Of a stretch of DNA of 64,000 bases, positions 1 to 64,000 are shown piece by piece. Under the pieces are notes generated by a model. It did not search any database. It saw nothing but the letters and a program-made list of their open reading frames with translations, and was not told the DNA's origin. The stretch is from Terriglobia bacterium. Its GTDB lineage: Bacteria > Acidobacteriota > UBA6911. Made by a program: the position numbers and the translations under genes. The stretch spans positions 133,746 to 197,745 of the forward strand of contig CAVTZY010000023.1 of NCBI GenBank assembly GCA_963739235.1. Reading direction: 5' to 3'. Each line of letters begins with the position of its first letter. Positions within the stretch are counted from its first letter, which is position 1.

Positions 1-1403
1 GCCGATTCGATTTCGAAAGGACCGACCAGATGCCCGCCGGTGTTGATGACATCGTCGTCGCGGCCCACGAACCAGTAGTAGCCGTCGGCATCGATCGAGG
101 CCCGATCGCCGCAAAGATACCAGCCATTCTTGAATTTGGCCTGGTATCCCAGCTCGTTGTTCCGGTAGCTGCGCACCTGCGAAGGCCAGCCCGGGCGCAG
201 TGCAATCAATCCCGCCGCCCCTACCTTGTTGATGGGTTCATGAGTCACCGGATTCAGCACTGTTGCAGTAATCCCCGGAAACGGCTTACCCATCGATCCC
301 GGCTTGATCGGCATGCCGGGGAAGTTGGTAATCACGATGCAGCCTGTTTCCGTCTGCCAGAACGTGTCATGAAATTCTCTGCCGAGCACCTCTCGAGACC
401 AGATCACTGCTTCGGCGTTGAGCGGTTCGCCGACGCTGCAAAGATGGCGCAGGCAGGTCAGGTCATGCTTCTTGACCAACTCGTTCCCCTCTTTCATGAG
501 AAGGCGAATGGCCGTGGGAGCGGAATACCAAACCGTGATGTGATGTTTTTCGATGAATTTATACCAGCGCTCGGCACCGAAACCGGAGTCGAGGACCGCC
601 TGAGTGATGCCGTTTACCCAGGGACCGATGATTCCATAGGACGTGCCTGTAACCCATCCTGGATCCGCATTGCACCAGTAGATGTCGTCCGGGCGCAGGT
701 CGAGTACCCATTTGGCGGTGAGATACTGCGAGATGAGGGAATAGTGAACGTGCTGCGCACCCTTGGGCTGGCCGGTCGTTCCTGAAGTGTAGTGTAGAAC
801 CGACGGGGATTCGGCCGTGGTCGGATGCACCGCAAAACTTTCGATCCGCGGCGTCTTCTCCATTTGAAAAGAAGTCTCGCGTTCCTGCAATGAAGCGTCG
901 CCTGAGTCCACGACAATGATGTGACGCAAATCGGGAAGCTGATTGCGAATCTTGCGTACCTTAAGAACGTGCTTCTTCTGGGTGATGATTGCGGTGGTCT
1001 GAGCGTTGGCCAGTCGCACAAAGAGCGATTCGTCGCCAAACGCCGAGAACAGCGGTTGTGCCACCGCGCCGGTTTTCAGGATGCCGAGAAAACCGATGTA
1101 AAGTTCGGGCACACGGTCCATGAACAGGCAGACGCGTTCGCCCGGCTTGATGCCCAGCCCGACGAGAAAATGGGCAATGGTGTTTGAGAGCAGGCGAATA
1201 TCGTTGTAGGTGAACCGCTTCTCCGTGCCTTGATGGTCTTCCCAGATCAGAGCCAGCTTGTCGGCCAGGCCCAGCTGACAGATGCGGTCGCTGCACATCC
1301 AGCCGATATTGAGAGGGCCGCCTTTTTTGTACCCCAGCTCCTTCTCGGAAATGGACCAATCAAAGTCGGCTGTCAGTTCCCCATACGATGGATAATGGCT
1401 CAT
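1..1403 (-). CDS. AMP-forming acyl-/acetyl-CoA synthetase (AMP-binding enzyme family); 3' end runs off the left window edge
   Basis: Not in the ORF track because it is open at the edge. Manual minus-strand translation from ATG 1403..1401 gives MSHYPSYGELTADFDW...LHYTSGTTGQPKGAQH (AMP-binding core motif)...WYSAPTAIRLL...GEPLN...DGYYWFVGRDDDVINTGGH, with no stop down to base 1. ORF 30..785(+) is its antisense shadow. Confidence 0.85.
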   Translation of the reverse strand, partial: MSHYPSYGELTADFDWSISEKELGYKKGGPLNIGWMCSDRICQLGLADKLALIWEDHQGTEKRFTYNDIRLLSNTIAHFLVGLGIKPGERVCLFMDRVPELYIGFLGILKTGAVAQPLFSAFGDESLFVRLANAQTTAIITQKKHVLKVRKIRNQLPDLRHIIVVDSGDASLQERETSFQMEKTPRIESFAVHPTTAESPSVLHYTSGTTGQPKGAQHVHYSLISQYLTAKWVLDLRPDDIYWCNADPGWVTGTSYGIIGPWVNGITQAVLDSGFGAERWYKFIEKHHITVWYSAPTAIRLLMKEGNELVKKHDLTCLRHLCSVGEPLNAEAVIWSREVLGREFHDTFWQTETGCIVITNFPGMPIKPGSMGKPFPGITATVLNPVTHEPINKVGAAGLIALRPGWPSQVRSYRNNELGYQAKFKNGWYLCGDRASIDADGYYWFVGRDDDVINTGGHLVGPFEIES

Positions 1404-1424
1404 AAGTATGTCCAATCTCGTTCT

Positions 1425-1810
1425 TTATGTTTTCAATCTTCCAGTATTACGATGGCGCCGGCTTGGCTGCCGCTCTGAGTCATGGAGAGCTTGATGCACC
1501 GTCACTCCCAATCGTTCGGATGCCACCTTCAGGCGATCGCGCAGGATCAAATCATAACCCTGGCCGCTCCCGTGCCCAACCTCGACCTCACGAAATAATG
1601 CCAAATCATTGGCCTGCACGCCCAGAGCCTTCATGGCGGCCTCCTTGGCGGCGAAGCAGGCGGCGTATTGATGGACCGGATTCAGTGCCGCGCTGCAAAA
1701 ACGGATCTCCCCGGGGGTGAAAATGCCCTGATAGCCAGCCATTTCCCTTGCGAAAGCTCCCGCTCGACGCGGCCGGTATCTAGAAGATCGACCCCTAAAC
1801 CGAGGATCAT
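1425..1810 (-). pseudogene. acpS: holo-[acyl-carrier-protein] synthase (AcpS-type 4'-phosphopantetheinyl transferase) with two apparent 1-nt frame breaks
   Basis: The middle part (ORF-track frame 1425..1850) reads IFTPGEIRFC...FAAKEAAMKALG. The N-terminus MILGLGVDLLDTGRVERELSQG (ATG at 1810) and the C-terminus IKLSMTQSGSQAGAIVILED* are both in the other frame. Breaks lie near 1745-1750 and 1485-1495. Confidence 0.7.
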
Positions 1811-2139
1811 TGGCGAACGACCCTTCCGCCTCGAAACTTCTGCCCTTCAACCGCTAGGTTTTATATATGTAGAGTGCCCCGTGAGCAAGTGAAATTCCGA
1901 TCTCCGATGTCTCTCCGATTCCATAAGGAAATTCGGCATTTGCGAGATTTTCACGGCTGCCGGAATCCCTGTGAACCGAATCCGCATGGAAATCGTTTAT
2001 CTCTACAAGGATTTAATGGAAAGGGAGTGGACATGAGAAATCGTGTAAACGACTGGCGCTTTGGGCTTCGAGATGTTTGAGATTGCATCCTGTGCTCAAA
2101 TCGGGAGAATCTGATGCTGATTCATACAGAGGATGGGAT

Positions 2140-4608
2140 ATGGAATCGCTGATTCAGGACCTCAGGTTCAGTCTGAAGCTGTTGTGGAAGGACAAGGGAT
2201 TCTCGGCCACAGCCGTTGCCACGCTGGCTGTCTGCATTGGTGCGAACGCCGCCATTTTCAGCGTGATCAATGCTGTGGTTTTGCGGCCATTGCCGGTGCC
2301 TGAGCCCGATCGCCTTGTCTCGATCATGAACAGCTACCCCAAGGCGGGAGTGGAAAGGGCGAGCAACGGCGTTCCAGACTATTACGACCGCCTCCGTGAT
2401 GTGAGCGCATGCGAGGAACAGGCGCTCTACAACACGCCCAGAGTGACGATCGGCGAGAAAGGATCCGTCGAGCAGGTGCGGGCCATGAATGTAACCCCGT
2501 CGTTTTTCCGACTGCTGCGCGTTCCTCCGCTGCTCGGACGCATTTTCTCAGAAGAGGAGGGAACGACAGGCAAAGAGCGCAAGGTCATCCTAAGTTACGC
2601 GCTCTGGCAACGGCTCCATGGCGGCCAGAATTCCGCGCTCGGCAAGGACCTGCGCATCTATGGAAATCCATACACGATCGTGGGCGTCATGCCGAAGAGT
2701 TTTTCTTTCGCGGGTTCCGATATACAAGTCTGGCGGCCTCTGGCGTTTACTCTCGAACAAAAGTCGGATTCAGCGCGCCACAGCAATAGCTATCAGATGA
2801 TCGGGCGCCTGAAATCCAACGCCAGCGTGGAACAGGCGCAGGCTCAGGTCAATGTCATCAACGCCGCCAACCTCGAACGATTTCCCGAGATGAAGCAGAT
2901 CATTGTCAATGCAGGGTTCAACACGCGCGTAGTTCCCCTCCAGGACGACCTCATCCGGGATGTCAAGAGAACGCTGTTCCTCCTTTGGGGCGGAGCCCTC
3001 TTTGTGCTTCTGATCGGGGCGGTCAATATCGCCAACATTGTGTTGGCCCGGTCAAGCGCGCGCATAAGAGAGATTGCCACCCGATTCGCGCTTGGAGCCG
3101 GCCGCTGGCGCATTACGCGGCAGCTTATGACCGAGAGTTTGCTTCTGACCTGCTTCAGCTCCGGATTGGGCTTGATTCTCGGCTATTGGGGACTGAAGGC
3201 TCTGAATCAGATTGGGCTCGACCGCTTGCCCAGGGCCGATGAAGTGGCGCTTGATGGTGCGGTCGCCATTTTCATCCTGGGACTTGCGCTGGTGGTCGGA
3301 GTGGCCATCGGGCTGATCCCGATGATGCAGGCGCTCCATGTGAACCTTAATCTGGTCTTCCGTCAGGACGGACGCGCTGGGACCAGCCGCGGAGCACGTG
3401 CCTTGCGGAATGCCCTGGCTGTGGCACAGGTTGCAATCGCGCTCGTCCTGCTCATCGGCGCCGGATTGCTGCTTGCCAGTTTTCGCAAAGTCATCGCCAT
3501 CAATCCCGGGTTCGACACTCCGCAACAGGTGCTAACGGGATCGGTGACCCTGCCCGCGGCGCGCTATAAAAGCGACGCCGACAGGCGTTCCTTCATAGCT
3601 CGCGCCCTCGAGAGCATTCGCAGCGTTCCGGGCGTCCAGCAAGCGGGTGCCACCGATACCATTCCTTTCGGGAGTCGCTATAGTGACGGCGTGATCCTGG
3701 CGGAAGGGTACGAAATGAAACCCGGCGAATCGCTGGTGTCTCCCAACCAAGTCGTTGTCACTCCCGGATATTTTGAAGCGATGGGGATCCCGCTCCTTCA
3801 GGGACGCCGATTTGACGAACGGGACTCGGAGAACTCGGCGCAAGTGATCATGGTGGACGATCGACTGGCACGCCGGTTCTGGGGTGACAAGAGCCCGATC
3901 GGCAGGCGTATGTGGAGGCCCTCCAGCCCACAGAATCTTCTCCACCCCGATGAAACTTCTCATTGGTACACAGTGGTGGGCGTCATCCGCAGCATAAAAC
4001 TGCGCGCCCTGGTGGACACGGACGAGAGAGTCGGCGCCTACTTTTCCCCCTTTTCCCAGGCGCCGAACTCGACGATGACCTTTGCCTTGAAATGTTCTCG
4101 CAACACGGCTTACCTGATTTCCGGACTGAGGGGCAGGATGGCTGAACTTGATCCCGAGCTTCCCCTCTATGATCTGCGGACGATGCAGGAACGCACGGAA
4201 GAATCGCTGACCTCCCGCCGGTCGCCATTGGTCCTGTCCATGGTGTTCGGCCTGGTTGCGCTTTTTCTCTCCGGCTTGGGCATCTACGGCGTTCTGGCCT
4301 ACATGGTCGCCCAGCGAACCAAAGAAATCGGCATCCGCATGGCCGTCGGGAGCACCCCGGAGGGGATCTTTCACCTGATTCTTAAGGAAGGAGTCGTCAT
4401 CCTAGCCATTGGATTTGCCCTCGGTCTATCGGGAGCGTTCGCGGTGGGAGAATACATACGGAGCATACTCTATGGCGTGCAGCCGACGGACCCCGCGGTC
4501 ATGCTGTCCGTAGCCGCCATTCTCGCTGTTGTTGCGCTGGCAGCCTGCGTTCTGCCCGCCCGCCGGGCGACCCGGGTTGATCCGATCATGGCGCTCCGGT
4601 GCGAATAG
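2140..4608 (+). CDS. ADOP-family / MacB-FtsX-like duplicated ABC transporter permease
   Basis: ORF 2077..4608. Likely start is ATG 2140 (MESLIQDLRFSLKLLWKDKGFSATAVATLAVCIGANAAIFSVINAVVLRPLP) behind AGAGGA. Two FtsX-type permease halves are present, and the C-terminus ARRATRVDPIMALRCE is typical of the family. Confidence 0.9.
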   Translation: MESLIQDLRFSLKLLWKDKGFSATAVATLAVCIGANAAIFSVINAVVLRPLPVPEPDRLVSIMNSYPKAGVERASNGVPDYYDRLRDVSACEEQALYNTPRVTIGEKGSVEQVRAMNVTPSFFRLLRVPPLLGRIFSEEEGTTGKERKVILSYALWQRLHGGQNSALGKDLRIYGNPYTIVGVMPKSFSFAGSDIQVWRPLAFTLEQKSDSARHSNSYQMIGRLKSNASVEQAQAQVNVINAANLERFPEMKQIIVNAGFNTRVVPLQDDLIRDVKRTLFLLWGGALFVLLIGAVNIANIVLARSSARIREIATRFALGAGRWRITRQLMTESLLLTCFSSGLGLILGYWGLKALNQIGLDRLPRADEVALDGAVAIFILGLALVVGVAIGLIPMMQALHVNLNLVFRQDGRAGTSRGARALRNALAVAQVAIALVLLIGAGLLLASFRKVIAINPGFDTPQQVLTGSVTLPAARYKSDADRRSFIARALESIRSVPGVQQAGATDTIPFGSRYSDGVILAEGYEMKPGESLVSPNQVVVTPGYFEAMGIPLLQGRRFDERDSENSAQVIMVDDRLARRFWGDKSPIGRRMWRPSSPQNLLHPDETSHWYTVVGVIRSIKLRALVDTDERVGAYFSPFSQAPNSTMTFALKCSRNTAYLISGLRGRMAELDPELPLYDLRTMQERTEESLTSRRSPLVLSMVFGLVALFLSGLGIYGVLAYMVAQRTKEIGIRMAVGSTPEGIFHLILKEGVVILAIGFALGLSGAFAVGEYIRSILYGVQPTDPAVMLSVAAILAVVALAACVLPARRATRVDPIMALRCE

Positions 4609-4971
4609 CCATCTATCATGGAACGCCCCGATCTGACACGGACGGCATCTATCCAGATTTGGCAACGGGCTCGGATGTGCGTCGTTGGCTGGATCAAGCA
4701 GAAGCCGATGTCTTGCTTGTTGGCCATACTCACATTCCATTCACTATTTCTGTCCCCGGCCGAGGCATGATTGCCAATCCAGGAGCACTCCTCGTGTATG
4801 TCGGAAGCGCACAATCCTTAAATCTATACCCCCTCCGCCGGAGGATTCGTCCACGAGCATGCCGCCGAATATGGCACGTTCGGTATCCCCCAACTGCCAT
4901 CCCTCCAATTCACCGTGCACCGTGCCTCCGACGGGAAAGAACTCCAAGTCAATCACAGGATGCTGTTTTAA
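4599..4971 (+). pseudogene. metallophosphoesterase (YfcE/MPP-like) remnant, N-terminally truncated and frameshifted
   Basis: ORF 4599..4997 contains LLVGHTHIPF...NPGAL. A different frame continues with GGFVHEHAAEYGTFGIPQLPSLQFTVHRASDGKELQV* (stop 4969..4971). The N-terminal metal-binding half is missing, and the permease stop abuts the fragment. Confidence 0.55.
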
Positions 4972-5033
4972 CTCACGTTAAATATAATTTCACTTGAAAA
5001 TTAACAGATTCATGTGTTAATTATCATTTCACC

Positions 5034-6074
5034 ATGAGCCTCATAACAAAAAAGGACGCCTCGATTCTCGGTGGGATAGGACCGTCGGTTTTGAGCAACT
5101 GGCGAAAGCGCGATCTGGAGTTCCGATCCTGTATTCGCCCAACAGCCTCCGGTGAGCGCATCGACAAAGAGAGTTTTTGTAGCTACCTGAGTGAGAGGAA
5201 GGGGTTCAAGCTTCTTACGCTTAAAGAGATGGCAAGTGCCATAAAAGTAATAGGAAGAGTTGGGAAACAGATCAGCAAGTGTCGGCCATGCATCGATGAT
5301 CCCTTGCCGCCATGGCCTTCGGATCTGTTTGATCAAATTGCGGCACCTTTCGAGTCTTGCCTTGAAGAGCGCTCACGCATAGGTCGAGAATTGGCCCAAG
5401 TTACTGGACGATTGCTGGCACCATTTGGAGAGCCGCTGATGCAAGTCGATTCGGCTCTCCTGCGCTGCCTGTCGAACGACAGTGAGAACCAGTTTTCGAA
5501 CTGGTTGGCTTACCTTCTTGGTCAGATGAAAAATGCGGACATCCTGAAATTGTTTGGCCTAACAGCATTCTTGACTGACACGGAAAAGAACGACCGGCCA
5601 AAAAAGGTGTGTCGTGAATCCTGGGTTGCATCGGGTCATGAGAATCAGACCGGTCGCCTCGACATCTTTGTCGAATGCACACCTATGGTGCATATCTGCA
5701 TCGAAACGAAACGTGGCGAGGCGCAATCCGCCGACACAAGCAAACAACGGGGATACTTCAGATCGCTACGCCGTCAGGGGATCACCCTTTTTTGCTTTCT
5801 CCTGGTGACTCATTCAAGCGAACCTGTAGTTGATAATTTCGATGTTATTCTTTGGCGAGATCTGACTCTGCGATTTCGACGCTGGGTCATTTCAGTATTG
5901 AGGAAGCGTTCGGGTCCGCACATATACTTAGCCTTTGTTCTTGGATTTGTAGCTGCCGTTGAACGAGGGATTCTGGGCTTATCGCTGGGCACGGACACTG
6001 GTGTTCCTTCCGTCGAAACAATCGCCTATCTTACCAAGTTCGTGAATGTAGAAAATGTAGAAGAGGATGCCTGA
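5034..6074 (+). CDS. hypothetical protein with an N-terminal HTH-like segment and a C-terminal PD-(D/E)XK nuclease-like core
   Basis: 346-aa ORF in a visibly AT-richer block. ITKKDASILGGIGPSVLSNWRKR resembles an XRE/MerR-type HTH. GRLDIFVE...VHICIETKRGE fits a D...E-x-K nuclease motif. Confidence 0.6.
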   Translation: MSLITKKDASILGGIGPSVLSNWRKRDLEFRSCIRPTASGERIDKESFCSYLSERKGFKLLTLKEMASAIKVIGRVGKQISKCRPCIDDPLPPWPSDLFDQIAAPFESCLEERSRIGRELAQVTGRLLAPFGEPLMQVDSALLRCLSNDSENQFSNWLAYLLGQMKNADILKLFGLTAFLTDTEKNDRPKKVCRESWVASGHENQTGRLDIFVECTPMVHICIETKRGEAQSADTSKQRGYFRSLRRQGITLFCFLLVTHSSEPVVDNFDVILWRDLTLRFRRWVISVLRKRSGPHIYLAFVLGFVAAVERGILGLSLGTDTGVPSVETIAYLTKFVNVENVEEDA

Positions 6075-6630
6075 TATGACTGAAGACGAATCCATCGATC
6101 CGAAGAGTACCTCTCCTCAGATCGACCTGCTACATGTAGCATTGCCTCAATATGGAGTTGCGGCCCCTGCCATGCACCTTGTCCAAAGCATCGTTTCGCG
6201 CAAACTCAAGGCAGTCCTTGATGCACAACGCGATCACATTAAGGTTGCCTGGAAACTCGAGGAAGCTCTGGGAGAGATAATGCGTAGTGTCTTTCCCGCT
6301 TTCCCGGAGGATGACTATGAGTATGACCCAGCTGACATCCACGTTAGGGTTTGGCTGGGTAATCCTCAATACGCAACTCTGTGGCTGTTTCTCCGTTTTC
6401 CACGCGCAAGCGAACGAGAGAAGCGCATATCCATAAATGTCGGTTTGGAAGTTTCACAGAAGTACCGTCGCGCTGAACTCGTGGCAAAAGTAGGTCGACA
6501 CCCAAACCTCTTCGAAGAAGAATGGGATGGCTACAGTGTGGGTCTTAGTAGAGAACTAAAATCTATTGACTCGATTGAAGAGGAAGCGAAGGCGTTACTC
6601 GGAGATTACATTGCCATTTTCGAAACATAA
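6067..6630 (+). CDS. hypothetical protein (187 aa), translationally coupled to 5034..6074
   Basis: The ATG overlaps the upstream stop by 8 nt (ATGCCTGA). Composition matches the neighbouring genes. No family recognised. Confidence 0.55.
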   Translation: MPDMTEDESIDPKSTSPQIDLLHVALPQYGVAAPAMHLVQSIVSRKLKAVLDAQRDHIKVAWKLEEALGEIMRSVFPAFPEDDYEYDPADIHVRVWLGNPQYATLWLFLRFPRASEREKRISINVGLEVSQKYRRAELVAKVGRHPNLFEEEWDGYSVGLSRELKSIDSIEEEAKALLGDYIAIFET

Positions 6631-6672
6631 CTGAAATTGTGCGCAACTGCAACACCGGGAGTGAACTGAATC

Positions 6673-6960
6673 ATGGCAGACATATCAGGCAATTGGATTT
6701 GTTCCGGACATATGTATAGGTTATGGCAACATGGGAAGTATTTTGAATGGTCGACGGATCGCCATGGCGCGGCTAAACGACAAGTGGGCTTAGGTTCGTT
6801 TGAGAGCGACAACGAAGTGAGAGCCTTTTGGAACTTCCACAACGGCAAGCAAGGAGAGATCAAAGATGCCAAAGGAAAGCTCGTCTTTGAGGGTGCCACG
6901 TGTGTCAAGATCGAGTGGTCAGACAAAGAAACATTCCTTCGTCCCAAGCAAATTGAGTAG
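6673..6960 (+). CDS. hypothetical small protein (95 aa)
   Basis: Third co-directional ORF of the AT-rich cassette. No family recognised. Confidence 0.45.
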   Translation: MADISGNWICSGHMYRLWQHGKYFEWSTDRHGAAKRQVGLGSFESDNEVRAFWNFHNGKQGEIKDAKGKLVFEGATCVKIEWSDKETFLRPKQIE

Positions 6961-6974
6961 AGATTTCTCCCTAG

Positions 6975-8445
6975 TCAGTGACTTCGATGCCCAAGGGCCC
7001 TGACTATATCAACCATTCCCGACATGTCCTGCGAACAATACCTCTCAAGTTGATCCATGATCGTGACGCGTTCCGAATCTGGAAGTTCCGCGAATGCCAT
7101 GTCGAGGAACCTCAGACTGGCAGTACTTCCGTTGGCTATTTCCAGATCATCATAGCTGCGCCCGGTCAAAGCAGGCAGGACCGCCTTTAAAGAGGCAGTC
7201 CCAAGCTGATCCGGGTGGTAGTAATGAAATGCTCGGAACGGCACCAGCAGATCAACGAAACGCGGAATCAGCTTTCGCACCCAACTGGAATACCCTGGGC
7301 AGTGGTCTGCACATTCTGCCAAAATCCGAATCTCGAATGGTGCATTATAGGCGACGATGCTGCCCCTCTCGCCCAGTTCGGCTGTTAGGCGCGATAGAAT
7401 CTCGGGCCTCGGGTCTTTCGCACCGTCTGCCAGAAATCCGGCGTGTTCGACTTCGGCGCCGGGTGAGCGGAGTGTGCACAGAGAGTACTGAAACGTCACC
7501 TGCTGATATGGACGCACGAGGTCATACACCGGAATCGCCGTCATGAACGTTTCGAAGTCCAGGAAGTGGAGAGGATACTCGAGACGACGCAGGAAACTGG
7601 CTAGCACCTCCTTGTCGACGTGAGGCTGTCCTGATTTTTCGCACTCCACTTGGATTCGCTGGTTGTCCGTTAACGGAAAGTCATCGGGGATGTCCTTGAG
7701 TCTTAGGATGCCTTGTCCCATTAGTTTCATTTTGCTGCCACCGCCACGGTACAGGGAAAAAACATTCCGTTCCGGAAGAAAAGACCAGCATGAGTCCTTC
7801 AACGGGCAGGGATAAGGAAGGTTGCAGTGCCCGCCGACTTCTGCCTTTGGGCAGCTTTTCAAGCGGATAATATCGCCCATTTTTCCCACTTGCTCCGGGA
7901 TTCCGGGCAAGATCGAAGCAATCTCTCGTGTGATGTCCTGCCTCTTGAAGAGTTCCTTGGCGCTGATGTCCCCATGCCGAACATAGGAATTGTCGATGTG
8001 CATCAGGAAACAGCGGCGGATACGGATTCCCGCCCCTTCGTAAACGTACTTTTGAAACGCCACATCCTGCAAATGTATGTCCTTCACCTCGGTGGTGCTC
8101 TTCACTTCGATCAGATCCCACGCGCCGGCGGGACCCGGGTCGAACACATCTGCGCGCAAAAGCGCGGCCGTGCGTGAAGCTGGTTTCGAATATCGGTCTC
8201 CTCTCTAGCAACGCGGCTTTTGACCTGGCGGTCACTTCTTCGAAGTCTTCTGTCCAATTAATCATGATTCCGCCGGGGAACAGGCTGGTCGCCAGTTCGC
8301 CCACGAGCTGACCCTGGTCAAAAATTGCCTGCGTCGAGGGATCTGGCTCAGGAATCTGTCGCTTGTCGTTGTAATGCGTCCAGAGCAGCTTCGGGCATTG
8401 AAGGCCTGCGATGAACTTACTCTTGGAAAGGAATGGTTCAGTCAT
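6975..8445 (-). pseudogene. DUF2779-type protein (Cas4/RecB-like PD-(D/E)XK nuclease with Cys cluster plus RNase-H-like exonuclease domain); one frame break near 8160
   Basis: The N-terminal part lies in ORF 7681..8502 (likely start ATG 8445: MTEPFLSKSKFIAGLQCPKLLW...SFTHGRAF). The rest lies in ORF 6975..8159 (RADVFDPGPAGAWDLIEVKSTTEVK; CNLPYPCPLKDSCW; LHFLDFETF...YNAPFE). The ATG overlaps the AAA+ gene stop by 8 nt. Confidence 0.7.
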
Positions 8446-10738
8446 AGCGCGAGGCCCTCCTCCGTATTTCGTACCCGGGTTCGATGGTTGTTTCTCCACC
8501 AAACAGAACCGGTGATTTTCGGGCTTCCCTGTATCTATCGAGTGTCTCGATGACGCGTTCGATCCCCAATTTTCCTTCCTCGCCCAGCATTATTGCCCGA
8601 ACTGACGCCTGGCGGCACACAAAATCTATTTCTCGAAGGTGCATGGGCGTACTCTCGACCAGATCGATGATGCTTTCCTGCAAGTCATGATTGGTTCCCA
8701 GGTGCTTCTCCCATTGCCGAATTTGGAGGTCCTCGGGCGGAAAGTTGATCTCCAGCAGTTGGTGGAATTCCGGAAGGAGCAGGAAGTTGCCCCGACACGC
8801 GGTCACGACAAAAACAAAGCCGCGGCAATCCCGCAGCTTGTTCAGGAAGCCGCGCAAAAGCAGCGGCGCATCCTCGCTGCCTTTTATTTTCGCCATCGTA
8901 GGGCGGTATGTAGAGAACTGCTCATCGTAATCGACGAAAAGTGAGGCGGAATGGTGCCCTGGATTTTCCGCAAACGCATATTCCAGCGGGCTGACTTCCA
9001 CCTGGCCCAGCGGATCGAGGAATCTACTTGCGCCGTCGCAGGAAAGGACTTCCGAGAGGGAGTACCTTCTTATTCTAAGATCGCAGGCGCAGGCCGTGGC
9101 CTCAACTGCCGCAACTCCGACGGCGAGGTCCGCAGTTGTTACCATGACGCTCAGACCGTAATTCTGGACGCGGAGCCGTTGCCATGCAGCGGCGAGACCA
9201 TTGAATTGCTGGCGTTCGGCGGCCCTCAGCGGTAATTCATCAATTTTCAAAGTAGGCGCGTATGACTCACCCAGCTTGTACTTGTCAAAGGCGCTAACCG
9301 ACTGATAGTCCGCAATCTGCACAAGGTCGCGCATGTTGACGACGATGCCACCCGAGCCGTTCCTTCCAATTGCTTCGCTAATGGCGGCGAACAGAGTATT
9401 TTTGATCAAGCCGCCGTTGAAATGGTAGTTCCTGGCCAAGCGTGAAAGGTCTACATCTGGAGCAAGCTTCACCTTGTCCGGGACAAGCTCCTGCCAAATC
9501 TTCCTGCGCAAGGTCTCATCAGGAAATACGAATGGCACCTTCATCGTGATCCTGCGCTCCAGGGAGGGATCGAGTTGAAACGGCTTGTTTGTCGCCAGGA
9601 TCGTCATGCAGCTGGCCTTCTCGATTTCGATAAGAAGGATCCTGCTCATCTCCTGCCCTTCTCCGAATATGTCGTCACACTCATCAAAAAAGACGATTCC
9701 ATCGTGAAGACGCGCCTCTCGAAAGATGTACTTGATGACATCATCAATCTCATGCCTCCGTTCGACGCTTTTCAGACTCACCGTAAAGATGATCTTGTTT
9801 AGGGCGTTCGCGAGCGCCTTTGCAAGCATCGTCTTGCCAGTGCCCGACGGACCGTAGAACAGCATCACCAGCCCGGTTCCATATCCATAGAATTCGTCAA
9901 TTCCAAGCGCAATCCGGCGGGTCCCACCGCTTGCAAAACTCGTGACAAGTCCAACGACATCCTTTTTAAGCTGATCCGGCATAATGACCTGTGCCAGCGA
10001 TACGGTGCTTTTTTCGCGCAGGATGTTTTTGAGCGCAGAATCGTAGAAACAATTGTCGCCGAGGATGTATCGAACAATGCGCTCGTGCAGGTAGGCGGAT
10101 TGGGTCAGGATATTGGTCGTCTCGTCGATTCTGCCAAGCAATATGATGATTTCCTCCCGGATCAGCCCGCCCTCGACACTGAAGTACCTGCGACTTGCGA
10201 TTTGGTCCCGATAATCGTTACAAAGGATGGCGAGAAGGCTCCCAACCGTGAGGGATTCACGGTTTTCATCCGCATCGTAGGCTCTAGCCAAGGCACTCTT
10301 GGAGAAGGCCTTCTTAAATGTCGTGCTGGTATTGACCACAAACAGAAGCAAAACGATAAGCCGTTCAAACTCCTTCAATGAGTAGGTCTCGCAAAGCTGA
10401 CTGAAAAGCAGGTGAATTCCCCGCGCCAGCGAATTCTTTTCCCGAGCACGATTTGTGGCAACGATGCCTTCCAGACGAGCCTCAAGTGATTTTTGTTGCG
10501 GTCCGTTACTGAGCATGGAGGATCTCTCGTACTGCCATGCAGGTTCATCGGGCCCTGGCTCTGCAGTTCCAATGCTCCTTGAATCGGCGAGTTCCAGGCG
10601 CAGCAGCACCTCCTGCTCCAAAGCCTGCAGGTGATCCAGGTTGTCCTGAAAAGAGTCCTGGATTTGGCCTCCTGCCGAAGGGTGTGGAGTCGAAAACGCT
10701 GCGGTCTCTCGTGAGATGAATCGGGCTCTGTCATCCAT
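8438..10738 (-). CDS. large AAA+ ATPase (classic clade), with an N-terminal helical extension, an active D1 and a degenerate D2
   Basis: Walker A FYGPSGTGKTMLAKALA, Walker B IVFFDECDD, sensor-1 and Arg residues ILATNKPFQLDPSLERRI. The C-terminal half is AAA-like but lacks a P-loop. GGGAGG lies 6 nt before the ATG. Confidence 0.85.
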   Translation of the reverse strand: MDDRARFISRETAAFSTPHPSAGGQIQDSFQDNLDHLQALEQEVLLRLELADSRSIGTAEPGPDEPAWQYERSSMLSNGPQQKSLEARLEGIVATNRAREKNSLARGIHLLFSQLCETYSLKEFERLIVLLLFVVNTSTTFKKAFSKSALARAYDADENRESLTVGSLLAILCNDYRDQIASRRYFSVEGGLIREEIIILLGRIDETTNILTQSAYLHERIVRYILGDNCFYDSALKNILREKSTVSLAQVIMPDQLKKDVVGLVTSFASGGTRRIALGIDEFYGYGTGLVMLFYGPSGTGKTMLAKALANALNKIIFTVSLKSVERRHEIDDVIKYIFREARLHDGIVFFDECDDIFGEGQEMSRILLIEIEKASCMTILATNKPFQLDPSLERRITMKVPFVFPDETLRRKIWQELVPDKVKLAPDVDLSRLARNYHFNGGLIKNTLFAAISEAIGRNGSGGIVVNMRDLVQIADYQSVSAFDKYKLGESYAPTLKIDELPLRAAERQQFNGLAAAWQRLRVQNYGLSVMVTTADLAVGVAAVEATACACDLRIRRYSLSEVLSCDGASRFLDPLGQVEVSPLEYAFAENPGHHSASLFVDYDEQFSTYRPTMAKIKGSEDAPLLLRGFLNKLRDCRGFVFVVTACRGNFLLLPEFHQLLEINFPPEDLQIRQWEKHLGTNHDLQESIIDLVESTPMHLREIDFVCRQASVRAIMLGEEGKLGIERVIETLDRYREARKSPVLFGGETTIEPGYEIRRRASRYD

Positions 10739-10753
10739 GTTTGCCTCCCAGTA

Positions 10754-11320
10754 TCAGGATCTGCTCCCCAGCGGTTCGACAAGGTCGGCCAAGCCGAATT
10801 TGACGGCCTCGTCTGGCGAGAGCCATGTGTCCACGTCCCGTAAGAGCGTCTTCTCCAGTTCCTCCCTTGACGCGAGGTTTGTGTGCCTCAGGTAATGGTC
10901 CACGATCCGGGCATGCATAAGATCCTCCTCCTTACGGCCCGCAATCAGCTGGCTGTAGTTGCCAACCGTCCATGCCAGGTACCTGTGCGAAAGGACCGAC
11001 GTCCTGGGAGTGATTACCCTGTGACCTTTGCGGCCGGTCATAAAAACCAGCAAACCCATCGAAGCAATCATGCCAATGCCGGTCGTGTAGACCGGGATTC
11101 GAGACCATTCGATAAGGTCGATAATGGCAAATCCCGCCGTGCATGAACCGCCGACAGAGTGGATGATGAGCTGGATTTGGGCCACGTCACCCTTGATGTT
11201 GTACTCGATGATTTCCCTGCAGACGCTTTCCGCCGCGCCTGAATTGATGTCTCCAGACAGGAAAATGATCCCGTACTCTTTCAGACCGGTTTCCTTGTCC
11301 TCGTTTCCGTTGTTTTTCAT
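10754..11320 (-). CDS. ClpP-family (S14) serine protease-like protein
   Basis: ORF 10754..11572. Preferred start is ATG 11320 (MKNNGNED), preceded by GGAGGA. Aligns by eye to ClpP: HSVGGSCTAGFAIID, GMIASMG (Ser), VLSHRY (His), DVDTWLSPDEAVKFGLAD (Asp). Confidence 0.8.
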   Translation of the reverse strand: MKNNGNEDKETGLKEYGIIFLSGDINSGAAESVCREIIEYNIKGDVAQIQLIIHSVGGSCTAGFAIIDLIEWSRIPVYTTGIGMIASMGLLVFMTGRKGHRVITPRTSVLSHRYLAWTVGNYSQLIAGRKEEDLMHARIVDHYLRHTNLASREELEKTLLRDVDTWLSPDEAVKFGLADLVEPLGSRS

Positions 11321-11439
11321 GCTTTCCTCCATTAGGCTACAGAGCGTTCCTTGCAGGAAGTGCCTGTTCCGTGCTGCTATAGATACAGAGGGACTGTTGC
11401 ATTTTTGGCTACATCCCTGAAAAAAAGTGGGAGGTCGTA

Positions 11440-12471
11440 ATGCGCGGCAAGCTATTGGTCCGGTTTCACAGGGCCCTGCAGCTGATCGGCAGAGCACAAG
11501 GCGCCTCGATTCGGGATTTGACGAGCGAACTGGGAATCGACCGCACTTCCGTGTACCGGCTGTTCCGAACAATTGAAGACATGGGATTTCCGCTGTATGA
11601 GGACAAGACGCCGCTCGAAAGGGTCAAGCGGTGGAAGTTCCTTGACTCAGGTTCCGGGAGGCGGCGAGCCGGCGTAGACGAATTGAGGGTTTCGCGATCA
11701 GAATTGATCGCCCTCACCTTCATCCGGGGATATGCGCGTCTCTACAGAGGGACGGCCCTTGAGGACGACGTCAGTGCTGCGTTCGACAAGATCTGCAGTT
11801 CGCTGTCCCCCCAACTCGCGACACAGCTCAAGCGGGTCCAGTCTCTTTTTATACCGTCGGTCAAATTCGCCAAGGACTACTCTGGCAAAGACGACGTCAT
11901 CGACTCGCTGACCGAAGCGATCCTCCAGCAGAGGACTTGCCTCATCCAGTATCACTCGTTCTCGAATGGCCGGCGCAAGAAATTCTCCATAGATCCGCTT
12001 CACTTCTTTGAGCACAGCGGCGGGTTGTACCTCTTCGCCAACGCCACGGACTTCGGGGACATACGCACTCTGGCGGTGGAGCGAATCGAGGAGATCGAGA
12101 TTACAGAAACTGCGTTCACTTACCCGGAAGAATTCGACCCAGAGAAGTGGCTGGAGGAGGCCTTTACCATTTTTGGGGATGACCAGTTCGAAGCACGCAT
12201 TTGGTTTTCTGCTGATCAAGCCAAGTACATCAAGGAGAGAACGTGGGCAAAGCAGCAAAGAATCCTTGACCACATGGATGGTTCCGTCATCCTCGAAATG
12301 ACCACTTCCGGGCGTTGGGACGTAATGCGCTGGGTCCTGGGTTTTGGGTCGCAGGCGGAAATACTGGGACCCGAAGATCTTCGCGAGGAAACCTCCTTGG
12401 TATTGCAGGCCGCCAGTAGCCGTTATGCTGGAGGGAGCGCCGCGCAAGCGCCGCAATCTCCTCATGGCTAA
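11440..12471 (+). CDS. WYL-domain transcriptional regulator (HTH-WYL-WCX architecture)
   Basis: N-terminal HTH IRDLTSELGIDRTSVYRLFRTIEDMG. WYL-like core CLIQYHSFSNGRRKKFSIDPLHFFEHSGGLYLFA...IRTLAVERI. Divergent from the ClpP-like operon, with a 119-bp intergenic region. Confidence 0.85.
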   Translation: MRGKLLVRFHRALQLIGRAQGASIRDLTSELGIDRTSVYRLFRTIEDMGFPLYEDKTPLERVKRWKFLDSGSGRRRAGVDELRVSRSELIALTFIRGYARLYRGTALEDDVSAAFDKICSSLSPQLATQLKRVQSLFIPSVKFAKDYSGKDDVIDSLTEAILQQRTCLIQYHSFSNGRRKKFSIDPLHFFEHSGGLYLFANATDFGDIRTLAVERIEEIEITETAFTYPEEFDPEKWLEEAFTIFGDDQFEARIWFSADQAKYIKERTWAKQQRILDHMDGSVILEMTTSGRWDVMRWVLGFGSQAEILGPEDLREETSLVLQAASSRYAGGSAAQAPQSPHG

Positions 12472-12670
12472 AATCACCTGCAGTATGATGCGAACAAAGT
12501 CCTGCATGACAGACAAAGAAATGGTTCGGAAGGATCCTTAGCGCCTGCGCAAAAATAACTTCACATTCTGCGGAGCAACTATCCCAAAGGTCGTTTACGC
12601 ATCTTGATCGTCTATGGGCATCAAATGGCCATTTATCAATAAATTTATGAGATGGTTGGGAATCATGGGT

Positions 12671-12718
12671 GTGGTATAATTCGTCCTGGTAGACTCTTTT
12701 CAGGAGGAACTATACCAC
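12671..12718 (+). promoter_or_regulatory. candidate extended -10 promoter (TGGTATAAT, 12672..12680) inside an 8-bp fold-back (GTGGTATA / TATACCAC) that ends at the orfA ATG
   Basis: Read directly from the sequence. The SD AGGAGG (12702..12707) lies in the loop. Confidence 0.35.
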
Positions 12719-13471
12719 ATGGTATTTGATCCGAATGTCCTTCGATCCTTCCTGCATCAAGAGAGGATTGCCACGCTCCCGGAGCTGAAGCAAGCTTTGG
12801 GAAGCATGGCTACCATGACCGTGTTTCGAAAGCTCAAGGCGTTAGGCTACCGCACGAGCTATTCGCACCGCGGGAGATACTACACGCTGGTGAACATTCC
12901 CCGGTTCGACGAGCGAGGTCTCTGGACTTGCCGCGCCGTATGGTTTTCGCGCGACGGCAGCCTGCTCACCACCGCCCGGCGGTTTGTGAACGATTCCGAT
13001 GCTGGGCTTACCGCCGGGGAATTGCAGGCGCTACTGAATGTCGAGGTCAAGGAATCGCTTCTGGTGCTGTACCGTCGAGGGCAAATTGCCCGCGAGGAAA
13101 TCGGCGGCGTCCTTGTGCACTTTTCTACTGAGCCTGGGGTACGGCGCGAGCAATGGCTGCGCCGCCAGAGTCCGGCGGGTGCGCTGGAGGTGGGCGACTC
13201 GGCGGCGGGCGAAGGGCTGGCGCCGGAAATGAAGGCCGCGATCATTCTGTTTTTCAGCTTGCTGGATGAGAAACAGAGGCGGGTGTATGCGGGCTTGGAG
13301 GCCCAGAAGCTCGGATACGGCGGCGATATCAAGATTGCGGACTTTCTGGGGTTGGACGTGCACACAGTGTCGCGTGGGCGCCGGGAACTCTTTGGAGACC
13401 GTGTCCAGCGGGAAAGGATTCGCCGTCAGGGCGGTGGGCGCCCGGCTGCGGAAAAAAAACGCCGGAAGTGA
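12719..13471 (+). CDS. ISAzo13-family transposase OrfA (N-terminal DNA-binding part)
   Basis: 250-aa ORF ending GGGRPAAEKKRRK* just after an A8 run (13452..13459). Contains LDEKQRRVYAGLEAQKLGYGGDIKIADFLGLDVHTVSRGRRE. Confidence 0.8.
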   Translation: MVFDPNVLRSFLHQERIATLPELKQALGSMATMTVFRKLKALGYRTSYSHRGRYYTLVNIPRFDERGLWTCRAVWFSRDGSLLTTARRFVNDSDAGLTAGELQALLNVEVKESLLVLYRRGQIAREEIGGVLVHFSTEPGVRREQWLRRQSPAGALEVGDSAAGEGLAPEMKAAIILFFSLLDEKQRRVYAGLEAQKLGYGGDIKIADFLGLDVHTVSRGRRELFGDRVQRERIRRQGGGRPAAEKKRRK

Positions 13472-14424
13472 TCGCATGCATTTCGGACCTGCTCAAACAC
13501 GAAACGGCTGGCGATCCGATGAAGGGTCTGAAGTGGACCCGAAGGACAACCAGGAAAATCGCTCGAGAACTGCGTCGGCTGCAGATCCGTGTTAGTGCCA
13601 ACACGGTGCGCCGGTTGTTGAAGCGGATGGGGTTCTCCTTGCGCGTGAACCACAAGAGACTGGAGTCAGGGAACAAGAATCCGCCGCCCCGCCGGGTACG
13701 AAACCAGCAGTTTTTATACATCGGCCGGAAAAGGGAGGAGTTCTCCTCCAACGGAAAGCCTGTCATCAGCGTGGACGCGAAAAAGAAGGAGATGGTCGGG
13801 GCCTTCAAGAATCCCGGGGTGTCGTGGCAACGCGAACCGCAGATCGTCAACGACCACGACTTCCGCAGCGATGCCGAGGGGATGGCGATTCCCTATGGCA
13901 TCTACGATACGCGGACCAATCATGGTTTCGTGGTGGTCGGGACCAGCACCGAAACGCCCGCCTTCGCAGTGGACGCAATCGTTTCCTGGTGGAAAAGTCG
14001 GGGCGGCAGTATCTATCCTGATGCAGATGAACTCCTGATCTTGGCAGACTGTGGCGGCGGCAACAGCGCCCGTGCGCGTGGATGGAAGTATCACCTGCAA
14101 CACCGGTTCTGCAATCCTTACGGGCTGAAGGTGACCGTCTGTCATTATCCGCCTGGCGCATCAAAATGGAATCCGATCGAGCACCGCCTGTTTTCCCAGA
14201 TTAGCAAGAACTGGGCAGGCAAGCCGCTGGAAAGCTATGAGACTGTGATCAAGTATATTCACTCGACTACTACCTCGGGCGGATTGAAGGTCAACGCCTG
14301 GTTGTCACTGAAGCGTTATGAAAAGGGCGAAGAGATCTCCAACGTAGAGATGAAGCGGCTCATGCTTGCCGGCCACAAGACGCTACCGGCATGGAATTAC
14401 ACGTTGACGCCGAGCAGAATGTGA
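13468..14424 (+). CDS. ISAzo13-family DDE transposase catalytic part (OrfB; open in the -1 frame from 13459)
   Basis: LLKHETAGDPMKGLKWT...ISVDAKKKE...LILADCGGGNSAR...WNPIEHRLFS, typical of ISAzo13-like transposases. The stop lies inside the right IR. Confidence 0.85.
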   Translation: MIACISDLLKHETAGDPMKGLKWTRRTTRKIARELRRLQIRVSANTVRRLLKRMGFSLRVNHKRLESGNKNPPPRRVRNQQFLYIGRKREEFSSNGKPVISVDAKKKEMVGAFKNPGVSWQREPQIVNDHDFRSDAEGMAIPYGIYDTRTNHGFVVVGTSTETPAFAVDAIVSWWKSRGGSIYPDADELLILADCGGGNSARARGWKYHLQHRFCNPYGLKVTVCHYPPGASKWNPIEHRLFSQISKNWAGKPLESYETVIKYIHSTTTSGGLKVNAWLSLKRYEKGEEISNVEMKRLMLAGHKTLPAWNYTLTPSRM

Positions 14425-14444
14425 AGTTATTTTTGCGCAGGCGC

Positions 14445-14790
14445 TTAGCTGGCAGCGCCCGCCTTCCCAATGGCGCAAGATGCGGCCGACGACCCGTGGG
14501 CCGGTAATAAAAGAGACGATCTGCATGCGGGCGCCACAGGGGCATATCAGTGGGTCCGCTTCGAAGATTTTTCTCAGGAGGCGCGCCCACGTGCTCCGGG
14601 CTTCCCTGGAGAAGTCGGAATTGTCCTGCTCCGGGTGTGAGTTTGCCGCGGCGCGGTCGCCAAGGGCCGACGAAAGAGTGACTCTGGCCCGGTTCGAGCA
14701 GGGGCCGCAAAAGCGTTGGCTATGGCGCCTGGGATCGGGGATGTGAGTGCTGATGCGGTGAATCCACTCCAGCGGATCGAGCGTAGGGTG
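14445..14790 (-). pseudogene. IS91-family transposase C-terminal fragment, interrupted by the ISAzo13 insertion
   Basis: The ORF 14383..14928 segment LDPLEWIHRISTHIPDPRRHSQRF...WARLLRKIFEADPLICPCGARMQIVSFITGPRVVGRILRH parallels the copies at 35849 and 41482. Homology stops at the IS junction. Confidence 0.7.
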
Positions 14791-14791
14791 C

Positions 14792-15256
14792 CTACTTCGC
14801 TGACCCGTCCCACTCTTCCCACTGCAATCGCAGGCGCTCAAGTTGGCCTTGCGGGTAGTAACAGGGTGCCCAAGCCTTAATTCCTTGCAACTTCTCGGTC
14901 TCCTGGGCTTGGGTAACGCATTGGGCAACCACTATGGAGGATTCCAGAAATGCTTCCAGACCGTTAATCTTCGGGTCGTATCGAACGAAAACATAGAAGT
15001 TATTGGGGGCGCACCATTCGGAGTAGCGTGTCCCGATGGGCCAGAAACCAACGCGACTGCGCGAGGTCTTAACCTGGAGGTTGGCTGGCCGCATGCCTTC
15101 CCGGTTCACGACAACAATATCAACGCCAGCGGTGTTGCGGATTGTGGGAAGGGCGATCAGCCCCCGCAGGCTTAGCTGGGACGCGACAAAGTGGACCCCT
15201 GCGGCACCAATGAGCGACTTGTCACGGGTCGGATAGTCTGCCTTCTCTTTCTTCAT
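14792..15256 (-). CDS. small PD-(D/E)XK endonuclease-like protein
   Basis: GAAGVHFVASQLSLRGLIALPTIRNTAGVDIVVVN...ANLQVKTSRS fits the G..GE / D / (E/Q)xK pattern of small restriction-endonuclease-fold proteins. Confidence 0.5.
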   Translation of the reverse strand: MKKEKADYPTRDKSLIGAAGVHFVASQLSLRGLIALPTIRNTAGVDIVVVNREGMRPANLQVKTSRSRVGFWPIGTRYSEWCAPNNFYVFVRYDPKINGLEAFLESSIVVAQCVTQAQETEKLQGIKAWAPCYYPQGQLERLRLQWEEWDGSAK

Positions 15257-15293
15257 ATTTCACCCCTGACGACCGGCATTGGGTGAGCGGGAT

Positions 15294-15554
15294 TCATTCC
15301 CCAGCGCGGGGCTTCAGTTTCAGCTTGCTTTTGTTTTCCTCCATGAAGGTTCGCAGTTCATCGGCGCGGGCCAGCAGCCGCGTCCACTGTTCGTAATAGA
15401 GCGTCACCGGAAACCTCCCGAGGCCGTAAACGCTGATGGCTCCCTTTTCACTCACACGGAATTCCAGCGCCGCCGGTTTCTTGGCCTGAGCTTGCTGTTC
15501 CAGCTCCGCGATCCGTTTCAGCAACTCCTCTTTAGTCGGTTCCGACTCTGCCAT
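15294..15554 (-). CDS. hypothetical small protein (86 aa) with a coiled-coil N-terminus
   Basis: ORF 15294..15602. Preferred start is ATG 15554 behind AGGAGA (MAESEPTKEELLKRIAELEQQAQ...). Confidence 0.5.
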   Translation of the reverse strand: MAESEPTKEELLKRIAELEQQAQAKKPAALEFRVSEKGAISVYGLGRFPVTLYYEQWTRLLARADELRTFMEENKSKLKLKPRAGE

Positions 15555-15853
15555 GATGGTCTCCTGTTCTGCCACGCATTTTGCGTGATATGAGCTGTTC
15601 AAGTCCTGATCGATTTGGTCTTCGATCTTACAGCAGTGTCGATGGGGCGGAACAGGAGAATTTGGTTGGGTGGCTGGACGCCGAGGTACTCGCCTGGGTC
15701 AATTCGCGTTTCAAAGATGAGAACTGACAGGCGGGGTCGTGGAATCTCAATCGTTTCAACGCGGCCGGGATTTTGGCGAATGACACCATGTCGCTGCAGG
15801 TGAAACCCATCGGGAATCTCCTCTTAGTCGCTCTCGCACAATTTCCGAGGCGT

Positions 15854-17209
15854 CTACTCATCTGTGGATTGCCTGGGGCTCCATCGCGCCTTTGCCCTCT
15901 CCAAGAATGAGGGCTGCGAGCCCGGCTTTTTGCCTGCCACCATATCCTCGAATTCCGCTATGAAACCCTTCTTGCGATAGTGTTCAGATCGGATGTCATG
16001 CACAAGGCCAAGCCATACAGAGTTGCGTCCCGCTCTTTCATAGCAGCGCTTCGCGTTTTTGAAATCTGAGAGGGCCTCACGATAGTACTTGCTCTTCTTT
16101 CGCTTCAGTATGCGCATCCCCTGGGCGCACCAGAGCCGCGCGGAAATCTCGGGTTGTGTCTTGGCCAGCTTTTTCGCCGTTCGCTCAATAACATAGTGGC
16201 TTTCGGCTTCGAGGGCATCATCGCTTGCCTGGCGCAGGCGATCGACAAGACGTTCGACTTCCCCGGTCGATAGATGCAGCTCGATGAACGCGCTGAGGTT
16301 TGAGTCTGTCGCCGCCTCGATGGCCTTCTTGTGCCACGAAGGCCGGTCTATCCTCGGCACGAACTTCATCAGCTCGTCATAGGAGAGCCTGCTGGGATAC
16401 TTCTGATATTCGATCCACGCCGCATCGAGTGCTTCATTACCCCGACCCGCCCTCGCGAGTAGTTCGCGCTTGAGCCGGGTGAGGTCATGCCCCGCTGCGG
16501 AGCTATATGGCGTGTCCTTGTCGATTTCTAGACCGCGAGCAACCCAGGCAAGCGCATCCTCGAATTTGCGCCGCGTGAGGAGAATCCTGGCAATTGCGAG
16601 GCAATCCGGAACCGCGAGTCCCGTCAGTTCGGCGAGATTTGCGTAGGCTTCAACATTTTTTTGCTGCAGGTAGATCGCTTGCAAAACCTCGCCCCAATGT
16701 CGCTGGGCGGACGTTGGCCGCCGCTGCGCCGGATCGTGCGATGTGGCCGCAAACCCCCTGTCAAATCGCGCGCGAACCTGCCGCTCGAATGCCGCCAGCC
16801 CAGCCTTGTTAAATACCTTGGCCGTCTCCCGCTCAATCTGGTGGAGGAGGCAGAAGGGATCATGGTCCATCCAGAAGAGAAGGCGTGTGGCGGTCTCATC
16901 CGGATCGACACCCGCGGCCTGACGCGAATTGATCCAACCGCATACGAGACCGTCCACGAACACGCCGAAGGACCCGCCCGAATCGTCGATCTCATTGGCC
17001 TTCTCATTGCAGCCGGCGAGGAAGGCTTCATAGAGCGAGGCTGCGCGGGTGGGTTCGTTCGTGACGAGCTTGGCAATCTCGCTCTCAACCTCTTCGAGAT
17101 TGCGCACAAAGCTGAAGCAATTGTTGTAGGAAATGAAATGGTCCGGATCTAAGGCGCATTCTATCTTCCGTTCTATTGGATCTAATATTTGACGAGGCCG
17201 TTTACTCAT
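15854..17209 (-). CDS. hypothetical alpha-helical protein (451 aa)
   Basis: ORF 15854..17317. Preferred start is ATG 17209 (MSKRPRQILDP). Long, clean ORF. Family not recognised with confidence. Confidence 0.65.
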   Translation of the reverse strand: MSKRPRQILDPIERKIECALDPDHFISYNNCFSFVRNLEEVESEIAKLVTNEPTRAASLYEAFLAGCNEKANEIDDSGGSFGVFVDGLVCGWINSRQAAGVDPDETATRLLFWMDHDPFCLLHQIERETAKVFNKAGLAAFERQVRARFDRGFAATSHDPAQRRPTSAQRHWGEVLQAIYLQQKNVEAYANLAELTGLAVPDCLAIARILLTRRKFEDALAWVARGLEIDKDTPYSSAAGHDLTRLKRELLARAGRGNEALDAAWIEYQKYPSRLSYDELMKFVPRIDRPSWHKKAIEAATDSNLSAFIELHLSTGEVERLVDRLRQASDDALEAESHYVIERTAKKLAKTQPEISARLWCAQGMRILKRKKSKYYREALSDFKNAKRCYERAGRNSVWLGLVHDIRSEHYRKKGFIAEFEDMVAGKKPGSQPSFLERAKARWSPRQSTDE

Positions 17210-17262
17210 CTCTTCTTCTCGAATGGAGCTTGAAAGCAGAACTCTGGTTCGCTGAGCGCGGT

Positions 17263-17679
17263 TCAGCTCAAATACTGCGCGCCGACATCGAACCCTTCTT
17301 CCGGAGTGCCGAACCATTCTCCATTCGGGAAAACGCAGGGTTCATATCTCTCGCGGCTGTAGGTATAGAACGCCAGCGTCCACCGACCAGTGTCGAAGTG
17401 ACGCAGACGGCATAGGTGTATCGGGGTTTTTCGCAGGCGGTCAATAAGTTGCCCGCGAGATTCGCCCAGGCACGCTGTGGTACACTTTTTTCCCACATCC
17501 GGCTCCTGGAACGCATCGATGTAGCACAGAGCACCCCTAAATCTGACTTCGATCCGGCGGTACTTTCCCGAGTAGTACTTTCTAGCGTGTTCGAGAATAC
17601 GCCTCTTCACCGCTTCCTGCGCTGCTGGCGGTATCTTCATCCCACCCGCCTGGGGGTTGAAAACCCACACCTTTCGCAT
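17263..17679 (-). CDS. hypothetical protein, possibly DUF3024-like
   Basis: 138-aa ORF. The ...RWTLAFYTYSRERYEPCVFPNGEWFGTPEEGF pattern resembles DUF3024 as I remember it. The family call is uncertain. Confidence 0.55.
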   Translation of the reverse strand: MRKVWVFNPQAGGMKIPPAAQEAVKRRILEHARKYYSGKYRRIEVRFRGALCYIDAFQEPDVGKKCTTACLGESRGQLIDRLRKTPIHLCRLRHFDTGRWTLAFYTYSRERYEPCVFPNGEWFGTPEEGFDVGAQYLS

Positions 17680-17680
17680 A

Positions 17681-18346
17681 TCATCGTTCTCCTTTGCCTG
17701 TGGTTGTGCCCGCCACCCACCCGGGCCCCCTGCTCCTGGTGTCCGGATTTACCGGTCGAGACCGCCGGCGCTTCCGCATCCGACGTTCGAGCTTTGGTTC
17801 ATCGCGCAAGAAGATCTTGAGCAATTGCTGCACCTTCTCTGCCGCTGCCTCAGGAGCCAAGCCGGATATATCAACCCGGAGGCCCGCCCGATCGTAGCTT
17901 TTTCGATAATAGGTGATGTCCTTCTTGATTTCGCGCAAGTAAAGCAGCTTCTCTCTTTCGGTGAGTTGCTTCTCAATTGGGCGCGAGTTTATGTCGTAAA
18001 ACGTAATCCGATTTAGAATGTTCTCAGGCCTGTCCGTGAGAACAACGACTGTTCCTCCTGCTCTTTTAAGCACACGGAGGTAACGGCCCATGAGCCCGCT
18101 CGGAGGCAACGCGATCACGCAATTCCGGCTCTCAGGATGCCCGAGAATGTGCGTCAACGCTCTGGCGGCTTCGTTCCTGAACGATTCGACAGTGAGGAAT
18201 CTATTCCGCAATCGCTCGATCGATGTCTTGAAAAATCTTTCTATTTCCGCGTCCAGATCGAAAAACCGGCAGCCCAAACGGGATGCCAGTATCGCTCCGA
18301 TTGACGTCTTGCCAACACAACTGACACCTGTGATAAAGACCCTCAT
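17681..18346 (-). CDS. P-loop NTPase, shikimate-kinase-like small kinase fold
   Basis: ORF 17681..18466. Preferred start is ATG 18346 (MRVFITGVSCVGKTSIGAILASRLGCRFFDLDAEIE). The C-terminal 35 aa are basic and low-complexity. Confidence 0.65.
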   Translation of the reverse strand: MRVFITGVSCVGKTSIGAILASRLGCRFFDLDAEIERFFKTSIERLRNRFLTVESFRNEAARALTHILGHPESRNCVIALPPSGLMGRYLRVLKRAGGTVVVLTDRPENILNRITFYDINSRPIEKQLTEREKLLYLREIKKDITYYRKSYDRAGLRVDISGLAPEAAAEKVQQLLKIFLRDEPKLERRMRKRRRSRPVNPDTRSRGPGWVAGTTTGKGER

Positions 18347-18607
18347 GTAGCAAAACCCCAAGAAGAATGAGTCCAGGACTCGGACCGGCCCATTCCTCGG
18401 ACTCTTACAAACGCTTCGCCACCACCATCCTGCCGTATGCGGGCTTGCGCCGCTCGGGAGTTCCAAGAGTCAAACACGCTCGCCTGCCCCACAACATTTC
18501 ATGTATTTCTTGCCGCTGTGGCAGGGGCAGGATGAACGCCACGGAATCCGAAGCGCGGAATCCGGGGGGATGTGGTGCCACTTCCTCATCAGCCTGGCAA
18601 AAACCGG

Positions 18608-20431
18608 TCACGGCTTGAGTTTACTCTCCGGAAGCGCGTATCCCAGCTTCTTCAGGGCGCCACGAAATGCACGCAGGTTTTTCTTTGGCACGACCAGATG
18701 CTTATCGCCGGCGTGACGACAGAGCATGCCGGCGTCGGAGTCCTCTGTAATCGCCGCGGCGGTGACTGCGTCGCACATTTCGATCAAGAGCGCCTGTTCG
18801 ATACCTCTCACGGCGGACGCCTTGGCAGCTATTCCGGATAGCCATCCTTCCAGGGTTTCGGGAAGGGCATTCAGGCATTTCTCCTCGAGAAATCTGGAAA
18901 TATCCACGATTGAGCCCCCCGATACCACATAATCGAGTACCCTGCCGGCGTCGAGCCACCACGCTCCCCTAGAATCGCGGACCGCCCACGCATCCAACCG
19001 GTGAGTGTCCGGGGGCAATAGATCTTCCGATGGAATGATCTCGCCATTGCCAACGACTTCCCATGGGACGATAGCTCTGGCAGGAGTGGATTCATAATGG
19101 GGAGTGACATTCACGCAATAGGCGCCCAGGGCGTTGAGCCGGACGTAAAGCAGGCCGTCGTAGCGGCTGCAGAAACTTAGCTCATCGGTTCCCCATCCCC
19201 CATCGAAATCCGGCCAGAGATGGTGCGGATATGAATAGGCGATGTCGATGATTCCCAGTGTCGCGAGGATCTCCATCAGAAAGACGCGCAGGTAAACCCG
19301 CGACAAAACATGCTCGTGCCCTCCGAGATGGCCGTACTGCTGCTCGGCAAAATATAGGGTTACGGCCTCCGACGTGACGAGAAAGCTGTTTCCTGACGCC
19401 AGCAGGAAGCGCCAGGCTTCACCGAACTCGATCCAGCGGTTGACGGGCCATTGAGCGATGGATTCCAGAATCGCATGTCGTCTTTCCGACGGGTCGGAAA
19501 GGTAGCGCTTTCCTCGCCCCGACTGGCCGCGAATGTGATTCACGCGATTGAATTCATCGAAGTGATTGTCGTCATAAAGGCAGTCGATGCCTTCATTGAA
19601 GCCGTCCGGAGTCCAGCCCTGCAGCAGGCGTTGTCCGCTTTCAGTCAGGACCAAGGTGCCACGGCGCGGTTTTGCCCAGCCACATTGCTGAATCACTACG
19701 CCCAAGGCATGTGCCCGGATACTGCCGGCCGCCTCGACTTGATGCGCTCTGGAAACGGCCTGGGGAACTTCAGCATCGAAGTCGGGCGCGACGAGGGACT
19801 GCGCAATCAGGCGTGTGGTTGCCTCAGTGGGCCGCAGGCTCTTGTCTGCCACGGACAGCTTGCCCAACCGAACCAGATGGAGAACCGAGCGGAGTTCGAG
19901 CGGCGCAATTTCACGACTGTCGTAGACATGCACCTGCCTCGGCGCGGCTTCTCGCCAGCCCTTTTTTGCAGGACGATGGATATCGGGAGTGACATCCAGC
20001 GAAAAGACAGCCGGCTTGGGAGGCTCCGGGACGAGGCGCTGCAGAAACTCGAGCAGCGGATCGAACACAACGAAACGGCCTGATGAACCTTCGCCAAGCA
20101 TGAGCAGCAGGGATGGATTCTTCCTGTGATATGTCCAGGGCTCGAGGTCCGGCATCGCAACGCCATGCATGGCCTCGAAACTCTCGCGGGCGACTGCACC
20201 CCCGTTGTGGACCGCCTGGGCCAAAGCCTTGCGTTCGGTCTCGGACAAGCGATTTACGATGCGCGCAAGGTTCGACCGCAGTTCTTGATCGAGAGCTTTG
20301 ATTAGCTCAGGCTTGCGCGTGAGGATTCGAGGAAGGTCGAGTCTGCAGAAAAAACGTGGACACCCACTGTTTTTTGCATATTTAATGGGTGTCCACATTC
20401 TCTGATATCCTGAGAGTGCCGCCGTGAGCAA
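18608..20431 (-). CDS. hypothetical large protein (up to 607 aa); start uncertain
   Basis: Long uninterrupted ORF. The first ~25 codons overlap a terminator-like hairpin (20346..20396), so the true start is probably further downstream. Confidence 0.6.
   Translation of the reverse strand: MLTAALSGYQRMWTPIKYAKNSGCPRFFCRLDLPRILTRKPELIKALDQELRSNLARIVNRLSETERKALAQAVHNGGAVARESFEAMHGVAMPDLEPWTYHRKNPSLLLMLGEGSSGRFVVFDPLLEFLQRLVPEPPKPAVFSLDVTPDIHRPAKKGWREAAPRQVHVYDSREIAPLELRSVLHLVRLGKLSVADKSLRPTEATTRLIAQSLVAPDFDAEVPQAVSRAHQVEAAGSIRAHALGVVIQQCGWAKPRRGTLVLTESGQRLLQGWTPDGFNEGIDCLYDDNHFDEFNRVNHIRGQSGRGKRYLSDPSERRHAILESIAQWPVNRWIEFGEAWRFLLASGNSFLVTSEAVTLYFAEQQYGHLGGHEHVLSRVYLRVFLMEILATLGIIDIAYSYPHHLWPDFDGGWGTDELSFCSRYDGLLYVRLNALGAYCVNVTPHYESTPARAIVPWEVVGNGEIIPSEDLLPPDTHRLDAWAVRDSRGAWWLDAGRVLDYVVSGGSIVDISRFLEEKCLNALPETLEGWLSGIAAKASAVRGIEQALLIEMCDAVTAAAITEDSDAGMLCRHAGDKHLVVPKKNLRAFRGALKKLGYALPESKLKP
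20346..20396 (-). terminator. terminator-like hairpin GTGGACACCCA-N19-TGGGTGTCCAC followed by GTTTTTT; copy 1 of a repeated element
   Basis: 11-bp perfect stem at 20356..20366 / 20386..20396, with a T-run on the minus strand. About 50 bp is shared with 59071..59120. Confidence 0.45.
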
Positions 20432-20536
20432 CTCGGACGGCCTGCGCCCGACTTGCCCAATTCACTGCCGCTTGCGATGCCCCCAGCCAATCTGTTGCCG
20501 ATCGTGAGGAAACGTATTTATTTGAACACTCGCCGG

Positions 20537-20896
20537 TCAGCTGCATTTTGTGACCTGTCCCCTGCTGTCGAGTGATTGAACCTTTTTCCGCAAATACTCG
20601 CGATAGTCATCCGGGATCGGGTTGTCGAGGAGTTCCTGGATCACCGGGAAAAAGTAAGCCAACGAACGTATCGGAGCGAGTGGCGGCAGATCATGCGGCC
20701 TGCCGAGCCTGCGCAGGGACGCCAGCAGGAGAGCCGATTCCACGGTTGCCAGTTTGATGCCGCGTGCGTACAGCGCGGCAACGCTTTTTCGGTCGTGAGG
20801 GCCTGCTCTGCATGGGGTTTCGGGGAGTTCCAGGTAAAGCTTCAAGACCGCTGACAGATATTCGTTGCCATCTTCCTCGGGGATTTCCCGGATCAT
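20537..20896 (-). CDS. hypothetical protein (119 aa), translationally coupled to istB
   Basis: ATG 20896 overlaps the istB stop (ATGA) and lies behind AGGAGG. Begins [28 protein letters not shown]... Confidence 0.5.
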
Positions 20897-21674
20897 TTCT
20901 TTTTCCTCCTTGCCGCTGCTTCCAGTTCGCTCTCGCGCAGACGGTAGCTTTCGCCGTCGATTTTGGTGACATCCGCATGATGAGTGAGCCGGTCGACCAG
21001 AGTGACAATGCAAGAGGCGTTGGGAAAGACCTCGTTCCATTCTTTAAATCCGCGATTTGTGGTCACAATCACGGAACGTCGTTCATAGCGGCGATTGATG
21101 ACCTCATAGAGAAGATCCGCGGCATTGTCGTCATAGGACAAGTAGCCAACTTCATCGACACAGACCAGGCCGGCATTTCCGTACGTGCGCAGTTTCCTTC
21201 TTCGGGTTGCTGGCGATTCGCACTGCAGGTCTTCGATCAAAGCGGAAGCAGAGCGGAACAGCACGGAGTATCCGGCCATGACTGCCGCATGGCAGATGTT
21301 TTTTGCGATCATTGATTTTCCCAAGCCATTCGTGCCCGATCATGACCAGGTTGCGTGCTTCCTTGATGAAGTCCAGCGTGAGGGCGCGTTCGATGACGTC
21401 CCGTTCGATTTTCTTAGGCCAGTTCCAGTCGAAGTCGGCCATGGGTTTGAACTTCTTGATTCCGGACAGGCTCAGGCGACGTTCCAGGCTTCGGCGCGAA
21501 CGATCGTCCGCTTCCGATCTCCGACAGTTGTTCGAGCATCATGTGCGGAGACCATCGTCCTGTTGTGGCGCGGGCGATAAAGTCATCGAGATTTTGCGCG
21601 ACTGCCCGCAATCCAATCTTCTCGAGTTTCGAGTTCAGGTTACTCGTCGGGGTCGTCGTCTTTGGCAAGGTCAT
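20893..21674 (-). pseudogene. istB: IS21-family helper ATPase IstB, two frame breaks (about 21520 and 21335)
   Basis: Three ORF-track pieces (21414..21692, 21152..21442, 20893..21324) join as ...MMLEQLSEI / EADDRSRRSLERRLSLSGIKKFKPMADFDWNWP...NLVMIG / [12 protein letters not shown]...VDEVGYL...TTNRGFKEW. Confidence 0.8.
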
Positions 21675-23132
21675 CGTAAGTCTCCAAGGCATGAGGGGTG
21701 ACGGATAGGTTTTCGAGTTCCGGGTGACGGGACAGGTCGACCGGGGACGGTGTTCGACGTTTGTTGGAGCGGCGGCGTTGGTTGAGAATAAAGGCTACTG
21801 AGGAAGCGCGTGGGGTTTTGCGATCGAGAGCTTCGCAAACGGCGGTGCGCAGCTCTCTGGCTCCGTAGAGGTCCAGGAGATTCAGCAGTTGAGCGGTTTG
21901 GCTGCCGGCGGACTCGCCGCGAGCGAAAGCGGCATCGAGCAAGGCTTCGCTTTCGGGGACGGCCTGGGCAAGTCGGCCGCCGCGGGTGGAGCCAAGAGCC
22001 TTGCGTTTTTCTTTCAGCAACTCTTCCTGGTGCGCCGGATCGAGAATCTGCTGGCGGCGGTCATAGGAGCGGCGGTGGCGGGCAATCTCCTGGCTGCCGT
22101 CGAGAATGCGCACTGTGGATTCTGAAACGGCCAGCACGAGCGGGCGACCGACGGCCGCCGGAGGGATCGAGTAGTCGTTGAGGTCAAAGCGGACGTAGAT
22201 GGTTTTGCCCGACTGCACCGTAATGAGCAGATCGGAGTCAAACCGGTGTGCAGGCAGTGGCAGCAGGCGTGGCGTTTCTTCCGCGACAGCCTCCGCTACG
22301 GTGCGGTGATCGCCGCCGGGCCAGGGGCGGCAGTGGGCTTCCCGATCGCGCCAGGCAAGGGCCTGGCGGTTGAAATCCTCCAAAGTTGTGAACGGGCGGG
22401 CGGCAAAGAAGGATTCCCGTATATACCGTATGGCCCGCTCGACCCGCCCTTTTTGATTGCCCGCACGAACCTGGCAAGGGCGTGCAGCGAAATGGTAATG
22501 GGCGCACAGCTCCAGGAGCCGCGGATGAAAATGAATGGCATCGCCGCGGCGTTCGAGCACGCACGCTGCGGAGATTATCGTACAACAGGATTCTGGGAAG
22601 GCCTTTCCAGTCGGCAAAAGCATTCACATGGCCACGCAGAAAGCTCTCCATGCGCTGGTCGAAGAAAAACTCGAGGTACAACCCTCGGGAATAGGAGAGC
22701 GTGATGACAAAGCAGGAAAGCCGCCGCCGAGCCCGGCCAACGGGAACTTCGCCAAAATGGGCCCAGTCAACTTGTCCTTGTTCGCCCGGGAAAGTGCGCA
22801 GGCGAAGAAACGCTTCCTTGTGGGCGGGGCGCAGGCAGGCGACAACACGGCGCAGCTTGCACCACACTGCCAGAGTAGCCGCGATCCCGGATCATCTGGA
22901 AAATCCGGGTGGCCCGCAGGCGCGGATGTTTTGCCAGAACCTCGCGAATGTAGTCGGCATAGGGGTCCGTTACACTGGGCCTCAGCGTTTTGGTGTTATT
23001 GAACCGATCGGTTTCCACGGCAATGCTGACCGTGTCCGGGTGAAGAACGAGTTCGCGGGCAATCGTCCCGACCTTCCAGTGCTCGGCATAGAACAGGTGG
23101 CGAATCCGGGCGCGGGTTTCCTCGTCAATCAT
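21640..23132 (-). pseudogene. istA: IS21-family transposase IstA, two frame breaks (about 22855 and 22565)
   Basis: Pieces 22767..23141 (HTH: ARIRHLFYAEHWKVGTIAREL), 22238..22867 ([11 protein letters not shown]...[14 protein letters not shown]) and 21640..22623 ([18 protein letters not shown]...) together give about 497 aa. Confidence 0.8.
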
Positions 23133-23137
23133 GGAAA

Positions 23138-23557
23138 TCACCTCCGTCGATGAAAAGGATTCACAAACCGGCCTGCCCGGCCGCAGATGATGCAGTAAGG
23201 CACTCCCGGGTCATGAATCACTCTGGTTTCCTGTGTTGGTTTGCCGCCATTTTCGGCGACAGCCGGTGGGTGAAGCGCCGGCGTGAGGATTTTGTCAGAG
23301 GAAGGCTTGACGGGGGAACCTTGATCCATAACGGAAACTGCCACCAGCCGTCGTCGATAGGCTTGTTGACGGTCCCGTTGGTCGAGTCTCCCTTCAGGAG
23401 TTCGCCGATGACGGAGGTTTGCTGCTCGACGTTGCTCCCGCCGCGCTTTGCCTCGGCAATGGTCGCTGCAATATTGTTGGCCCCGGTCACACCGGCGGCA
23501 GATCCGGAATATGACGCCGCATCCTTGTGCCACGGCAAACCCTTTGCCGGAGAACAT
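23138..23557 (-). CDS. hypothetical Cys-rich (zinc-ribbon-like) basic protein directly upstream of istA
   Basis: CRRCDRGQQYCSDHCRGKARREQRR...CIICGR. Its stop region GGAGGTGA provides the SD for the istA ATG at 23132. Confidence 0.45.
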   Translation of the reverse strand: MFSGKGFAVAQGCGVIFRICRRCDRGQQYCSDHCRGKARREQRRAANLRHRRTPEGRLDQRDRQQAYRRRLVAVSVMDQGSPVKPSSDKILTPALHPPAVAENGGKPTQETRVIHDPGVPYCIICGRAGRFVNPFHRRR

Positions 23558-24252
23558 CTTCAGCCGTGTGTCTCATTCTCACCCAAAGGCGAGACTGGAC
23601 AACGGCTGCCAATCATGGCAGCTTAATGGCGGCTGTGTAGACAACCTCTCAATCGAGAGGTACTGCCAATGGACCCCGGTCGGGGATACGACCGGGGTCT
23701 CCTCTACTCGACCTTCCGCACAAGATTACACGAAGATGATGATGGGCGCCACGCCTGCGGCGCGGATGATGTTGAGGCTATCTATTCCGGCGGGGGTTCA
23801 GAACAGTACGGATTCAGATGATCGGCGACAAGGCTTGCCCAAATCACGGAAAATCGCTATTTCCCCTTGTGATTAAGCCTCTCTTAGAACGATATCCCTC
23901 CACGAATCCTATGACCCACCGCCGAACAGAGCCAAATCTGAGTTCTCAGCTGCGGCTTCTTCCATCCCTCACGATGATAGAAAACCCATAGGGAGCGCCC
24001 TGTCGGGCGCTGCGCCAGCGGCTCACTTCAAACGTCTCTATCAAAAGTGCTCCGGACGCGACCTCGTGCCACGATCGTATATTTTCAGCCGGAGCACTTC
24101 CGATAGAGATCTAACGTTTGGCTGTCAATTTCCTACGCCCATTCAAAAGATCATCTATAATGGCGGTAACTCCAGTTGATTCTTTGCAGTGAGCGTATCT
24201 ACTTGCGGAGGCGCCCACGTTTGAGATCGGGCAGCCCAAAAAAAAGGATGCA

Positions 24253-25224
24253 ATGCCCCACATGAGTACCAGAAAGAGATATTTTCTCCTCTCGGGATGG
24301 ATTTTGATATTAGGAATTCTGGCCTTGGGAGTGATCCAATCGGGAAACCCGGCCAACCTCGTCGATACCTCCGGATTTCTCTATGTGCTGGTGGGCGGGA
24401 TTGCGCTGACGATGATCAGTTTTCCGGGCGCCGAAATCCGGTGCGCACTTCGGGATGCCACGGGAACTCCGGGGAAAGCTGCGGATTTCAGAAGCTCTGT
24501 CTTTTTCTGGGAAGCCACGGGTCGTAGTTTCTGGATTGTGGGTATATTGCGCAGCATCCTGCATCTTATGATGTTCTTCCGCTCGATTGGAACGGTTGAA
24601 TATGGAACTTGGCAGTTGATAATAAAGGAATTGTCCCAGTCCCTTGTGACCGCGCTCTATGGCCTCGTGCTGGCAGTGATCTGCTTCATCGCCTGCTGGA
24701 AACTCATGGGGAAACTGTGTAGTCGGCCGTTGGCGCCGACGGGAGTGCAAGGCCCAATTTCAGTCGGTCACACTGGGTGGAGGTTCGGCACTGTATTCGG
24801 GTATGTTCTGTTTCTTTCGTTTTTGGCACCGTGGTTTTCCAGACTTGTTTGGCCCGGCTTTAAGCCGGCATTATTCGTAGTTGTGGGAGGAGCGATAGCA
24901 CTTATGTTGATTGTACGCGGGGCCAATTCAGGGCCGACGCTGTCCACCGCTCTTGCAGGCATGGGGATCATTGGTTTCTTAATTGGGGCCATCCAGTTGC
25001 AGGGTCATGTGGCCGGGGCTTTTGCATTTCTTCTATCCTCCGGCTTTACACCGCTATTAGGAATGGTCCTCGTGGGCGCTCCTTTGGAGGATCATGCGAT
25101 CCGGACAAGACGAGTCGCCACCCCATCTGCATTCAGCCGCGTTGCCTGGTACGTCTTTCCCCTGCTGGCATTGATATTCCTAACACCGATGGTTTTTGTG
25201 CTGATAATACCCGGGCTTGGGTAG
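24253..25224 (+). CDS. integral membrane protein (multi-pass; first half faintly MotA/TolQ/ExbB-like)
   Basis: 323-aa ORF with repeated hydrophobic helices, in an AT-richer block. Confidence 0.6.
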   Translation: MPHMSTRKRYFLLSGWILILGILALGVIQSGNPANLVDTSGFLYVLVGGIALTMISFPGAEIRCALRDATGTPGKAADFRSSVFFWEATGRSFWIVGILRSILHLMMFFRSIGTVEYGTWQLIIKELSQSLVTALYGLVLAVICFIACWKLMGKLCSRPLAPTGVQGPISVGHTGWRFGTVFGYVLFLSFLAPWFSRLVWPGFKPALFVVVGGAIALMLIVRGANSGPTLSTALAGMGIIGFLIGAIQLQGHVAGAFAFLLSSGFTPLLGMVLVGAPLEDHAIRTRRVATPSAFSRVAWYVFPLLALIFLTPMVFVLIIPGLG

Positions 25225-25395
25225 CAGAACTTTTCGCGGAGGTTACCGAAATCACCGATTGACTGCAATCGTTAATCCGCGGCTGTAACTCTGCTTCCGA
25301 AATAGGAAGTGGGATATGAGAAGAGGTAAGATGGTTTTGTTTCATGCGTTGGCTTGCATGCACACTTCATCACTGACCACAAAACGGAGAGGGCG

Positions 25396-26022
25396 ATGCG
25401 AAAAATTGAAGTTTTTGCTTTGATACTGAGTCTCCTTTTGTGCTGCAGTTCTGTAGCACAAACAAACCAACAAAAGGGCAAGGTCTTGATGATCCTTAAC
25501 GAGGATAAATCAGCCGATCTCGAGCTAATGCTTACAAAGGAAGTTGGAGTAATGAAAGATATGCTTCAGAAGGCCGGTTTTCAGGTTGTGGTAGCCACGG
25601 TTTCAAAGCAGCTGCTGCAAGCGGGAAACCAGAAGCTGCAACCTGCCCTCAAGTTCAGTGAGGTTCGGGTATCCGACTATAGGGGATTAATCATGCCATA
25701 CATGGCTACCAAAATTGGGCCGCTTTCTCCGGAAGGCTTATCGATCGTCAAAGACGCAGCGGCCATAGGAAAGCCCATCGCAGCGCAGGCCGGATCTGTC
25801 TTCCAACTTTGGCAAGCCGGTGTGCTGAAGGGCAAGAAATATGCTCTTGGACAAGGATTAGGATTACGGCCATTTGCGGATGCGACTTACAGCGGAGATG
25901 GCGTCATTCAGGACGGCAAAATCATTACATCTGGCACCTGCCCTTATATGGAAAAGATGGCCGGAAAGAAAGACGGCACAACCAAACTCACCGAAGCACT
26001 GATCGCCGAACTCCTGAAATGA
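25396..26022 (+). CDS. secreted DJ-1/PfpI-like (class I glutamine-amidotransferase-fold) protein, apparently lacking the nucleophile Cys
   Basis: ORF 25354..26022. Preferred start is ATG 25396 behind GGAGAGGG. Signal peptide MRKIEVFALILSLLLCCSSVAQ. KPIAAQAGS sits where DJ-1 proteins have AAIC. Confidence 0.5.
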   Translation: MRKIEVFALILSLLLCCSSVAQTNQQKGKVLMILNEDKSADLELMLTKEVGVMKDMLQKAGFQVVVATVSKQLLQAGNQKLQPALKFSEVRVSDYRGLIMPYMATKIGPLSPEGLSIVKDAAAIGKPIAAQAGSVFQLWQAGVLKGKKYALGQGLGLRPFADATYSGDGVIQDGKIITSGTCPYMEKMAGKKDGTTKLTEALIAELLK

Positions 26023-26359
26023 AATCAGCTGCAAGCATAGCTCGGGCGGCGTTAGTCATTACGCATGCGGAACTGAACATAATTTGGGATGCTTGAGCGG
26101 TGGCGTTCGCATCAGCGCCATCGCTAACAAGAAGCCCGCTTTGCTGTTCGTATAATGCGAACAGCCGACTATGCGGTAAACTGAGACACAGAACGCAATT
26201 CCGAAACGGAGAAGCTCAATTGTCCTGAAGTCGTAACCTGAAACCTGACTTGATTAGGCTCCCGGTAAGGACTTTACGTCGAATTCGATTCCACGCGAGC
26301 GAGTAACCGCCTTACCGTATATAACTAGTTGGCGATTGAAGAGGTTTGGCGCTGCAGGA

Positions 26360-26800
26360 TCATTGGGCAGTTTTGTGCGACTCTGGCCTAAAGATAAGCT
26401 GAAGGGGTTTTTCCGGATCATATTGAAATGGGTTTGCCGCATCTGGCGCGGACGCCGGCCGCCGCTTGAGAGCGGCGATCTTCTGGTATACGGAATCCAT
26501 TATGATTTTGGTTTCAGTCGCAGGGATTCCTTTCTTTTCAGTCCCGGCTGCAGCTTGTGCACGGGGGCCAGGTCGCTGGCCCTTTGCTGAATTGCGCTTC
26601 ATCTTCCGTCGCCTGCGCATGAAATGGTGAATCGTGCTGATGGAAACATGAACGTCGCATTTGTCTGCCAGGATTCGCGCGATCGCCCGGTAGGTCCAAC
26701 CCCTTTTTAGCAGTTCGTCGATCAAGGCGCCATAACGTTCCAGGCATGAACGTGCCGGCTTTTGAGGCAGGTTTTCCAGAATTTCGGCAAAATCATCCAT
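26360..26800 (-). CDS. small HTH protein typical of mobilisable/integrative elements
   Basis: ORF 26360..26929. Preferred start is the M of MDDFAEILENLPQKP. HTH GWTYRAIARILADKCDVHVSISTIHHF. Confidence 0.5.
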   Translation of the reverse strand: MDDFAEILENLPQKPARSCLERYGALIDELLKRGWTYRAIARILADKCDVHVSISTIHHFMRRRRKMKRNSAKGQRPGPRAQAAAGTEKKGIPATETKIIMDSVYQKIAALKRRPASAPDAANPFQYDPEKPLQLIFRPESHKTAQ

Positions 26801-27000
26801 CGCATTTCCCACAATCGCGGCCCCCTGGCAGACAAGAAGCATAGAACGGTCATCGAACAAAGTTCGAAAAATCATCGAACAAATATCGAACAGAGGAAGG
26901 CCCAGGCCGACCTCGCGTAGCCTTTGCAAATCCTTAGCCGGAGGCTAAGGGATAGTGTCTCTATCATGACTTGCTTCCAACGAGCTTTCATACCGCTGAA

Positions 27001-27333
27001 TCACCCGACCTTCTGGATCGAAATGGATGTGATGTGTGGCTTGGAATCAGAACTGAAGCGTTCGGCTCTTACCGGCTCGCGTAACAGGCTGACACGCTGG
27101 GCTGAGAGATCTCCGAGGAGGGAACCGAGCCCCGCGCCGGATATGGAGATGTCGTGAGTCGAAAAAGCGATTCTGATTTTGTCATCATCGCCCTGGGCGT
27201 AAAGGAACTGGTTCCAAGGCAAAACGACCGTCTCCTTCAATAATCTGATTTCCATCCCGGCAGGATGATCGTGTTCTCGTGCAATCCAGGTTTTGCTATC
27301 GCTCAATTTCGAGATCATAGGCTCTCCTTTCAT
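27001..27333 (-). CDS. hypothetical protein (110 aa)
   Basis: ORF downstream of, and overlapping, the relaxase remnant. No family recognised. Confidence 0.4.
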   Translation of the reverse strand: MKGEPMISKLSDSKTWIAREHDHPAGMEIRLLKETVVLPWNQFLYAQGDDDKIRIAFSTHDISISGAGLGSLLGDLSAQRVSLLREPVRAERFSSDSKPHITSISIQKVG

Positions 27334-27966
27334 ATATTGGCTTGACCTTCTCCACCGGCCCTACCGGTTCCTTGGCGGGCGCCGATGGTGTGATTACGGG
27401 AGGAGATGGTTTCTCCGGCATTGGATTGTTTGCAGTATGAGCTGGTTCCGGAATCGCTGTTGGTTCTGCAGCGGGACTGCTCCATTCCCGGACATACTGC
27501 GCTGCCCAGCGGGCGAGGTTGCAGGCGGCCTGAAAGCCGCGATCCAGGCCCTGATACAATCCCGGCCGCGCGCCTCGCGCCAGTTCCGAAGCCGACTGCC
27601 GGGCATTGGATCGGCCCACGGATTCCGAAAGCGTCTGTTTATCGCTCGTTATGACGAGTACCTTCTCCCTGCCGCGCGAGGCTGCGACATAAAACAGCTC
27701 CTTCTGCATGCCGTCAGCGGAAATGATGACCGAAGCAACCGATTTCCCCTGGCTGCGGTGAGCCGTCACCGCATATCCATGAGTGAACTGCCTGAAATGC
27801 GGCGGCAAGATACGCCCGTCGGTCAGATGCACCTGTTTTTTGGAATCGATACGATGGACGGTTACGATTTCGCCGTTGGTGACCCGGAAATCGGATTCCC
27901 GGCGATTGGCGGTAAGCAGGAGCTTGTCCCCGGGCGTAATCTCAATTGCATGCCTTTCGCATACAT
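27296..27966 (-). pseudogene. C-terminal fragment of a conjugative relaxase/TraA-MobA-type helicase (RecD-like C-terminal domain)
   Basis: THGYAVTAHRSQGKSVASVIIS...LFYVAASRGREKVLVITSD. The first ~20 codons of ORF 27296..28039 are read-through into the IS inverted repeat. Confidence 0.65.
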
Positions 27967-28239
27967 CAAAACCTACAGCGTCAAAAGTCGGTTGTGCCTC
28001 TGTAACTAGTTGATTCAAGGACATTTGGCGGCGCATCAAAACACCCGGTGAGTCGTAACTGTTCCATCGCAGCTTCGCGCTGGTGTTCTCCCCGTTCTCC
28101 TTCGTGATTGATTTGCAGCATCATCCATCTCGCGACAACCCGCATGAATACTGGGCCTTCGAGTGGTCTGGCCGTTTCGACATGTCCCGGCTTGGCCGCG
28201 TGACCACAGGCTGGGCAGTCATTAGTGTCTCCAGAATGT

Positions 28240-28283
28240 GGAACAATTACGAGTCATGTTATATAATCGATCGTAATTGTTCC
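28240..28283 (+). promoter_or_regulatory. 13-bp perfect inverted repeat (GGAACAATTACGA / TCGTAATTGTTCC) bracketing a TATAAT box (28262..28267), just upstream of the SD and orfA ATG
   Basis: Read directly from the sequence. AGGAGG lies at 28284..28289 and the ATG at 28294. Confidence 0.4.
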
Positions 28284-28293
28284 AGGAGGCGCT

Positions 28294-28974
28294 ATGACTT
28301 CAAAGATCCAGCCCCTTTCCCGGCTCAATCAGCTCTTCCGGCGCAAGCGGGCCGCGCTGCTCGACGACCTGCGCCAGGCGCTGGGCACCAGGTCGCGCAC
28401 GAGCATTTTCCGGATATTGAAGGCCGTCGGATACTTCACCAGCTACAGCCACGCCGGACGCTACTATACCTTGCGCCGCATCCCGAAGTTCGACCGGTGG
28501 GGCCTGTGGGCCTGGCGCGGTATCGGGTTCTCTTCCCGCGGCACGCTGCGTGCCACGGCGGTGTTTCTGGTCGAGGAGTCGGCGGTCGGGCAAACACACG
28601 AAGAACTGCAGCAACGGCTCGGACTGCGCATCTACGACACGGTGCGGAGCCTGGTCGCGGATGGGGCAATCAGCCGCGAACGCTTCGAGGATGTTTACCT
28701 CTACTTGAGCGCGGATCCGAAGAAGGCCGCCGTTCAGATGGCGGCGCGGCGGGAACTTCATGCCGCCGTTGTCGCCCGGCCAGCAGACCCGTTGCTGGTG
28801 ATCGACGTGCTGGTACGTGTCATTCATCACCCGCGGGACGATGCCGCGACGATCGCTGCGCAATTGCAGTCGGCCGGGCGTTCTGTGACGCCCGCTCAAG
28901 TCGAGGGAATCCTTCATGCTTACGGCGTAAAAAAAACGGCGGTCCGGTCACCCTCGCTCAGGTCGCAAGCCTGA
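28294..28974 (+). CDS. transposase OrfA (DNA-binding part), homologous to the ISAzo13 OrfA N-terminus
   Basis: LRQALGTRSRTSIFRILKAVGYFTSYSHAGRYYTLRRIPKFDRWGLW aligns with LKQALGSMATMTVFRKLKALGYRTSYSHRGRYYTLVNIPRFDERGLW at 12719. An A8 run lies at 28929..28936. Confidence 0.7.
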   Translation: MTSKIQPLSRLNQLFRRKRAALLDDLRQALGTRSRTSIFRILKAVGYFTSYSHAGRYYTLRRIPKFDRWGLWAWRGIGFSSRGTLRATAVFLVEESAVGQTHEELQQRLGLRIYDTVRSLVADGAISRERFEDVYLYLSADPKKAAVQMAARRELHAAVVARPADPLLVIDVLVRVIHHPRDDAATIAAQLQSAGRSVTPAQVEGILHAYGVKKTAVRSPSLRSQA

Positions 28975-30860
28975 GGCAGGCAATCCGGCAGTTGCAGGAC
29001 GACTGCCGGCAACGCTCGCAGAGCATCGCCGGTGTGCTGGTCGAGGCGGATGAGATCAGGCAACAATGTTCATCCTGTGGCGGTCCGACGCGGGTGAGGA
29101 AGACGTGGGTACGCACGGGCGTGACATTGCACCACGGCACTTTCCGCCTGCGGCAGAAGGTATGCATCTGTGTCTCCGGCTGCCCTGGGAGCAAACGGAC
29201 CGGCGCGCTCGCCAGCCTCGTGCCGCCGCGCGGCGTCGTCGGCTACAACGTCATGGTCTACGTCGGGCTGGAGCGCTTTCTGCACCACCGGCAACGGGAG
29301 GAAATACGGGCGTCTCTTGCGGCCGATCATGGGATCTGGCTTTCCAGCGGCGAGATCAGCATGCTGGCCCGCCGGTTCCTGGCGTATCTGGAGCGGCTGC
29401 ATCATGCCGCGGCCCCTCGGCTTCGGGCCGCGTTGGCGGCAGACGGCGGCTGGCCGCTGCACATCGACGCGACCGGGGAAGACGGCCGGGGGACGTTGTT
29501 GGTGGCCTTTGCCGGATGGCGCCAGTGGGTGCTGGGCGCCTGGAGGATTCCCACGGAGCGCGCAGAGGCCATCCTCCCCCGTCTGCACGAGGTGACGTTT
29601 CGTTTCGGGCCGCCCTGCGCGATCGTGCGCGACCTGGGCCGGGCCATGGCAGAGGCCTCCGATCAGCTCGTCCGTGAACTCAAGCTCTCCATTCCCGTGC
29701 TGGCCTGTCATCTCCACTTCCTGGCTGACGTCGGCAAGGGCTTGCTCGAAGCATCCCACGACCGGCTGCGTGCCTTGTTCCGGCGGGCGAAACTCCGCAG
29801 TCAGTTGCGCGCTCTGGCGCGGGACCTGGGTCGCAGTCTTGGCCGCGACATCGACGGTGCGCGTGCCGGCTTGCGCCTCTGGCAGGCCGAGGCCGCCGAC
29901 CGGGAGCGTCAGTTCCCTGAGGGCTCGGCTGGAATCGCCACGGCCCGTGCGCTCGCCCAATGGATCCTCGACTATCCGGCGGACACCCACGGGGACGGAT
30001 TTCCCTTCGATCTTCCATGGTTGGCTCTCTACGATCGTTGCCTGCAGGCTGCCGGCGCGGTCGAGCACTTCCTGTCCGACCCGCCCCGGAATTGCGCAGT
30101 CCGCAAGTCCCTCCGGCGCCTTCGGCGTATCTTGGGGCCCATTCAAGACAACGATCCAGGCTTCGGTGCCGTTGCCAGCACGTTGGCGCGCCGCGCCGCA
30201 CTTTTCGCCGAGTTGCGAAAAGCGCTTCGGCTCCAGCCAGAGTCGAATCGAAGAAATCACACATCGTCGCAGCCGCAGAGCGCAACGCGAGAGTTGAAAG
30301 ACATCCGTCTGGCGGTGCGCCGCCTGACCCGTTCTCTGCGCACGCGCCGTCCGAAGCGTGGGCCGGCTCAAGACCACCGTCAGGCGATCGATATCGTCCT
30401 GTCCCATCTCAAGACGCATGGCCGTTATCTTTGGGGTCATGCCATCCACCTGCCCGGGAAACTCAACGGCCTTGTTCACCTGGTGGAGAGGACCAACAAC
30501 CTGATCGAGTCGCTTTTTCACACACTGAAGCATGGTGAACGTCGCCGTAGCGGCCGAAAGGTCCTCACGCACGATTTCGAGAACCTCCCGCCGGCCGCGG
30601 CTCTCGTGACAAACCTGACCCACCCCGATTACGTTTCGCTAGTCTGCGGGTCACTCGACCGACTGCCCGAGTCTTTCGCAAAACTCGATGACAAAGCTGG
30701 CCCCAAGCCTAAATCATCGGTCACCTTGCTGGCGGCGAGTTCAGATCCGGAGAGTGCTTCGCTGCCGAGTGCTGATCGGAAGCTTGTACGCACGGAGGAA
30801 ATGACCCAGCGCATCATCGAAGCCGCTCAGAAGGGCTCACGGGCGAGGATGGTCGCGTGA
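28935..30860 (+). CDS. DDE transposase catalytic part (OrfB, -1 frame relative to OrfA)
   Basis: Downstream part of ORF 28083..30860: CSSCGGPTRV..., WPLHIDATGEDGRGTLLVAF, CAIVRDLGRAM, NNLIESLFHTLKHGERR (N-x-IE-x-K signature). The part of that ORF upstream of ~28935 overlaps OrfA out of frame and is not credible. Confidence 0.7.
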   Translation, partial: NGGPVTLAQVASLRQAIRQLQDDCRQRSQSIAGVLVEADEIRQQCSSCGGPTRVRKTWVRTGVTLHHGTFRLRQKVCICVSGCPGSKRTGALASLVPPRGVVGYNVMVYVGLERFLHHRQREEIRASLAADHGIWLSSGEISMLARRFLAYLERLHHAAAPRLRAALAADGGWPLHIDATGEDGRGTLLVAFAGWRQWVLGAWRIPTERAEAILPRLHEVTFRFGPPCAIVRDLGRAMAEASDQLVRELKLSIPVLACHLHFLADVGKGLLEASHDRLRALFRRAKLRSQLRALARDLGRSLGRDIDGARAGLRLWQAEAADRERQFPEGSAGIATARALAQWILDYPADTHGDGFPFDLPWLALYDRCLQAAGAVEHFLSDPPRNCAVRKSLRRLRRILGPIQDNDPGFGAVASTLARRAALFAELRKALRLQPESNRRNHTSSQPQSATRELKDIRLAVRRLTRSLRTRRPKRGPAQDHRQAIDIVLSHLKTHGRYLWGHAIHLPGKLNGLVHLVERTNNLIESLFHTLKHGERRRSGRKVLTHDFENLPPAAALVTNLTHPDYVSLVCGSLDRLPESFAKLDDKAGPKPKSSVTLLAASSDPESASLPSADRKLVRTEEMTQRIIEAAQKGSRARMVA

Positions 30861-30900
30861 GATGTGCAAATCCAACCGACTTTTGACGCCGTAGGATTTG

Positions 30901-31133
30901 TTGAATCCCAAAACGGCAAGCTGCAAATCTATTTTCTTCCGCCATACTCTCCGGAATTAAACCCGGATGAATCTGTTTGGAATGATCTAAAGAACAACGG
31001 CATAGGCCGAATGTCTATTAGCGGTCCTGACGATATGAAGCAAAAAGTCGTTGATTATATGAGAGGCATGCAGCGAACGCCCGAATTGATCTCTTCTTTC
31101 TTTCGGGCTCCCGATACAAAATATGCTGCATAA
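30901..31133 (+). pseudogene. IS630-family transposase C-terminal fragment
   Basis: LQIYFLPPYSPELNPDESVWNDLKNNG (DDE_3 signature). The N-terminal codons of ORF 30864..31133 derive from the neighbouring IS repeat. Confidence 0.7.
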
Positions 31134-31403
31134 TGTCCGCATACATATGCACTGATTAGTAATAACCAGACCTGTTTTTTTGATGTAAGCGGGAAATTGG
31201 AGGGTGAAGAATTGTGGAAATAGTGTCTGGTCATAACCTTGCCGTCGTCAGTCCCTCATCCGCCGCCTCCATTGTGAAACTACTTCATTGCACGGACCGT
31301 TGCTGCTCCATGGAGCCTCGGGGCAGGCTTGACCCTCAACAGACCTGCCCTGATCTGACACGTTTTTCCAGACTGGGGACGGTTTCACTCGAACCGTGCT
31401 GCA

Positions 31404-34217
31404 TCATCCAATCGGTCGTGCTGTCAAGCTATGACTACGGATCAGTTTGCCGCGTAACAATGCCGTTCTCCTCGACCTCCGGGTGTTCTTCTGGACGAAG
31501 ACATCGACATCCTTCTCTCCAGAACGCAGGAAGTCCAAGAAACTGACTCCTTTGTATTCGCACGTTTCGCACACGCTCAAGAGTATCAGGTACTTCTCAA
31601 TGGCCCGCCCAGTGCATGACCCGCCTATCACATTGCGTAGCCTCGCAAACGCTTTGATTGCGTGCTCTGCGTTGTTGTTGTTCCACGCGACCCCGTCATG
31701 GCCCAAGAACGTGAACAGCTTGTCCGCGTTCTTCTGAAACCGTTTTTGGTACGAGATGGCTGCTTCGGTCTTGTACTCAAACCTCGACACGCTGACAAGA
31801 AATCGTTGCGCCTCCCTCTTGTGCTTTCTCAAGTAACGTTCTCTCAACCCGAAACGGTCGATGGTTTCCACTATTGGCCTAAGAACTCCGCCGAAATCCT
31901 GCGCTAAGGAGCGCAGTTCTCCGTTGAATGGGTGATTCAGGAGATCATCGTTCAAGTCGCGCATCAAGTGCACCAGGCATTTCTGTTGCGGACAGTCCAT
32001 CGAGTCGTAAGCGGCGTAGAAGTCGGAAACCAATACTCCCTTGAAGCCCTCGATACGTTGGTTCAGTACTGTTGACTCTCGCGTCTCAGAGTAGACATAT
32101 AGCACTTCTCGCAGACTCGTAAACACCCATACATAGGCTCGTTCGCCCTTTATGCTCGCTGCTGTCTCATCGGCATGGAGCACGTTACCACAGACTATCT
32201 TGCTATTGATGGCCTCATAAGCATCCGTATAGAAATCGGCAGCTCTCACCAGCAGTTTGTGGATAACAGGTTGACCCACATTGTAGTGAAACACAGTGTT
32301 TATTTGTCGTGCGAGGACAGCTTGGGGAATGCCCAGTTCGACGACATGGTAAACCACGTACGCGATCAGTTCTGTGCCGTAAGGGTGCCTTGTTGTCCCA
32401 TGCCGATCTGAGGGGAAGGTCTTCCCGCAGTTGAGACACTTGTAGTGAATCACTACAAACTGCTGTACCCACCTTTTGACGCCCGCGCGCCCGAATCTCA
32501 CGTCATACAAGGGCTTGGTGTGTCTGCCATATCTGACAATCTTTGGAGAACCGCAATGCAGGCATTGAACTGGACGAGAGGGCTCAATGACCTTATTGAT
32601 GGGATAGGTGAATGTCGATCTCTTGCCTGTCGGTTTCCTGCCACGCCTATTGGGGATGCTTGCCCTCAGGCGTAACCTATTGCGTTGGTAGTCCCAATAA
32701 GCACACCGGTTAATGTAATCAAATGCAGGAAGCGAGAAGTCGGTTTTCCCCCACTTATAAAACTCTTGTTTTCTGAGGGAGTCAGTGTGAATGATGCTGA
32801 TATCAGCGCATTCAGATTCCGAGGTGCCCCTTTCACATATGGTAGCTGATAGCGTTTTGGCTACCATTTCTAGCGCCTCACAATCCTCAGCGTTGTATCT
32901 CAGCAGTTTCTGCTTCAGTTCCGGTTCCCTGCAACGTTCCCATTCATGTCTCCATACCAATGCTTTCAACCCAGAAGCTTCGCTGTCTGTCCATTGAAAT
33001 CCCAGGAAGTGAGCGATCTTCTTGAGCCCATTCGAATAGGTTGGGAAGTAGACCTGCGCATAAATGACGGACAACAGGTTCATGGCGTCGTCGACCACTT
33101 GGCCCAGCGAGGCGTACGTTTGGGACACCTCAGGATACCGTTTTTTCATTCGCTTCAGGAAAACTGACTCGTAGCTTCCGTAGTGGATGATCCGGGGATT
33201 GTCGATTAGCGCCAAAGCCTCGTTAAACAACGTCCATATTGCCTCCTCTTGAGCTGCGTCCTCTGCCCAGAACGAGTGTTGAATGGGCGAACCCTCGTGT
33301 ATAGTGCGTAAGCCAATCAGATAGTAGAAGTCCCGGTCTGGAACTCCTTCCACATCGAGATAGACGGGATTGCCGGTCATGTTCAACTCCGGTCTCCCGC
33401 AAATGTGAATCTTGTTCTCCCGAATGGCGAGTGCTTTCAGGGAATGATGGTACCTCTCAGGCTTGGATGCTGAACGCTTCGGTCTACTTCGAGGGCGAAA
33501 GGTATAGGATAGCTGAGTGACGGTAAAGATCCCCTTGTTGTGCAATGTCTTCCGTTCCTTCTCGGTCATGCCTGAGAGAAGGCTGAGATCGTCCTCCTCG
33601 ACAGCCGCCCGGCGGCATTGAGGCTGGTACTCGCACTCGGCACAATGCTTGTTGAGGAAAACTGGCGGGGGCGTCTGGCTTTCCTGCTCTGTACGGATCT
33701 GTCGGACTTCGGACCGAGCCGTCTTCATCAAGTCAGTCAGTTGGACCTTGGAAGACCTATATTCCGCGCCGTGGATTATTCTGCCGAAGGTCGGCGTCGT
33801 GCCAAAAGCCAGGGACAGGGCAAGCGCATCAAAGGCCAGCATCAGCTTGTCATGCTTTGTGACTTTCTCAGTTGGTACGAAGCGTACCGGGACAAAAGCC
33901 AGAGGCTGCTTCCGGCCCGTCGACGGTACTATCTCCACAGCGTGAAGCCGTGATTGCAGCTCTTCCGCCTGAACCAAGCAATCAACAGCAATCCGACACG
34001 GCTTGTGCTCACGCACTTCTTCCAGGGGTAAACCCTCCAGGCATTCCTCTCCCAGGAAGTGGGACAGCAACCGTCTATGGCTTTCATGCTTGTACTCTTC
34101 GAGAATACGGCACTGCAATTCGGCGAATTCACATTGGACGCCGGGAACCCCTGAGGACCTGCGGTACCACTTGGTCTTGCAGAGGAGAAACTCATGAAAG
34201 TCGTCGTCTGTAATCAT
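31404..34217 (-). CDS. fusion protein: TM0106/RecB-like nuclease with RNase-H-like domain (N-terminal ~530 aa) joined to an IS66-family DDE transposase (C-terminal ~410 aa)
   Basis: ORF 31404..34256. Preferred start is ATG 34217 (MITDDDFHEFLLCKTKWY). N-terminal part: CAECEYQPQCRR, DDLSLLSGMTEKERKTLHNKGIFTVTQLS, VYLDVEGVPDRDFYYLIGL. C-terminal part: zf-IS66-like CLHCGSPK...CLNCGKTF, HADETAASI, LVSDFYAAYDS, CLVHLMRDL, NNNAEHAIKAFARLRNVIGGS. Confidence 0.8.
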   Translation of the reverse strand: MITDDDFHEFLLCKTKWYRRSSGVPGVQCEFAELQCRILEEYKHESHRRLLSHFLGEECLEGLPLEEVREHKPCRIAVDCLVQAEELQSRLHAVEIVPSTGRKQPLAFVPVRFVPTEKVTKHDKLMLAFDALALSLAFGTTPTFGRIIHGAEYRSSKVQLTDLMKTARSEVRQIRTEQESQTPPPVFLNKHCAECEYQPQCRRAAVEEDDLSLLSGMTEKERKTLHNKGIFTVTQLSYTFRPRSRPKRSASKPERYHHSLKALAIRENKIHICGRPELNMTGNPVYLDVEGVPDRDFYYLIGLRTIHEGSPIQHSFWAEDAAQEEAIWTLFNEALALIDNPRIIHYGSYESVFLKRMKKRYPEVSQTYASLGQVVDDAMNLLSVIYAQVYFPTYSNGLKKIAHFLGFQWTDSEASGLKALVWRHEWERCREPELKQKLLRYNAEDCEALEMVAKTLSATICERGTSESECADISIIHTDSLRKQEFYKWGKTDFSLPAFDYINRCAYWDYQRNRLRLRASIPNRRGRKPTGKRSTFTYPINKVIEPSRPVQCLHCGSPKIVRYGRHTKPLYDVRFGRAGVKRWVQQFVVIHYKCLNCGKTFPSDRHGTTRHPYGTELIAYVVYHVVELGIPQAVLARQINTVFHYNVGQPVIHKLLVRAADFYTDAYEAINSKIVCGNVLHADETAASIKGERAYVWVFTSLREVLYVYSETRESTVLNQRIEGFKGVLVSDFYAAYDSMDCPQQKCLVHLMRDLNDDLLNHPFNGELRSLAQDFGGVLRPIVETIDRFGLRERYLRKHKREAQRFLVSVSRFEYKTEAAISYQKRFQKNADKLFTFLGHDGVAWNNNNAEHAIKAFARLRNVIGGSCTGRAIEKYLILLSVCETCEYKGVSFLDFLRSGEKDVDVFVQKNTRRSRRTALLRGKLIRSHSLTARPIG

Positions 34218-34286
34218 CGTAAACGGGATTGTAGGGCGAATACGACCGGGAGGCAATAAGGGCCAGAGAAAGCGCGGCCTGGCTCC

Positions 34287-34577
34287 TTAAGCGACCGACA
34301 CCGATTCATAGACGCCCCAGCGATCAGTAACAAACTCAAACGCGCACTCTCGCGCCTCGGGACCCCACGTTTGCTCTCCATCGAAGACCCAGGCGACAAA
34401 GTTGTTCTGTGCGCGGTAAAGCCCGTTCACCTTGCAGAGCGCCGAGAATTGCTTCGCCTCCGTCTCCAGCTCAATCCATCCGAGACGCTGGCAGGTCGCG
34501 CGGGCCTCTGAACCAACCGCCCTCCTATGACAATACCAGGTCCCATTGCTCCTGTTCATCTGCACCGGGCGCAACAA
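34287..34577 (-). CDS. hypothetical small protein upstream of the fusion gene
   Basis: ORF only; no family recognised. Confidence 0.3.
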   Translation of the reverse strand: MLRPVQMNRSNGTWYCHRRAVGSEARATCQRLGWIELETEAKQFSALCKVNGLYRAQNNFVAWVFDGEQTWGPEARECAFEFVTDRWGVYESVSVA

Positions 34578-34720
34578 GCGGCGGCCTGGAATGCGGGTCG
34601 AAGCAGAGTTAAACCAGCTACAACATTATAATGCTGTGCCCGCCTGTCTTTCGCCCCTCTCCATGCCCCGAACACGCCTGTCTGCAATCTCGTCCGGGGT
34701 AGAAACCTGCAGCCGGGAAG

Positions 34721-35113
34721 GTGCTCCGGGTCAAGGCCAACAGCAGAGGGGGACACCGGATCGGGAATCCCGCGTTTTTCCCAGTCCCGCGCCAGGAGGA
34801 CAGCTTGAAAGCAATTGTGCCTGCCTCAGCCGTGTTCGCCTTCGAGGTCGACCGGTGTCTCGTCACGTTAGAGACGACGATCGAGCGTCCCGCGCCAGAC
34901 ACAAAGGCGACGGATGAGTGGCTTTTCTTGGCAGCACATGTCGGTCTGCCGACCCCCTTTCTTGATTGGACAGAAAGCGCTCTTGTTGCTCTTCGGTTTG
35001 CCCCGTTGGAGAAGAGCCTAATCGTCTGGATGCTAAGTCCTCTTCTGCTCAACAGTTCTCTGTCACCAACCAACCAGAGAATACCATGCTGGGCAGCGAT
35101 GAATTGCCGCTAA
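34721..35113 (+). pseudogene. FRG-domain protein remnant (frame-disrupted)
   Basis: FLAAHVGLPTPFLDWTESALVALRFA matches the FRG-domain core. Protein-like continuation appears in other frames up to about 35270. Confidence 0.5.
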
Positions 35114-35597
35114 CATGGTACGGGCCAGCGCTGGAGCGTTCAGTCAGGCTTCCTCGATCTTATCAGTACCGAGTTCAAAGGCAGCCGCTTTGACGGCATG
35201 TACCACGCGCCTGTCCAGACGCGCCCAGCTTTCATCCCTGCGGACTGCCACGGGGTCAAGATAGCGTAAGACGGGTCATGTGTCGGCCTACGTCTCCTGG
35301 GGGCATTTAAACGCGATATCGTGTTGTGATGGGCCGGTGTCTCGCCAGGAGGAGTTTTGAGAGCGCCAGAAAAATTGAGGTGTCCCACCAAGAGAGATCC
35401 TCGAAGGGGCTCAAAGAATTTTCGGGCAGGGGGTGGGTGGTCGAAAAAGGAAAAGGGAGAAGGAGGGCAGGCGCGTGCGAGCTGAGACGACTATAGGGCA
35501 AAGCCCGGCGGGGGACCCGCGCGGGGGGGACGAGGTGGAGGTGGTCGAAAAATCTGCTACCACTTCACCCCGAATCATAACGATTCACGCCATACAA

Positions 35598-36775
35598 ACT
35601 TATAAGCATTTCTATCCGGGAGAGCAGGGAAAAGAAGGCGAAAAGGGGGATCGCAGGGGGCATTGGGGGGACGACTCGGGGCAGGCAGGGCATTGCCGGG
35701 CTGGGAACGGGGTTTTCTGGAGCAGAAAGCCCGGCAATGGCCTGCCTGCCCCGAGTGCCGGGCCTGGGGAGCGCTTGCGCTCATGAGCCGGGACAAACCT
35801 CGACCGGGCGGCCTTCTGGCCGGCATGCGGCGTGGATGGCGCGGAAGCTTACGGAAGGGTGTCGGGCCGGGCGCGAGGAGGAGGACGCGGCTGGAAAGGG
35901 TCCCGAGTCTTGCAGCGCTTGCTCTCCCCGTGGCGCAGGATGCGGTCGACGACGCGGGGGTCGGTAATAAAGGCGACCATGCGCATACGGGCGCCGCAGG
36001 CGCAAGTCAGAGGATCCGCTTCGAAGATTTTCCTGATCAAGCGGGCCCAAGTGCTGCGGGCCTCGCTGGAGAAGTCGGAATTGTCCCGGGCCTCGGCCGC
36101 GGGAGGGCCGGCGCCGGGGCTGTCGGCTTGCTCGCCCGCGCAGACGATTCTGCCCCGGTTGGAATACGCGCCGTAGAAGCGCTGGCAGTGGCTTCCCGGA
36201 TAGGGGATATGGGCGGTGATGCGGTGAATCCACTCGTGCGGATCGAGCACGAGCCGGGTGGCGCCGGAGCGCGGGTCCGGGGGCGTCTCCAGGGCCAGGT
36301 TGCCGTCCTCAAGTTTCCGCGGCGCATCCATGGCCAGAGCGGGGCGCGTGATGTAGCGACCCTGGGATTCGAGCGCGGCGAGGGCGCCGGCTTCCACCGG
36401 CGGTCCCGCGAAGACTGAGAATCCGGGATGAACCCAGGACAAGAGATTGTGCATGAAGCTTTCGGAGAGGCGTTCGGCCCGGTGCAGGCGCTCCAGGAAC
36501 AGGCGCCGGAAGACTTCCCTGACGGCGTCGGGATCGGGCGCGGGAAGCGTCAGGAACTCTCCTTGCCGAGTGAGAACGCTGTCAGAAACCAGGGCGTGGG
36601 CGTGCGGATTGAAGTTGCACCCGTAGCCGCCGAAGGTCTGCAGCGAGATGACGCAGCCGGGGCGGACATCAGCGCGGTCAAAGAATGCCTGGAAGGTTTT
36701 CAGAATCGCCGCGTAGGCGGTTTGTGATAGAAGGCCGAGCAGCTTGCGGTCGCGTTCGATGAGGCCGCGCAGGAC
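35598..36775 (-). mobile_element. IS91-family element, 5'-truncated copy (copy 1)
   Basis: About 1.18 kb, near-identical to 41229..42408 (offset 5631-5633 bp). Contains a 28-bp-stem hairpin at 35675..35755. Confidence 0.8.
35849..36775 (-). pseudogene. IS91-family HUH (Y2) transposase lacking its N-terminal zinc-binding part
   Basis: ORF 35849..37060. Homology to copy 2 starts at VLRGLIERDRKLLG. Contains NFNPHAHALVSD (HUH) and CQRFYGAYSNRGR. Codons above 36775 are antisense read-through of the FN3 gene. Confidence 0.75.
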
Positions 36776-36780
36776 GGAAG

Positions 36781-37194
36781 ACCCTAGCCTGGGATCCAAA
36801 TGTTGAATCGGACCTGGCCGGCTATAGGGTTTACTACGGCAAGGCTCCTGGCGTGTACAGTGCCCCGATCTCACTGGGCAGGCAGACAACCTACACCGTG
36901 ACCGGCCTGACGCCGGGGACTTACTACTTTGCGGTGACAGCCTACAACACGGCCAGCCTGGAAAGCGGCTTTTCAAACGAAGTTTCCACGACTGTCGCGG
37001 CATCATCGAGGTGCGATCTCGACCTCGATGGGGCCGTGAACATAATGGACCTGCAAGCACTCATCAACGCAATCCTGGAAATAAAACCGCTGCCCGAAGG
37101 GGTCAGCGGCGACATGAACAGCGATGGCGTCGTCAATGTTCTGGACCTGCAGGTCCTGGTTTCCGTGATCCTTGGGATCGCGGTGTGTAAATAA
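36781..37194 (+). pseudogene. 5'-truncated gene for a fibronectin-III plus dockerin-repeat protein
   Basis: In-frame WDPNVESDLAGYRVYYGKAPGVYS...TYTVTGLTPGTYYFAVTAYN (FN3), then DLDLDGAVNIMDLQALINAIL...GDMNSDGVVNVLDLQVLVSVILG (two dockerin-type EF-hand-like repeats). Cut by IS91 copy 1. Confidence 0.65.
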
Positions 37195-37218
37195 CAACTG
37201 CAGCAGGAGGTTTCAGTA

Positions 37219-37491
37219 ATGGCAACAAGAGCGCAATTGAGTTGGCCGGCAAATTCTGCGGAAGAGCAGGTCACGGGGTACAACGTCTACATGGATGGAG
37301 CGCAGGTGGGAAACACCCAGGAATCGAAATTCGAACTGGAAATCACGCCGGACGCTCATGCCTTAGCGGTGTCGGCCGTGAATGTGTGGGGTGAGGGTCC
37401 GCAGTCCGATCCGGTGAAGACGCCGGCACCGTGCTCTAAAGTCGGCGGCCTGGCCATCTCCATCGTGGTCAATGTCTCGATAAGTCAATGA
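37219..37491 (+). CDS. small FN3-like protein
   Basis: LSWPANSAEEQVTGYNVYMDGAQVG...AVSAVNVWGEGPQSDPV. Confidence 0.5.
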   Translation: MATRAQLSWPANSAEEQVTGYNVYMDGAQVGNTQESKFELEITPDAHALAVSAVNVWGEGPQSDPVKTPAPCSKVGGLAISIVVNVSISQ

Positions 37492-37811
37492 AGGTGGTGC
37501 TCCTCATGATGGTATTCCTGTATGTCGACCAGCCGGTGGCAAGCCTGCAATTCGATTTGGACACTACAGGTGCCGTCACGTTGGTTGACACCGTTCAGAA
37601 ACAGATCGCGCAGGCTCCGGTCAACGGCAAGGTTCGGGTCATCATCTACGGCCTGAACCAAGCTGTTTTCCAGGGAAAATTCGCCACGGTGAACGCTCCA
37701 GTGAGCGGAGTGTCAAACGCGGTGGGAGCGGCCCTGGATGGATCACCGGTGCCGGTTGCGATCAAAACCCTGAGCCCTCCCGGAAAAGTCAAGGTGGAGA
37801 TCAACCCTTAA
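37488..37811 (+). CDS. hypothetical protein, possibly cohesin-like
   Basis: 4-nt overlap with the upstream gene. ASLQFDLDTTGAVTL resembles the start of cohesin modules; this is weak. Confidence 0.4.
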   Translation: MKVVLLMMVFLYVDQPVASLQFDLDTTGAVTLVDTVQKQIAQAPVNGKVRVIIYGLNQAVFQGKFATVNAPVSGVSNAVGAALDGSPVPVAIKTLSPPGKVKVEINP

Positions 37812-37819
37812 AACAGCAA

Positions 37820-37852
37820 GGGCCGCCAGCCGGAACTGGCGGCCCTCAATTT
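37820..37852 (+). terminator. intrinsic terminator-like hairpin GGGCCGCCAG-ccggaa-CTGGCGGCCC followed by TCAATTT
   Basis: 10-bp GC-rich perfect stem immediately after the stop at 37811. Confidence 0.55.
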
Positions 37853-37981
37853 ACCTCACGGAACAGGACATCGCGGGAACGGGGCTACGAGTTTCGAATT
37901 TGTATATACCGCGGCTCTGGACAGTGGGCTTAGGGATTATCAGTTCGAGCAGTCAGCGCCACGAGGACGTTGGCCGAGAGC

Positions 37982-40667
37982 TCACTCAAAGTGCAGCGCC
38001 ACCAAGGGATCGGTCTTCGCTGCACTGCGGCTCGGTAAATAACAGGCGGCCACCGCGACGATGAACAACAAAATGGTTGCTCCGGCAAATGTCAGGGCGT
38101 CAACGGGGCCGACACCATAAAGCATGGTCCCGAGCAGCCGCGTAAGAGCGAAAGCCACCAGCAAGCCTAGGAGGAGCCCGATGCCAGCGAGCCGCACACC
38201 TTGCCGAACTATCAGCATGGCCACCGACCGCTGCGTGGCGCCCAAAGCCAGCCGGATTCCCATTTCCTGCGTCCGCTGTGTGGCTGCAAACGAAATCACG
38301 CCGTAGAGGCCGACCGCAGCCAGCAGCAGAGCCAAGATCCCGAACAGGCCCACAAAGAAAGCCGCGCCGCGCGATTGACCCAGCGCCTGCTCGACGTGTT
38401 GCTCCATCGTTTCAACATCGAAAACGGGCAGATTCGGATCGAGTTCACGCACTTGAGCGCGCACTGCGGCTAACAACGACAGCGGATCCCCGTCCGTCCG
38501 TAGATAAAGCGTCGCGACGGAACTGTACTCCTGCAAGATCGGCCGGTAGATGCACCCGCGAACCTGCTCGCGCACGGTACTGTACTTGGTGTCCCGCACT
38601 ATGCCCACAACTTCCATGATAACACCGTCCCGCTCTTGGAGATGTTTGCCAATGGCGCTTTGCCCGGGCCAGAGATCCCTTGCCAGCCGTTCGTCGACTA
38701 CGGCGACAGGCGCTGAGGATTGCCGGTCGCTCGGAGCGAAGTCGCGTCCGGCGACGAGCGGTATGGCGGCCGTCTCGAAATATCGCGGGCCAACCACGTT
38801 GACGTTCGAGTTCTGGAATATCCCGCTGCCAGTGCCTTCCGGCGTCGAGAAATCGTTTGCCCACCTCCTCCCGGAAAGGGGTACTACCACCGCCAGGCTG
38901 GCCGACCGCACACCAGGAAGGCCTGAGCCGCGCTCAAGCAGTTGTCGCTGGAAGGCCAATCCACGCGCCTCATCGTATCCCTGCAGGCCCAGGTCGAAGT
39001 TGGCCAGTAGCAGCCCGCTCCGCCCGAAACCAAGATCGATGGCGCGCTCGTTCAGCAGGGTGCGGACGAGAAGGCCTGCAGCCGCCAGCAGCGCCAGCGA
39101 CATGGAGACCTGAAGTACGACCAGCACTTGGCGGACGGGCAGCGTGTGAAGTCTGCCGCTTGCCGCTTGCCCGTGTTTGAGCGAAGGAAACAGATTTCGT
39201 CCCGAACCATGAAGCGCTGGAAACACACCAGCTAACACCGCGGCTAGAACAGATACGGCGGCGGTGAAACCCAGCATGCGCGCGTCAAAGACGGCGTCGG
39301 GTAATTGTGGACCGAAATCGCCGATGCGAAGGCCGGCTAACGCCTGGCTCAGCCAGAAACCGAACAGCAGGCCGGCGCTGCCGCCAAATGCGGTCAACAG
39401 CAGACTTTCGGCCAGCGCCTGCCGCACCAACCGGAAACGGGTTGCACCGAGTGCGAGCCGAATAGCCGTCTCTTTCTGACGCGACTTGGCACGCGCCAGC
39501 AACAGGTTGGCAACGTTGACGCAGGCGATCATCAGGACCACGCCGCAGACCCCAAACAGAACTCCCAGAAAACGAGAAGACACTCCGGGCGGCATCGGGC
39601 CAGATCTTCGATTGGCTGGCCGGCCGCAGGGTCACCGTCCAGCGGCGGTTCGCCTCGATGGGCTCGGACTCGGCGATCTGTTGCGCACGGAGTCGCAACG
39701 CGAGTTCGGCTTGGTACATCGAGACTCCGGCGCTAAGCCGGCCAGTCGCGGAGAGCCAATGCGTACCACGGTTATGCATGCGTGCTTCACTGAAATTCCA
39801 ACCCTTGACTGGGGATGGCATCAATTGGGCCTGTGCGTCGAGTGGGAGCCAGAAGTCGGGTCCTTCACCCAACTCCGTTCCCTCAAAGCCGCGTGGGGCC
39901 ACACCAATGATTGTGTATGGATGACCGTTAAGATTGACGCTGCGGCCAAGCGCCGCGCGGTCTCCAGCGAAGCGCCGCTGCCAGCACGAGAAGCTGAGCA
40001 GGGTCACTGCATGGGCGTAGCCATCCTCGCCAGGCAAGAAAGCGCGGCCGAGAGCGGGGCGCACGTGCAGCAACGAAAAGTAGTTGGCAGACACCAATTC
40101 GCCCCCTGTCCGTTCGCTTACACCGCCGGTGCCCGCATTCAGAACAAAGGCTGCATGGACCGAAATATCTTCCAGAGCGCCGGTATCGCGGAAATCCAGA
40201 TAATCCGGGTAGGAGAGTGAGCTGTACCCACCGCTCTTTGTATTGAGGTGGTAGAGGTTCACTAGCCGCTCTGGCTCGCTTACCGGCAGCGGCTTGAGAA
40301 AGATTACGTTGACCAGACTGAAAATTGCGGTATTCGCGCCAATGCCAAGCGCAAACGTGAGAATGGCCACAGCGGCGAAGCCCGGTGAGCGGCGCAACTG
40401 TCGCAAGCCGTAGCGAAAGTCGCAGCCAACGTCTTCGAGAAAGCCAAAGCCCCGCGCGTCACGAACAGTCTCCCTGGCCTGCTCGATGCCGCCTACAGCA
40501 ATACGCGCCTGGCGCTGTGCCTCGTCAGGGGCCATGCCGTGGCGTATGTTCTTGTCGGCAAGGAGGTCAATGTGCAATTGCAGCTCGTCTCGTAGACGAT
40601 CTTCGAGCTTGCTCCTACGGAAGAAGGCGCCCAACATACCGATGAAGGATCTGATTCGAACACGCAC
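37982..40667 (-). pseudogene. ADOP/MacB-FtsX-type permease with a permease-prefix domain; one frame break near 39590
   Basis: ORF 39285..40667 (MRVRIRSFIGMLGAFFRRSKLEDRLRDELQLHIDLLA...RRSPGFAAVAILTFALGIGANTAIFSLVNV) continues in ORF 37982..39595 (...ACVNVANLLLARAKSRQKETAIRLALGA...KTDPLVALHFE*). Confidence 0.8.
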
Positions 40668-40676
40668 GCGAGCCTC

Positions 40677-41015
40677 CTAAAAAGCGCCCTGGAGTACACG
40701 ACCGATGAATTCCGCCATCCGCTCCCAGTCCTTGGCTTCCTTCGCGAGCCGCCGACGGCCGGCCTTGGTGATCGAATAGTAGCGTGCCCTCCGGTTGTTC
40801 TCGCTGGTTCCCCATTTCGAGCTGATGCAGCCGCTCTGTTCGAGCCGCGCCAATGAAGCATAGAGCGTTCCCTGGTTCAGCGTCAGCAGTTCCCTTGATA
40901 CATGGTGGATACGCTCAGCGATTCCAAATCCGTGCAGCGGCCCGAGCGTGGCAAGGGCTTTGAGCACGATCAGATCCAAGGTGCCGTACATTACTTCCGA
41001 CTTCGTTTCGGGCAT
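40677..41015 (-). CDS. PadR-family transcriptional regulator
   Basis: GTLDLIVLKALATLGPLHGFGIAERIHHVSRELLTLNQGTLYASLARLEQSGCISSKWGTSENNRRARYYSITKAG. Confidence 0.9.
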   Translation of the reverse strand: MPETKSEVMYGTLDLIVLKALATLGPLHGFGIAERIHHVSRELLTLNQGTLYASLARLEQSGCISSKWGTSENNRRARYYSITKAGRRRLAKEAKDWERMAEFIGRVLQGAF

Positions 41016-41032
41016 GACTTGCTCCTTTGGTT

Positions 41033-41067
41033 AGGCCAAATGTAACCTACGCCGCTTCATTTGGCCT
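41033..41067. promoter_or_regulatory. 10-bp inverted repeat AGGCCAAATG-N15-CATTTGGCCT upstream of padR; candidate operator
   Basis: Read directly from the sequence, 18-53 nt upstream of the padR ATG. Confidence 0.35.
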
Positions 41068-41228
41068 GTCAAGGGGAAAGGTAACAAGGGTGCGCAAAGC
41101 GCCCTGCACGTTGTCCGGAAACGGCGTTCGAGAAAGCTGCGCCACCGGAATCGCTGCGAAATCTCGCACTCGATCGCTTTCGATTGCTTCACCAAGAGTA
41201 AGGTGAACCGTCGCGCTCTGTGGTCCTG

Positions 41229-42940
41229 ACTTATAAGCATTTCTATCCGGGAGAGCAGGGAAAAGAAGGCGAAAAGGGGGATCGCAGGGGGCAAGTTGGG
41301 GGGACGACTCGGGGCAGGCAGGGCATTGCCGGGCTGGGAACGGGGTTTTCTGGAGCAGAAAGCCCGGCAATGGCCTGCCTGCCCCGAGTGCCGGGCCTGG
41401 GGAGCGCTTGCGCCCATGAGCCGGGACAAACCTCGACCGGGCGGCCTTCTGGCCGGCATGCGGGGTGGATGGCGCGGAAGCTTACGGAAGGGTGTCGGGC
41501 CGGGCGCGAGGAGGAGGACGCGGCTGGAAAGGGTCCCGAGTCTTGCAGCGCTTGCTCGCCCGGTGGCGCAGGATGCGGTCGACGACGCGGGGGTCGGTAA
41601 TAAAGGAGACGATGCGCATGCGGGCGCCGCAGGCGCAAGTCAGAGGGTCGGCTTCGAAGACTTTGCTGATCAAGCGGGCCCAAGTGCTGCTGGCCTCCCT
41701 GGAGAAGTCGGAATTGTCCCGGGCCTCGGCCGCGGGAGGGCCGGCGCCGGGGCTGTCGGCTTGCTCGCCCGGGCAGACGATTCTGCCCCGGTTGGAATAC
41801 GCGCCGTAGAAGCGCTGGCAGTGGCTTCCGGGATCGGGGATGTGGGCGGTGATGCGGTGAATCCACTCGTGCGGATCGAGCACGAGCCGGGTGGCGCCGG
41901 AGCGCGGGTCTGGGGGCGTCTCCAGGGCCAGGTTGCCGTCCTCGAGTTTCCGCAGCGCGTCCATGGCCAGAGCGGGGCGCGTGATGTAGCGGCCCTGGGA
42001 TTCGAGCGAGGCGAGGGCGGCGGCTTCGACCGGCGGTCCCGCGAAGACTGAGAATCCGGGATGAACCCAGGACAAGAGATTGTGCATGAAGCTTTCGGAG
42101 AGGCGTTCGGCCCTGTGCAGGCGCTCCAGGAACAGGCGTCGGAAGACTTCCATGACGGCGGCGGGATCGGGCGCGGGCAGCGGCAGGAACTCTCCTTGCC
42201 TAGTGAGAACGCCGTCAGAAACCAGGGCGTGGGCGTGCGGATTGAAGTTGCACCCGTAGCCGCCGAAGGTCTGCAGCGAGATGACGCAGCCGGGGCGGAC
42301 GTCAGCGCGGTCAAAGAATGCCTGGAAGGTTTTCAGGATCGCGGCGTAGGCGGTTTGTGACAAAAGGCCGAGCAGCTTGCGCTCGCGTTCGATGAGGCCG
42401 CGCAGGACGCGGGGGATGGAAAAGGTGAGAGTGGCGATGAGGGACCGGAGCCAGGATCTCCGAGGTGAGTTTTTCGGCAAAGAGGACAGAGCGTTTGGCC
42501 TGGCAACTGGAGCAGAAATTCCTCGTGCGGCAGGAGAATGCCAAAAGGTGCTCCGCATGACATTTTGGGCACCGAATCCGGGCCAAGCCGCCTTGAAGCC
42601 GGCCACAACTCAGGAACTCCTCTACGGAACGAACCACAACCGGCCGCAGTGGTCCCGCGCGCGGCTCGAAGCGTTCTTCGTAACCACGGACGTAACTGTC
42701 GAAGTGGTCTTCAAAGAGCTGATAAAACTCCGTCTGTTCGGGATGCCTGGGCCTGTATTGCGCCGGCGCTTCGGCGACAAGGCTGCCGCCGGGATCCTCG
42801 CCCGCAACGAGGTCCGAGACCATGCCGCGGCAGGTGAGGACCGGCAGGCAGACGCAGGGCATGGGGGACTGACCTCTCCGGGCGGCCGTTTTGGGGCCGC
42901 CCAAAGAGATCTAACTGCCATGGGGGTGAAATTGGCCAAT
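41229..42940 (-). mobile_element. IS91-family element, near full-length copy (copy 2); upper boundary approximate
   Basis: Shares 41229..42408 with copy 1 and extends through the transposase N-terminus. Hairpin at 41308..41388. Confidence 0.75.
41482..42862 (-). pseudogene. IS91-family HUH (Y2) transposase, one frame break near 42400-42440
   Basis: ORF 42311..42904 (CPKCHAEHLLAFSCRTRNFCSSCQAKR...ILAPVPHRH) joins ORF 41482..42606 (...LTFSIPRVLRGLIERERKLLG...NFNPHAHALVSD...ADPLTCACGARMRIVSFITDPRVVDRILRH). Confidence 0.8.
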
Positions 42941-42944
42941 CAGA

Positions 42945-43178
42945 GTGGAAGGCGGCCACCTCCTATTTACTCCCTTCGACGGATTGAGGAGCGTGCTGAA
43001 AATCCTCGGATTCAGCGAGCGAGTGCGAGGCAGTCATCATATCTTCTACAAGGAAGGCGTAGAGGAGATCCTGAACCTGCAAGCCAAAGGGAACAAGGCA
43101 AAGCCTTACCAGGTGAAGCAGGCCCGCCATGTTATACTGAGATACCGTTTGGGGGAAGAATCCGATGCCGACGCCTAG
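42945..43178 (+). CDS. hicA: HicA-family toxin (mRNA interferase), GTG start; N-terminus possibly shortened
   Basis: LRSVLKILGFSERVRGSHHIFYKEG...KAKPYQVKQARHVI. A TGA lies five codons upstream of the GTG. Confidence 0.65.
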   Translation: MEGGHLLFTPFDGLRSVLKILGFSERVRGSHHIFYKEGVEEILNLQAKGNKAKPYQVKQARHVILRYRLGEESDADA

Positions 43179-43381
43179 ATATGAGGTCATCATTTACTGG
43201 AGCGCGGAGGACGAATCCTTTATCGCCGAGGTGCCGGAACTGCCCGGTTGCGCGGCAGACGGGAACACCTACCGCGCAGCCCTTGCCAACGTCGAAGTGG
43301 TCATCAAGGAGTGGATTGAAACCGCCACCGAGACTCGGTCGCCCCATCCCCCAACCCAGAGGCCGCCTCGTCTTCGCCTAG
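43165..43381 (+). pseudogene. hicB: HicB-family antitoxin with a frame break near 43330
   Basis: YEVIIYWSAEDESFIAEVPELPGCAADGNTYRAALANVEVVIKEWIETA, then the expected end LGRPIPQPRGRLVFA* in the adjacent frame (stop 43379..43381). Confidence 0.7.
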
Positions 43382-43516
43382 TTCGCCCTCTGTCCTCTGA
43401 TTTCAGAACGTCAGAACGTATGCGGAGGCGCACCGTGGTGCGCGATAATCTCTGGTGGGATTGTGCTCATGTCCGCCACCATAGGTAAAATGATTGCATC
43501 CGGCTACCGGAAGGGA

Positions 43517-43756
43517 TCAGGCGATGTGCTGCATGGCATTGACGAATTCCCTCCCCAACATCGGGGGAGGAATGGGCTTCCCGTCCTGCTCATAGAGATC
43601 AATGATCTCTTCGACAATATTGCAGAGGTCGGCAAAAACCTTCTTGGCGTCCGCGCCGTGGCAACCAGCGAATAACAGTTCCGGGCAGCTGCCGATGAAA
43701 CAGCCATCCTCCTCCGACCATTCCACGAGCTTCACATACTTATCGCTCTTCTTCAT
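43517..43756 (-). CDS. HicB-like antitoxin-fold protein (orphan)
   Basis: YVKLVEWSEEDGCFIGSCPELLFAGCHGADAKKVFADLCNIVEEIIDLYEQDGKPIPPP. Confidence 0.65.
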   Translation of the reverse strand: MKKSDKYVKLVEWSEEDGCFIGSCPELLFAGCHGADAKKVFADLCNIVEEIIDLYEQDGKPIPPPMLGREFVNAMQHIA

Positions 43757-44033
43757 CTCTTGGATTCCTTAATCGCCAGCTACACGGCTCTTTGCTGAGA
43801 AAGCAAGCATCAACGCAGTGCGTGCCAAGCCTACGAGATTATATCATTGAACCACTTAAGTCGGCGTGAGAGCAGATCGAACCGCCAACCCGTTTTTTGC
43901 TGCGATTGCTTTTCGATACTATGCGCCTGAAGCCCTGAGATAGAATAGCCCCTGCAACCCTTATTGATAGAACAGGCTCTGCCAGACAGAATTTCTTCAG
44001 TCCTGCCGGCCAGATCGGGATGGGAGCAATAGC

Positions 44034-45536
44034 GTGAAGTCGGAAAGCTGCGGCATTTGCGGCGCAAGTGGAAAGAGGGAATGCCCTGCGATCAACGGGA
44101 GGATATGCACGGCCTGTTGCGGTTCTAAGCGGGTCAGCGCCATCGCATGCACTCCAGAATGTGAATACAATCCCTTCGGCATCAATTCCTACGATTTATG
44201 GCTGCGGGGCGATGGCACATGCCAGCCGAAAATGCATAAGTTTGTGGTCGATCACCTGGCGTCGAAATCCATCTACGAGGAGGTGGGGAAATACGCCATC
44301 GGAGACAGGCCACAAGACGATGAAGATTTCGCTTCCGCCGCCGCGTTTCTGGTCCACAACAAACTCTTCCTGGAGCCATATGAAGACGACAGATGCCTGG
44401 CGGATGTCTGGGAGCGGGAAAGCTGGCAGGGCCTTACAAACGACGAACGGATGATGATTCAATGCCGGCGGCACGCCTATCCGGCCCTGCTAGAAATCCA
44501 GCAGACCCTAGACGACAAGGCTATGAGTTGCTTGGATTTGCTGGACAAGAGCAGGAAGCCGTTCGTTGTTTACGACCGCAATACTGCCGGCCGCGCGGCG
44601 CGTTTTACCCGCTTGCTGACCTGGATCTGCCATTACCCCAACTTCAGCCGCCTCGGCCCTATGGGCATGGAGCTGGATCATCCGCTGTCCTCAATCGTGA
44701 TGGACGAGATACGATCGGGCTCCCTTCGGGAGGGGATCTCCGAGGTGGAGTACCTCAAGATCCACTTCGTTGCGGTCTGCCGGCAGGCAACGGCGACTGC
44801 CAAGCGGCGCCTGGAGGAAATGATTCGAAGCCTGGACGCCAACCCATGGATCGCCGCCTATGCACTTCGTGCTGATCGGGAGGAGATCGCCGGGCTACTC
44901 GCAAAAAAGCCTGAGTTTGAGCGTGAGCCTCCGTCAAGATCCGGGGAAGCGGACGCCCTTTGCTATGCCTGGCTGCGAAAAGGGGAATCCGAGGAAATCG
45001 AAAATGCTGCGTCCCCACAGATACGCTCCGAATTCCAGCGCGGTGGAGTCGGCGTGCTGGGACAAGTCCAGCTGCATGCGGACAGATTGACACTCACGTC
45101 ATTCGGCGAGCAGAAATTCCGATCCGCGCGTGAAAAGCTCGAGAAATACTGCGGCAACCGGATCTCATTCACCATCGAATCCGAAAGACCTCTGAAGGAT
45201 GAACTCCTCAAGCGATTCGTGGAAGAGGCGCGGGACGAAGATGAGCCCGTGGATCAACCCGACCCTGCGAATCAAATCCCGGCTGAAGTTCAGCGCACTC
45301 TGCTGCGGGACTTCCATAACAAACACTACCGCCAGTTCCTGGACGACAGCATCCCGGCATTAAAAGGCATGACCCCTCGGGAGGCAGCCAAGGATGAACA
45401 TATGCGTCCGGAGCTCCTTTCACTGATGAAGGAACACCTGAATGGGATAGATCGAAGAAATCGAAAGGAGGGCCTCGACCTAAACATCGATTGGGTCCTT
45501 GGCGAACTGAATCTCGACGAGCTTAAGGCCGGTTGA
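44034..45536 (+). CDS. hypothetical protein (500 aa) with an N-terminal Cys-rich segment
   Basis: CGICGASGKRECPAINGRICTACCGSKR...CTPEC. The C-terminal IPALKGMTPREAAKDEHMRPELLSLMK helix motif is seen in several uncharacterised families. Confidence 0.65.
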   Translation: MKSESCGICGASGKRECPAINGRICTACCGSKRVSAIACTPECEYNPFGINSYDLWLRGDGTCQPKMHKFVVDHLASKSIYEEVGKYAIGDRPQDDEDFASAAAFLVHNKLFLEPYEDDRCLADVWERESWQGLTNDERMMIQCRRHAYPALLEIQQTLDDKAMSCLDLLDKSRKPFVVYDRNTAGRAARFTRLLTWICHYPNFSRLGPMGMELDHPLSSIVMDEIRSGSLREGISEVEYLKIHFVAVCRQATATAKRRLEEMIRSLDANPWIAAYALRADREEIAGLLAKKPEFEREPPSRSGEADALCYAWLRKGESEEIENAASPQIRSEFQRGGVGVLGQVQLHADRLTLTSFGEQKFRSAREKLEKYCGNRISFTIESERPLKDELLKRFVEEARDEDEPVDQPDPANQIPAEVQRTLLRDFHNKHYRQFLDDSIPALKGMTPREAAKDEHMRPELLSLMKEHLNGIDRRNRKEGLDLNIDWVLGELNLDELKAG

Positions 45537-45813
45537 ATCCGGCATGAAGAATCCTACGCGCGCATGGCCGCAAGACGCCTGCCTGCATTTGGAGAAAGGG
45601 AAGCGGCGTGGCCGTGCAGCTCATTACGCGCCAGGCCCGGAGTCTCCAGGGAGAGGCGCCAAGTCCGTAAGGAGCACGCCTTCAAAGCAACCGGGCAGAG
45701 GAATGCATCAGAAAGAATGCGTCAAATGCGACAATGGCGCATTTCTGCACGCCATTCGATAAGAATGCACCATTTGGCGCATTCAGCTGGTCGGAGGCAG
45801 GGAGAATGAACCC

Positions 45814-46060
45814 ATGACGTCAAACATTCCCCAAGCCGTAAACGAACTGATTACTGAATATCGCCGATTCTTGCGCACCTCCTATCGCTTCTTGGATGAG
45901 CGCCTCCGCCGCCAGTTCGAAGACCACTTGGACCGGACAGACGTCATCGTCCGCGGACCCTACGTCACTCTCGCCCAGGAGTACGAGAAAGCCCGGACCC
46001 TCTTGGAACTCGTCCAAGCAGGCGTTCTGACGCCTGAACTCTCGAAGGCGAAATGGCCAT
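45814..46060 (+). pseudogene. N-terminal remnant (~82 aa) of a large DEAD/DEAH-type helicase
   Basis: ELITEYRRFLRTSYRFLDERLRRQFEDHLDRTDVIVRGPYVTLAQEYEKARTLLELVQAGVL resembles N-termini of Lhr/defence-type helicases. The reading frame enters IS91-derived DNA at about 46060. Confidence 0.45.
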
Positions 46061-46064
46061 TTTG

Positions 46065-46222
46065 GCCAAGCAGCTTGCGGTTGCGCTCGACGAGGCCGCG
46101 CGGGGCGCGCGGGATCGAAAACGTCCAGAGGCGGTGGGGCACGGGCGCGAGAATTTCCAGGGTGAGTTTTTCGACGAAAAGCAAGGCGCGCCTGGTTTGG
46201 CAACTGGGGAGGAAATTCCTAG
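46065..46222 (-). pseudogene. diverged IS91-family transposase fragment (internal ~50 codons)
   Basis: LFVEKLTLEILAPVPHRLWTFSIPRAPRGLVERNRKLLG parallels VLFAEKLTSEILAPVPHRH-LTFSIPRVLRGLIERERKLLG of copy 2, at about 75% nucleotide identity by eye. Confidence 0.65.
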
Positions 46223-46234
46223 TTAGGACCCCGG

Positions 46235-47587
46235 TCAGCTTTCGTTACCCTTGGAAAGTCCGAGCGCGCGGATGCGCTTGTGCAGGCGGGTACGTTCGAT
46301 GCCCAGCGCACGGGCGGCTGCGGATACATTCCCGCCTGCGTCCTCCAGCGCTTGGCGAATGAGCTCGCGTTCGGCCTGGGCCCGTGTCTCCTCGAGGCTC
46401 GATGGCAAGCTATCATCCTGCGGAAGGCGGATCTCCAATGGAATGGTCTCTGCTGTGATCGTATCCGACACCGATAAAATGGCAATGCGTTCGATGATGT
46501 TGCGCAATTCACGGACATTGCCGGGCCAGCGGTAGCCGCGCAGCGCGGCAAACGCATCGTCTTCGATGACCTTGGGTTTGAAATTATTGCGCCGGCAGAA
46601 TTCCTCCAGAAAATATTCCGCCAGCGGTCGAATATCCTCAGGGCGCTCGCGCAGCGGCGGCACCCGGATGGGCACCACGCTGAGGCGGTAATACAGATCT
46701 TCTCTGAACTTCTTTTGCGACACCAAGGCTGCCAAATCGCGGTTGGTGGCGGAAATGATGCGGACCGATACATGCAGCGTTTCCTCGCCTCCGACATGCT
46801 GAAACTCACCTTCCTGCAGGACGCGCAGCAGTTTAGCCTGGGAAGCCTCGTGCAGGTCGCTGACTTCGTCCAGGAATATCGTGCCTCCATCAGCAAGTTC
46901 GAACTTGCCGCGCCGGCAAGATGTCGCTCCGGTAAAGGCCCCTTTTTCATGGCCGAACAGCTCGCTTTCCAATAACTCCACCGGAATGGCGGCGCAATTA
47001 ACCTTGATGAACGGACCGGCAGCGAAGGGGCTCTGGCGGTGCAGATGCGCGGCGATGAGTTCCTTGCCCGTACCCGACTCACCTGATAACAGCACCCGCG
47101 CGTCGGAGCGACCCACCTGTGCGGCTTGTTCCACCACACGCAGAAAAATGGGACTGGCCCCGATCATGCGGGGCGTCTCTCCCACCAGCTCGCGCAGCCG
47201 GGCGTTCTCCTGTTGCAGCGCTGCTTGTTCCAGGGCATTTTTCAGCACCAGCAGCAGGCGATCCCGGCTCAGCGGTTTTTCCAGGAAATCGAAGGCACCC
47301 GCCCGCGTGGCCGCGACGGCATCAGCGATGGTGCCGTGACCGGAGATCATGATGACCGGTGCCTGGTTGTCCATCTTTCGCAGGGTATGCAAAAGGTCGA
47401 TCCCGTTGCCGTCCGGCAGGCGGACATCCAGAAGATAGGCATCAGCGCGGCCGCGCAGCAGCTGCCTCTGGAATTCCTCGACTGACCGGCAGATGACCAC
47501 ACCATAGCCGGCCCCCTCGAGCACCAGCCTTAAAGAGTTGCCGACATTGACCTCGTCGTCGACGATCAGAATTCTTTTCGCAGCCAT
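46235..47587 (-). CDS. sigma54-dependent response regulator (NtrC/AtoC family: REC, AAA+ and Fis-HTH domains)
   Basis: ORF 46235..47641. Preferred start is ATG 47587 (MAAKRILIVDDE). Motifs GESGTGKE, ESELFGHEKGAFTGA and C-terminal NVSAAARALGIERTRLHKRI. Confidence 0.9.
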   Translation of the reverse strand: MAAKRILIVDDEVNVGNSLRLVLEGAGYGVVICRSVEEFQRQLLRGRADAYLLDVRLPDGNGIDLLHTLRKMDNQAPVIMISGHGTIADAVAATRAGAFDFLEKPLSRDRLLLVLKNALEQAALQQENARLRELVGETPRMIGASPIFLRVVEQAAQVGRSDARVLLSGESGTGKELIAAHLHRQSPFAAGPFIKVNCAAIPVELLESELFGHEKGAFTGATSCRRGKFELADGGTIFLDEVSDLHEASQAKLLRVLQEGEFQHVGGEETLHVSVRIISATNRDLAALVSQKKFREDLYYRLSVVPIRVPPLRERPEDIRPLAEYFLEEFCRRNNFKPKVIEDDAFAALRGYRWPGNVRELRNIIERIAILSVSDTITAETIPLEIRLPQDDSLPSSLEETRAQAERELIRQALEDAGGNVSAAARALGIERTRLHKRIRALGLSKGNES

Positions 47588-47856
47588 GTTTTCGTTCTCT
47601 TCATTTTTCGTGACCCCGAACACTCGCGCCCGTATCGCCACACCATCTGCGCCAATACTTGCATCGTGCTAAGATTTTTCAGATTCCTTCCCTCGCCCTT
47701 CCAGGGCTCTGGATGGCGCGCTCACGACCCCGGGCGGCGCTTCGCTTGCCCGGGGCTACTATCCTGCGCGCCTCCGGCGCGCCTCTTATCCGCCTTCATT
47801 CGTTGCCGATTTATGCGCCATTCCTGCATTCCTCGATAATAGGAACACATGATATT

Positions 47857-49246
47857 TCACGATGGCGGAGCGGGCAGCAACAGGCGGAAAGCGGCGCCGC
47901 CCAATCGGCCTTCGATGGAAAACAAATCGCCTCCCGCGAGCAGGGCATTCTTGCGCGAGATCGATAGGCCTAATCCCATGCCATGCTTTTTGAAAGAAAT
48001 GGCAGGCTCGAAGAGCGTGCTGCGCGCTTCGGCACTCAGCCCCGGACCCGAGTCGTGCACTTCCACCATAACTTTCCCCTCGGCGGCTTCGCTGACAGCC
48101 AGCACCTTTCCCCCCGCTCCCGCAGCTTCGGCTGCATTCTCCAACAGATTCGTGACGATTCCTTTGACCTGGTCCGGATCCGCCCACGCGGGAGTGAGAC
48201 CGGGTTTTGCCTGAATCGCGTAAACGACCTCCGGATGCGCTACCGACAGGAATTGAACGCGCTCCTCCAGGAGGGCATTCATATCGAGGGCCATTGGATT
48301 TGCCGGAGGCTCGGTGGCGAACTCCGAGAAAGCGCGCACACGCCGCTCCAGGCTTTCCACTTCCTCCACCACGACCTGGGCTGCCTGTTCCAGGAATCGC
48401 CGATCGGCTGCCGGCTGCCTTGCCAGGATTTCCTCCACGGTAAGCCGGATGGGAGTGAGGGAGTTTTTCAGCTCATGTGCCATCTTGCGCGCCAGCATCT
48501 GCCAACTGGCAACCTGGGTCAGATAGATGAGACGGTCGCGGCTCTGCTGGAGGTGATCCGCGGTGTGATTGAACGCCCGGATTGCGCGGCCAATCTCATC
48601 TTCCTGCCCCGCGTGAAGACGGATTTCAAATTTGCCCCGAAGCAAGTTGAAAGAGACCGGCGGTCAGATCCTGGATTGGACTGCTGATGCGGTTGGCAAA
48701 ATAGATGACACTTACCAACGACAAGATCCAAATGATGGTGCTCAACAGCAGCAACGGGTAGGTCAATCCCCGGTGCAGATCACGCCGGCCGAGGCTCGCC
48801 ACCTTGTCGCGCGCCTGGCTGTACTGCCTGGCCACCTCCTGCATGCGAACGCCGTTCAAGCTTTTCGAATACAGCCATACATCCTCCCCATGGCGCACGA
48901 GGTAATTCAAACGGTCGCCCTCCGGATCCGAAAGCGTAAATCGTTCAGGATCCGGGCTCTCCCAGAAATGCCTCAATGTCTCCGGCCAGTTCGCTCGCGT
49001 GCCGGCGGTAAATCGCTCCGGTTCCAGCCGGCCCGCCTCCGCTTCCGCCTTGAGACCTTCACGAGCCTGCCGATAATACTCCCGCGCGATGTTTTCCAGA
49101 GATTTGGAAGCACGATCCAGATCATCCGTCGTCATGAAGCCGAGGCTCTGCTCCAACAACGCCGTGCCGATCCAGAGAATGGCTGCCAACGGCACCAGAG
49201 TTGCCGCTAGAAATATCAGGATGAGTTTGTGCCGAAGACGATTCAC
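47857..49246 (-). pseudogene. sensor histidine kinase (HAMP, HisKA and HATPase domains) with a frame break near 48630
   Basis: ORF 48626..49312 (TM helices, ...ANRISSPIQDLTAGLFQLASG) continues in ORF 47857..48645 (FEIRLHAGQEDEIGRAIRAFN...MAHELKNSLTPI...NLLENAAEA...HDSGPGL...GMGLGLSIS). The break is at a G-run. Confidence 0.8.
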
Positions 49247-49274
49247 GCTATATCCTGCAACGATCGGATCTGTC

Positions 49275-49892
49275 TCATGTGCCTGGAGCGCGAAGTGTGT
49301 GCCGGCCGCCACTTGCGTTCTGCTTCATGTCCACTAGCCGCAAGGGGCCGGAGAACGCCTCCCAGCGGAGCGGCTCCTCCCGTTTTTTGCGGCTGAAAAC
49401 GTCGATTAAGCCTGCCAGCGTCAAACCGGAACTGCTCTCGCCGCTTGCGCTCTCGCTGTCCACATAGGAGCACTCCAGCTTAACCGTGAAGGATTTTTCC
49501 GGGCTGAGCACCGGCAAAGGCAACTGCAAGCTGTCCAGGCACCAGGTTTCCGCGGCCGCAGCGGTTAAATGGGACGCCGAGCGCCCCGGAGATCCCGCCT
49601 GGACTACGGAAAATTTTTCTTCCCACAGATCATAACTCAAAATGAAACTCTGCTGCTGCCTGATGGTGGCTGAGCTTCCTGCTGTGAGGGTCAACGCCAA
49701 GGTGTAGGTCACAGAAGCCCCGTTGTTCAGCCGTTCGAGCGGCCTCCCTTCGATAAAGTGGAGCTGAGGGGCCGCTACGTGCAGCTGATTGCCCCGGCGT
49801 TCCACGGTGAGGGAAGGGGATTGAGCCAGCATCTGGAGACAAGCGAACCCCGCGAAACACGTCAGTAGGATGCAGTATCGGTAGGATCTCAT
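49275..49892 (-). CDS. secreted hypothetical protein
   Basis: Signal-peptide-like MRSYRYCILLTCFAGFACLQMLAQ. Lies between the Omp85-like gene and the kinase. Confidence 0.55.
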   Translation of the reverse strand: MRSYRYCILLTCFAGFACLQMLAQSPSLTVERRGNQLHVAAPQLHFIEGRPLERLNNGASVTYTLALTLTAGSSATIRQQQSFILSYDLWEEKFSVVQAGSPGRSASHLTAAAAETWCLDSLQLPLPVLSPEKSFTVKLECSYVDSESASGESSSGLTLAGLIDVFSRKKREEPLRWEAFSGPLRLVDMKQNASGGRHTLRAPGT

Positions 49893-49900
49893 GTCGCCCC

Positions 49901-51154
49901 CTAATACCTGAATCCCAGCATGAACACCGGGGTCACGTCATGAAGTCTTACCGGGAAGGCCAGGGATGTGAAAAAACCATCTTTGGAAGCCCAGCCAAAT
50001 CCCAGTCCGTGTCTCACGCGGGCGCTTTGTCCTTGATCCCAAACCGCACCTACGTCATAGAAGATCTCAAAGGGACGGTAACGATATTCCAACGATCCAT
50101 GTGCGACGCGCGATCCTCCAAGCGGCGCCACATCAAACTTGTTCCATCCCCGCAGCGTGAAGCTGTTTCCCAAGGAGAAACGCTCGAACAGCGGCGCGGA
50201 TCCCGTGATCAGACCTCCCTGAAAATGAGCGCCGAAGGAGTTCTTACGCCTGGAAATTCGATAATCGGCAGTCAGGTAGTGACGGGTGTAAACAAAATCG
50301 CTGTCAAGCACCCGCGTGGCCGTCCGCAAATCGTAGCCGGCGCTGAAATCCTGCCGGAAACCGCTGGGGCTCTGGATCCGGTGACGGTACTGAATGTCGG
50401 CGGTTCCCGCATAAGCCGTCTTCGTCCGGGTCACCGGATACTGCAGTTGAATTTGCTGAAAGCTCGTGCCGACACTCAGCTTCAGGTCCCGATGAGGAAT
50501 CAGCGACAGCGAAGGTGAGAAATCCTGCCGCCAGCGGTAAATGCCGGGCACATCGGGTGCCTGCGCCAAAGCCGCCTGGGTGGCATTGTTGAAGGTCTGG
50601 TGGTAGCCATCGAAATCGAGCCGCAGTTGTACTACATCCGTGCCCAGCTTCCTGTTCTCATACCGCAGCCGGAACCCGGCATTGCGCTCCAGAAGCTCGT
50701 CGGAACTGTCAACGAGCCCGAAAGTGAAAACGCTGTGCTGGACGGTGATGGGAACTTCGATGGCGCCGCTGAATCCCTCTTTGGAATGGTACACGACTGG
50801 CGGCACGGGAAATTCGAACCGTTTATAGCGGATCTGCTCGGTTTCGAAGATCACTTTGACATGGTCAGGTTTTTCTCCGCGCTTCACTTTGACCGTGACC
50901 GAATAGTCCCGCAATTCCTTACGCAGCTTCTTGGCCAGCTCGTCGGCAGCCTGCTCGTTGTACTTCTCTCCCACCAGCTTCTGCATCTCGTCGCGCAAGG
51001 TCTTGTTGACCTTGGATTCAGAAATCCCTGACAGCGAGACGCTTTCCACGTCGAATCGCGAGTTGACGTTGGCGTCCGGCTTCTGACCGGCGGCCTGGAT
51101 CCAGGTGGGCCAAAACAACATCAAGAGTAAGGGTAGTAAGGTTTTGTTTTTCAT
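49901..51154 (-). CDS. Omp85/BamA-TamA-family outer-membrane beta-barrel protein
   Basis: ORF 49901..51199. Preferred start is ATG 51154 (MKNKTLLPLLLMLFWPTWIQAAG). POTRA-like N-terminus and a beta-barrel ending ...PVFMLGFRY. Confidence 0.75.
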   Translation of the reverse strand: MKNKTLLPLLLMLFWPTWIQAAGQKPDANVNSRFDVESVSLSGISESKVNKTLRDEMQKLVGEKYNEQAADELAKKLRKELRDYSVTVKVKRGEKPDHVKVIFETEQIRYKRFEFPVPPVVYHSKEGFSGAIEVPITVQHSVFTFGLVDSSDELLERNAGFRLRYENRKLGTDVVQLRLDFDGYHQTFNNATQAALAQAPDVPGIYRWRQDFSPSLSLIPHRDLKLSVGTSFQQIQLQYPVTRTKTAYAGTADIQYRHRIQSPSGFRQDFSAGYDLRTATRVLDSDFVYTRHYLTADYRISRRKNSFGAHFQGGLITGSAPLFERFSLGNSFTLRGWNKFDVAPLGGSRVAHGSLEYRYRPFEIFYDVGAVWDQGQSARVRHGLGFGWASKDGFFTSLAFPVRLHDVTPVFMLGFRY

Positions 51155-51317
51155 GCCCGCCTGGATTGCAAGAAGAGCACCAGATCGCAAGTTATTCATT
51201 TAAAGTGAGATAAACATTGGCGCGCCGTGACCGGGCATCACAGGTGTGCCACCGTTGCCACAGCCGCCTCTGACATACTTTACATGCTTCTGCGATTCAG
51301 ACAGTGGAAAAAACTTT

Positions 51318-51601
51318 GCCACGAATGGCACGAAAGGAGAGAGGGGCCAACATGGGAGTGCCATTTTGCCTCTTCCACACGGGCAGCCTCCGGCCAACAG
51401 TCTGGCACCGATCTCCCGGGAAAGCGCCTCCAAACTGCCCATTTATGTCCGGCCCCGGAAGCGCTTTCCCGGGAGATTGGCGACAGACGGTTGCAGCACG
51501 AAGCTCTGCGCCCGTGTGGAGGAGCCAAAATTGCGGGTTATCGGCCCGCTCTGCGATAAGGTCTCTCGGTTGCGGCAATGGCTATTCGTGCCATTCGTGG
51601 C
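51318..51601. repeat. about 285-bp imperfect palindrome (nested inverted repeats) in a divergent intergenic region
   Basis: Outer 17-bp perfect arms at 51318..51334 / 51585..51601 (GCCACGAATGGCACGAA). Inner 17-bp perfect arms at 51411..51427 / 51461..51477 (ATCTCCCGGGAAAGCGC). Intermediate arms pair partially. Confidence 0.7.
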
Positions 51602-51733
51602 TGCTTTGTGCTTGTATTGTCTGAATCACAGATCACAGGACCGCCTGCCATTTGTAACGCGGGTCTGCCGCCAGAAGAACCTGGAAATGAATCGGAAAGG
51701 CCATGAATCCAATTGACTCTGCAGGCAGATTCT

Positions 51734-51747
51734 GATAGTTAACTATC
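51734..51747. promoter_or_regulatory. perfect 14-bp palindrome GATAGTTAACTATC 12 nt upstream of the TetR gene; candidate operator
   Basis: Read directly from the sequence. A half-site-like TTAGTTAA follows at 51751..51758. Confidence 0.45.
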
Positions 51748-51758
51748 CGGTTAGTTAA

Positions 51759-52427
51759 ATGCGAAAACAGACGCCAGCGAAATCTCTGCAGCGTGGATCC
51801 CGGCAACGCAACAGTGCCGAGACCCGGGCCGCGATTCTGGAAGCGGCGGGCGGAATCTTTGCGGAAGTCGGGCTGGCGGGAGCGCGCATTGATGCCATCG
51901 CCGCCGCGGCGGGCATCAACAAAGCGATGCTATACTACTATTTCAAGAGCAAGGACGGCTTGTACCGCGCCGTACTGGAAAGAAATGTCGAGGAGTTTCA
52001 TCGCCTCGGGGATGAGGTGCTGTCCAGTGAGGGATCGGCCGGATCGATCGTGCTCCGGTATGTGAGCACTCATTTCAGCTTCATCGGCGCGCGCCCATAC
52101 TATGCACGACTGTTTCAGCGCCTGATCATGGCGGGGGACCGGAGCGTGGAGCGCATCGTCAAGCAGCACTTTGTACCGCTTTCCAGGAAGTTGATCGGGC
52201 TGATTGAGCGCGGAGTGCGATCCGGCGAATTCCGCGCGCTGGATGCGCGTCACACGGCGATTTCGTTGGTAGCGCTCACGGTGTTTTATTTCAATGCCGC
52301 GCCCATGGTCCGGAGGATCGGGAACATCGACGTGTTTGATCGCGTGGAACAGGCTCGCAGAAAAGAGGAAGTTCTCAAATTCATCCGCTTCGCACTCTTC
52401 AGGAATCCGGAGGCCGTGGAACCATGA
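51759..52427 (+). CDS. TetR/AcrR-family transcriptional regulator
   Basis: AILEAAGGIFAEVGLAGARIDAIAAAAGINKAMLYYYFKSKDGLY. Confidence 0.9.
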   Translation: MRKQTPAKSLQRGSRQRNSAETRAAILEAAGGIFAEVGLAGARIDAIAAAAGINKAMLYYYFKSKDGLYRAVLERNVEEFHRLGDEVLSSEGSAGSIVLRYVSTHFSFIGARPYYARLFQRLIMAGDRSVERIVKQHFVPLSRKLIGLIERGVRSGEFRALDARHTAISLVALTVFYFNAAPMVRRIGNIDVFDRVEQARRKEEVLKFIRFALFRNPEAVEP

Positions 52428-53497
52428 TCCGCCGTTTGCTTTATCTGATCCTGATTCTGGCCCTGGCGGCCGGAGGCATTTATTTCTACAGAACCATGAA
52501 CCGCCCCCAGGGATTGATGCTCACCGGGATTGTCACCACCCACGAGGTTTACCTCAGCCCGCAAATCCAGGGCCGGATCAGTCAGCTTTTGGTGAAAGAG
52601 GGGGACACCGTCACGGCAGGTCAGCTGGTCGCGGTGATTGATCCGCAGGAGTTGAAGGCCGACCGCCTTTTTTATGCCCGAACGGAACAAGGTGCGGCGG
52701 CCCAGGTCGAAGAGGACGAAGCTGCGCTGAAGTATCAGGAGACGCTTACGCGCGACCAGATCCGGCAAGCCGAAGCCGCACTGACCGCTGCCGAGGCACA
52801 AGCCAGAGAGGTCCTAGCGGAGGTGGAACTTGACCGCGTGAACCTCGAGCGCTCCGAAAGCCTTTTCAAAAAACAGGTCCTTTCAGCACAGGCGCTGGAT
52901 CAAGCCCGCACCTCCTACGAGACGAGCAAGGCGCGCGCGGATTCGTTGCGCAAACTGGTCGATGCCCAGAGTGCCACCGTGGCCGTCGCCCGTGCCAATG
53001 AGAATCAGATCACCGTCCGGTTGAAGGCAGTTCAGGCCAGTCGGACACAGGTGCTTGCTGCGGCCGCACAGAAATCCAAAGCCGATGTGCGCCTGAGTTA
53101 TACCGAAGTCCGGGCCCCCATCAACGGCATCGTAGCCGTTCTGGCCGCGCGCCAGGGGGAAGTCCTCAGCGTCAGCCAGACGATTGTAACCCTGATCGAT
53201 CCGGATGATCTGTGGGTGCGCGCGGATGTCGAGGAGACCTATATCGACCATATTCGTCTGGGCGATTCGCTGACCGTGCGGTTGCCGTCCGGGGTAGAGC
53301 AGGCCGGGACGGTTTTCTATCGCGCTGTGGTGGCGGAATTTGCCACCCAGCGGGATGTGAGCCGCAGCAAGCGGGATATCAAGACCTTCGAGATCCGCCT
53401 GCGATTGGACAACAAGGATCGACATCTGTGGCCGGGCCTGACGACCTACGTCATGTTGCCTGTGCAGGATGTGCAGGGGGCTCCGTCTTCCCATTAA
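52424..53497 (+). CDS. HlyD-family membrane-fusion / periplasmic adaptor protein
   Basis: N-terminal TM helix, lipoyl-like GDTVTAGQLVAVID, long coiled coil, YTEVRAPINGIV. 4-nt overlap with the TetR gene. Confidence 0.85.
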   Translation: MIRRLLYLILILALAAGGIYFYRTMNRPQGLMLTGIVTTHEVYLSPQIQGRISQLLVKEGDTVTAGQLVAVIDPQELKADRLFYARTEQGAAAQVEEDEAALKYQETLTRDQIRQAEAALTAAEAQAREVLAEVELDRVNLERSESLFKKQVLSAQALDQARTSYETSKARADSLRKLVDAQSATVAVARANENQITVRLKAVQASRTQVLAAAAQKSKADVRLSYTEVRAPINGIVAVLAARQGEVLSVSQTIVTLIDPDDLWVRADVEETYIDHIRLGDSLTVRLPSGVEQAGTVFYRAVVAEFATQRDVSRSKRDIKTFEIRLRLDNKDRHLWPGLTTYVMLPVQDVQGAPSSH

Positions 53498-53574
53498 CTT
53501 CTCCGAGGCGTAGAGACAAACAGGGTGTGGTTTCGATGCCGCGGCTGCGTTGATTTTTTTGAGAAAGGTCTGTC

Positions 53575-54567
53575 GTGCCGGCGATTGAGGCGACTGAAAT
53601 CAGGAAGTGCTTCGGGACTTTCTGTGCTGTGGACAACCTCACTTTCTCCGTGGACGAGGGGGAGGTTTTCGGCCTCCTCGGCCCCAATGGAGCAGGCAAG
53701 TCTACGCTCATTCGCATTCTCACCACGCTGCTGCCGCCGACATCCGGCGTTGCCCTGGTCAACGGCTTCGATGTGGTGAATGCGGCGAATAAGGTGCGGC
53801 GCACGATCGGCGTGATTCCGCAGGCGATGACTTCCGATCTGGACTTGACCGCGGCGGAGAACATGGAGATTTTCGCCAAGCTCTATGGTGTTTCCAGGGA
53901 GAGGCGGAAAAGGGTGACCCGGGAGCTTTTGAACGCCGTCGATCTTGAGCAATGGGCCGATAAACCTGTGCGGAATTTTTCCGGCGGGATGCGCCGCCGG
54001 CTCGAAATCGCCCGCGGTCTGGTACACGAGCCCAACATCTTTTTCCTGGACGAGCCGACGACCGGCCTGGATCCCGTGTCGCGCGTCTCGGTCTGGGAGA
54101 TGTTGATGAAACTGAAGCAGGAGCGCGAGCTGACGATTCTCCTGACCACCCATTATATGGATGAGGCCGACCGGCTGTGCAACCGCATCGCTATCATCGA
54201 CCACGGCAAGCTCGTCGCACTGGACTCGCCGCTCAAGCTGAAAGCTTCCATCCCGGGAAACAACATCCTGGAGGTCAGTTTTTCTTCGATTCCGGATGGA
54301 TGGACCGAAACGCTGAAGCGGCTAGCCGAGGTGCAGGACGTCAAGGCGGATGACCACGTATTCCGCATCAGTTCCAACAACGGCCCGAAGACCACCTCGG
54401 AGTTGATCGAGGCGGCGCGGCATGCGCAAGTGGATATCCTGTCGCTTTCGGTGCAGAGCACGACCCTCGACGATGTGTTCGTGCATTACACGGGGCGCCA
54501 GCTGCGCGACGCCTTGCAAGATGCGCTGAAACTCGACACCCGCTGGGTGTACCAACCACGCCAGTAA
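53575..54567 (+). CDS. ABC transporter ATP-binding protein (DrrA/ABC-2 type)
   Basis: Walker A GPNGAGKST, signature FSGGMRRRLEIA, Walker B IFFLDEPTTGLD. Confidence 0.9.
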   Translation: MPAIEATEIRKCFGTFCAVDNLTFSVDEGEVFGLLGPNGAGKSTLIRILTTLLPPTSGVALVNGFDVVNAANKVRRTIGVIPQAMTSDLDLTAAENMEIFAKLYGVSRERRKRVTRELLNAVDLEQWADKPVRNFSGGMRRRLEIARGLVHEPNIFFLDEPTTGLDPVSRVSVWEMLMKLKQERELTILLTTHYMDEADRLCNRIAIIDHGKLVALDSPLKLKASIPGNNILEVSFSSIPDGWTETLKRLAEVQDVKADDHVFRISSNNGPKTTSELIEAARHAQVDILSLSVQSTTLDDVFVHYTGRQLRDALQDALKLDTRWVYQPRQ

Positions 54568-54575
54568 GGAAGATC

Positions 54576-55688
54576 ATGCAACGTACCATGGCTCTCATCG
54601 AACGCGACGTCCGGAAATTCCGGCGCAGCCCTACGCTTATTCTTACGACCATGTTCTTCCCGCTCGTTCAGCTGGTGGTGCTCGGGTATGCATTTGGCGG
54701 CAAGCTGAAAAATCTTCATGTGGGGGTTGTCGACCGGGACCAGCAGATGGAGACCGTGAAACTGCGCGAATTGTGCGGAGCCATCGCAGTGAATGCGCGC
54801 ACCTTCGATACCATCATGTACGCGGACGAGCAGCAGGCCATGACGGATCTGCGCAACGGCACCATCAGCGCGGTCCTCGAAATACCGCCGGACTTTTCGC
54901 GCCGGGTTTTGGCCAAGGAATGGCCACGGGTAGCCCTGATCGAAGACAATACGGATAATTTCGCCGTGGCGGCGCTCGAAGGGGCGTTTACGCAATTGCT
55001 CGGTACCTACAACCAGCGCGGATCCCCGCCGCGTGTACCGACGCAGGCCACGCTTTCCGTGGTAGAGGTCTACCCGTACGTCCCCTATATTCAGTACCTC
55101 TTATCGGGGACCATCACGCTGGCGATTTTTATTTCCGCCATGATCGGCGGCGGCATTATTTTTATCGACGACAAGGCCCGGGGCCTCCATGAAGGGTACC
55201 TCGTCACACCCGTGAGCAAGGTTGAACTCATCCTGGGATTCATCCTGTCCGGGGCGATCAAGGCGTTTCTCTCCGGCATCGTCTTGACCACGCTCGGATC
55301 CATCATTGCGGGAATTCCGAATCCCCTGGATCCGATTCGTCTCGCCAAGCTGCTGGTGGTCATCGTGATTTCGGCTCTGGCGCTGATCAGCATGATGTTT
55401 CTGTTGATGGTGCGGGTGAACGATCCGCTGGTGCCGCGCGCCACGATGGGGGTTCTGAACACGTTGCTTTACTTTCCTAGCGGCGCAGTCTATCCCGTCA
55501 ACGGCTTCCCGGACTGGATGCGAAAAATCTCGGCAGTGGATCCCTTCACTTACGCCGTGCACGCCTTCAAAGAGCTGCTGCTCAAGAATTCCGGGTTCGG
55601 CGCGATCGCCTACGACCTTGCCTTCCTGCTCGTGTTCACGATCATCATGATGACTCTCGCGACCCTGCTCTTCAAACGCAGTCTCTGA
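54576..55688 (+). CDS. ABC-2-type transporter permease
   Basis: 370 aa: one N-terminal TM helix, a large loop, then five or six C-terminal TM helices. Immediately follows the ATPase gene. Confidence 0.85.
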   Translation: MQRTMALIERDVRKFRRSPTLILTTMFFPLVQLVVLGYAFGGKLKNLHVGVVDRDQQMETVKLRELCGAIAVNARTFDTIMYADEQQAMTDLRNGTISAVLEIPPDFSRRVLAKEWPRVALIEDNTDNFAVAALEGAFTQLLGTYNQRGSPPRVPTQATLSVVEVYPYVPYIQYLLSGTITLAIFISAMIGGGIIFIDDKARGLHEGYLVTPVSKVELILGFILSGAIKAFLSGIVLTTLGSIIAGIPNPLDPIRLAKLLVVIVISALALISMMFLLMVRVNDPLVPRATMGVLNTLLYFPSGAVYPVNGFPDWMRKISAVDPFTYAVHAFKELLLKNSGFGAIAYDLAFLLVFTIIMMTLATLLFKRSL

Positions 55689-56556
55689 TCACTTGATACG
55701 GTAATACCTTATCGTGTGCGCGGGCGTGGTGTAGAGGAGCGAATGGAGGCGGTCGATGTGCTCGTCCAGCCAGGGTTGTCCGCCGGCTGCGCCGGCCAGG
55801 GAATCGTAGGCGGTCCCCTCCAACCAGAGCACCTGCCCATTGCGCGCGGCCTCCCGTCGCCGGTTCTCAACCTGATCCGTTTGCGGCGAGGGCAGGTTTA
55901 TCCAGGAAAGCTGAGGATTGAAATAGCTGCTGAGTCAAAAATCGGAGTGAGATGGAAGAATAAGCTGCCTTGTGATACAGGCCTGGGCGGAGAGAAAGAC
56001 CGCGCACGAGTTCAGCGACCAAATACTGTCCCCGCATCACCCTGGATCCTCGTTGTGCGAGATCATTTGGCCAGTTCATAGCTGACAAAAGCGAATCTCC
56101 TGCTGTCGGGCGATCAGCGCCAGTGCCGCAGATCCCACTTAGCCGGCGAAATTGGCGCACTCCGGTGGCCTGACACCGATTTTCCGGTTTTCTACTCTGC
56201 CAGCTGAAGGGAGAGGTTTGCAAAAAGCTGTATCTTGTGGTGTCGTTACGGGATTACAATGCAAAGGGGCAAGGCCAGCACTTCGAAGTTGACATATTGC
56301 TCCGGACGCTACCGGCCGGCGCCCATCGGGGCGTGGCCCAAGAAGTGCCGCGTGCCATGGAGTTCTTATCATCATCACCGCGCTGCAGCGCAGGCAAGAG
56401 CTTTGAAGTGCAGGTCGGGCCCGACCAGCCGCACTCGGGCGTGAATCAACAGCGCATCATGGAGTTCTTCATCAAGAATCTCGTCATGCATCCGGAGCGC
56501 TTGATCGCGCCGGGAAAAATGAAACGCTACGCTACGTCTATCTGCGAGGTGACACC

Positions 56557-59001
56557 ATGAAGCTATCGAAAATTTTGTGGGTTTGCGCCGCGATTGCCGC
56601 GGTGCCATTGGTCTTGACGCTGGGCGCGCAAACAGCCGGGAGTGATCACGAATCCCATCTCAAAGCCTACGTCACTCACAAGGCGATGACGTCCTCGTCG
56701 CCCTACAAGAATCTCGCGTGGTCGTATCTCGGTCCAACGAACGTGAGCGGGCGTGTGGCCAACGTCGTCGCCGCCGATCACGGCGCCTCCCGGCGTCTGT
56801 ACGCCGGCACATGCTGCGGCGGCGTGTGGAAGTCGGACGACCTCGGCCAGACCTGGCAGGTGGTGTTCGATCAGGCCGCGTCGACGAGCATCGGCGCGCT
56901 GGCCGTCGCGCCGTCGAATCCTGACATCGTCTGGGTCGGTACCGGCGAGTCGAACATTTTTCGCAGCTCGTACTCGGGCGTCGGCGTGTACAAGTCGGTC
57001 GACAATGCAAAGACGTGGCAGCAGATGGGGCTGACCGACACCGGTACGATCGGCCGCATCCTCGTCCATCCGGCGAATCCCGACATTGTCTACGTGGCCT
57101 CGGCCGGGCATGAGTGGACCGAGAACGACACGCGCGGCGTTTTCAAGACAACCGACGGCGGCAAGTCGTGGCAGAAGGCGCTCTCCATCAGCCGGAAGAC
57201 GGGCGTGAACGACATCGCCATGGACCCGAGCGATCCGAACACCCTTTATGCCGCGGCGTGGGAGCGGCAGCGGCGGCACTGGAACGATCCGCGCCCCGAG
57301 CCGGGCTTCAACGAGGGCGGCATCTTCAAGACGACGGATGCCGGCCGGACGTGGACGCGGCTCACGAATGGCCTGCCGCCGGCGCATGTCCTGGGCCGCA
57401 TAGGCGTTGCCGTCGCGCGGTCGAATCCGAATGTCGTCTACGCGTTCATTGACAACTACGAAATTGATACAAACGCGCCCGCTGGGGGGCGCAATCCGGC
57501 GGGCCGGGCCGGTCAGGGCGGCGTCATCAAGGGCAACGAGGTCTATCGCTCCGACAACAAAGGCGCGACGTGGCGGCTGGTTAGCGGGCAGGACGATGCG
57601 CAGCGCGCGTTCATGCGTGGCATGTCGGGCACCTACGCCTGGGTGTTCGGCAACATTCGCGTCGATCCGACCGATGAGAACAAGGTGTACGTGCTCGCGC
57701 TTTCAGTCAGCATGTCGACTGACGGCGGCAAGACGTTCGGGCCGATCATCCCGCCGCCTCCGCCGACGGCGGGCGGCGCGGCAGCGCGCGGCGCAGGTGG
57801 CGGCGGTGGCGGACGCGGTCCCGGAGGCGACAATCACGGCTTCTGGATCGATCCGAAAGATCCGAAGTTCATGTTGAGCGGCAACGACAGCGGCTTCCGC
57901 ATCACGACGGACGGCGGCGTCACATGGAATCACGCGCCGCTGCCGGTTAGCACGTGGTTCGACATCGCCTACGACATGGACACGCCGTTTCACATCGTCG
58001 GCTCCGTGCAGGATCACGGCAGCTATCGCGGCGTCGTCGATCTGCGTGGCGGCCGCAGCAATCTGCAGCCGGTCGTGTTTTCGAGCGAAGGCGGCGGCAT
58101 TGGCGGCGAGTACTGCGAGCACCAGATCGATCCGATCAATCCGAATATCATTTATTCCGAAAAGGTGACGCGCACCGACCTGAGCATTGCCGCTGCGCCG
58201 CGCGGCGCCGGCGCAGGCGGACAGGCAACAGGTCGCGAAACCGCCGCGCCGCAGCCGACGGGACCGCAGCGCACAAAGAACGTTCGGCCCCCGGTCGGGC
58301 CGGGTGACGATCCGCTGCGCATGCAGGTGCTCGCGCCGCTGCTTCTCTCGCCCTTTGACCACATTACGATCTATTTCGGCGCCCAGTACCTCTTCCGTTC
58401 CCACGATCGCGGCGACACGTGGGAAAAGCTGACGGGCGATTTGAGTGGCAACGACAAGACGCAGCTTGGCGACGTTCCCTACCAGGATGTTATTTCCATC
58501 TCCGAGTCCCCGAAGAAAAAAGGACTCGTCTACGCCGGCACCGACGACGGGCATCTGCACGTGACGATGGACGACGGCAAGACGTGGACGGACCTCACGT
58601 CGAAGCTGCTGCAGAAGAAATGGGTCGCGAAGATTCTCGCGTCGCAGTACAACGAGTCGACTGTGTATCTCGCGCAGCAGGGCCGCTATGACGATGACTT
58701 CGCGGTCTATCTGTACAAGTCAACGGACTACGGCAAGACGTGGAAGAGCATCGGCAACAATCTGCCGGGCGGTCCAATCAACATGATCCGCGAGGATCCG
58801 GTGAGCGCCAATGTGCTCTACACGTGCAACGACTTCGGCGTCTATGTGACGACGAACGGCGGTAAGAAGTGGGACGTGCTCGGCGGCGATCTGCCGTCGG
58901 TCAACGTCATGGACTTCGTCGTCCATCCGCGCGATCGCGTGCTCGTGGCGGCCACGCACGGCCGAGGCGTCTGGGCGATCGACGTGAGCGGCATCAAGTA
59001 A
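56557..59001 (+). CDS. secreted sortilin/VPS10-like BNR (Asp-box) repeat beta-propeller protein
   Basis: Signal peptide, then repeated S-x-D-x-G-x-T-W motifs (SDDLGQTW, SVDNAKTW, TTDGGKSW, TTDAGRTW, SDNKGATW, STDGGKTF, TTDGGVTW, SHDRGDTW, MDDGKTW, STDYGKTW, TTNGGKKW). Confidence 0.85.
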   Translation: MKLSKILWVCAAIAAVPLVLTLGAQTAGSDHESHLKAYVTHKAMTSSSPYKNLAWSYLGPTNVSGRVANVVAADHGASRRLYAGTCCGGVWKSDDLGQTWQVVFDQAASTSIGALAVAPSNPDIVWVGTGESNIFRSSYSGVGVYKSVDNAKTWQQMGLTDTGTIGRILVHPANPDIVYVASAGHEWTENDTRGVFKTTDGGKSWQKALSISRKTGVNDIAMDPSDPNTLYAAAWERQRRHWNDPRPEPGFNEGGIFKTTDAGRTWTRLTNGLPPAHVLGRIGVAVARSNPNVVYAFIDNYEIDTNAPAGGRNPAGRAGQGGVIKGNEVYRSDNKGATWRLVSGQDDAQRAFMRGMSGTYAWVFGNIRVDPTDENKVYVLALSVSMSTDGGKTFGPIIPPPPPTAGGAAARGAGGGGGGRGPGGDNHGFWIDPKDPKFMLSGNDSGFRITTDGGVTWNHAPLPVSTWFDIAYDMDTPFHIVGSVQDHGSYRGVVDLRGGRSNLQPVVFSSEGGGIGGEYCEHQIDPINPNIIYSEKVTRTDLSIAAAPRGAGAGGQATGRETAAPQPTGPQRTKNVRPPVGPGDDPLRMQVLAPLLLSPFDHITIYFGAQYLFRSHDRGDTWEKLTGDLSGNDKTQLGDVPYQDVISISESPKKKGLVYAGTDDGHLHVTMDDGKTWTDLTSKLLQKKWVAKILASQYNESTVYLAQQGRYDDDFAVYLYKSTDYGKTWKSIGNNLPGGPINMIREDPVSANVLYTCNDFGVYVTTNGGKKWDVLGGDLPSVNVMDFVVHPRDRVLVAATHGRGVWAIDVSGIK

Positions 59002-59075
59002 GGTCCGAAGGTTCGAGGGTTTGAGAACTGACCCTTCGAAGGTGTGAATAAGTCGGGGACTGTCCTGCGGAGAAT

Positions 59076-59112
59076 GTGGACACCCATGAAACGTGCAAAA
59101 ATGGGTGTCCAC
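59076..59112 (+). terminator. hairpin GTGGACACCCAT-N13-ATGGGTGTCCAC followed by a T-rich tract; copy 2 of the repeated element
   Basis: 12-bp perfect stem 75 nt after the BNR gene stop. Shares the core with 20346..20396 on the opposite strand. Confidence 0.45.
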
Positions 59113-59268
59113 GTTTCTTGCACGTTTCTGTCCGGTTTTCCTTGAACTCGCGCCGGGTCCACAAACAGACTCAAGGATGGCAGGCGCACGGCTGCCGCTC
59201 GAATTGACATCCGGTCACAAATCGTCTAATATGCAATCAAGATGCACATTAGACGATAAGGAACTGCC

Positions 59269-60492
59269 GTGTACTATCCGCGCACGCTGAGAGAATGCTG
59301 GACCGATGCCGGCAGGCAATTTCCGGTTTTGTTGCTGACCGGGCCACGGCAGGTCGGCAAGACCACTCTTCTCCAGCACATTTGTGAGAAGGGACGGCAA
59401 TACGTTACGCTTGATGACCCTTCGATTCGAACTCTGGCGCGGGAAGATCCGGCACTTTTTCTCCAGCGTTTCGAGCCGCCGGTGCTGATAGACGAGATTC
59501 AGTACGCCCCGCAGCTCTTGTCGCTGATTAAGATGTCAGTCGATTCCGAACGCCGGTTCGGAAGATTCTGGCTGACAGGCTCGCAGCAGTTTGAGATGAT
59601 GAGAGGGATCTCCGAAACTCTCGCCGGCCGCGTGGCAATTCTCAACCTCCTGGGATTCTCAGGGCGTGAGAGGCACAGGCTCGATCTGAGCCCTGCTCCA
59701 TTCCTGCCGATACAGAGTGACTTCAGCGCAAGGACGCAGGCCGCGGGGAATTCCAGCCTCAAAAGCATCTACAACGACATCTGGCTTGGTGCCTTTCCTG
59801 CCCTGATCGCAGGCCCTGTGAAAGACCGGGACCTGTTTTATAGCTCGTACCTCCAGACCTATCTTCAACGTGATGTTAGAGAGCTCACACAGGTGGGAAA
59901 CGAAGCGGCCTTCGTGCGTTTCCTGAGAGCCTGCGCGGCCCGGACCGGACAAATGCTGAACCTGACCGAGCTGGCCCGCGACGCTGACGTTGCCGTAAAC
60001 ACCGCGAAAAACTGGTTGTCGATCCTCCAGGCGAGCTTTCAGATTTTCCTGCTTCAACCCTTTCACACCAACCTGACGAAGCGACTGATCAAGACGCCGA
60101 AACTCTATTTCCTGGACACCGGTCTGTGTGCCTATCTTACCGAGTGGTCTTCGCCGGAAACTCTTGCTGTGGGCGCAATGTCGGGAGCGATTCTGGAGAC
60201 ATACGCACTGTGCGAGCTGCTCAAAAGCTGGTGGCACCGTGGCAAGAAGCCGCTACTCTACTATTATCGGGATAAGGATGGCAAAGAGATCGATTTTTTG
60301 CTGGTTCAGAACCAGGTTTTGTATCCGCTCGAAGTCAAGAAGTCCGCCATTCCAAAACGCGAATGGGTTAGGCACTTCTCGGCCTTGTCCCGGCTGAATC
60401 TGAAGGTTGGCGAAGGAGGCGTCCTGTGCCTGTGTAAGCAGGTGATGCCGTTGACCGAGACGGCGAACGCGATCCCAATCGGGGTCCTTTAG
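59269..60492 (+). CDS. AAA-type ATPase with a DUF4143-like C-terminal domain
   Basis: LLLTGPRQVGKTTLL (Walker A), VLIDEIQ (Walker B). Overall pattern matches the ATP-binding/DUF4143 family. GTG start. Confidence 0.8.
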   Translation: MYYPRTLRECWTDAGRQFPVLLLTGPRQVGKTTLLQHICEKGRQYVTLDDPSIRTLAREDPALFLQRFEPPVLIDEIQYAPQLLSLIKMSVDSERRFGRFWLTGSQQFEMMRGISETLAGRVAILNLLGFSGRERHRLDLSPAPFLPIQSDFSARTQAAGNSSLKSIYNDIWLGAFPALIAGPVKDRDLFYSSYLQTYLQRDVRELTQVGNEAAFVRFLRACAARTGQMLNLTELARDADVAVNTAKNWLSILQASFQIFLLQPFHTNLTKRLIKTPKLYFLDTGLCAYLTEWSSPETLAVGAMSGAILETYALCELLKSWWHRGKKPLLYYYRDKDGKEIDFLLVQNQVLYPLEVKKSAIPKREWVRHFSALSRLNLKVGEGGVLCLCKQVMPLTETANAIPIGVL

Positions 60493-60768
60493 GTAGCTCA
60501 CAATTGCATTTATCCGTCCTGATCGACAGCCGCCCCTGCAATCCTGTGCCTACCAAAAACTTGATCTGGAGTTCCCTGACCGTTCGGAGCGGGTTCGGAA
60601 TGCACACACAAATCATCAGAAGTTATGTGGAATTCTGCTGCATTGGGGAAAGGTTGGCGGCCTTGATACATTGACGGTCAATGTAATTGTCGCCCATCAG
60701 GCCTTCCTGCAGACGGCGCCGCACCAGGCGTAATATTTCAGGTGGCATATTCTTGAGGATGCCGGATT

Positions 60769-61781
60769 TCAAGCGGCTCTACGCTCATATCGATGATGAA
60801 GCCCGCCTACTTTGGGAAGCGCAAAGATCTTTCCCATCTCCGGCGGCTGCACGGCCCTGCCATCCGGAGAATCCTTCCTGAGCGAAAGGTGGCTTCGCGT
60901 ACTGTGGTAATAATCAAGATAAGAAACCAAATGGCGCCGGAGCGAAATCTCATTCAGGATGACGACATGGTCGAGGCATTCTCGGCGGATCGAGCCGATC
61001 AACCGTTCAACGTACGGGCTCTGCCAGGGAGATCGGAAAGCGGTGAGAACCTCGCTGATGTCCAAGCTTTTGACCAGCGCCCTAAATGCAGCACCATAGA
61101 TGCTGTCGCGGTCCCGGAGCAGGAACCGAGGGGCTTTGTCCCAAGGGAAGGCCTGCACGATTTGGGCTGCGGTCCACTCGGCGGTGGGATGCTCGGTGAC
61201 ATTGAAATGAACGATGCGCCGGCGATCATGAGCCAGAACAAGAAAAACGTACAGGATCCGGAAGGTAACAGTGGGTACCACGAAGAAGTCTACGGACACC
61301 AACTGATTGACGTGATTTTCGAGAAACGTCCGCCATGTCTGTGAAGGCGGTTTCTGATGATTTACCATATATTTCGTGACAGTAGCCTGGGACACCTCGA
61401 TTCCAAGCTTGAGCAACTCGCCGTGCAACCTTGGTGCGCCCCACAAGAAATTGGAAGCGCTCATGTTGCGAATCAGATCCCGGGTCTCCCAGTTTTTCCC
61501 TGACGGCTCTTCCACTTCCAAAAGAGTCGGAATCCTTTTCGATGCCAGGCGATGACGGTATCCGGCTTGACGAGCATGAGGCACTCGCGCCATTGAGGCC
61601 AGAAGCGGGAGAGAACGATCCACAAAACCCGATCTGATGTCCGAAGCCGGAGCCGTTTCTTATTGGTTCGTTGCAGGACAGCGAGCTGGTGGTGGAGAGC
61701 CAGGATTTCCATTTGCAGGGAGGCTCGCGTTCGCACCGTGGATGCAAGCCCGGCGAATATCGATTTCAACACATTGCACAT
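60769..61781 (-). pseudogene. integrase-core (rve) DDE transposase of the IS3/IS481 superfamily, frame-disrupted near 61480-61500
   Basis: ORF 61473..61781 (LQMEILALHHQLAVLQR...VKPDTVIAWHRKGFRLFWKWKSR) plus ORF 60769..61623 (FLWGAPRLHGELLKLG...VSVDFFVVPT...RDRDSIYG...SPWQSPYVERLIGSIRRECLDH). Confidence 0.75.
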
Positions 61782-61844
61782 GGCTCAGGACGGTATCAGC
61801 GAGAAGTTGCAAGATCAATGACTTGAATTGTTACGGGGTTTTTG

Positions 61845-61997
61845 CTAGGGACAATCGGCCCACGGCACCTTTTCGACCTTCACCCCACACCGCTTGCAGT
61901 TGACTCGCCCCATTGCGTAGGCGAAATAGATAGAAATGTTCCAAAGAGGCACGAACTCAAACATCCTAAGCTCCAAGGTGTCGTACCATGGTCTCGG
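61845..61997 (-). pseudogene. ISL3-family transposase N-terminal fragment
   Basis: Tail of ORF 61845..62285: ...FAYAMGRVNCKRCGVKVEKVPWA (zf-ISL3-like). Confidence 0.5.
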
Positions 61998-62019
61998 ACG
62001 GTCACATCCGGAGCAAATC

Positions 62020-62420
62020 GACTTGCTATTGGCGCGCGTAATGCTGGAACCGCCGCCGGCCGTTTCCGGCTCGATTTGGGCGAGGCGATCGAAATCGCGC
62101 GGATCAACACCTACTCCTGGCACCCCAACACCCGGGGACCGCAGGTTTACAAGGTGTATGCCGCGGACGGCACCGAACCTACATTCAATCCTGCGCCGGC
62201 CTTGACCCTCGATCCCTCGAGTTGCGGCTGGAAACTCATTGCCGGGGTGGACACTCGTCCGCGGCAAGGGTACGGCGGCGGTCAATACGGAGTGAGCTTA
62301 TCGGACTCCAGCGGATTACTGGGGAAGTACCGTTACCTGCTGTTCCATTGCATCGCGACTGAAATTGACGACGATTACGGCAACACGTTTTTCAGCGAAT
62401 TAGACGTTATGGCAAGATAG
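62020..62420 (+). pseudogene. C-terminal fragment of a discoidin/F5-8-type-C-like domain protein
   Basis: Tail of ORF 61842..62420: RFRLDLGEAIEIARINTYSWHPNTRGPQVYKVYAADG...[27 protein letters not shown]. Confidence 0.4.
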
Positions 62421-62427
62421 CGATCCA

Positions 62428-62580
62428 TTGAGCATGACGACCGAGCCACACAACTACGACGAAGACAAGATCAAGACGCTTTCCTCGCTGGAGCACATCC
62501 GCAAACGTACGGGGATGTACATCGGCCGGACCGGGGACGGGTCCGACTATGATGACGGCATTTACATCCTGCTGCAATTG
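62428..62580 (+). pseudogene. N-terminal fragment (~50 aa) of a type IIA topoisomerase B subunit (GyrB/ParE-like)
   Basis: [40 protein letters not shown], after which similarity ends. Confidence 0.5.
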
Positions 62581-62996
62581 GGTATGGGTGTGCCCGAAAG
62601 GCAGAGTGGAACGGCTAATCTGCCCTGCAATAAGGCTCAGGTGTGCAAAAAAACCGGATCCGGGAACACAGCTTGGCTATAAGATTCTGCTTAACCGGGG
62701 CCTATGCCACGAAGTTGACATACTGCTCTTTATCGGAAGCTGAGTTCGACCGGGAACCGGAGGATTCGGCTTGCAGCTTGTCCTTCCTATCCTTACCGAA
62801 TCGACATCGATCCGACTTCCTAAGCACACGGATCTGCCAAGTCAGTACTTGCGAGATATTGCATGTGATATGGCTGCAGCGTGCCCTAACGCCGAGGGTC
62901 AATCCGGGATCGCCGCATTGACCCCTATACGCAACTCGACACTCGCGATCAGCGGATCATCGCTTCCCGAATTCCAGTCTTAAGAGCAATCTTGCG

Positions 62997-63179
62997 CTAC
63001 AGCTTCTTAGGGGAGCAGAGATTCTCCGCTTTCGCTGCAGCACGCCCGCACTCGCTACAAATGTATTTTGGATCCTTGACCAGGGGCGCAAGAGCCTTCA
63101 GATCGATCCTGCCGGGGCAGCATGTCATCGCACAGAGCTTGTCGTCGTGCGGGCCTTCGTGACTTTTGTGAACAGCCAT
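62997..63179 (-). CDS. small Cys-rich hypothetical protein (60 aa)
   Basis: CAMTCCPGR...YICSECGRAAAKAENLCSP. ORF only. Confidence 0.35.
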   Translation of the reverse strand: MAVHKSHEGPHDDKLCAMTCCPGRIDLKALAPLVKDPKYICSECGRAAAKAENLCSPKKL

Positions 63180-64000
63180 GGTAGCGTCTCCTTGAATAGA
63201 GTTGTCTGTAAATGTAAATCATTCGGCGCCAGTCTGGCGCCTTCGCCAAATACATCCCGGATGGGGCGCAAATTCGCATACTCCAGCCCGGCTTCCCGGC
63301 CCTTGTATTCCCGGAGAAAATCCTGTTTGAAAGATTCGAGCAGGCCATAACGATCGAGGATCGTGCTCAGTACATTGAGGTGATCGATTCTCTCGTCATA
63401 AAGCCCCGGTGCCACCCTTCCATCCGGTCCGAAAAAGATCGTGGTAATGGGTTTGATGCCCATCCGGTAGTCGCCTTCTTTGGGATCGTCTGCAGCTCCA
63501 TCTTCGTCGAAGGTGATGATAAGCAGACTGTTATGGACTTTAGCCCAATCTGAGTAGGGCTGGATATTTGCCATTAGCCAGGCATCGCCCTGCGCCTGGC
63601 TGGCACTGTGCAGATCATTCTGTTCGTTCGGTACGACGATCGATACGGTCGGAAGCTGATCGTATCCGATCTTGTTTCCGCCTGCGTCGACGGCGAAGCC
63701 GCGATAGCTTTTACCGTCGGTAGGATCTTTGGTATTCAGGAATGCCAGGTTTGTTTCCACGGGAAGGAAAAACTTCCGTTTTGCGGCCGGCATCTGTTTC
63801 CCCGAAAAATTGATCCAGTTGATGACGGGATTGTGCTTCCGCCTGTAAGGATCCTGATTCGTCGCCGGATTCTCCGCAGCTTCGTAATGCGGATGAGGGA
63901 GCGACTCTGAAAACGAAGCGAAGGTCCTTCCACTATTGATGATTGCAGCCCCGAGATTCGGGGTCATCAGGGGCAGCCAGTCAGCAGGAATCGGATTGTT
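63125..64000 (-). CDS. phosphoesterase-family protein (acid phosphatase / phospholipase C-like); 5' end beyond the right window edge
   Basis: ORF 63125..63967 stays open upstream to base 64000 (NNPIPADWLPLMTPN...). PTVSIVVPNEQNDLHS and HNSLLIITFDEDG resemble the PF04185-type family. Confidence 0.6.
   Translation of the reverse strand, partial: NNPIPADWLPLMTPNLGAAIINSGRTFASFSESLPHPHYEAAENPATNQDPYRRKHNPVINWINFSGKQMPAAKRKFFLPVETNLAFLNTKDPTDGKSYRGFAVDAGGNKIGYDQLPTVSIVVPNEQNDLHSASQAQGDAWLMANIQPYSDWAKVHNSLLIITFDEDGAADDPKEGDYRMGIKPITTIFFGPDGRVAPGLYDERIDHLNVLSTILDRYGLLESFKQDFLREYKGREAGLEYANLRPIRDVFGEGARLAPNDLHLQTTLFKETLPWLFTKVTKARTTTSSVR

Follow-up and report, generated by a model that had tools for sequence, protein, structure and literature searches.

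Why should a peptidase of the ClpP family be encoded together with a tandem AAA ATPase and a DUF2779 nuclease, back to back with a regulator of the WYL family? The question is raised by a locus in the 64-kb stretch of DNA analysed here (the window), for which the original prediction was an ATP-dependent protease plus nuclease under WYL control, constituting a candidate conflict system that matches no named defence system. The reading favoured here, at somewhat better than even confidence, is that the locus represents one of the copies of a stress cassette that is conserved and moves horizontally.

Organisation of the locus

Open reading frames were called at 6975-8159 (-), 7681-8502 (-), 8438-10738 (-), 10754-11572 (-) and 11440-12471 (+). 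The features of the locus are as follows:

6975 to 8445, minus strand: DUF2779 nuclease gene (Pfam DUF2779, PF11074, 2e-34), frame-interrupted at about 8152-8159
8438 to 10738, minus strand: 766-aa ATPase (Pfam PF22977 2.6e-31, AAA 2.3e-19), with the PF22977 N-domain at about residues 28-232, AAA D1 at about 245-485, a degenerate D2 at about 490-745 and a C-terminal LFG at 745-747
10754 to 11320, minus strand: ClpP-family serine peptidase of 188 aa (Pfam CLP_protease 1.7e-31), with an alternative ATG at 11332
11380 to 11385, minus strand: -10-like hexamer TATCTA, 12 nt past the proximal TGCA of the operator, with no -35 hexamer
11395 to 11413, minus strand: 19-bp palindromic operator TGTAGCCAAAAATGCAACA (TGTnnC-N7-GnnACA), centred about 36 bp ahead of the start codon of the WYL gene
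11440 to 12471, plus strand: WYL regulator (wHTH-WYL-WCX, 343 aa; Pfam WYL 1.6e-13, WCX 6e-17, weak HTH)

Rechecking the sequence bore out the predicted packing of the minus-strand genes for co-translation. The stop codon TGA of the peptidase gene (10756-10754) and the ATG of the ATPase gene (10738) are separated by 15 nt that include GGGAGG, and the 8-nt overlap ATGACTGA (8445-8438) combines the ATPase stop with the DUF2779 start ATG. Counted from the Shine-Dalgarno-backed ATG at 11320, the region between the peptidase gene and the divergent WYL gene is 119 bp, as had been stated. The surroundings were described less accurately. Of the proposed IS-rich island, one IS of the ISAzo13 family (12719-14424) adjoins the locus and no further IS does so. 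A neighbouring 'nuclease cassette' (5034-6630) had also been proposed; its PDDEXK_4 match, however, is merely sub-threshold, and comparison with the PDDEXK_4 partners found at other loci detected no relationship.

A ClpP-family peptidase with an altered docking surface

It is evident that the peptidase belongs to PF00574 (MEROPS S14), since it scores 109.9 bits against a Pfam gathering cut-off of 20.2; its close homologues number 509. The motifs GMIASMG, LSHRY and DVDTWLS, originally singled out as carrying the triad, line up with the catalytic Ser, His and Asp in solved ClpP structures (alignment 1.9e-18). By alignment, Ser87, His112 and Asp164 correspond to S97, H122 and D171 of E. coli ClpP, and these residues are invariant among 20 family members and E. 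coli ClpP (21 sequences) as well as in 46 homologues.

Outside the triad, the protein departs from E. coli ClpP, lacking about 18 N-terminal residues and 6 more, and its axial loops are missing. The IGF-docking pocket, formed in E. coli by Y60, Y62, F82, I90, F112 and L114, reads Q, I, W, T, V and T, and these positions are conserved inside the family while differing from canonical ClpP. None of the NCBIfam ClpP equivalog or subfamily cut-offs is reached, the best score being 100.7 bits against 228 for PRK12553, with 78 against 308.6 for TIGR00493. A housekeeping ClpP orthologue was rejected on these scores, the missing axial loops and the replaced pocket residues. A monomer model of the protein is of low confidence (pLDDT 60).

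The protein scores roughly equally against profiles of phage head-maturation proteases and of ClpP, and the PHROG head-maturation profile phrog_94 matches it at 1.2e-28. A head-maturation protease was nevertheless rejected, on a score of 62.4 bits against the NF045542 cut-off of 120 and on the absence of head or packaging genes from 28 neighbourhoods of the family and of the partner ATPase from phage collections.

A tandem ATPase related to injection-system loaders

The 766-aa protein was expected to combine an active classic-clade AAA module with a degenerate second module and an N-terminal extension, and an AlphaFold model (pLDDT 85.5) agrees: it has an N-domain (about residues 30-240), an active D1 and a D2 without a P-loop, with LFG in a disordered tail. 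D1 carries Walker A (GPSGTGKT), Walker B (DECD) and the Arg fingers R395/R396, and GK[ST] is absent from D2. Foldseek places p97, Cdc48, NVL and Rix7 at the top of its matches, indicating a p97-like tandem AAA fold. Family ATPases are about 750 aa long and are constant partners of a ClpP-family peptidase. Their D2 and tail region is family-specific, and the family is rare and patchy, with 108 clusters at 50% identity among 1.84 billion.

Afp15 and Pvc15, ATPases of the extracellular contractile injection systems (eCIS), are relatives by architecture. The PF22977 winged-helix N-domain, shared by the cassette ATPase, Afp15 and a Methanosarcina eCIS ATPase, precedes a pair of classic-clade AAA modules in Afp15/Pvc15 as in the cassette protein. 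Identity over the AAA module is 33-35%, and the shared residues include GYG-x-G ahead of Walker A and PDE-LR-IW behind the Arg fingers. These relatives act on protein clients, and Pvc15 recognises proteins and unfolds or loads them (PMC9054023, PMC11495950). In Pvc15 it is D2 that forms the active ring, D1 being degenerate (PMC11495950), the reverse of the cassette ATPase, which has also lost the K-Y-I-G pore loop and gained the C-terminal LFG tail. Its gene always lies behind a ClpP-like gene and never in an eCIS cluster: the position between the tape-measure gene and Afp16/Pvc16 is occupied in 0 of 28 loci, and genuine eCIS contexts were seen in L015 and L182.

Of 74 aligned ClpP-linked ATPases, 73 carry the LFG tail, as do all complete locus copies, and it is absent from the eCIS relatives. 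Pore loop 1 of D1 lacks the K-aromatic-hydrophobic-Gly motif that the eCIS relatives retain. Processive unfolding is doubtful, because this motif is missing and D2 is unable to bind ATP. The simple picture of an unfoldase feeding ClpP is uncertain because the canonical aromatic pore loop is lacking.

A constant core with changing partners

In all 28 independent loci, spread over Geobacteraceae, Desulfuromonadales, Desulfobacterales, Smithella, Bacteroidia, Dependentiae and metagenome bins, the ClpP-like gene lies directly upstream of the AAA gene. A reciprocal test starting from the peptidase side found the AAA partner adjacent in both cases (2/2). This recurrence rejects chance juxtaposition, and about 20 of the 28 loci have a WYL gene next to the pair. 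An origin in a prophage head module, which the original prediction had named as a possible objection, finds no trace: capsid, portal, terminase, sheath, tube and baseplate genes were sought in the 28 neighbourhoods and none was found, and the family is absent from 50,697 GenBank phage records, from IMG/VR and from 72,556 PLSDB plasmids.

The nuclease is the variable part. With its motifs DLIEVKS, a Cys cluster, LDFETF and AYNAPFE, the DUF2779 protein accords with the literature description of a Cas4-like PD-(D/E)XK nuclease joined to an RNase-H-like 3'-5' exonuclease (PMC13621843, PMC3985635), which upholds the Cas4/RecB-type plus RNase-H-like reading of the third gene. The frame break noted near 8160 is real in the window. 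One deletion of 2 nt from a (GC)n run at about 8152-8159 (…AFAR|ADV…) accounts for it, as can be told because intact orthologues of 492 and 497 aa (L083, L170) align on both sides of it at 67-78% identity. Since the gene is frameshifted here, the nuclease arm of this copy is either inactive or mis-assembled. DUF2779 does not hold as a fixed third component, being present in 9 of 28 loci; PDDEXK_4 proteins, AddAB-like helicase-nucleases or others (GIY-YIG-like) take its place or accompany it, or there is no cargo at all. Components of the cassette are disrupted in several loci, and a DnaA-like ATPase gene is inserted within the operon in L002 and L011.

A WYL regulator and its operator

The PADLOC WYL model matches the regulator at 7.7e-32. 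With the family profile, structures of DriD are the best matches (9pfq, 8tp8, 7u02; 1e-13 to 1e-11), followed by PafBC at 1e-7, and neither BrxR nor CapW is found at E<=1. Orthologues are 39-73% identical and are divergent from the ClpP-like gene in most related loci. Judged by these comparisons, the closer kin of the regulator are DriD and PafBC, both activators in DNA-damage responses, and not BrxR and CapW, which repress defence genes. By analogy with those activators, ssDNA would be its trigger and activation, more than repression, its mode of action; repression also occurs among WYL proteins, BrxR and CapW being examples.

The promoter of the ClpP operon has the operator overlapping its -35 position. 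It is the sole match in the window even when 3 mismatches are allowed, with 0.08 expected. Exact matches occupy the same relative position in L010, L081/L082, L083 and L170, and a variant, TGACnnRAAATGWCA, stands in the same place in Geobacter and Desulfobacterota loci. This positional conservation supports the predicted control of the module by the WYL protein. A sigma-70 scan of the intergenic region returned no -35/-10 promoter. Exactly 12 nt past the proximal TGNC, TA occurs in 19 of 25 operator sites and TAnnnT in 8 of 25. The same spacing characterises PafBC promoters, tGTCgg-N10-tAnnnT (PMC8635444; PMC5656591), and DriD promoters, too, have an operator that overlaps the place of an absent -35, with constant spacing to the -10 (PMC13004042). 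The half-site geometry xGAC-N7-GTCx likewise resembles the CGAC-N7-GTCG of DriD. In its layout the promoter is of the activator type, following the DriD/PafBC design.

Operators are also spread in a regulon-like manner. Four were found in L087 against 0.17 expected, ahead of the genes for PolIII-alpha, an MBL-fold protein, ClpP and AddB. L002 has three, with 0.17 again expected, and among them are sites preceding an FtsA-like gene and a SIR2 gene. In L007 a site adjoins AddAB, and L180 and L181 retain the operator upstream of ClpP though no WYL gene is adjacent. With the operator ahead of AddAB and a PolIII-alpha-type polymerase, a LexA-independent damage regulon is as plausible as immunity.

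Relation to known systems

The claim that the locus matches no named defence system agrees with PADLOC v2.0.0, in which no system was formed: generic IetA, TRIP13 and WYL matches alone were returned, the IetA-like match to the ATPase being weak (2.4e-15), and no model matched the ClpP-like protein, the DUF2779 protein or the neighbouring ORFs. Full-text literature yielded no paper describing a WYL/ClpP-like/AAA cassette, and no solved structure matches it. The anti-plasmid/anti-phage system IetAS resembles it in that two genes pair a classic-type AAA ATPase with a serine protease. The cassette protease is, however, of the ClpP family and not a subtilase, its ATPase has extra N and D2 domains, and WYL control and nuclease cargo are added; IetAS was rejected at 49.3 bits against the cut-off of 510 for NF042959, the NCBIfam model of the anti-phage ATPase, with no subtilase in the locus.

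A close parallel is the actinobacterial locus in which PafBC accompanies the Pup-proteasome and Mpa, where a classic-clade AAA ATPase and a self-compartmentalised protease likewise have a WYL regulator encoded beside them. The promoters, too, are alike, lacking a -35 and bearing a TGTC-type element 12 nt upstream of TAnnnT, and the genes preceded by the cassette operator encode, among others, an AddAB-type helicase-nuclease and an error-prone-type C-family polymerase. The PafBC regulon includes adnAB and dnaE2. The cassette differs in having a ClpP-family peptidase instead of the 20S proteasome and in the absence of Pup, Dop and PafA genes, and it is mobile and found outside Actinobacteria. 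PafB and PafC form a heterodimer, whereas the single WYL gene and palindromic operator of the cassette imply a homodimer. Mycobacterial PafBC does not regulate the proteasome genes (PMC5656591), whereas the cassette protease operon itself bears the operator.

DriD of Caulobacter and DdaA of Moraxellaceae, WYL activators that respond to ssDNA and run damage responses independent of LexA, share with the cassette regulator the palindromic operator and its half-site geometry, overlapping the absent -35 at a fixed distance from the -10. DriD, the best solved-structure match, also has nucleases in its regulon (bapE, recJ), and DdaA is a WYL activator that co-regulates damage and defence genes (PMC12392091). 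Yet sequence similarity is modest (E about 1e-13 with the profile), the operator sequence is distinct, and a ClpP/AAA pair is in neither known regulon. ClpXP, ClpAP and ClpCP likewise set an S14 peptidase with a Ser-His-Asp triad beside an AAA+ partner that carries a short hydrophobic-Gly motif as a plausible docking element. In the cassette the partner is of the classic clade (p97/Afp15-like) and not of the Hsp100/ClpX clade, the motif is a C-terminal LFG tail in place of an internal IGF/IGL loop, and the peptidase shows the lost loops, altered pocket and sub-threshold scores described above. Finally, BrxR and CapW islands (BREX with the Lon-like BrxL; CBASS) also have a WYL regulator divergent from an operon for an AAA-type, protease-like and DNA-targeting machinery. 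Those regulators are repressors and unmatched here, the cassette promoter is of the activator type, and BREX or CBASS genes are absent.

A possible mechanism and its rivals

The favoured reading, which is judged slightly more probable than not, is of a mobile cassette triggered by ssDNA that would mount a proteolytic and nucleolytic response to DNA stress or invading DNA through a two-component protease and a nuclease arm. A WYL dimer of the DriD/PafBC type would bind the 19-bp palindrome that stands in for the -35 of the divergent promoter. Its WYL domain would bind a nucleic-acid signal, most likely ssDNA from breaks, stalled forks or replicating foreign DNA, and would recruit RNA polymerase, leading to transcription of the ClpP-like, AAA and nuclease genes. 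The peptidase, with its triad intact and its axial gating loops missing, and the Afp15/Pvc15-related ATPase would then form a dedicated two-component protease, the ATPase probably docking by its LFG tail in place of the IGF loops of ClpX and probably picking client proteins by its winged-helix N-domain. The co-transcribed DUF2779 enzyme, or AddAB or PDDEXK_4 elsewhere, would process DNA ends. Roughly speaking, damage tolerance would be the physiological benefit with slight preference, immunity being a substantial though lesser prospect, and both may coincide.

How, then, does the designation as a candidate conflict system fare? A conserved, WYL-controlled module stands; a role in conflict is not established, given the resemblance of the regulator to damage activators and the presence of the operator ahead of a PolIII-alpha-type polymerase and of AddAB. 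A serious if rather unlikely alternative is a system dedicated to defence against phages or plasmids, in which the WYL protein keeps the operon off until infection and the AAA-activated ClpP-like protease and the nuclease then destroy components of the invader or the host itself (abortive infection). It has precedents in the IetAS pair and in WYL-gated BREX and CBASS, and DdaA illustrates that a WYL activator can serve damage and defence genes together. A variable 'effector' beside a constant core, the rare and patchy distribution, the disrupted components, the IetA-like PADLOC match, the copies on integrative and conjugative elements, and neighbours such as type I RM, GmrSD, SIR2, REase-ARP/ARPP-1, TOTE primase and PLD + kinase-helicase genes would all suit such a role. 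However, PADLOC matches neither protease nor nuclease, the regulator groups with damage-response activators and not with BrxR/CapW, the promoter geometry is of the activator type, the operator precedes classic damage-regulon members, and certain copies lie among ordinary genes with the effector absent.

The cassette might also serve its carrier element, by degrading host restriction or repressor proteins or by processing element DNA in transfer or establishment. ClpXP-mediated restriction alleviation offers a known precedent (see PMC11109961). Integrases, SSB, DprA-like, a TraG-like T4SS coupling protein, ArdC, Tn3, DUF3150 and DUF2997 are found nearby at various loci, and the inserted DnaA-like gene fits the same picture. 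This proposal is nonetheless improbable, as around many copies no element genes can be recognised within 8-10 kb, none occurs in the plasmid, phage and viral collections, and the operator is also found at chromosomal repair-type genes. Least probable is that the locus, with no special stress role, holds merely a housekeeping paralogue of ClpP and an accessory chaperone, or what is left of phage or eCIS morphogenesis (prohead protease with an Afp15-like loader). JGI and NCBI label the peptidase 'ATP-dependent Clp protease proteolytic subunit', the PHROG head-maturation profiles match at 1e-28 and the ATPase is kin to eCIS loaders; against these stand the sub-threshold ClpP and head-maturation scores, the rarity of the family, its near-constant linkage to a WYL gene or its operator, the absence of structural phage or injection-system genes nearby, and its absence from phage and viral collections.

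Implications

A bolder proposal, put forward tentatively and at less than even confidence, is that the ClpP-like protein and the Afp15/Pvc15-related ATPase represent a previously unrecognised class of ATP-dependent protease. This could be the first ClpP barrel driven by a classic-clade ring, docked through LFG, and the proteolytic arm of a mobile, ssDNA-sensing WYL regulon; within the same tentative proposal, it might be a ClpP-based counterpart of the axis formed by PafBC and the Pup-proteasome. One job of such a complex might be to strip off or destroy proteins bound to DNA, giving the partner nuclease (DUF2779, AddAB or PDDEXK_4) access to damaged or foreign DNA. Should the ClpP-AAA complex be real, it would break the rule that ClpP works solely with unfoldases of the Hsp100/ClpX type, would indicate that the lineage of Afp15/Pvc15 injection-system loaders has been re-used for proteolysis, and would add a docking motif and a regulated protease, both of them new, to those open to study. 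For heterologous assays with phages, plasmids or DNA damage the cassette is compact enough to be a good candidate, and Geomobilimonas luticola JCM 17780 and Geobacter sp. OR-1 are cultured carriers. The design in which an operator replaces the -35, as in DriD and PafBC, now extends to Desulfobacterota, Bacteroidota, Dependentiae and other phyla, and this promoter finding points to LexA-independent, WYL-run DNA-stress regulons in poorly studied anaerobes.

Gene organisation in the window

The cassette brings together, in one compact operon, genes for a ClpP-like peptidase, a 766-aa ATPase and a DUF2779 nuclease, with a WYL regulator transcribed divergently and a candidate operator between the WYL and ClpP-like genes.

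Features of the cassette in the window
6975-12471: the four genes of the cassette, three in the same orientation on the minus strand and the fourth divergent
11413-11395: window copy of the operator, TGTAGCCAAAAATGCAACA, unique in the 64-kb window

Pfam searches matched the peptidase gene to CLP_protease (1.7e-31), the 766-aa protein to the PF22977 'WHD variant' N-domain (2.6e-31) and a single AAA module (2.3e-19), the third minus-strand gene to DUF2779 (2e-34), and the divergent regulator to WYL (1.6e-13) and WCX (6e-17), with a weak HTH. The ClpP-like stop lies 15 nt from the AAA start with GGGAGG in between, the DUF2779 start overlaps the AAA stop (ATGACTGA), and the divergent intergenic region spans 119 bp when the Shine-Dalgarno-backed ATG at 11320 is taken. 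All of the sequence-level claims of the original prediction, from the genes and their domains to the spacing, the overlap and the frame break in the DUF2779 gene, were thus borne out. The sole defect of that gene, which leaves the nuclease arm frameshifted in this copy, is the loss of one GC unit in a (GC)n run (about 8152-8159). Where the frame breaks, intact orthologues have G-A-F-A-R-A-D-I/V, and they are 67-78% identical on either side. The frameshift reflects a recent inactivation or else an error of assembly.

Around the operon, G+C falls to 0.509 at window 6001-8000, the DUF2779 end, against 0.54-0.58 in the flanks, which is consistent with acquired DNA. Immediately downstream of the WYL gene, the edge of the cassette is marked by an ISAzo13-family transposase (window 12719-14424; DDE_Tnp_ISAZ013, 3.4e-113); it is preceded by an overlapping 250-aa ORF, and the two are probably a single transposase split over two frames. 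Convergent with the operon, two overlapping plus-strand ORFs of 346 and 187 aa occupy window 5034-6630. The 346-aa ORF has a sub-threshold PDDEXK_4 match only (0.0014), and neither ORF has a match in PADLOC, NCBIfam or PHROGs. BLAST and hhalign comparisons with the PDDEXK_4 partners of other loci returned nothing, and this 'nuclease cassette' was rejected as a demonstrable component of the module.

Conservation of the module

Relatives of the ATPase number in the hundreds, full-length at about 750 aa. A metagenome scan with patterns from the AAA alignment proved too generic, recovering about three true family loci, and contigs were therefore retrieved by exact-protein look-up. Together with genome contigs these gave 28 independent context loci (designated L with a number below), whose carriers include Geobacteraceae, Desulfuromonadales, Desulfobacterales, Smithella, Bacteroidia and Dependentiae. 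The ClpP-like gene lies directly upstream of the ATPase in 28/28 loci, whereas a WYL gene adjoins the pair in about 20 and DUF2779 is found in only nine. The invariant unit is therefore the ClpP-like peptidase with the ATPase; WYL is the usual switch and the nuclease a variable cargo. The proposal of a protease plus nuclease under ligand-sensing control stands in outline, and the ClpP-like and AAA genes do stay together across genomes, but DUF2779 is not a fixed third gene. PDDEXK_4 proteins are carried in L002, L081, L084, L170 and L183, AddAB-like helicase-nuclease pairs in L007 and L087, and a GIY-YIG-like protein, DprA or nothing recognisable in further copies. Starting reciprocally from the peptidase (509 close homologues, the top 120 at least 64% identical), the same arrangement of WYL, ClpP-like and WHD-AAA genes was seen in both of the previously unseen long contigs sampled. 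Of 1.84 billion representatives, a query with the second AAA module (D2) and tail of the ATPase matched only 108 clusters (50% identity), and the family is therefore rare. No members were found in phage, plasmid and viral collections, the sole plasmid matches being Serratia Afp15 genes (PLSDB).

Several copies show further rearrangements. A DnaA-like ATPase gene (Bac_DnaA, 4.3e-27) is inserted in the WYL/ClpP-like gap of L002 (8492-9250) and in the ClpP-like/AAA gap of L011 (2454-3161). Module genes are split or truncated in L083:3366-4362, L184:8903-12352 and L088:1886-7264: L083 and L184 each have a WYL gene broken in two, the L184 AAA protein is shortened to 587 aa, and in L088 Tn3 transposase and integrase genes separate the WYL gene from the ClpP-like gene. 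Some of these contigs resemble long-read assemblies, and indel errors are possible. Just downstream of the ClpP-AAA pair in L180 (12650-14226), genes for an RtcB RNA ligase and an RF-1-domain protein form an RtcB/PrfH-like pair, which adjoins a type I RM specificity subunit, a DUF1016 gene and an integrase.

The ClpP-like peptidase and its ATPase

Solved ClpP structures align over the whole length of the peptidase (1.9e-18), and the catalytic Ser87, His112 and Asp164 are kept invariantly in the family. Judged by its sequence, the peptidase is not a housekeeping ClpP: it scores far under every NCBIfam ClpP cut-off. It is without about 18 N-terminal residues, corresponding to the axial loops, and six more. 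The residues of the E. coli ClpP pocket in which the IGF motif docks (Y60, Y62, F82, I90, F112 and L114) are replaced by Q, I, W, T, V and T, and these replacements are themselves conserved across the family. Phage head-maturation protease profiles score the peptidase about equally, but none of the neighbourhoods examined contains head or packaging genes, and a place in prophage head-maturation modules, raised in the original prediction, is not borne out. The AlphaFold model of the peptidase reached a pLDDT of 60 because the alignment is shallow, with all sequences at least 64% identical, and was set aside.

The ATPase model (pLDDT 85.5) comprises a helical winged-helix N-domain, an active classic-clade first AAA module (D1), which carries GPSGTGKT, DECD, sensor Asn384 and Arg395/396, and a D2 with the AAA fold but without a P-loop. 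Its best Foldseek matches are the tandem-ring ATPases p97, Cdc48, NVL and Rix7, and its closest characterised relatives are Afp15/Pvc15 of extracellular contractile injection systems (eCIS). A Methanosarcina eCIS homologue, whose gene is flanked by eCIS_core and Pvc16_N genes, likewise combines PF22977 with two AAA modules and aligns colinearly with the window ATPase at 8e-22 and module to module at 3e-30. Serratia Afp15, encoded on plasmids (PLSDB) between a tape-measure gene and DUF4255, also has PF22977, and its AAA module is 35% identical to that of the window ATPase. Pvc15 recognises N-terminal signal peptides and unfolds or loads cargo (PMC9054023, PMC11495950). The two groups nonetheless differ: the active ring is D1 in the ClpP-linked ATPase and D2 in its eCIS relatives, and the eCIS pore loop K-Y-I-G gives way to a short non-aromatic loop. 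Moreover, every complete ClpP-linked member carries [VIL]-L-F-G 0-20 residues from the C-terminus, the most divergent members ending in LFG itself, whereas eCIS ATPases are missing this tail. We infer that the remodelled pocket of the ClpP-like ring may be where the LFG tail docks.

Related tandem-AAA proteins with IGF-like C-terminal tails were also observed. In L181 (12312-14531), the gene immediately following the ClpP-AAA pair encodes a second ATPase, which ends in ...AIGF, and the ATPases with PF22977 in L092 (2110-5181) and L009 (165-2498) have the tails ...GIGFVPA and ...TMGFAA, respectively. These endings are a hint that ATPases of this lineage may more generally dock to ClpP-type rings through a C-terminal tail.

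The WYL regulator and its operator

The WYL/ClpP intergenic regions have in common a 19-bp palindrome, TGTnnC-N7-GnnACA, which constitutes the candidate operator. It recurs exactly, and in the same relative position, in L010, L081, L083 and L170, while the other clade has TGTGACC-RAAAT-GTCACA. Of 25 sites, 19 have TA, and eight have TAnnnT, exactly 12 nt past the proximal TGNC; there is no -35 hexamer in the WYL/ClpP-like promoter region. A scan of the locus for canonical sigma-70 promoters or terminators gave nothing above chance, consistent with an activator-dependent promoter. PafBC promoters (tGTCgg-N10-tAnnnT) similarly have no -35, and in DriD promoters a palindromic site, with CGAC-N7-GTCG half-sites, overlaps the place where the -35 would be, and its spacing to the -10 is constant. 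This layout is that of promoters activated by WYL factors that sense single-stranded DNA (ssDNA). The regulator-family profile matched DriD structures best (1e-13), followed by PafBC (1e-7), with no match to BrxR or CapW at E<=1.

The operator also extends to other genes. L087 has four sites (0.17 expected), upstream of a PolIII-alpha-type polymerase, an MBL-fold gene, ClpP and AddB; L002 has three, some upstream of FtsA-like and SIR2 genes; one in L007 adjoins AddAB; and L180 and L181 keep the site upstream of ClpP without an adjacent WYL gene. This spread makes the cassette the regulator-linked centre of a small regulon.

Upstream of the cassette in unrelated genomes, genes for ARPP-1, a 1164-aa PolIII-alpha-type polymerase and a 416-aa MBL-fold protein recur (shared clusters C17-C19; L087:1-6306, L010:1-2826 and L008:4179-5201), and the polymerase and MBL genes of L087 have one WYL operator each.

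Relation to known systems and possible role

The cassette falls outside housekeeping ClpP, eCIS ATPases, IetAS and prohead proteases by the features that define each, and is therefore placed outside every named system, built from known part types. The combination of ClpP, WHD-AAA and WYL matched no system described in PADLOC v2, as the original prediction had anticipated; the PDB yielded generic ClpP, AAA and WYL matches to the parts and not the combination; and no description of the module was found in the full-text literature searched. In its logic the cassette most resembles the actinobacterial PafBC/Pup-proteasome/Mpa neighbourhood, whereas by sequence the nearest are DriD, Afp15/Pvc15 and ClpP. 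The cassette is real, conserved and apparently undescribed.

The label of a conflict system is not established. The evidence divides between DNA damage and immunity. The kinship of the regulator and the promoter type point to a role in the response to DNA damage, as do neighbouring genes for AddAB, a polymerase, SSB, DprA, and UDG-like and photoproduct-lyase proteins. Pointing to immunity are the variability of the nuclease partner, the carriage on integrative or conjugative elements, the frequent disruption of the components, and neighbours such as type I RM, GmrSD, SIR2, REase-ARP/ARPP-1, TOTE and PLD. The two roles need not exclude each other, and the WYL activator DdaA governs damage and defence genes alike (PMC12392091).

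What most weakens the protease model is that the pore loop is degenerate and D2 is dead, so that a processive unfoldase is not assured. Alternatively, the ATPase may act as a gate or activator of the peptidase, or use its N-domain to bring in specific clients. Overall, the best-supported reading is an ssDNA-triggered, activator-dependent operon: an ssDNA trigger would bring about its expression, and its products would constitute a dedicated two-component protease and a DNA-end-processing nuclease.

Follow-up and report, generated by a model that had tools for sequence, protein, structure and literature searches.

A gene in the 64-kb stretch of DNA analysed here (the window) fuses a TM0106 module to an IS66-type transposase. 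Its family is large and uncharacterised and forms a deep branch within the IS66 transposase superfamily. Judging from comparisons among relatives' loci, this family evidently spreads by horizontal transfer of little more than the ORF itself (about 2.8–2.9 kb), a unit whose right edge lies no more than tens of bp from the stop codon and whose left edge is variable. We assign about even probability to the reading that the fusion gene is a non-canonical mobile element of the IS66 superfamily that consists of a single gene, here in an intact copy. This reading draws on the architecture and catalytic residues, the wide recurrence, the homology limited to the unit, the identity across taxa, the co-transfer of toxin-antitoxin (TA) pairs as cargo, and a gene GC content 5 points under that of the window. 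Heterogeneous contexts without a partner, four copies in one genome, and occasional decayed copies also support it.

Gene and domain architecture

The fusion gene (31404..34217, minus strand) is complete and ends with a stop codon at 31404–31406. The original prediction, which gave no strand, of one unbroken 937-aa ORF was confirmed. The longest reading in the ORF list (31404..34256, minus strand) has a TTG start and 950 aa; 937 aa, from the ATG at 34217, is taken as the correct length because the N-terminus MITDDDF agrees with the family consensus M-[LI]-IT-[DE]-E-x-F in the alignment. The window holds one copy of the gene. The motifs quoted for the nuclease part (CAECEYQPQC, DDLSLLSGMT...GIFTVTQLS, and YLDVEGVP...YYLIGL) and for the transposase part (HADET, SDFYAAYD, CLVHLMRDL, and NNNAEHAIKAF) were each found in the translation, and the predicted fusion of a TM0106/RecB-like protein with an IS66 protein is borne out by matches well beyond chance level to TIGR03491, PF13482, PF03050, and NF033517. 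Three modules lie on one polypeptide: a Cas4-like Fe-S domain, a DEDDy 3'-5' exonuclease, and a zinc finger with a DDE core. TIGR03491, the model of the TM0106 RecB-like nuclease, matched residues 85–454 (model positions 88–460 of 462), scoring 195.1 bits (cutoff 97.45). A PDB sequence search with the whole fusion protein as query gave no match.

The first module (residues 1–205; 33603..34217, minus strand) is a Cas4-like PD-(D/E)XK fold with the Fe-S cysteines C13, C192, C195, and C201. These cysteines (C...CxxCx5C) are aligned to the Cas4 structure 8d3l and are present in all of the 110 non-redundant family members from which the conservation figures were taken. A Cas4 profile of PADLOC-DB matched residues 6–203 (E=3e-8), and fold matches of the N-domain were Cas4 8d3l (TM-score 0.62 to target), Dna2, and SSO0001. 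The structure search also matched the Cas4-Cas1-Cas2 complexes 8d3l and 7mi5, and the match of the N-domain profile to the PDB was confined to the C-terminal half of Cas4.

The RecB/PD-(D/E)XK motifs GxxD, (D/E)xK, and QxxxY were not found in the fusion family by MAFFT or hhalign. The catalytic positions of the window copy are degenerate (H92, R112, E117, and K118), and the acidic positions are not conserved in the family. His92 stands at the motif-II Asp position when the family is aligned with canonical TM0106 proteins, independently by MAFFT and by hhalign (96.8% probability), and the motif-III acid position is occupied by a variable residue or by E117 (N in 49% of members). The QxxxY pair is lost, with L/M at Gln and D130 at Tyr, and K118 is the only residue of the RecB motifs that was kept. 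Of the proposed "RecB-like nuclease", the TM0106 module stands; the active RecB-type nuclease, with His92 in place of the motif-II Asp and the Q/Y pair lost, does not. As far as the alignments can tell, the RecB-type site is no credible active nuclease, and the conserved catalytic add-on would be the DEDDy 3'-5' exonuclease.

Residues 206–280 (33378..33602, minus strand) comprise a helix-hairpin-like segment (DDLSLL...GIFTVTQLSYTFRPR) and a basic linker. This region is highly conserved in family alignments and is aligned by hhalign to canonical TM0106 proteins; its pLDDT in the structure model is low. The RNase_H_2 or DEDDy 3'-5' exonuclease follows at residues 285–456 (32850..33365, minus strand; PF13482, 9e-22). 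Its residues D288, E290, Y346, E350, Y441, N442, and D445 are 98–100% conserved, with D288, E290, Y441, and D445 in 110/110 members and E350 in 109/110, and its motifs are common to the fusion family and canonical TM0106 proteins. The nuclease fold does recur at 6975, where the window encodes a DUF2779 protein (6975–8159, minus strand; E=2e-34). DUF2779 is a family of predicted 3'-5' exonucleases that co-occurs with the Cas4-like DUF83 (PMC3985635).

A beta-rich zinc-finger region (residues 541–612; 32382..32597, minus strand) carries C552, C555, and C594, present in 110/110 members, and C597, present in 109/110. It gave weak matches to transposase zinc-binding models and shows strands at 560–594 in the structure model. 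The IS66-type DDE core (residues 613–898; 31524..32381, minus strand) matched PF03050 (DDE_Tnp_IS66) over residues 613–867 at 3e-29, and the fold of the core matches the ISCth4 DDE transposase 6xgx (E=3e-8). The IS66 transposase model NF033517 matched residues 541–898 (model positions 20–381 of 387) with 174.4 bits, just under its equivalog cutoff of 180. The DDE triad, D683 (HADET), D732 (SDFYAAYD), and E851 (NNNAEH), is present in the window copy and in every one of the 110 members, as are H750, R753, and K855 of the core in the members. The catalytic residues are thus intact for the DDE triad and the exonuclease and degenerate for the RecB-type site.

Two features flank the ORF. A hairpin (ACGGTT-cgagtga-AACCGT; 31379..31397, minus strand) starts 7 bp past the stop codon and is a possible 3'-end feature of the window copy only. 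It is similar to a hairpin found where the L057 subfamily has its crisp right end, and its significance is unproven because no hairpin is conserved family-wide. A promoter-like site (TTGCCT-17-TACAAT; 34228..34256, minus strand) ends 11 bp before the ATG and is suggestive only, since the regional count of such sites equals chance expectation.

Recurrence and spread of the family

The fusion architecture is recurrent and ancient, and it is not unique to the source genome. An exhaustive search returned 1,196 clusters at 50% identity (E ≤ 1e-30), the best 150 of which all cover both halves, and at least 120 full-length relatives of the fusion protein were found. Among GTDB species representatives (one genome per species), 482 relatives occur in 185,579 species. 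The distribution is very patchy and extends over about 10 phyla, including Acidobacteriota, Planctomycetota, Verrucomicrobiota, Nitrospirota, Pseudomonadota, Bacteroidota, KSB1, Hydrogenedentota, and Cyanobacteriota. The closest relative (P0001) is 90% identical, and a metagenome scan gave nothing closer than 52%. A set of 2.9 million viral contigs contained no relative. Canonical IS66 transposases are 22–25% identical to the C-terminal half of the fusion protein.

Most genomes carry one copy; two diverged copies were found in 3/77 assemblies, and two divergent copies lie in tandem at L052. Four such genes are reported for the complete genome of Ca. Solibacter usitatus (Ellin6076), in a 2012 paper that tabulates them without comment (PMC3469429). 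Approximately 99% of sampled copies are intact. Decayed copies occur occasionally: L049, L074 (dN/dS 0.77), and, on a Bradyrhizobium plasmid, a fragment of 304 aa.

PGAP labels members either "IS66 family transposase" or "TM0106 family RecB-like putative nuclease". The architecture is already in databases, auto-annotated thousands of times, yet the family is undescribed in the searchable literature: searches on IS66, TM0106, COG2251, Cas4, and DUF4338 yielded nothing on the fusion beyond the one table entry mentioned above.

The shared unit and its edges

The edges of the unit come from comparisons among the loci of relatives, not from the window copy. Among 77 pairs of near-identical copies whose flanks differ, shared sequence extended beyond the ORF by a median of 70 bp upstream and -13 bp downstream. 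Between L008 and L105 the unit (-39 to +34) is 96–100% identical, against approximately 72% for the orthologous host flank. In the L057 and L044 subfamilies, crisp ends recur in at least three independent contexts. DNA identity across taxa reaches 84–95%, as between L029 of Planctomycetota and L045 of Nitrospirae. Within one subfamily the right end is constant and the left ends differ, and some copies carry upstream DNA in the form of TA pairs, DruA-like gene fragments, or a tRNA fragment.

Flank-versus-flank comparison of approximately 80 loci gave terminal inverted repeats at chance level only (15–17 of 20) and at inconsistent positions, and the same loci contained no GTAAGCG-type IS66 ends. 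In the three subfamilies with ends fixed to a few bp (L008/L105, L057, and L044), these ends are not inverted repeats and their flanks are not duplicated. No family-wide terminal k-mers, motif, or hairpin was found. Target-site duplications were absent from refined junctions, where the longest shared substring averaged 1.95 nt versus 2.32 nt in random controls; a weak duplication signal could be eroded because the compared copies are 85–96% identical. Every pair at ≥97% identity proved to be one locus in different samples, and none joined two different contexts. Identical proteins on several contigs were likewise considered as new insertion sites and rejected, as the same locus had been sampled repeatedly. 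Many homology boundaries fall inside the ORF, and recombination between family members therefore also shapes the pattern.

Genomic neighbourhood

The gene was predicted to lie in an AT-richer block without tnpA or tnpB, and both points hold: it has 52.1% GC versus 57.2% for the window, within a low-GC block at approximately 30800–34250, and no flanking ORF within approximately 3 kb matches either gene in Pfam or NCBIfam, nor do 80 related loci show a conserved neighbour. The window copy lies in this low-GC patch, amid a graveyard of mobile-element remnants.

No partner gene is conserved in the 80 loci or in a Pfam census of 111 neighbour ORFs. The only recurrent neighbour clusters in these loci were antisense ORFs inside the fusion gene and were discarded. 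A DruA-like DUF4338 gene was rejected as a general partner, being present or vestigial in one subfamily only. Frequent neighbours are TA modules, AbiEii, integrases, ArdC, Schlafen/AlbA, and DruA-like genes. With regard to DNA capture, adjacent repeat arrays were found neither at 174 loci nor in the window, and the neighbour census contained no cas genes. Among the defence families of PADLOC-DB, only Cas4-fold models matched (E=3e-8 and weaker), and no system partner was conserved. At one locus (L112) a stand-alone TnpC with an N-terminal coiled coil adjoins the fusion gene.

Comparison with known systems

Canonical IS66 elements consist of tnpA-tnpB-tnpC, are bounded by inverted repeats of approximately 15–30 bp that typically start with GTAAGCG, and produce an 8-bp target duplication. 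The ISBst12 subgroup of IS66 in the ISfinder classification has tnpC as its single ORF and typically lacks tnpA and tnpB. The fusion family resembles IS66 in its zinc finger and DDE_Tnp_IS66 core, the D..D..E triad, and the C-x-x-H-x-x-R and NNxAE signatures. It differs in that a TM0106 module of approximately 530 aa replaces the coiled coil of TnpC, tnpA and tnpB are missing, no GTAAGCG repeats or 8-bp duplications were detected, and the left boundary is variable.

With TM0106 (COG2251) proteins the fusion shares the module order of Cas4-like domain (1+3 cysteines), helix-hairpin, and RNase_H_2 DEDDy exonuclease. Canonical members keep GxxD, (D/E)xK, and QxxxY and occur alone or as fusions with SF1 helicases, whereas the fusion family lost these motifs and is joined to a transposase. 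In Tn7-type elements, the restriction-enzyme-fold nuclease TnsA works with the DDE transposase TnsB at transposon ends. The likeness is conceptual, a PD-(D/E)XK-fold module being paired with a DDE transposase. However, in the fusion the PD-(D/E)XK site is degenerate, the extra conserved activity is a predicted 3'-5' exonuclease instead of a 5'-end endonuclease, and everything lies on a single polypeptide, with no TnsC/D/E-like partners in the neighbour census.

CRISPR adaptation (Cas4-Cas1 fusions; Cas2-DEDDh) also couples an integrase-type enzyme to a Cas4-fold Fe-S domain and a DEDD exonuclease, but the integrase of the fusion is a DDE transposase and not Cas1, and arrays and cas genes are absent nearby. 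ISEcp1 and IS91/ISCR are one-ended or read-through mobilisers with an IS1380-family DDE enzyme and an HUH enzyme, respectively, and ISEcp1 leaves target duplications. The likeness is one of pattern only, in that one boundary is fixed, the other is variable, and adjacent DNA of differing lengths is captured; the enzymes are different, and the target duplications of ISEcp1 have no counterpart at fusion junctions.

Alternative explanations

A real, if minority, possibility is a domesticated transposase that no longer mobilises itself, has a cellular or island function such as DNA-end processing or integration, anti-mobile-element defence, or island maintenance, and spreads passively via genomic islands, plasmids, and recombination. 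The lack of inverted repeats, target duplications, and conserved ends or terminal motifs argues for domestication and against a mobile element, and so do the usual single copy, the intactness of nearly all copies, and the tight packing between host genes, some copies lying 5–13 bp from intact ones. Both halves are under purifying selection with matching dN/dS (0.13–0.30, including apparently vertically retained copies), and the homology boundaries within the ORF indicate recombination. Domestication is also favoured by retention beside the same host gene in two species, by the frequent neighbours listed above, and by the fusion of the TM0106 module to SF1 helicases in otherwise cellular-type proteins; the lack of ≥97% identical pairs in two contexts is a further point against a mobile element. 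On the other hand, identity steps limited to the unit, with flanks unrelated or far more diverged, are hard to obtain via passive island transfer. The four copies in one genome, the patchy distribution, the decayed copies, and the absence from viral contigs also speak against domestication, which has no conserved partner and no defence family match except the Cas4 fold. The original prediction had offered a new transposon type or a domesticated transposase; both stay live hypotheses, the defence role among them being without a family match beyond Cas4 or a conserved partner.

It is improbable that the gene is an ordinary tnpC-only, ISBst12-like IS66 element in which short inverted repeats and 8-bp duplications were missed, with copies 5–15% diverged and flanks decayed. 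The core is complete, PGAP uses the name IS66 family transposase, some subfamilies show crisp ends, and many metagenome contigs are just 2.9–3.5 kb, as expected for repeats. However, the well-defined ends are neither inverted repeats nor flanked by duplications, a constant right end is combined with variable left ends within one subfamily, NF033517 stays under its cutoff (174 versus 180), and identity to canonical transposases is low. An assembly chimera or annotation artefact joining two genes, for which no point in favour was found, can be dismissed with near certainty: the junction is refuted as a chimera by the recurrence of the unbroken architecture across hundreds of separate assemblies, among them long-read MAG contigs of up to 5.7 Mb and finished plasmids, and the linker between the halves keeps its length and part of its sequence, with matching dN/dS on its two sides.

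Proposed mechanism and implications

For a single-gene mobile element, the zinc finger and the Fe-S domain may bind DNA or DNA ends, and strand cleavage and transfer would be performed by the DDE site. The fused exonuclease would process the ends by trimming 3' ends or flanks, a function that would stand in for TnpA/TnpB and for the N-terminal coiled coil of canonical IS66 TnpC. The 3'-proximal end would be the only sequence-defined one, which would account for the missing inverted repeats and for the varying upstream DNA that some copies carry. Tentatively, and with rather low probability, the family may constitute a new class of DDE elements in which the 3'-proximal end alone is sequence-defined and the fused Fe-S domain and exonuclease define or trim the other. 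Such elements would need no inverted repeats, would leave no target duplication, and would sporadically capture upstream DNA of variable length. Just as novel would be the domestication of a DDE integrase, along with prespacer-type trimming nucleases, for non-CRISPR DNA capture.

IS66 is among the least understood major insertion-sequence families. A natural family that swaps the IS66 accessory parts for a 3'-5' exonuclease and a Cas4-like Fe-S domain hints at an end-processing step that is needed, and a single-protein system could be reconstituted in vitro. The family has been hidden from view because annotation pipelines use two unrelated names for it. Should the lack of inverted repeats and duplications prove real, the family would either widen what is known of DDE transposition or bring to light a widespread domesticated transposase.

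Architecture of the fusion protein

The fusion gene lies in an uninterrupted ORF on the minus strand of the window (31404..34256) that opens with a TTG codon. Translation from the ATG at 34217 gives a protein of 937 aa, and its N-terminus, MITDDDF, agrees with the family-wide start M-[LI]-IT-[DE]-E-x-F. The gene is present as a single copy in the window and has a GC content of 52.1% versus 57.2% for the window, within a low-GC block at approximately 30800-34250. The original prediction was of one ORF joining a TM0106/RecB-like nuclease to an IS66 transposase, and all of the motifs that it quoted were found in the translation. Profile searches matched TIGR03491 ("TM0106 family RecB-like putative nuclease") to residues 85-454 (195 bits, cutoff 97), PF13482 (RNase_H_2) to residues 285-456 (9e-22), and PF03050 (DDE_Tnp_IS66) to residues 613-867 (3e-29). 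A Cas4 profile matched residues 6-203 (E=3e-8), and the IS66 transposase model NF033517 matched residues 541-898 with 174 bits, slightly below its 180-bit equivalog cutoff. An AlphaFold2 model built with 63 family sequences as input (mean pLDDT 74) contains confident modules at residues 1-190, ~280-460, and 540-910, connected by disordered linkers. In Foldseek, the C-terminal module matched the ISCth4 DDE transposase (E=3e-8), and the N-terminal module matched Cas4 (8d3l, TM-score 0.62 to target), the Dna2 nuclease domain, and SSO0001.

Recurrence and distribution of the family

At least 120 full-length relatives of ~910-950 aa with 48-90% identity were recovered by a word-indexed search. Each carries PF13482 and PF03050, and the source databases label some of them "IS66 family transposase" and others "predicted RecB family nuclease". 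In an exhaustive phmmer search of 1.84 billion cluster representatives, 8,146 matched at E<=1e-3, of which 1,196 reached E<=1e-30; each of the best 150 covered both halves, at identities down to ~33%. A scan of one genome per species yielded 482 relatives from many phyla, a metagenome scan at least 600 rows of matches, and two finished cyanobacterial plasmids carry full-length members. A search of 2.9 million viral contigs turned up no relatives. The predicted single-ORF fusion is thus confirmed by the ORF, by the profile matches, and by its recurrence.

The family is large and present in databases, and none of the searchable papers describes the fusion. A 2012 survey of Ca. Solibacter usitatus listed, uncommented, four "transposase IS66" genes with pfam03050 and COG2251 (PMC3469429). 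Among the relatives listed, the only close one to the window copy is protein P0001 (90% identity). Five related proteins (P0124, 1435 aa; P0138, 1280 aa; P0194; P0205; P0248) exceed the usual length by 100-500 aa, and since the excess lies outside the matched region they may carry extra fused domains. One locus, L052, holds two divergent members in tandem on the same strand (3935-7027 and 7476-9693, ~450 bp apart), which show no DNA-level similarity to each other.

Conserved and degenerate active sites

Conservation was assessed in 110 non-redundant full-length members with 42-52% identity to the window protein. The DDE triad (D683, D732, E851) and the accompanying H750, R753, and K855 are present in 110/110, as are the Fe-S cysteines (C13, C192, C195, C201), the zinc-finger cysteines (C552, C555, C594, C597; C597 in 109/110), and the exonuclease motifs (D288, E290, E350, Y441, N442, D445; E350 in 109/110). 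The would-be RecB acidic positions are less constant: E95 is kept in 76% and D130 in 89%, and E117 is replaced by N in 49%. Of the catalytic sites in the original prediction, the DDE triad and the exonuclease are therefore intact in this alignment, and the RecB-type nuclease site is degenerate.

Canonical TM0106 proteins from plasmids, mostly SF1-helicase fusions with one stand-alone protein of 550 aa, bear the textbook motifs GYADFL, YEVxDTK, and QLxLY. Relative to these, the window protein has His92 at the motif-II Asp and a variable residue at the motif-III acid; Lys118 alone is kept, and the Gln and Tyr are lost. This register was obtained with MAFFT and with an independent hhalign profile-profile alignment (96.8% probability). 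Position 92 is still Asp in some members of the family. Because the RecB positions are degenerate and the Fe-S cysteines retained, the Cas4-like domain has most likely lost its nuclease activity and serves as a DNA-binding module that carries an Fe-S cluster, and the conserved add-on activity is predicted to be the 3'-5' exonuclease. In close pairs, dN/dS is 0.13-0.30 in both halves; it is 0.77 for a disrupted copy.

Three of the canonical proteins (~1,110-1,140 aa), encoded on plasmids of Roseomonas, Sphingomonas, and Pseudomonas luteola (L174, L175, L177), combine a TM0106 module with intact RecB motifs and an SF1 helicase (AAA_11/AAA_12/AAA_30), a layout that resembles Dna2. A WYL-domain gene adjoins one of them.

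Surroundings of the window copy

Debris of mobile elements surrounds the window copy. One close neighbour is a long, very GC-rich ORF (28083-30860, plus strand, up to 68% GC locally) with transposase-like motifs, no Pfam match, and a weak NCBIfam IS66-transposase match (E=1e-5, 24.7 bits); this ORF may encode a second, highly divergent transposase of the IS66 superfamily. Between it and the fusion gene, the patch of lowest GC (43-49%) holds an 89-aa C-terminal fragment of an IS630-type DDE_3 transposase (30864-31133, plus strand, E=2e-10). A 96-aa orphan ORF (34287-34577), like the fusion gene on the minus strand, ends 70 bp before the start of that gene, with no family match and no homologue in ~170 related loci, and is followed by an FRG-domain ORF (34721-35113, plus strand, E=7e-10). 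The region from 27 to 37 kb, with its many transposase remnants, has the appearance of a conjugative or integrative element in decay, owing to a partial IS91/Y2-type transposase (35849-37060, minus strand, 72 bits, under the cutoff of 125) and a C-terminal fragment of a TraA/RecD2-type relaxase-helicase (27296-28039, minus strand). Elsewhere in the window, a DUF2779 protein of the predicted Cas4-associated 3'-5' exonuclease family (6975-8159, minus strand, E=2e-34) adjoins a gene for a 766-aa winged-helix and AAA ATPase protein (8438-10738, minus strand), and the two may form a separate two-gene system.

The shared unit and its cargo

Clustering of flanking ORFs at 80 loci revealed no conserved neighbour of the fusion gene, and in a Pfam census the 111 nearest long ORFs matched 201 families. 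Housekeeping genes such as Lon, ThiF, and RecG occur among them side by side with genes of mobile elements and defence (AbiEii, integrases, ArdC, Schlafen/AlbA, Tn3 and IS66 transposases). Copies with 85-96% DNA identity in differing contexts share little beyond the ORF; in 77 near-identical pairs, the shared sequence extends by a median of 70 bp on the upstream side and -13 bp on the downstream side. The horizontal spread seen in these copies is essentially unit-limited. In the clearest case, the pair of loci L008/L105, identity is 96-100% from -39, beginning ATTAGGACTGTCAC, to +34, ending CAACAAGGTATAC, and beyond these limits it drops to ~72% in one flank, which is orthologous host DNA, and to the random level in the other. 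Judged from these identity steps, the pair contains a discrete unit of ~2.84 kb that is younger than its surroundings. Crisp ends in at least three independent contexts were also found in the L057 and L044 subfamilies.

In other subfamilies, cargo is co-transferred upstream of the fusion gene inside the unit: MazE/PrlF and PIN in L069/L075, an IrrE-type HTH peptidase and DUF4411 in L013/L101, and BrnA in L018. Toxin-antitoxin pairs also lie directly beside the gene in L086, in the contig of P0001, and in an Acaryochloris plasmid. In L081-L085 (~5847-6560 in L081), umuD and no more than an 85-aa N-terminal part of umuC (IMS domain) lie downstream, the latter ending 60 bp from the fusion-gene stop, and two to three tyrosine recombinase genes lie upstream, which suggests that umuC was interrupted by the fusion gene or by a larger island.

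Ends of the unit

The hallmarks of IS66 elements are absent. The best flank-to-flank inverted repeats are at chance level and inconsistent in position, none being GTAAGCG-like; no family-wide terminal k-mer or hairpin, no repeat array adjoining the gene, and no target duplication at refined junctions (1.95 nt versus 2.32 nt in controls) were found. Copies of subfamily A share one right boundary (...CCGGTAAACAAATAC, 8-16 bp past the stop), and their left boundaries form a ladder within an upstream DruA-like (PF14236) gene. This gene is intact in L112 (ATGA stop/start overlap), frameshifted in L012, and elsewhere reduced to its last 79, ~74, 52, 41, 29, 20, or ~0 codons, in a different context each time. 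Independently of this ladder, the block shared by L013/L101, which comprises the IrrE-type peptidase, DUF4411, and the fusion gene, has its start within a tRNA-Val(CAC) gene in L013 (1933-2007), and L101 retains only ~16 nt of that tRNA gene (~990-1010). Both cases point to a fixed right end and a variable, DNA-capturing left end. Many homology boundaries also fall within the fusion ORF, and therefore indicate recombination among family members.

In L112 (380-5760) and L012 (1563-6743), a tight same-strand block contains, in this order, a stand-alone 566-aa IS66 TnpC with a coiled-coil N-terminus, the DruA-like DUF4338 gene (PF14236, 2e-44), and the fusion gene. The TnpC and DruA-like pair may be an undescribed IS66-type two-gene element in its own right.

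Mobile element or domesticated transposase

The best reading, which we hold with about even confidence, is that the gene forms a non-canonical mobile element of a single gene and belongs to a deep branch of IS66. The TM0106 module would stand in for the coiled-coil N-terminus of canonical IS66 elements and for their TnpA/TnpB helpers. The DDE site would cleave DNA and transfer the strands, and DNA ends would be bound by the zinc finger and the Fe-S domain and trimmed by the exonuclease, with only the 3'-proximal end defined by sequence. The main rival, a domesticated transposase spread passively on islands, is a possible but tentative explanation; it is favoured by single-copy status, by the intactness of ~99% of copies, by purifying selection in a copy kept beside the same host gene, by tight packing of copies between host genes, and by the island-type neighbours. 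The original interpretation is partly supported: both of its readings, a new transposon type or a domesticated transposase in a defence-like role, are retained, with a RecB-type nuclease that is likely dead. An ordinary IS66 element with missed ends is improbable, because where the ends are well defined they form no inverted repeats and have no duplications beside them. Recurrence of the same fusion in other assemblies rules out an assembly artefact; the fusion is neither a chimera nor unique to this genome. The family poses a testable choice between a repeat-less DDE mobile element and a domesticated transposase.
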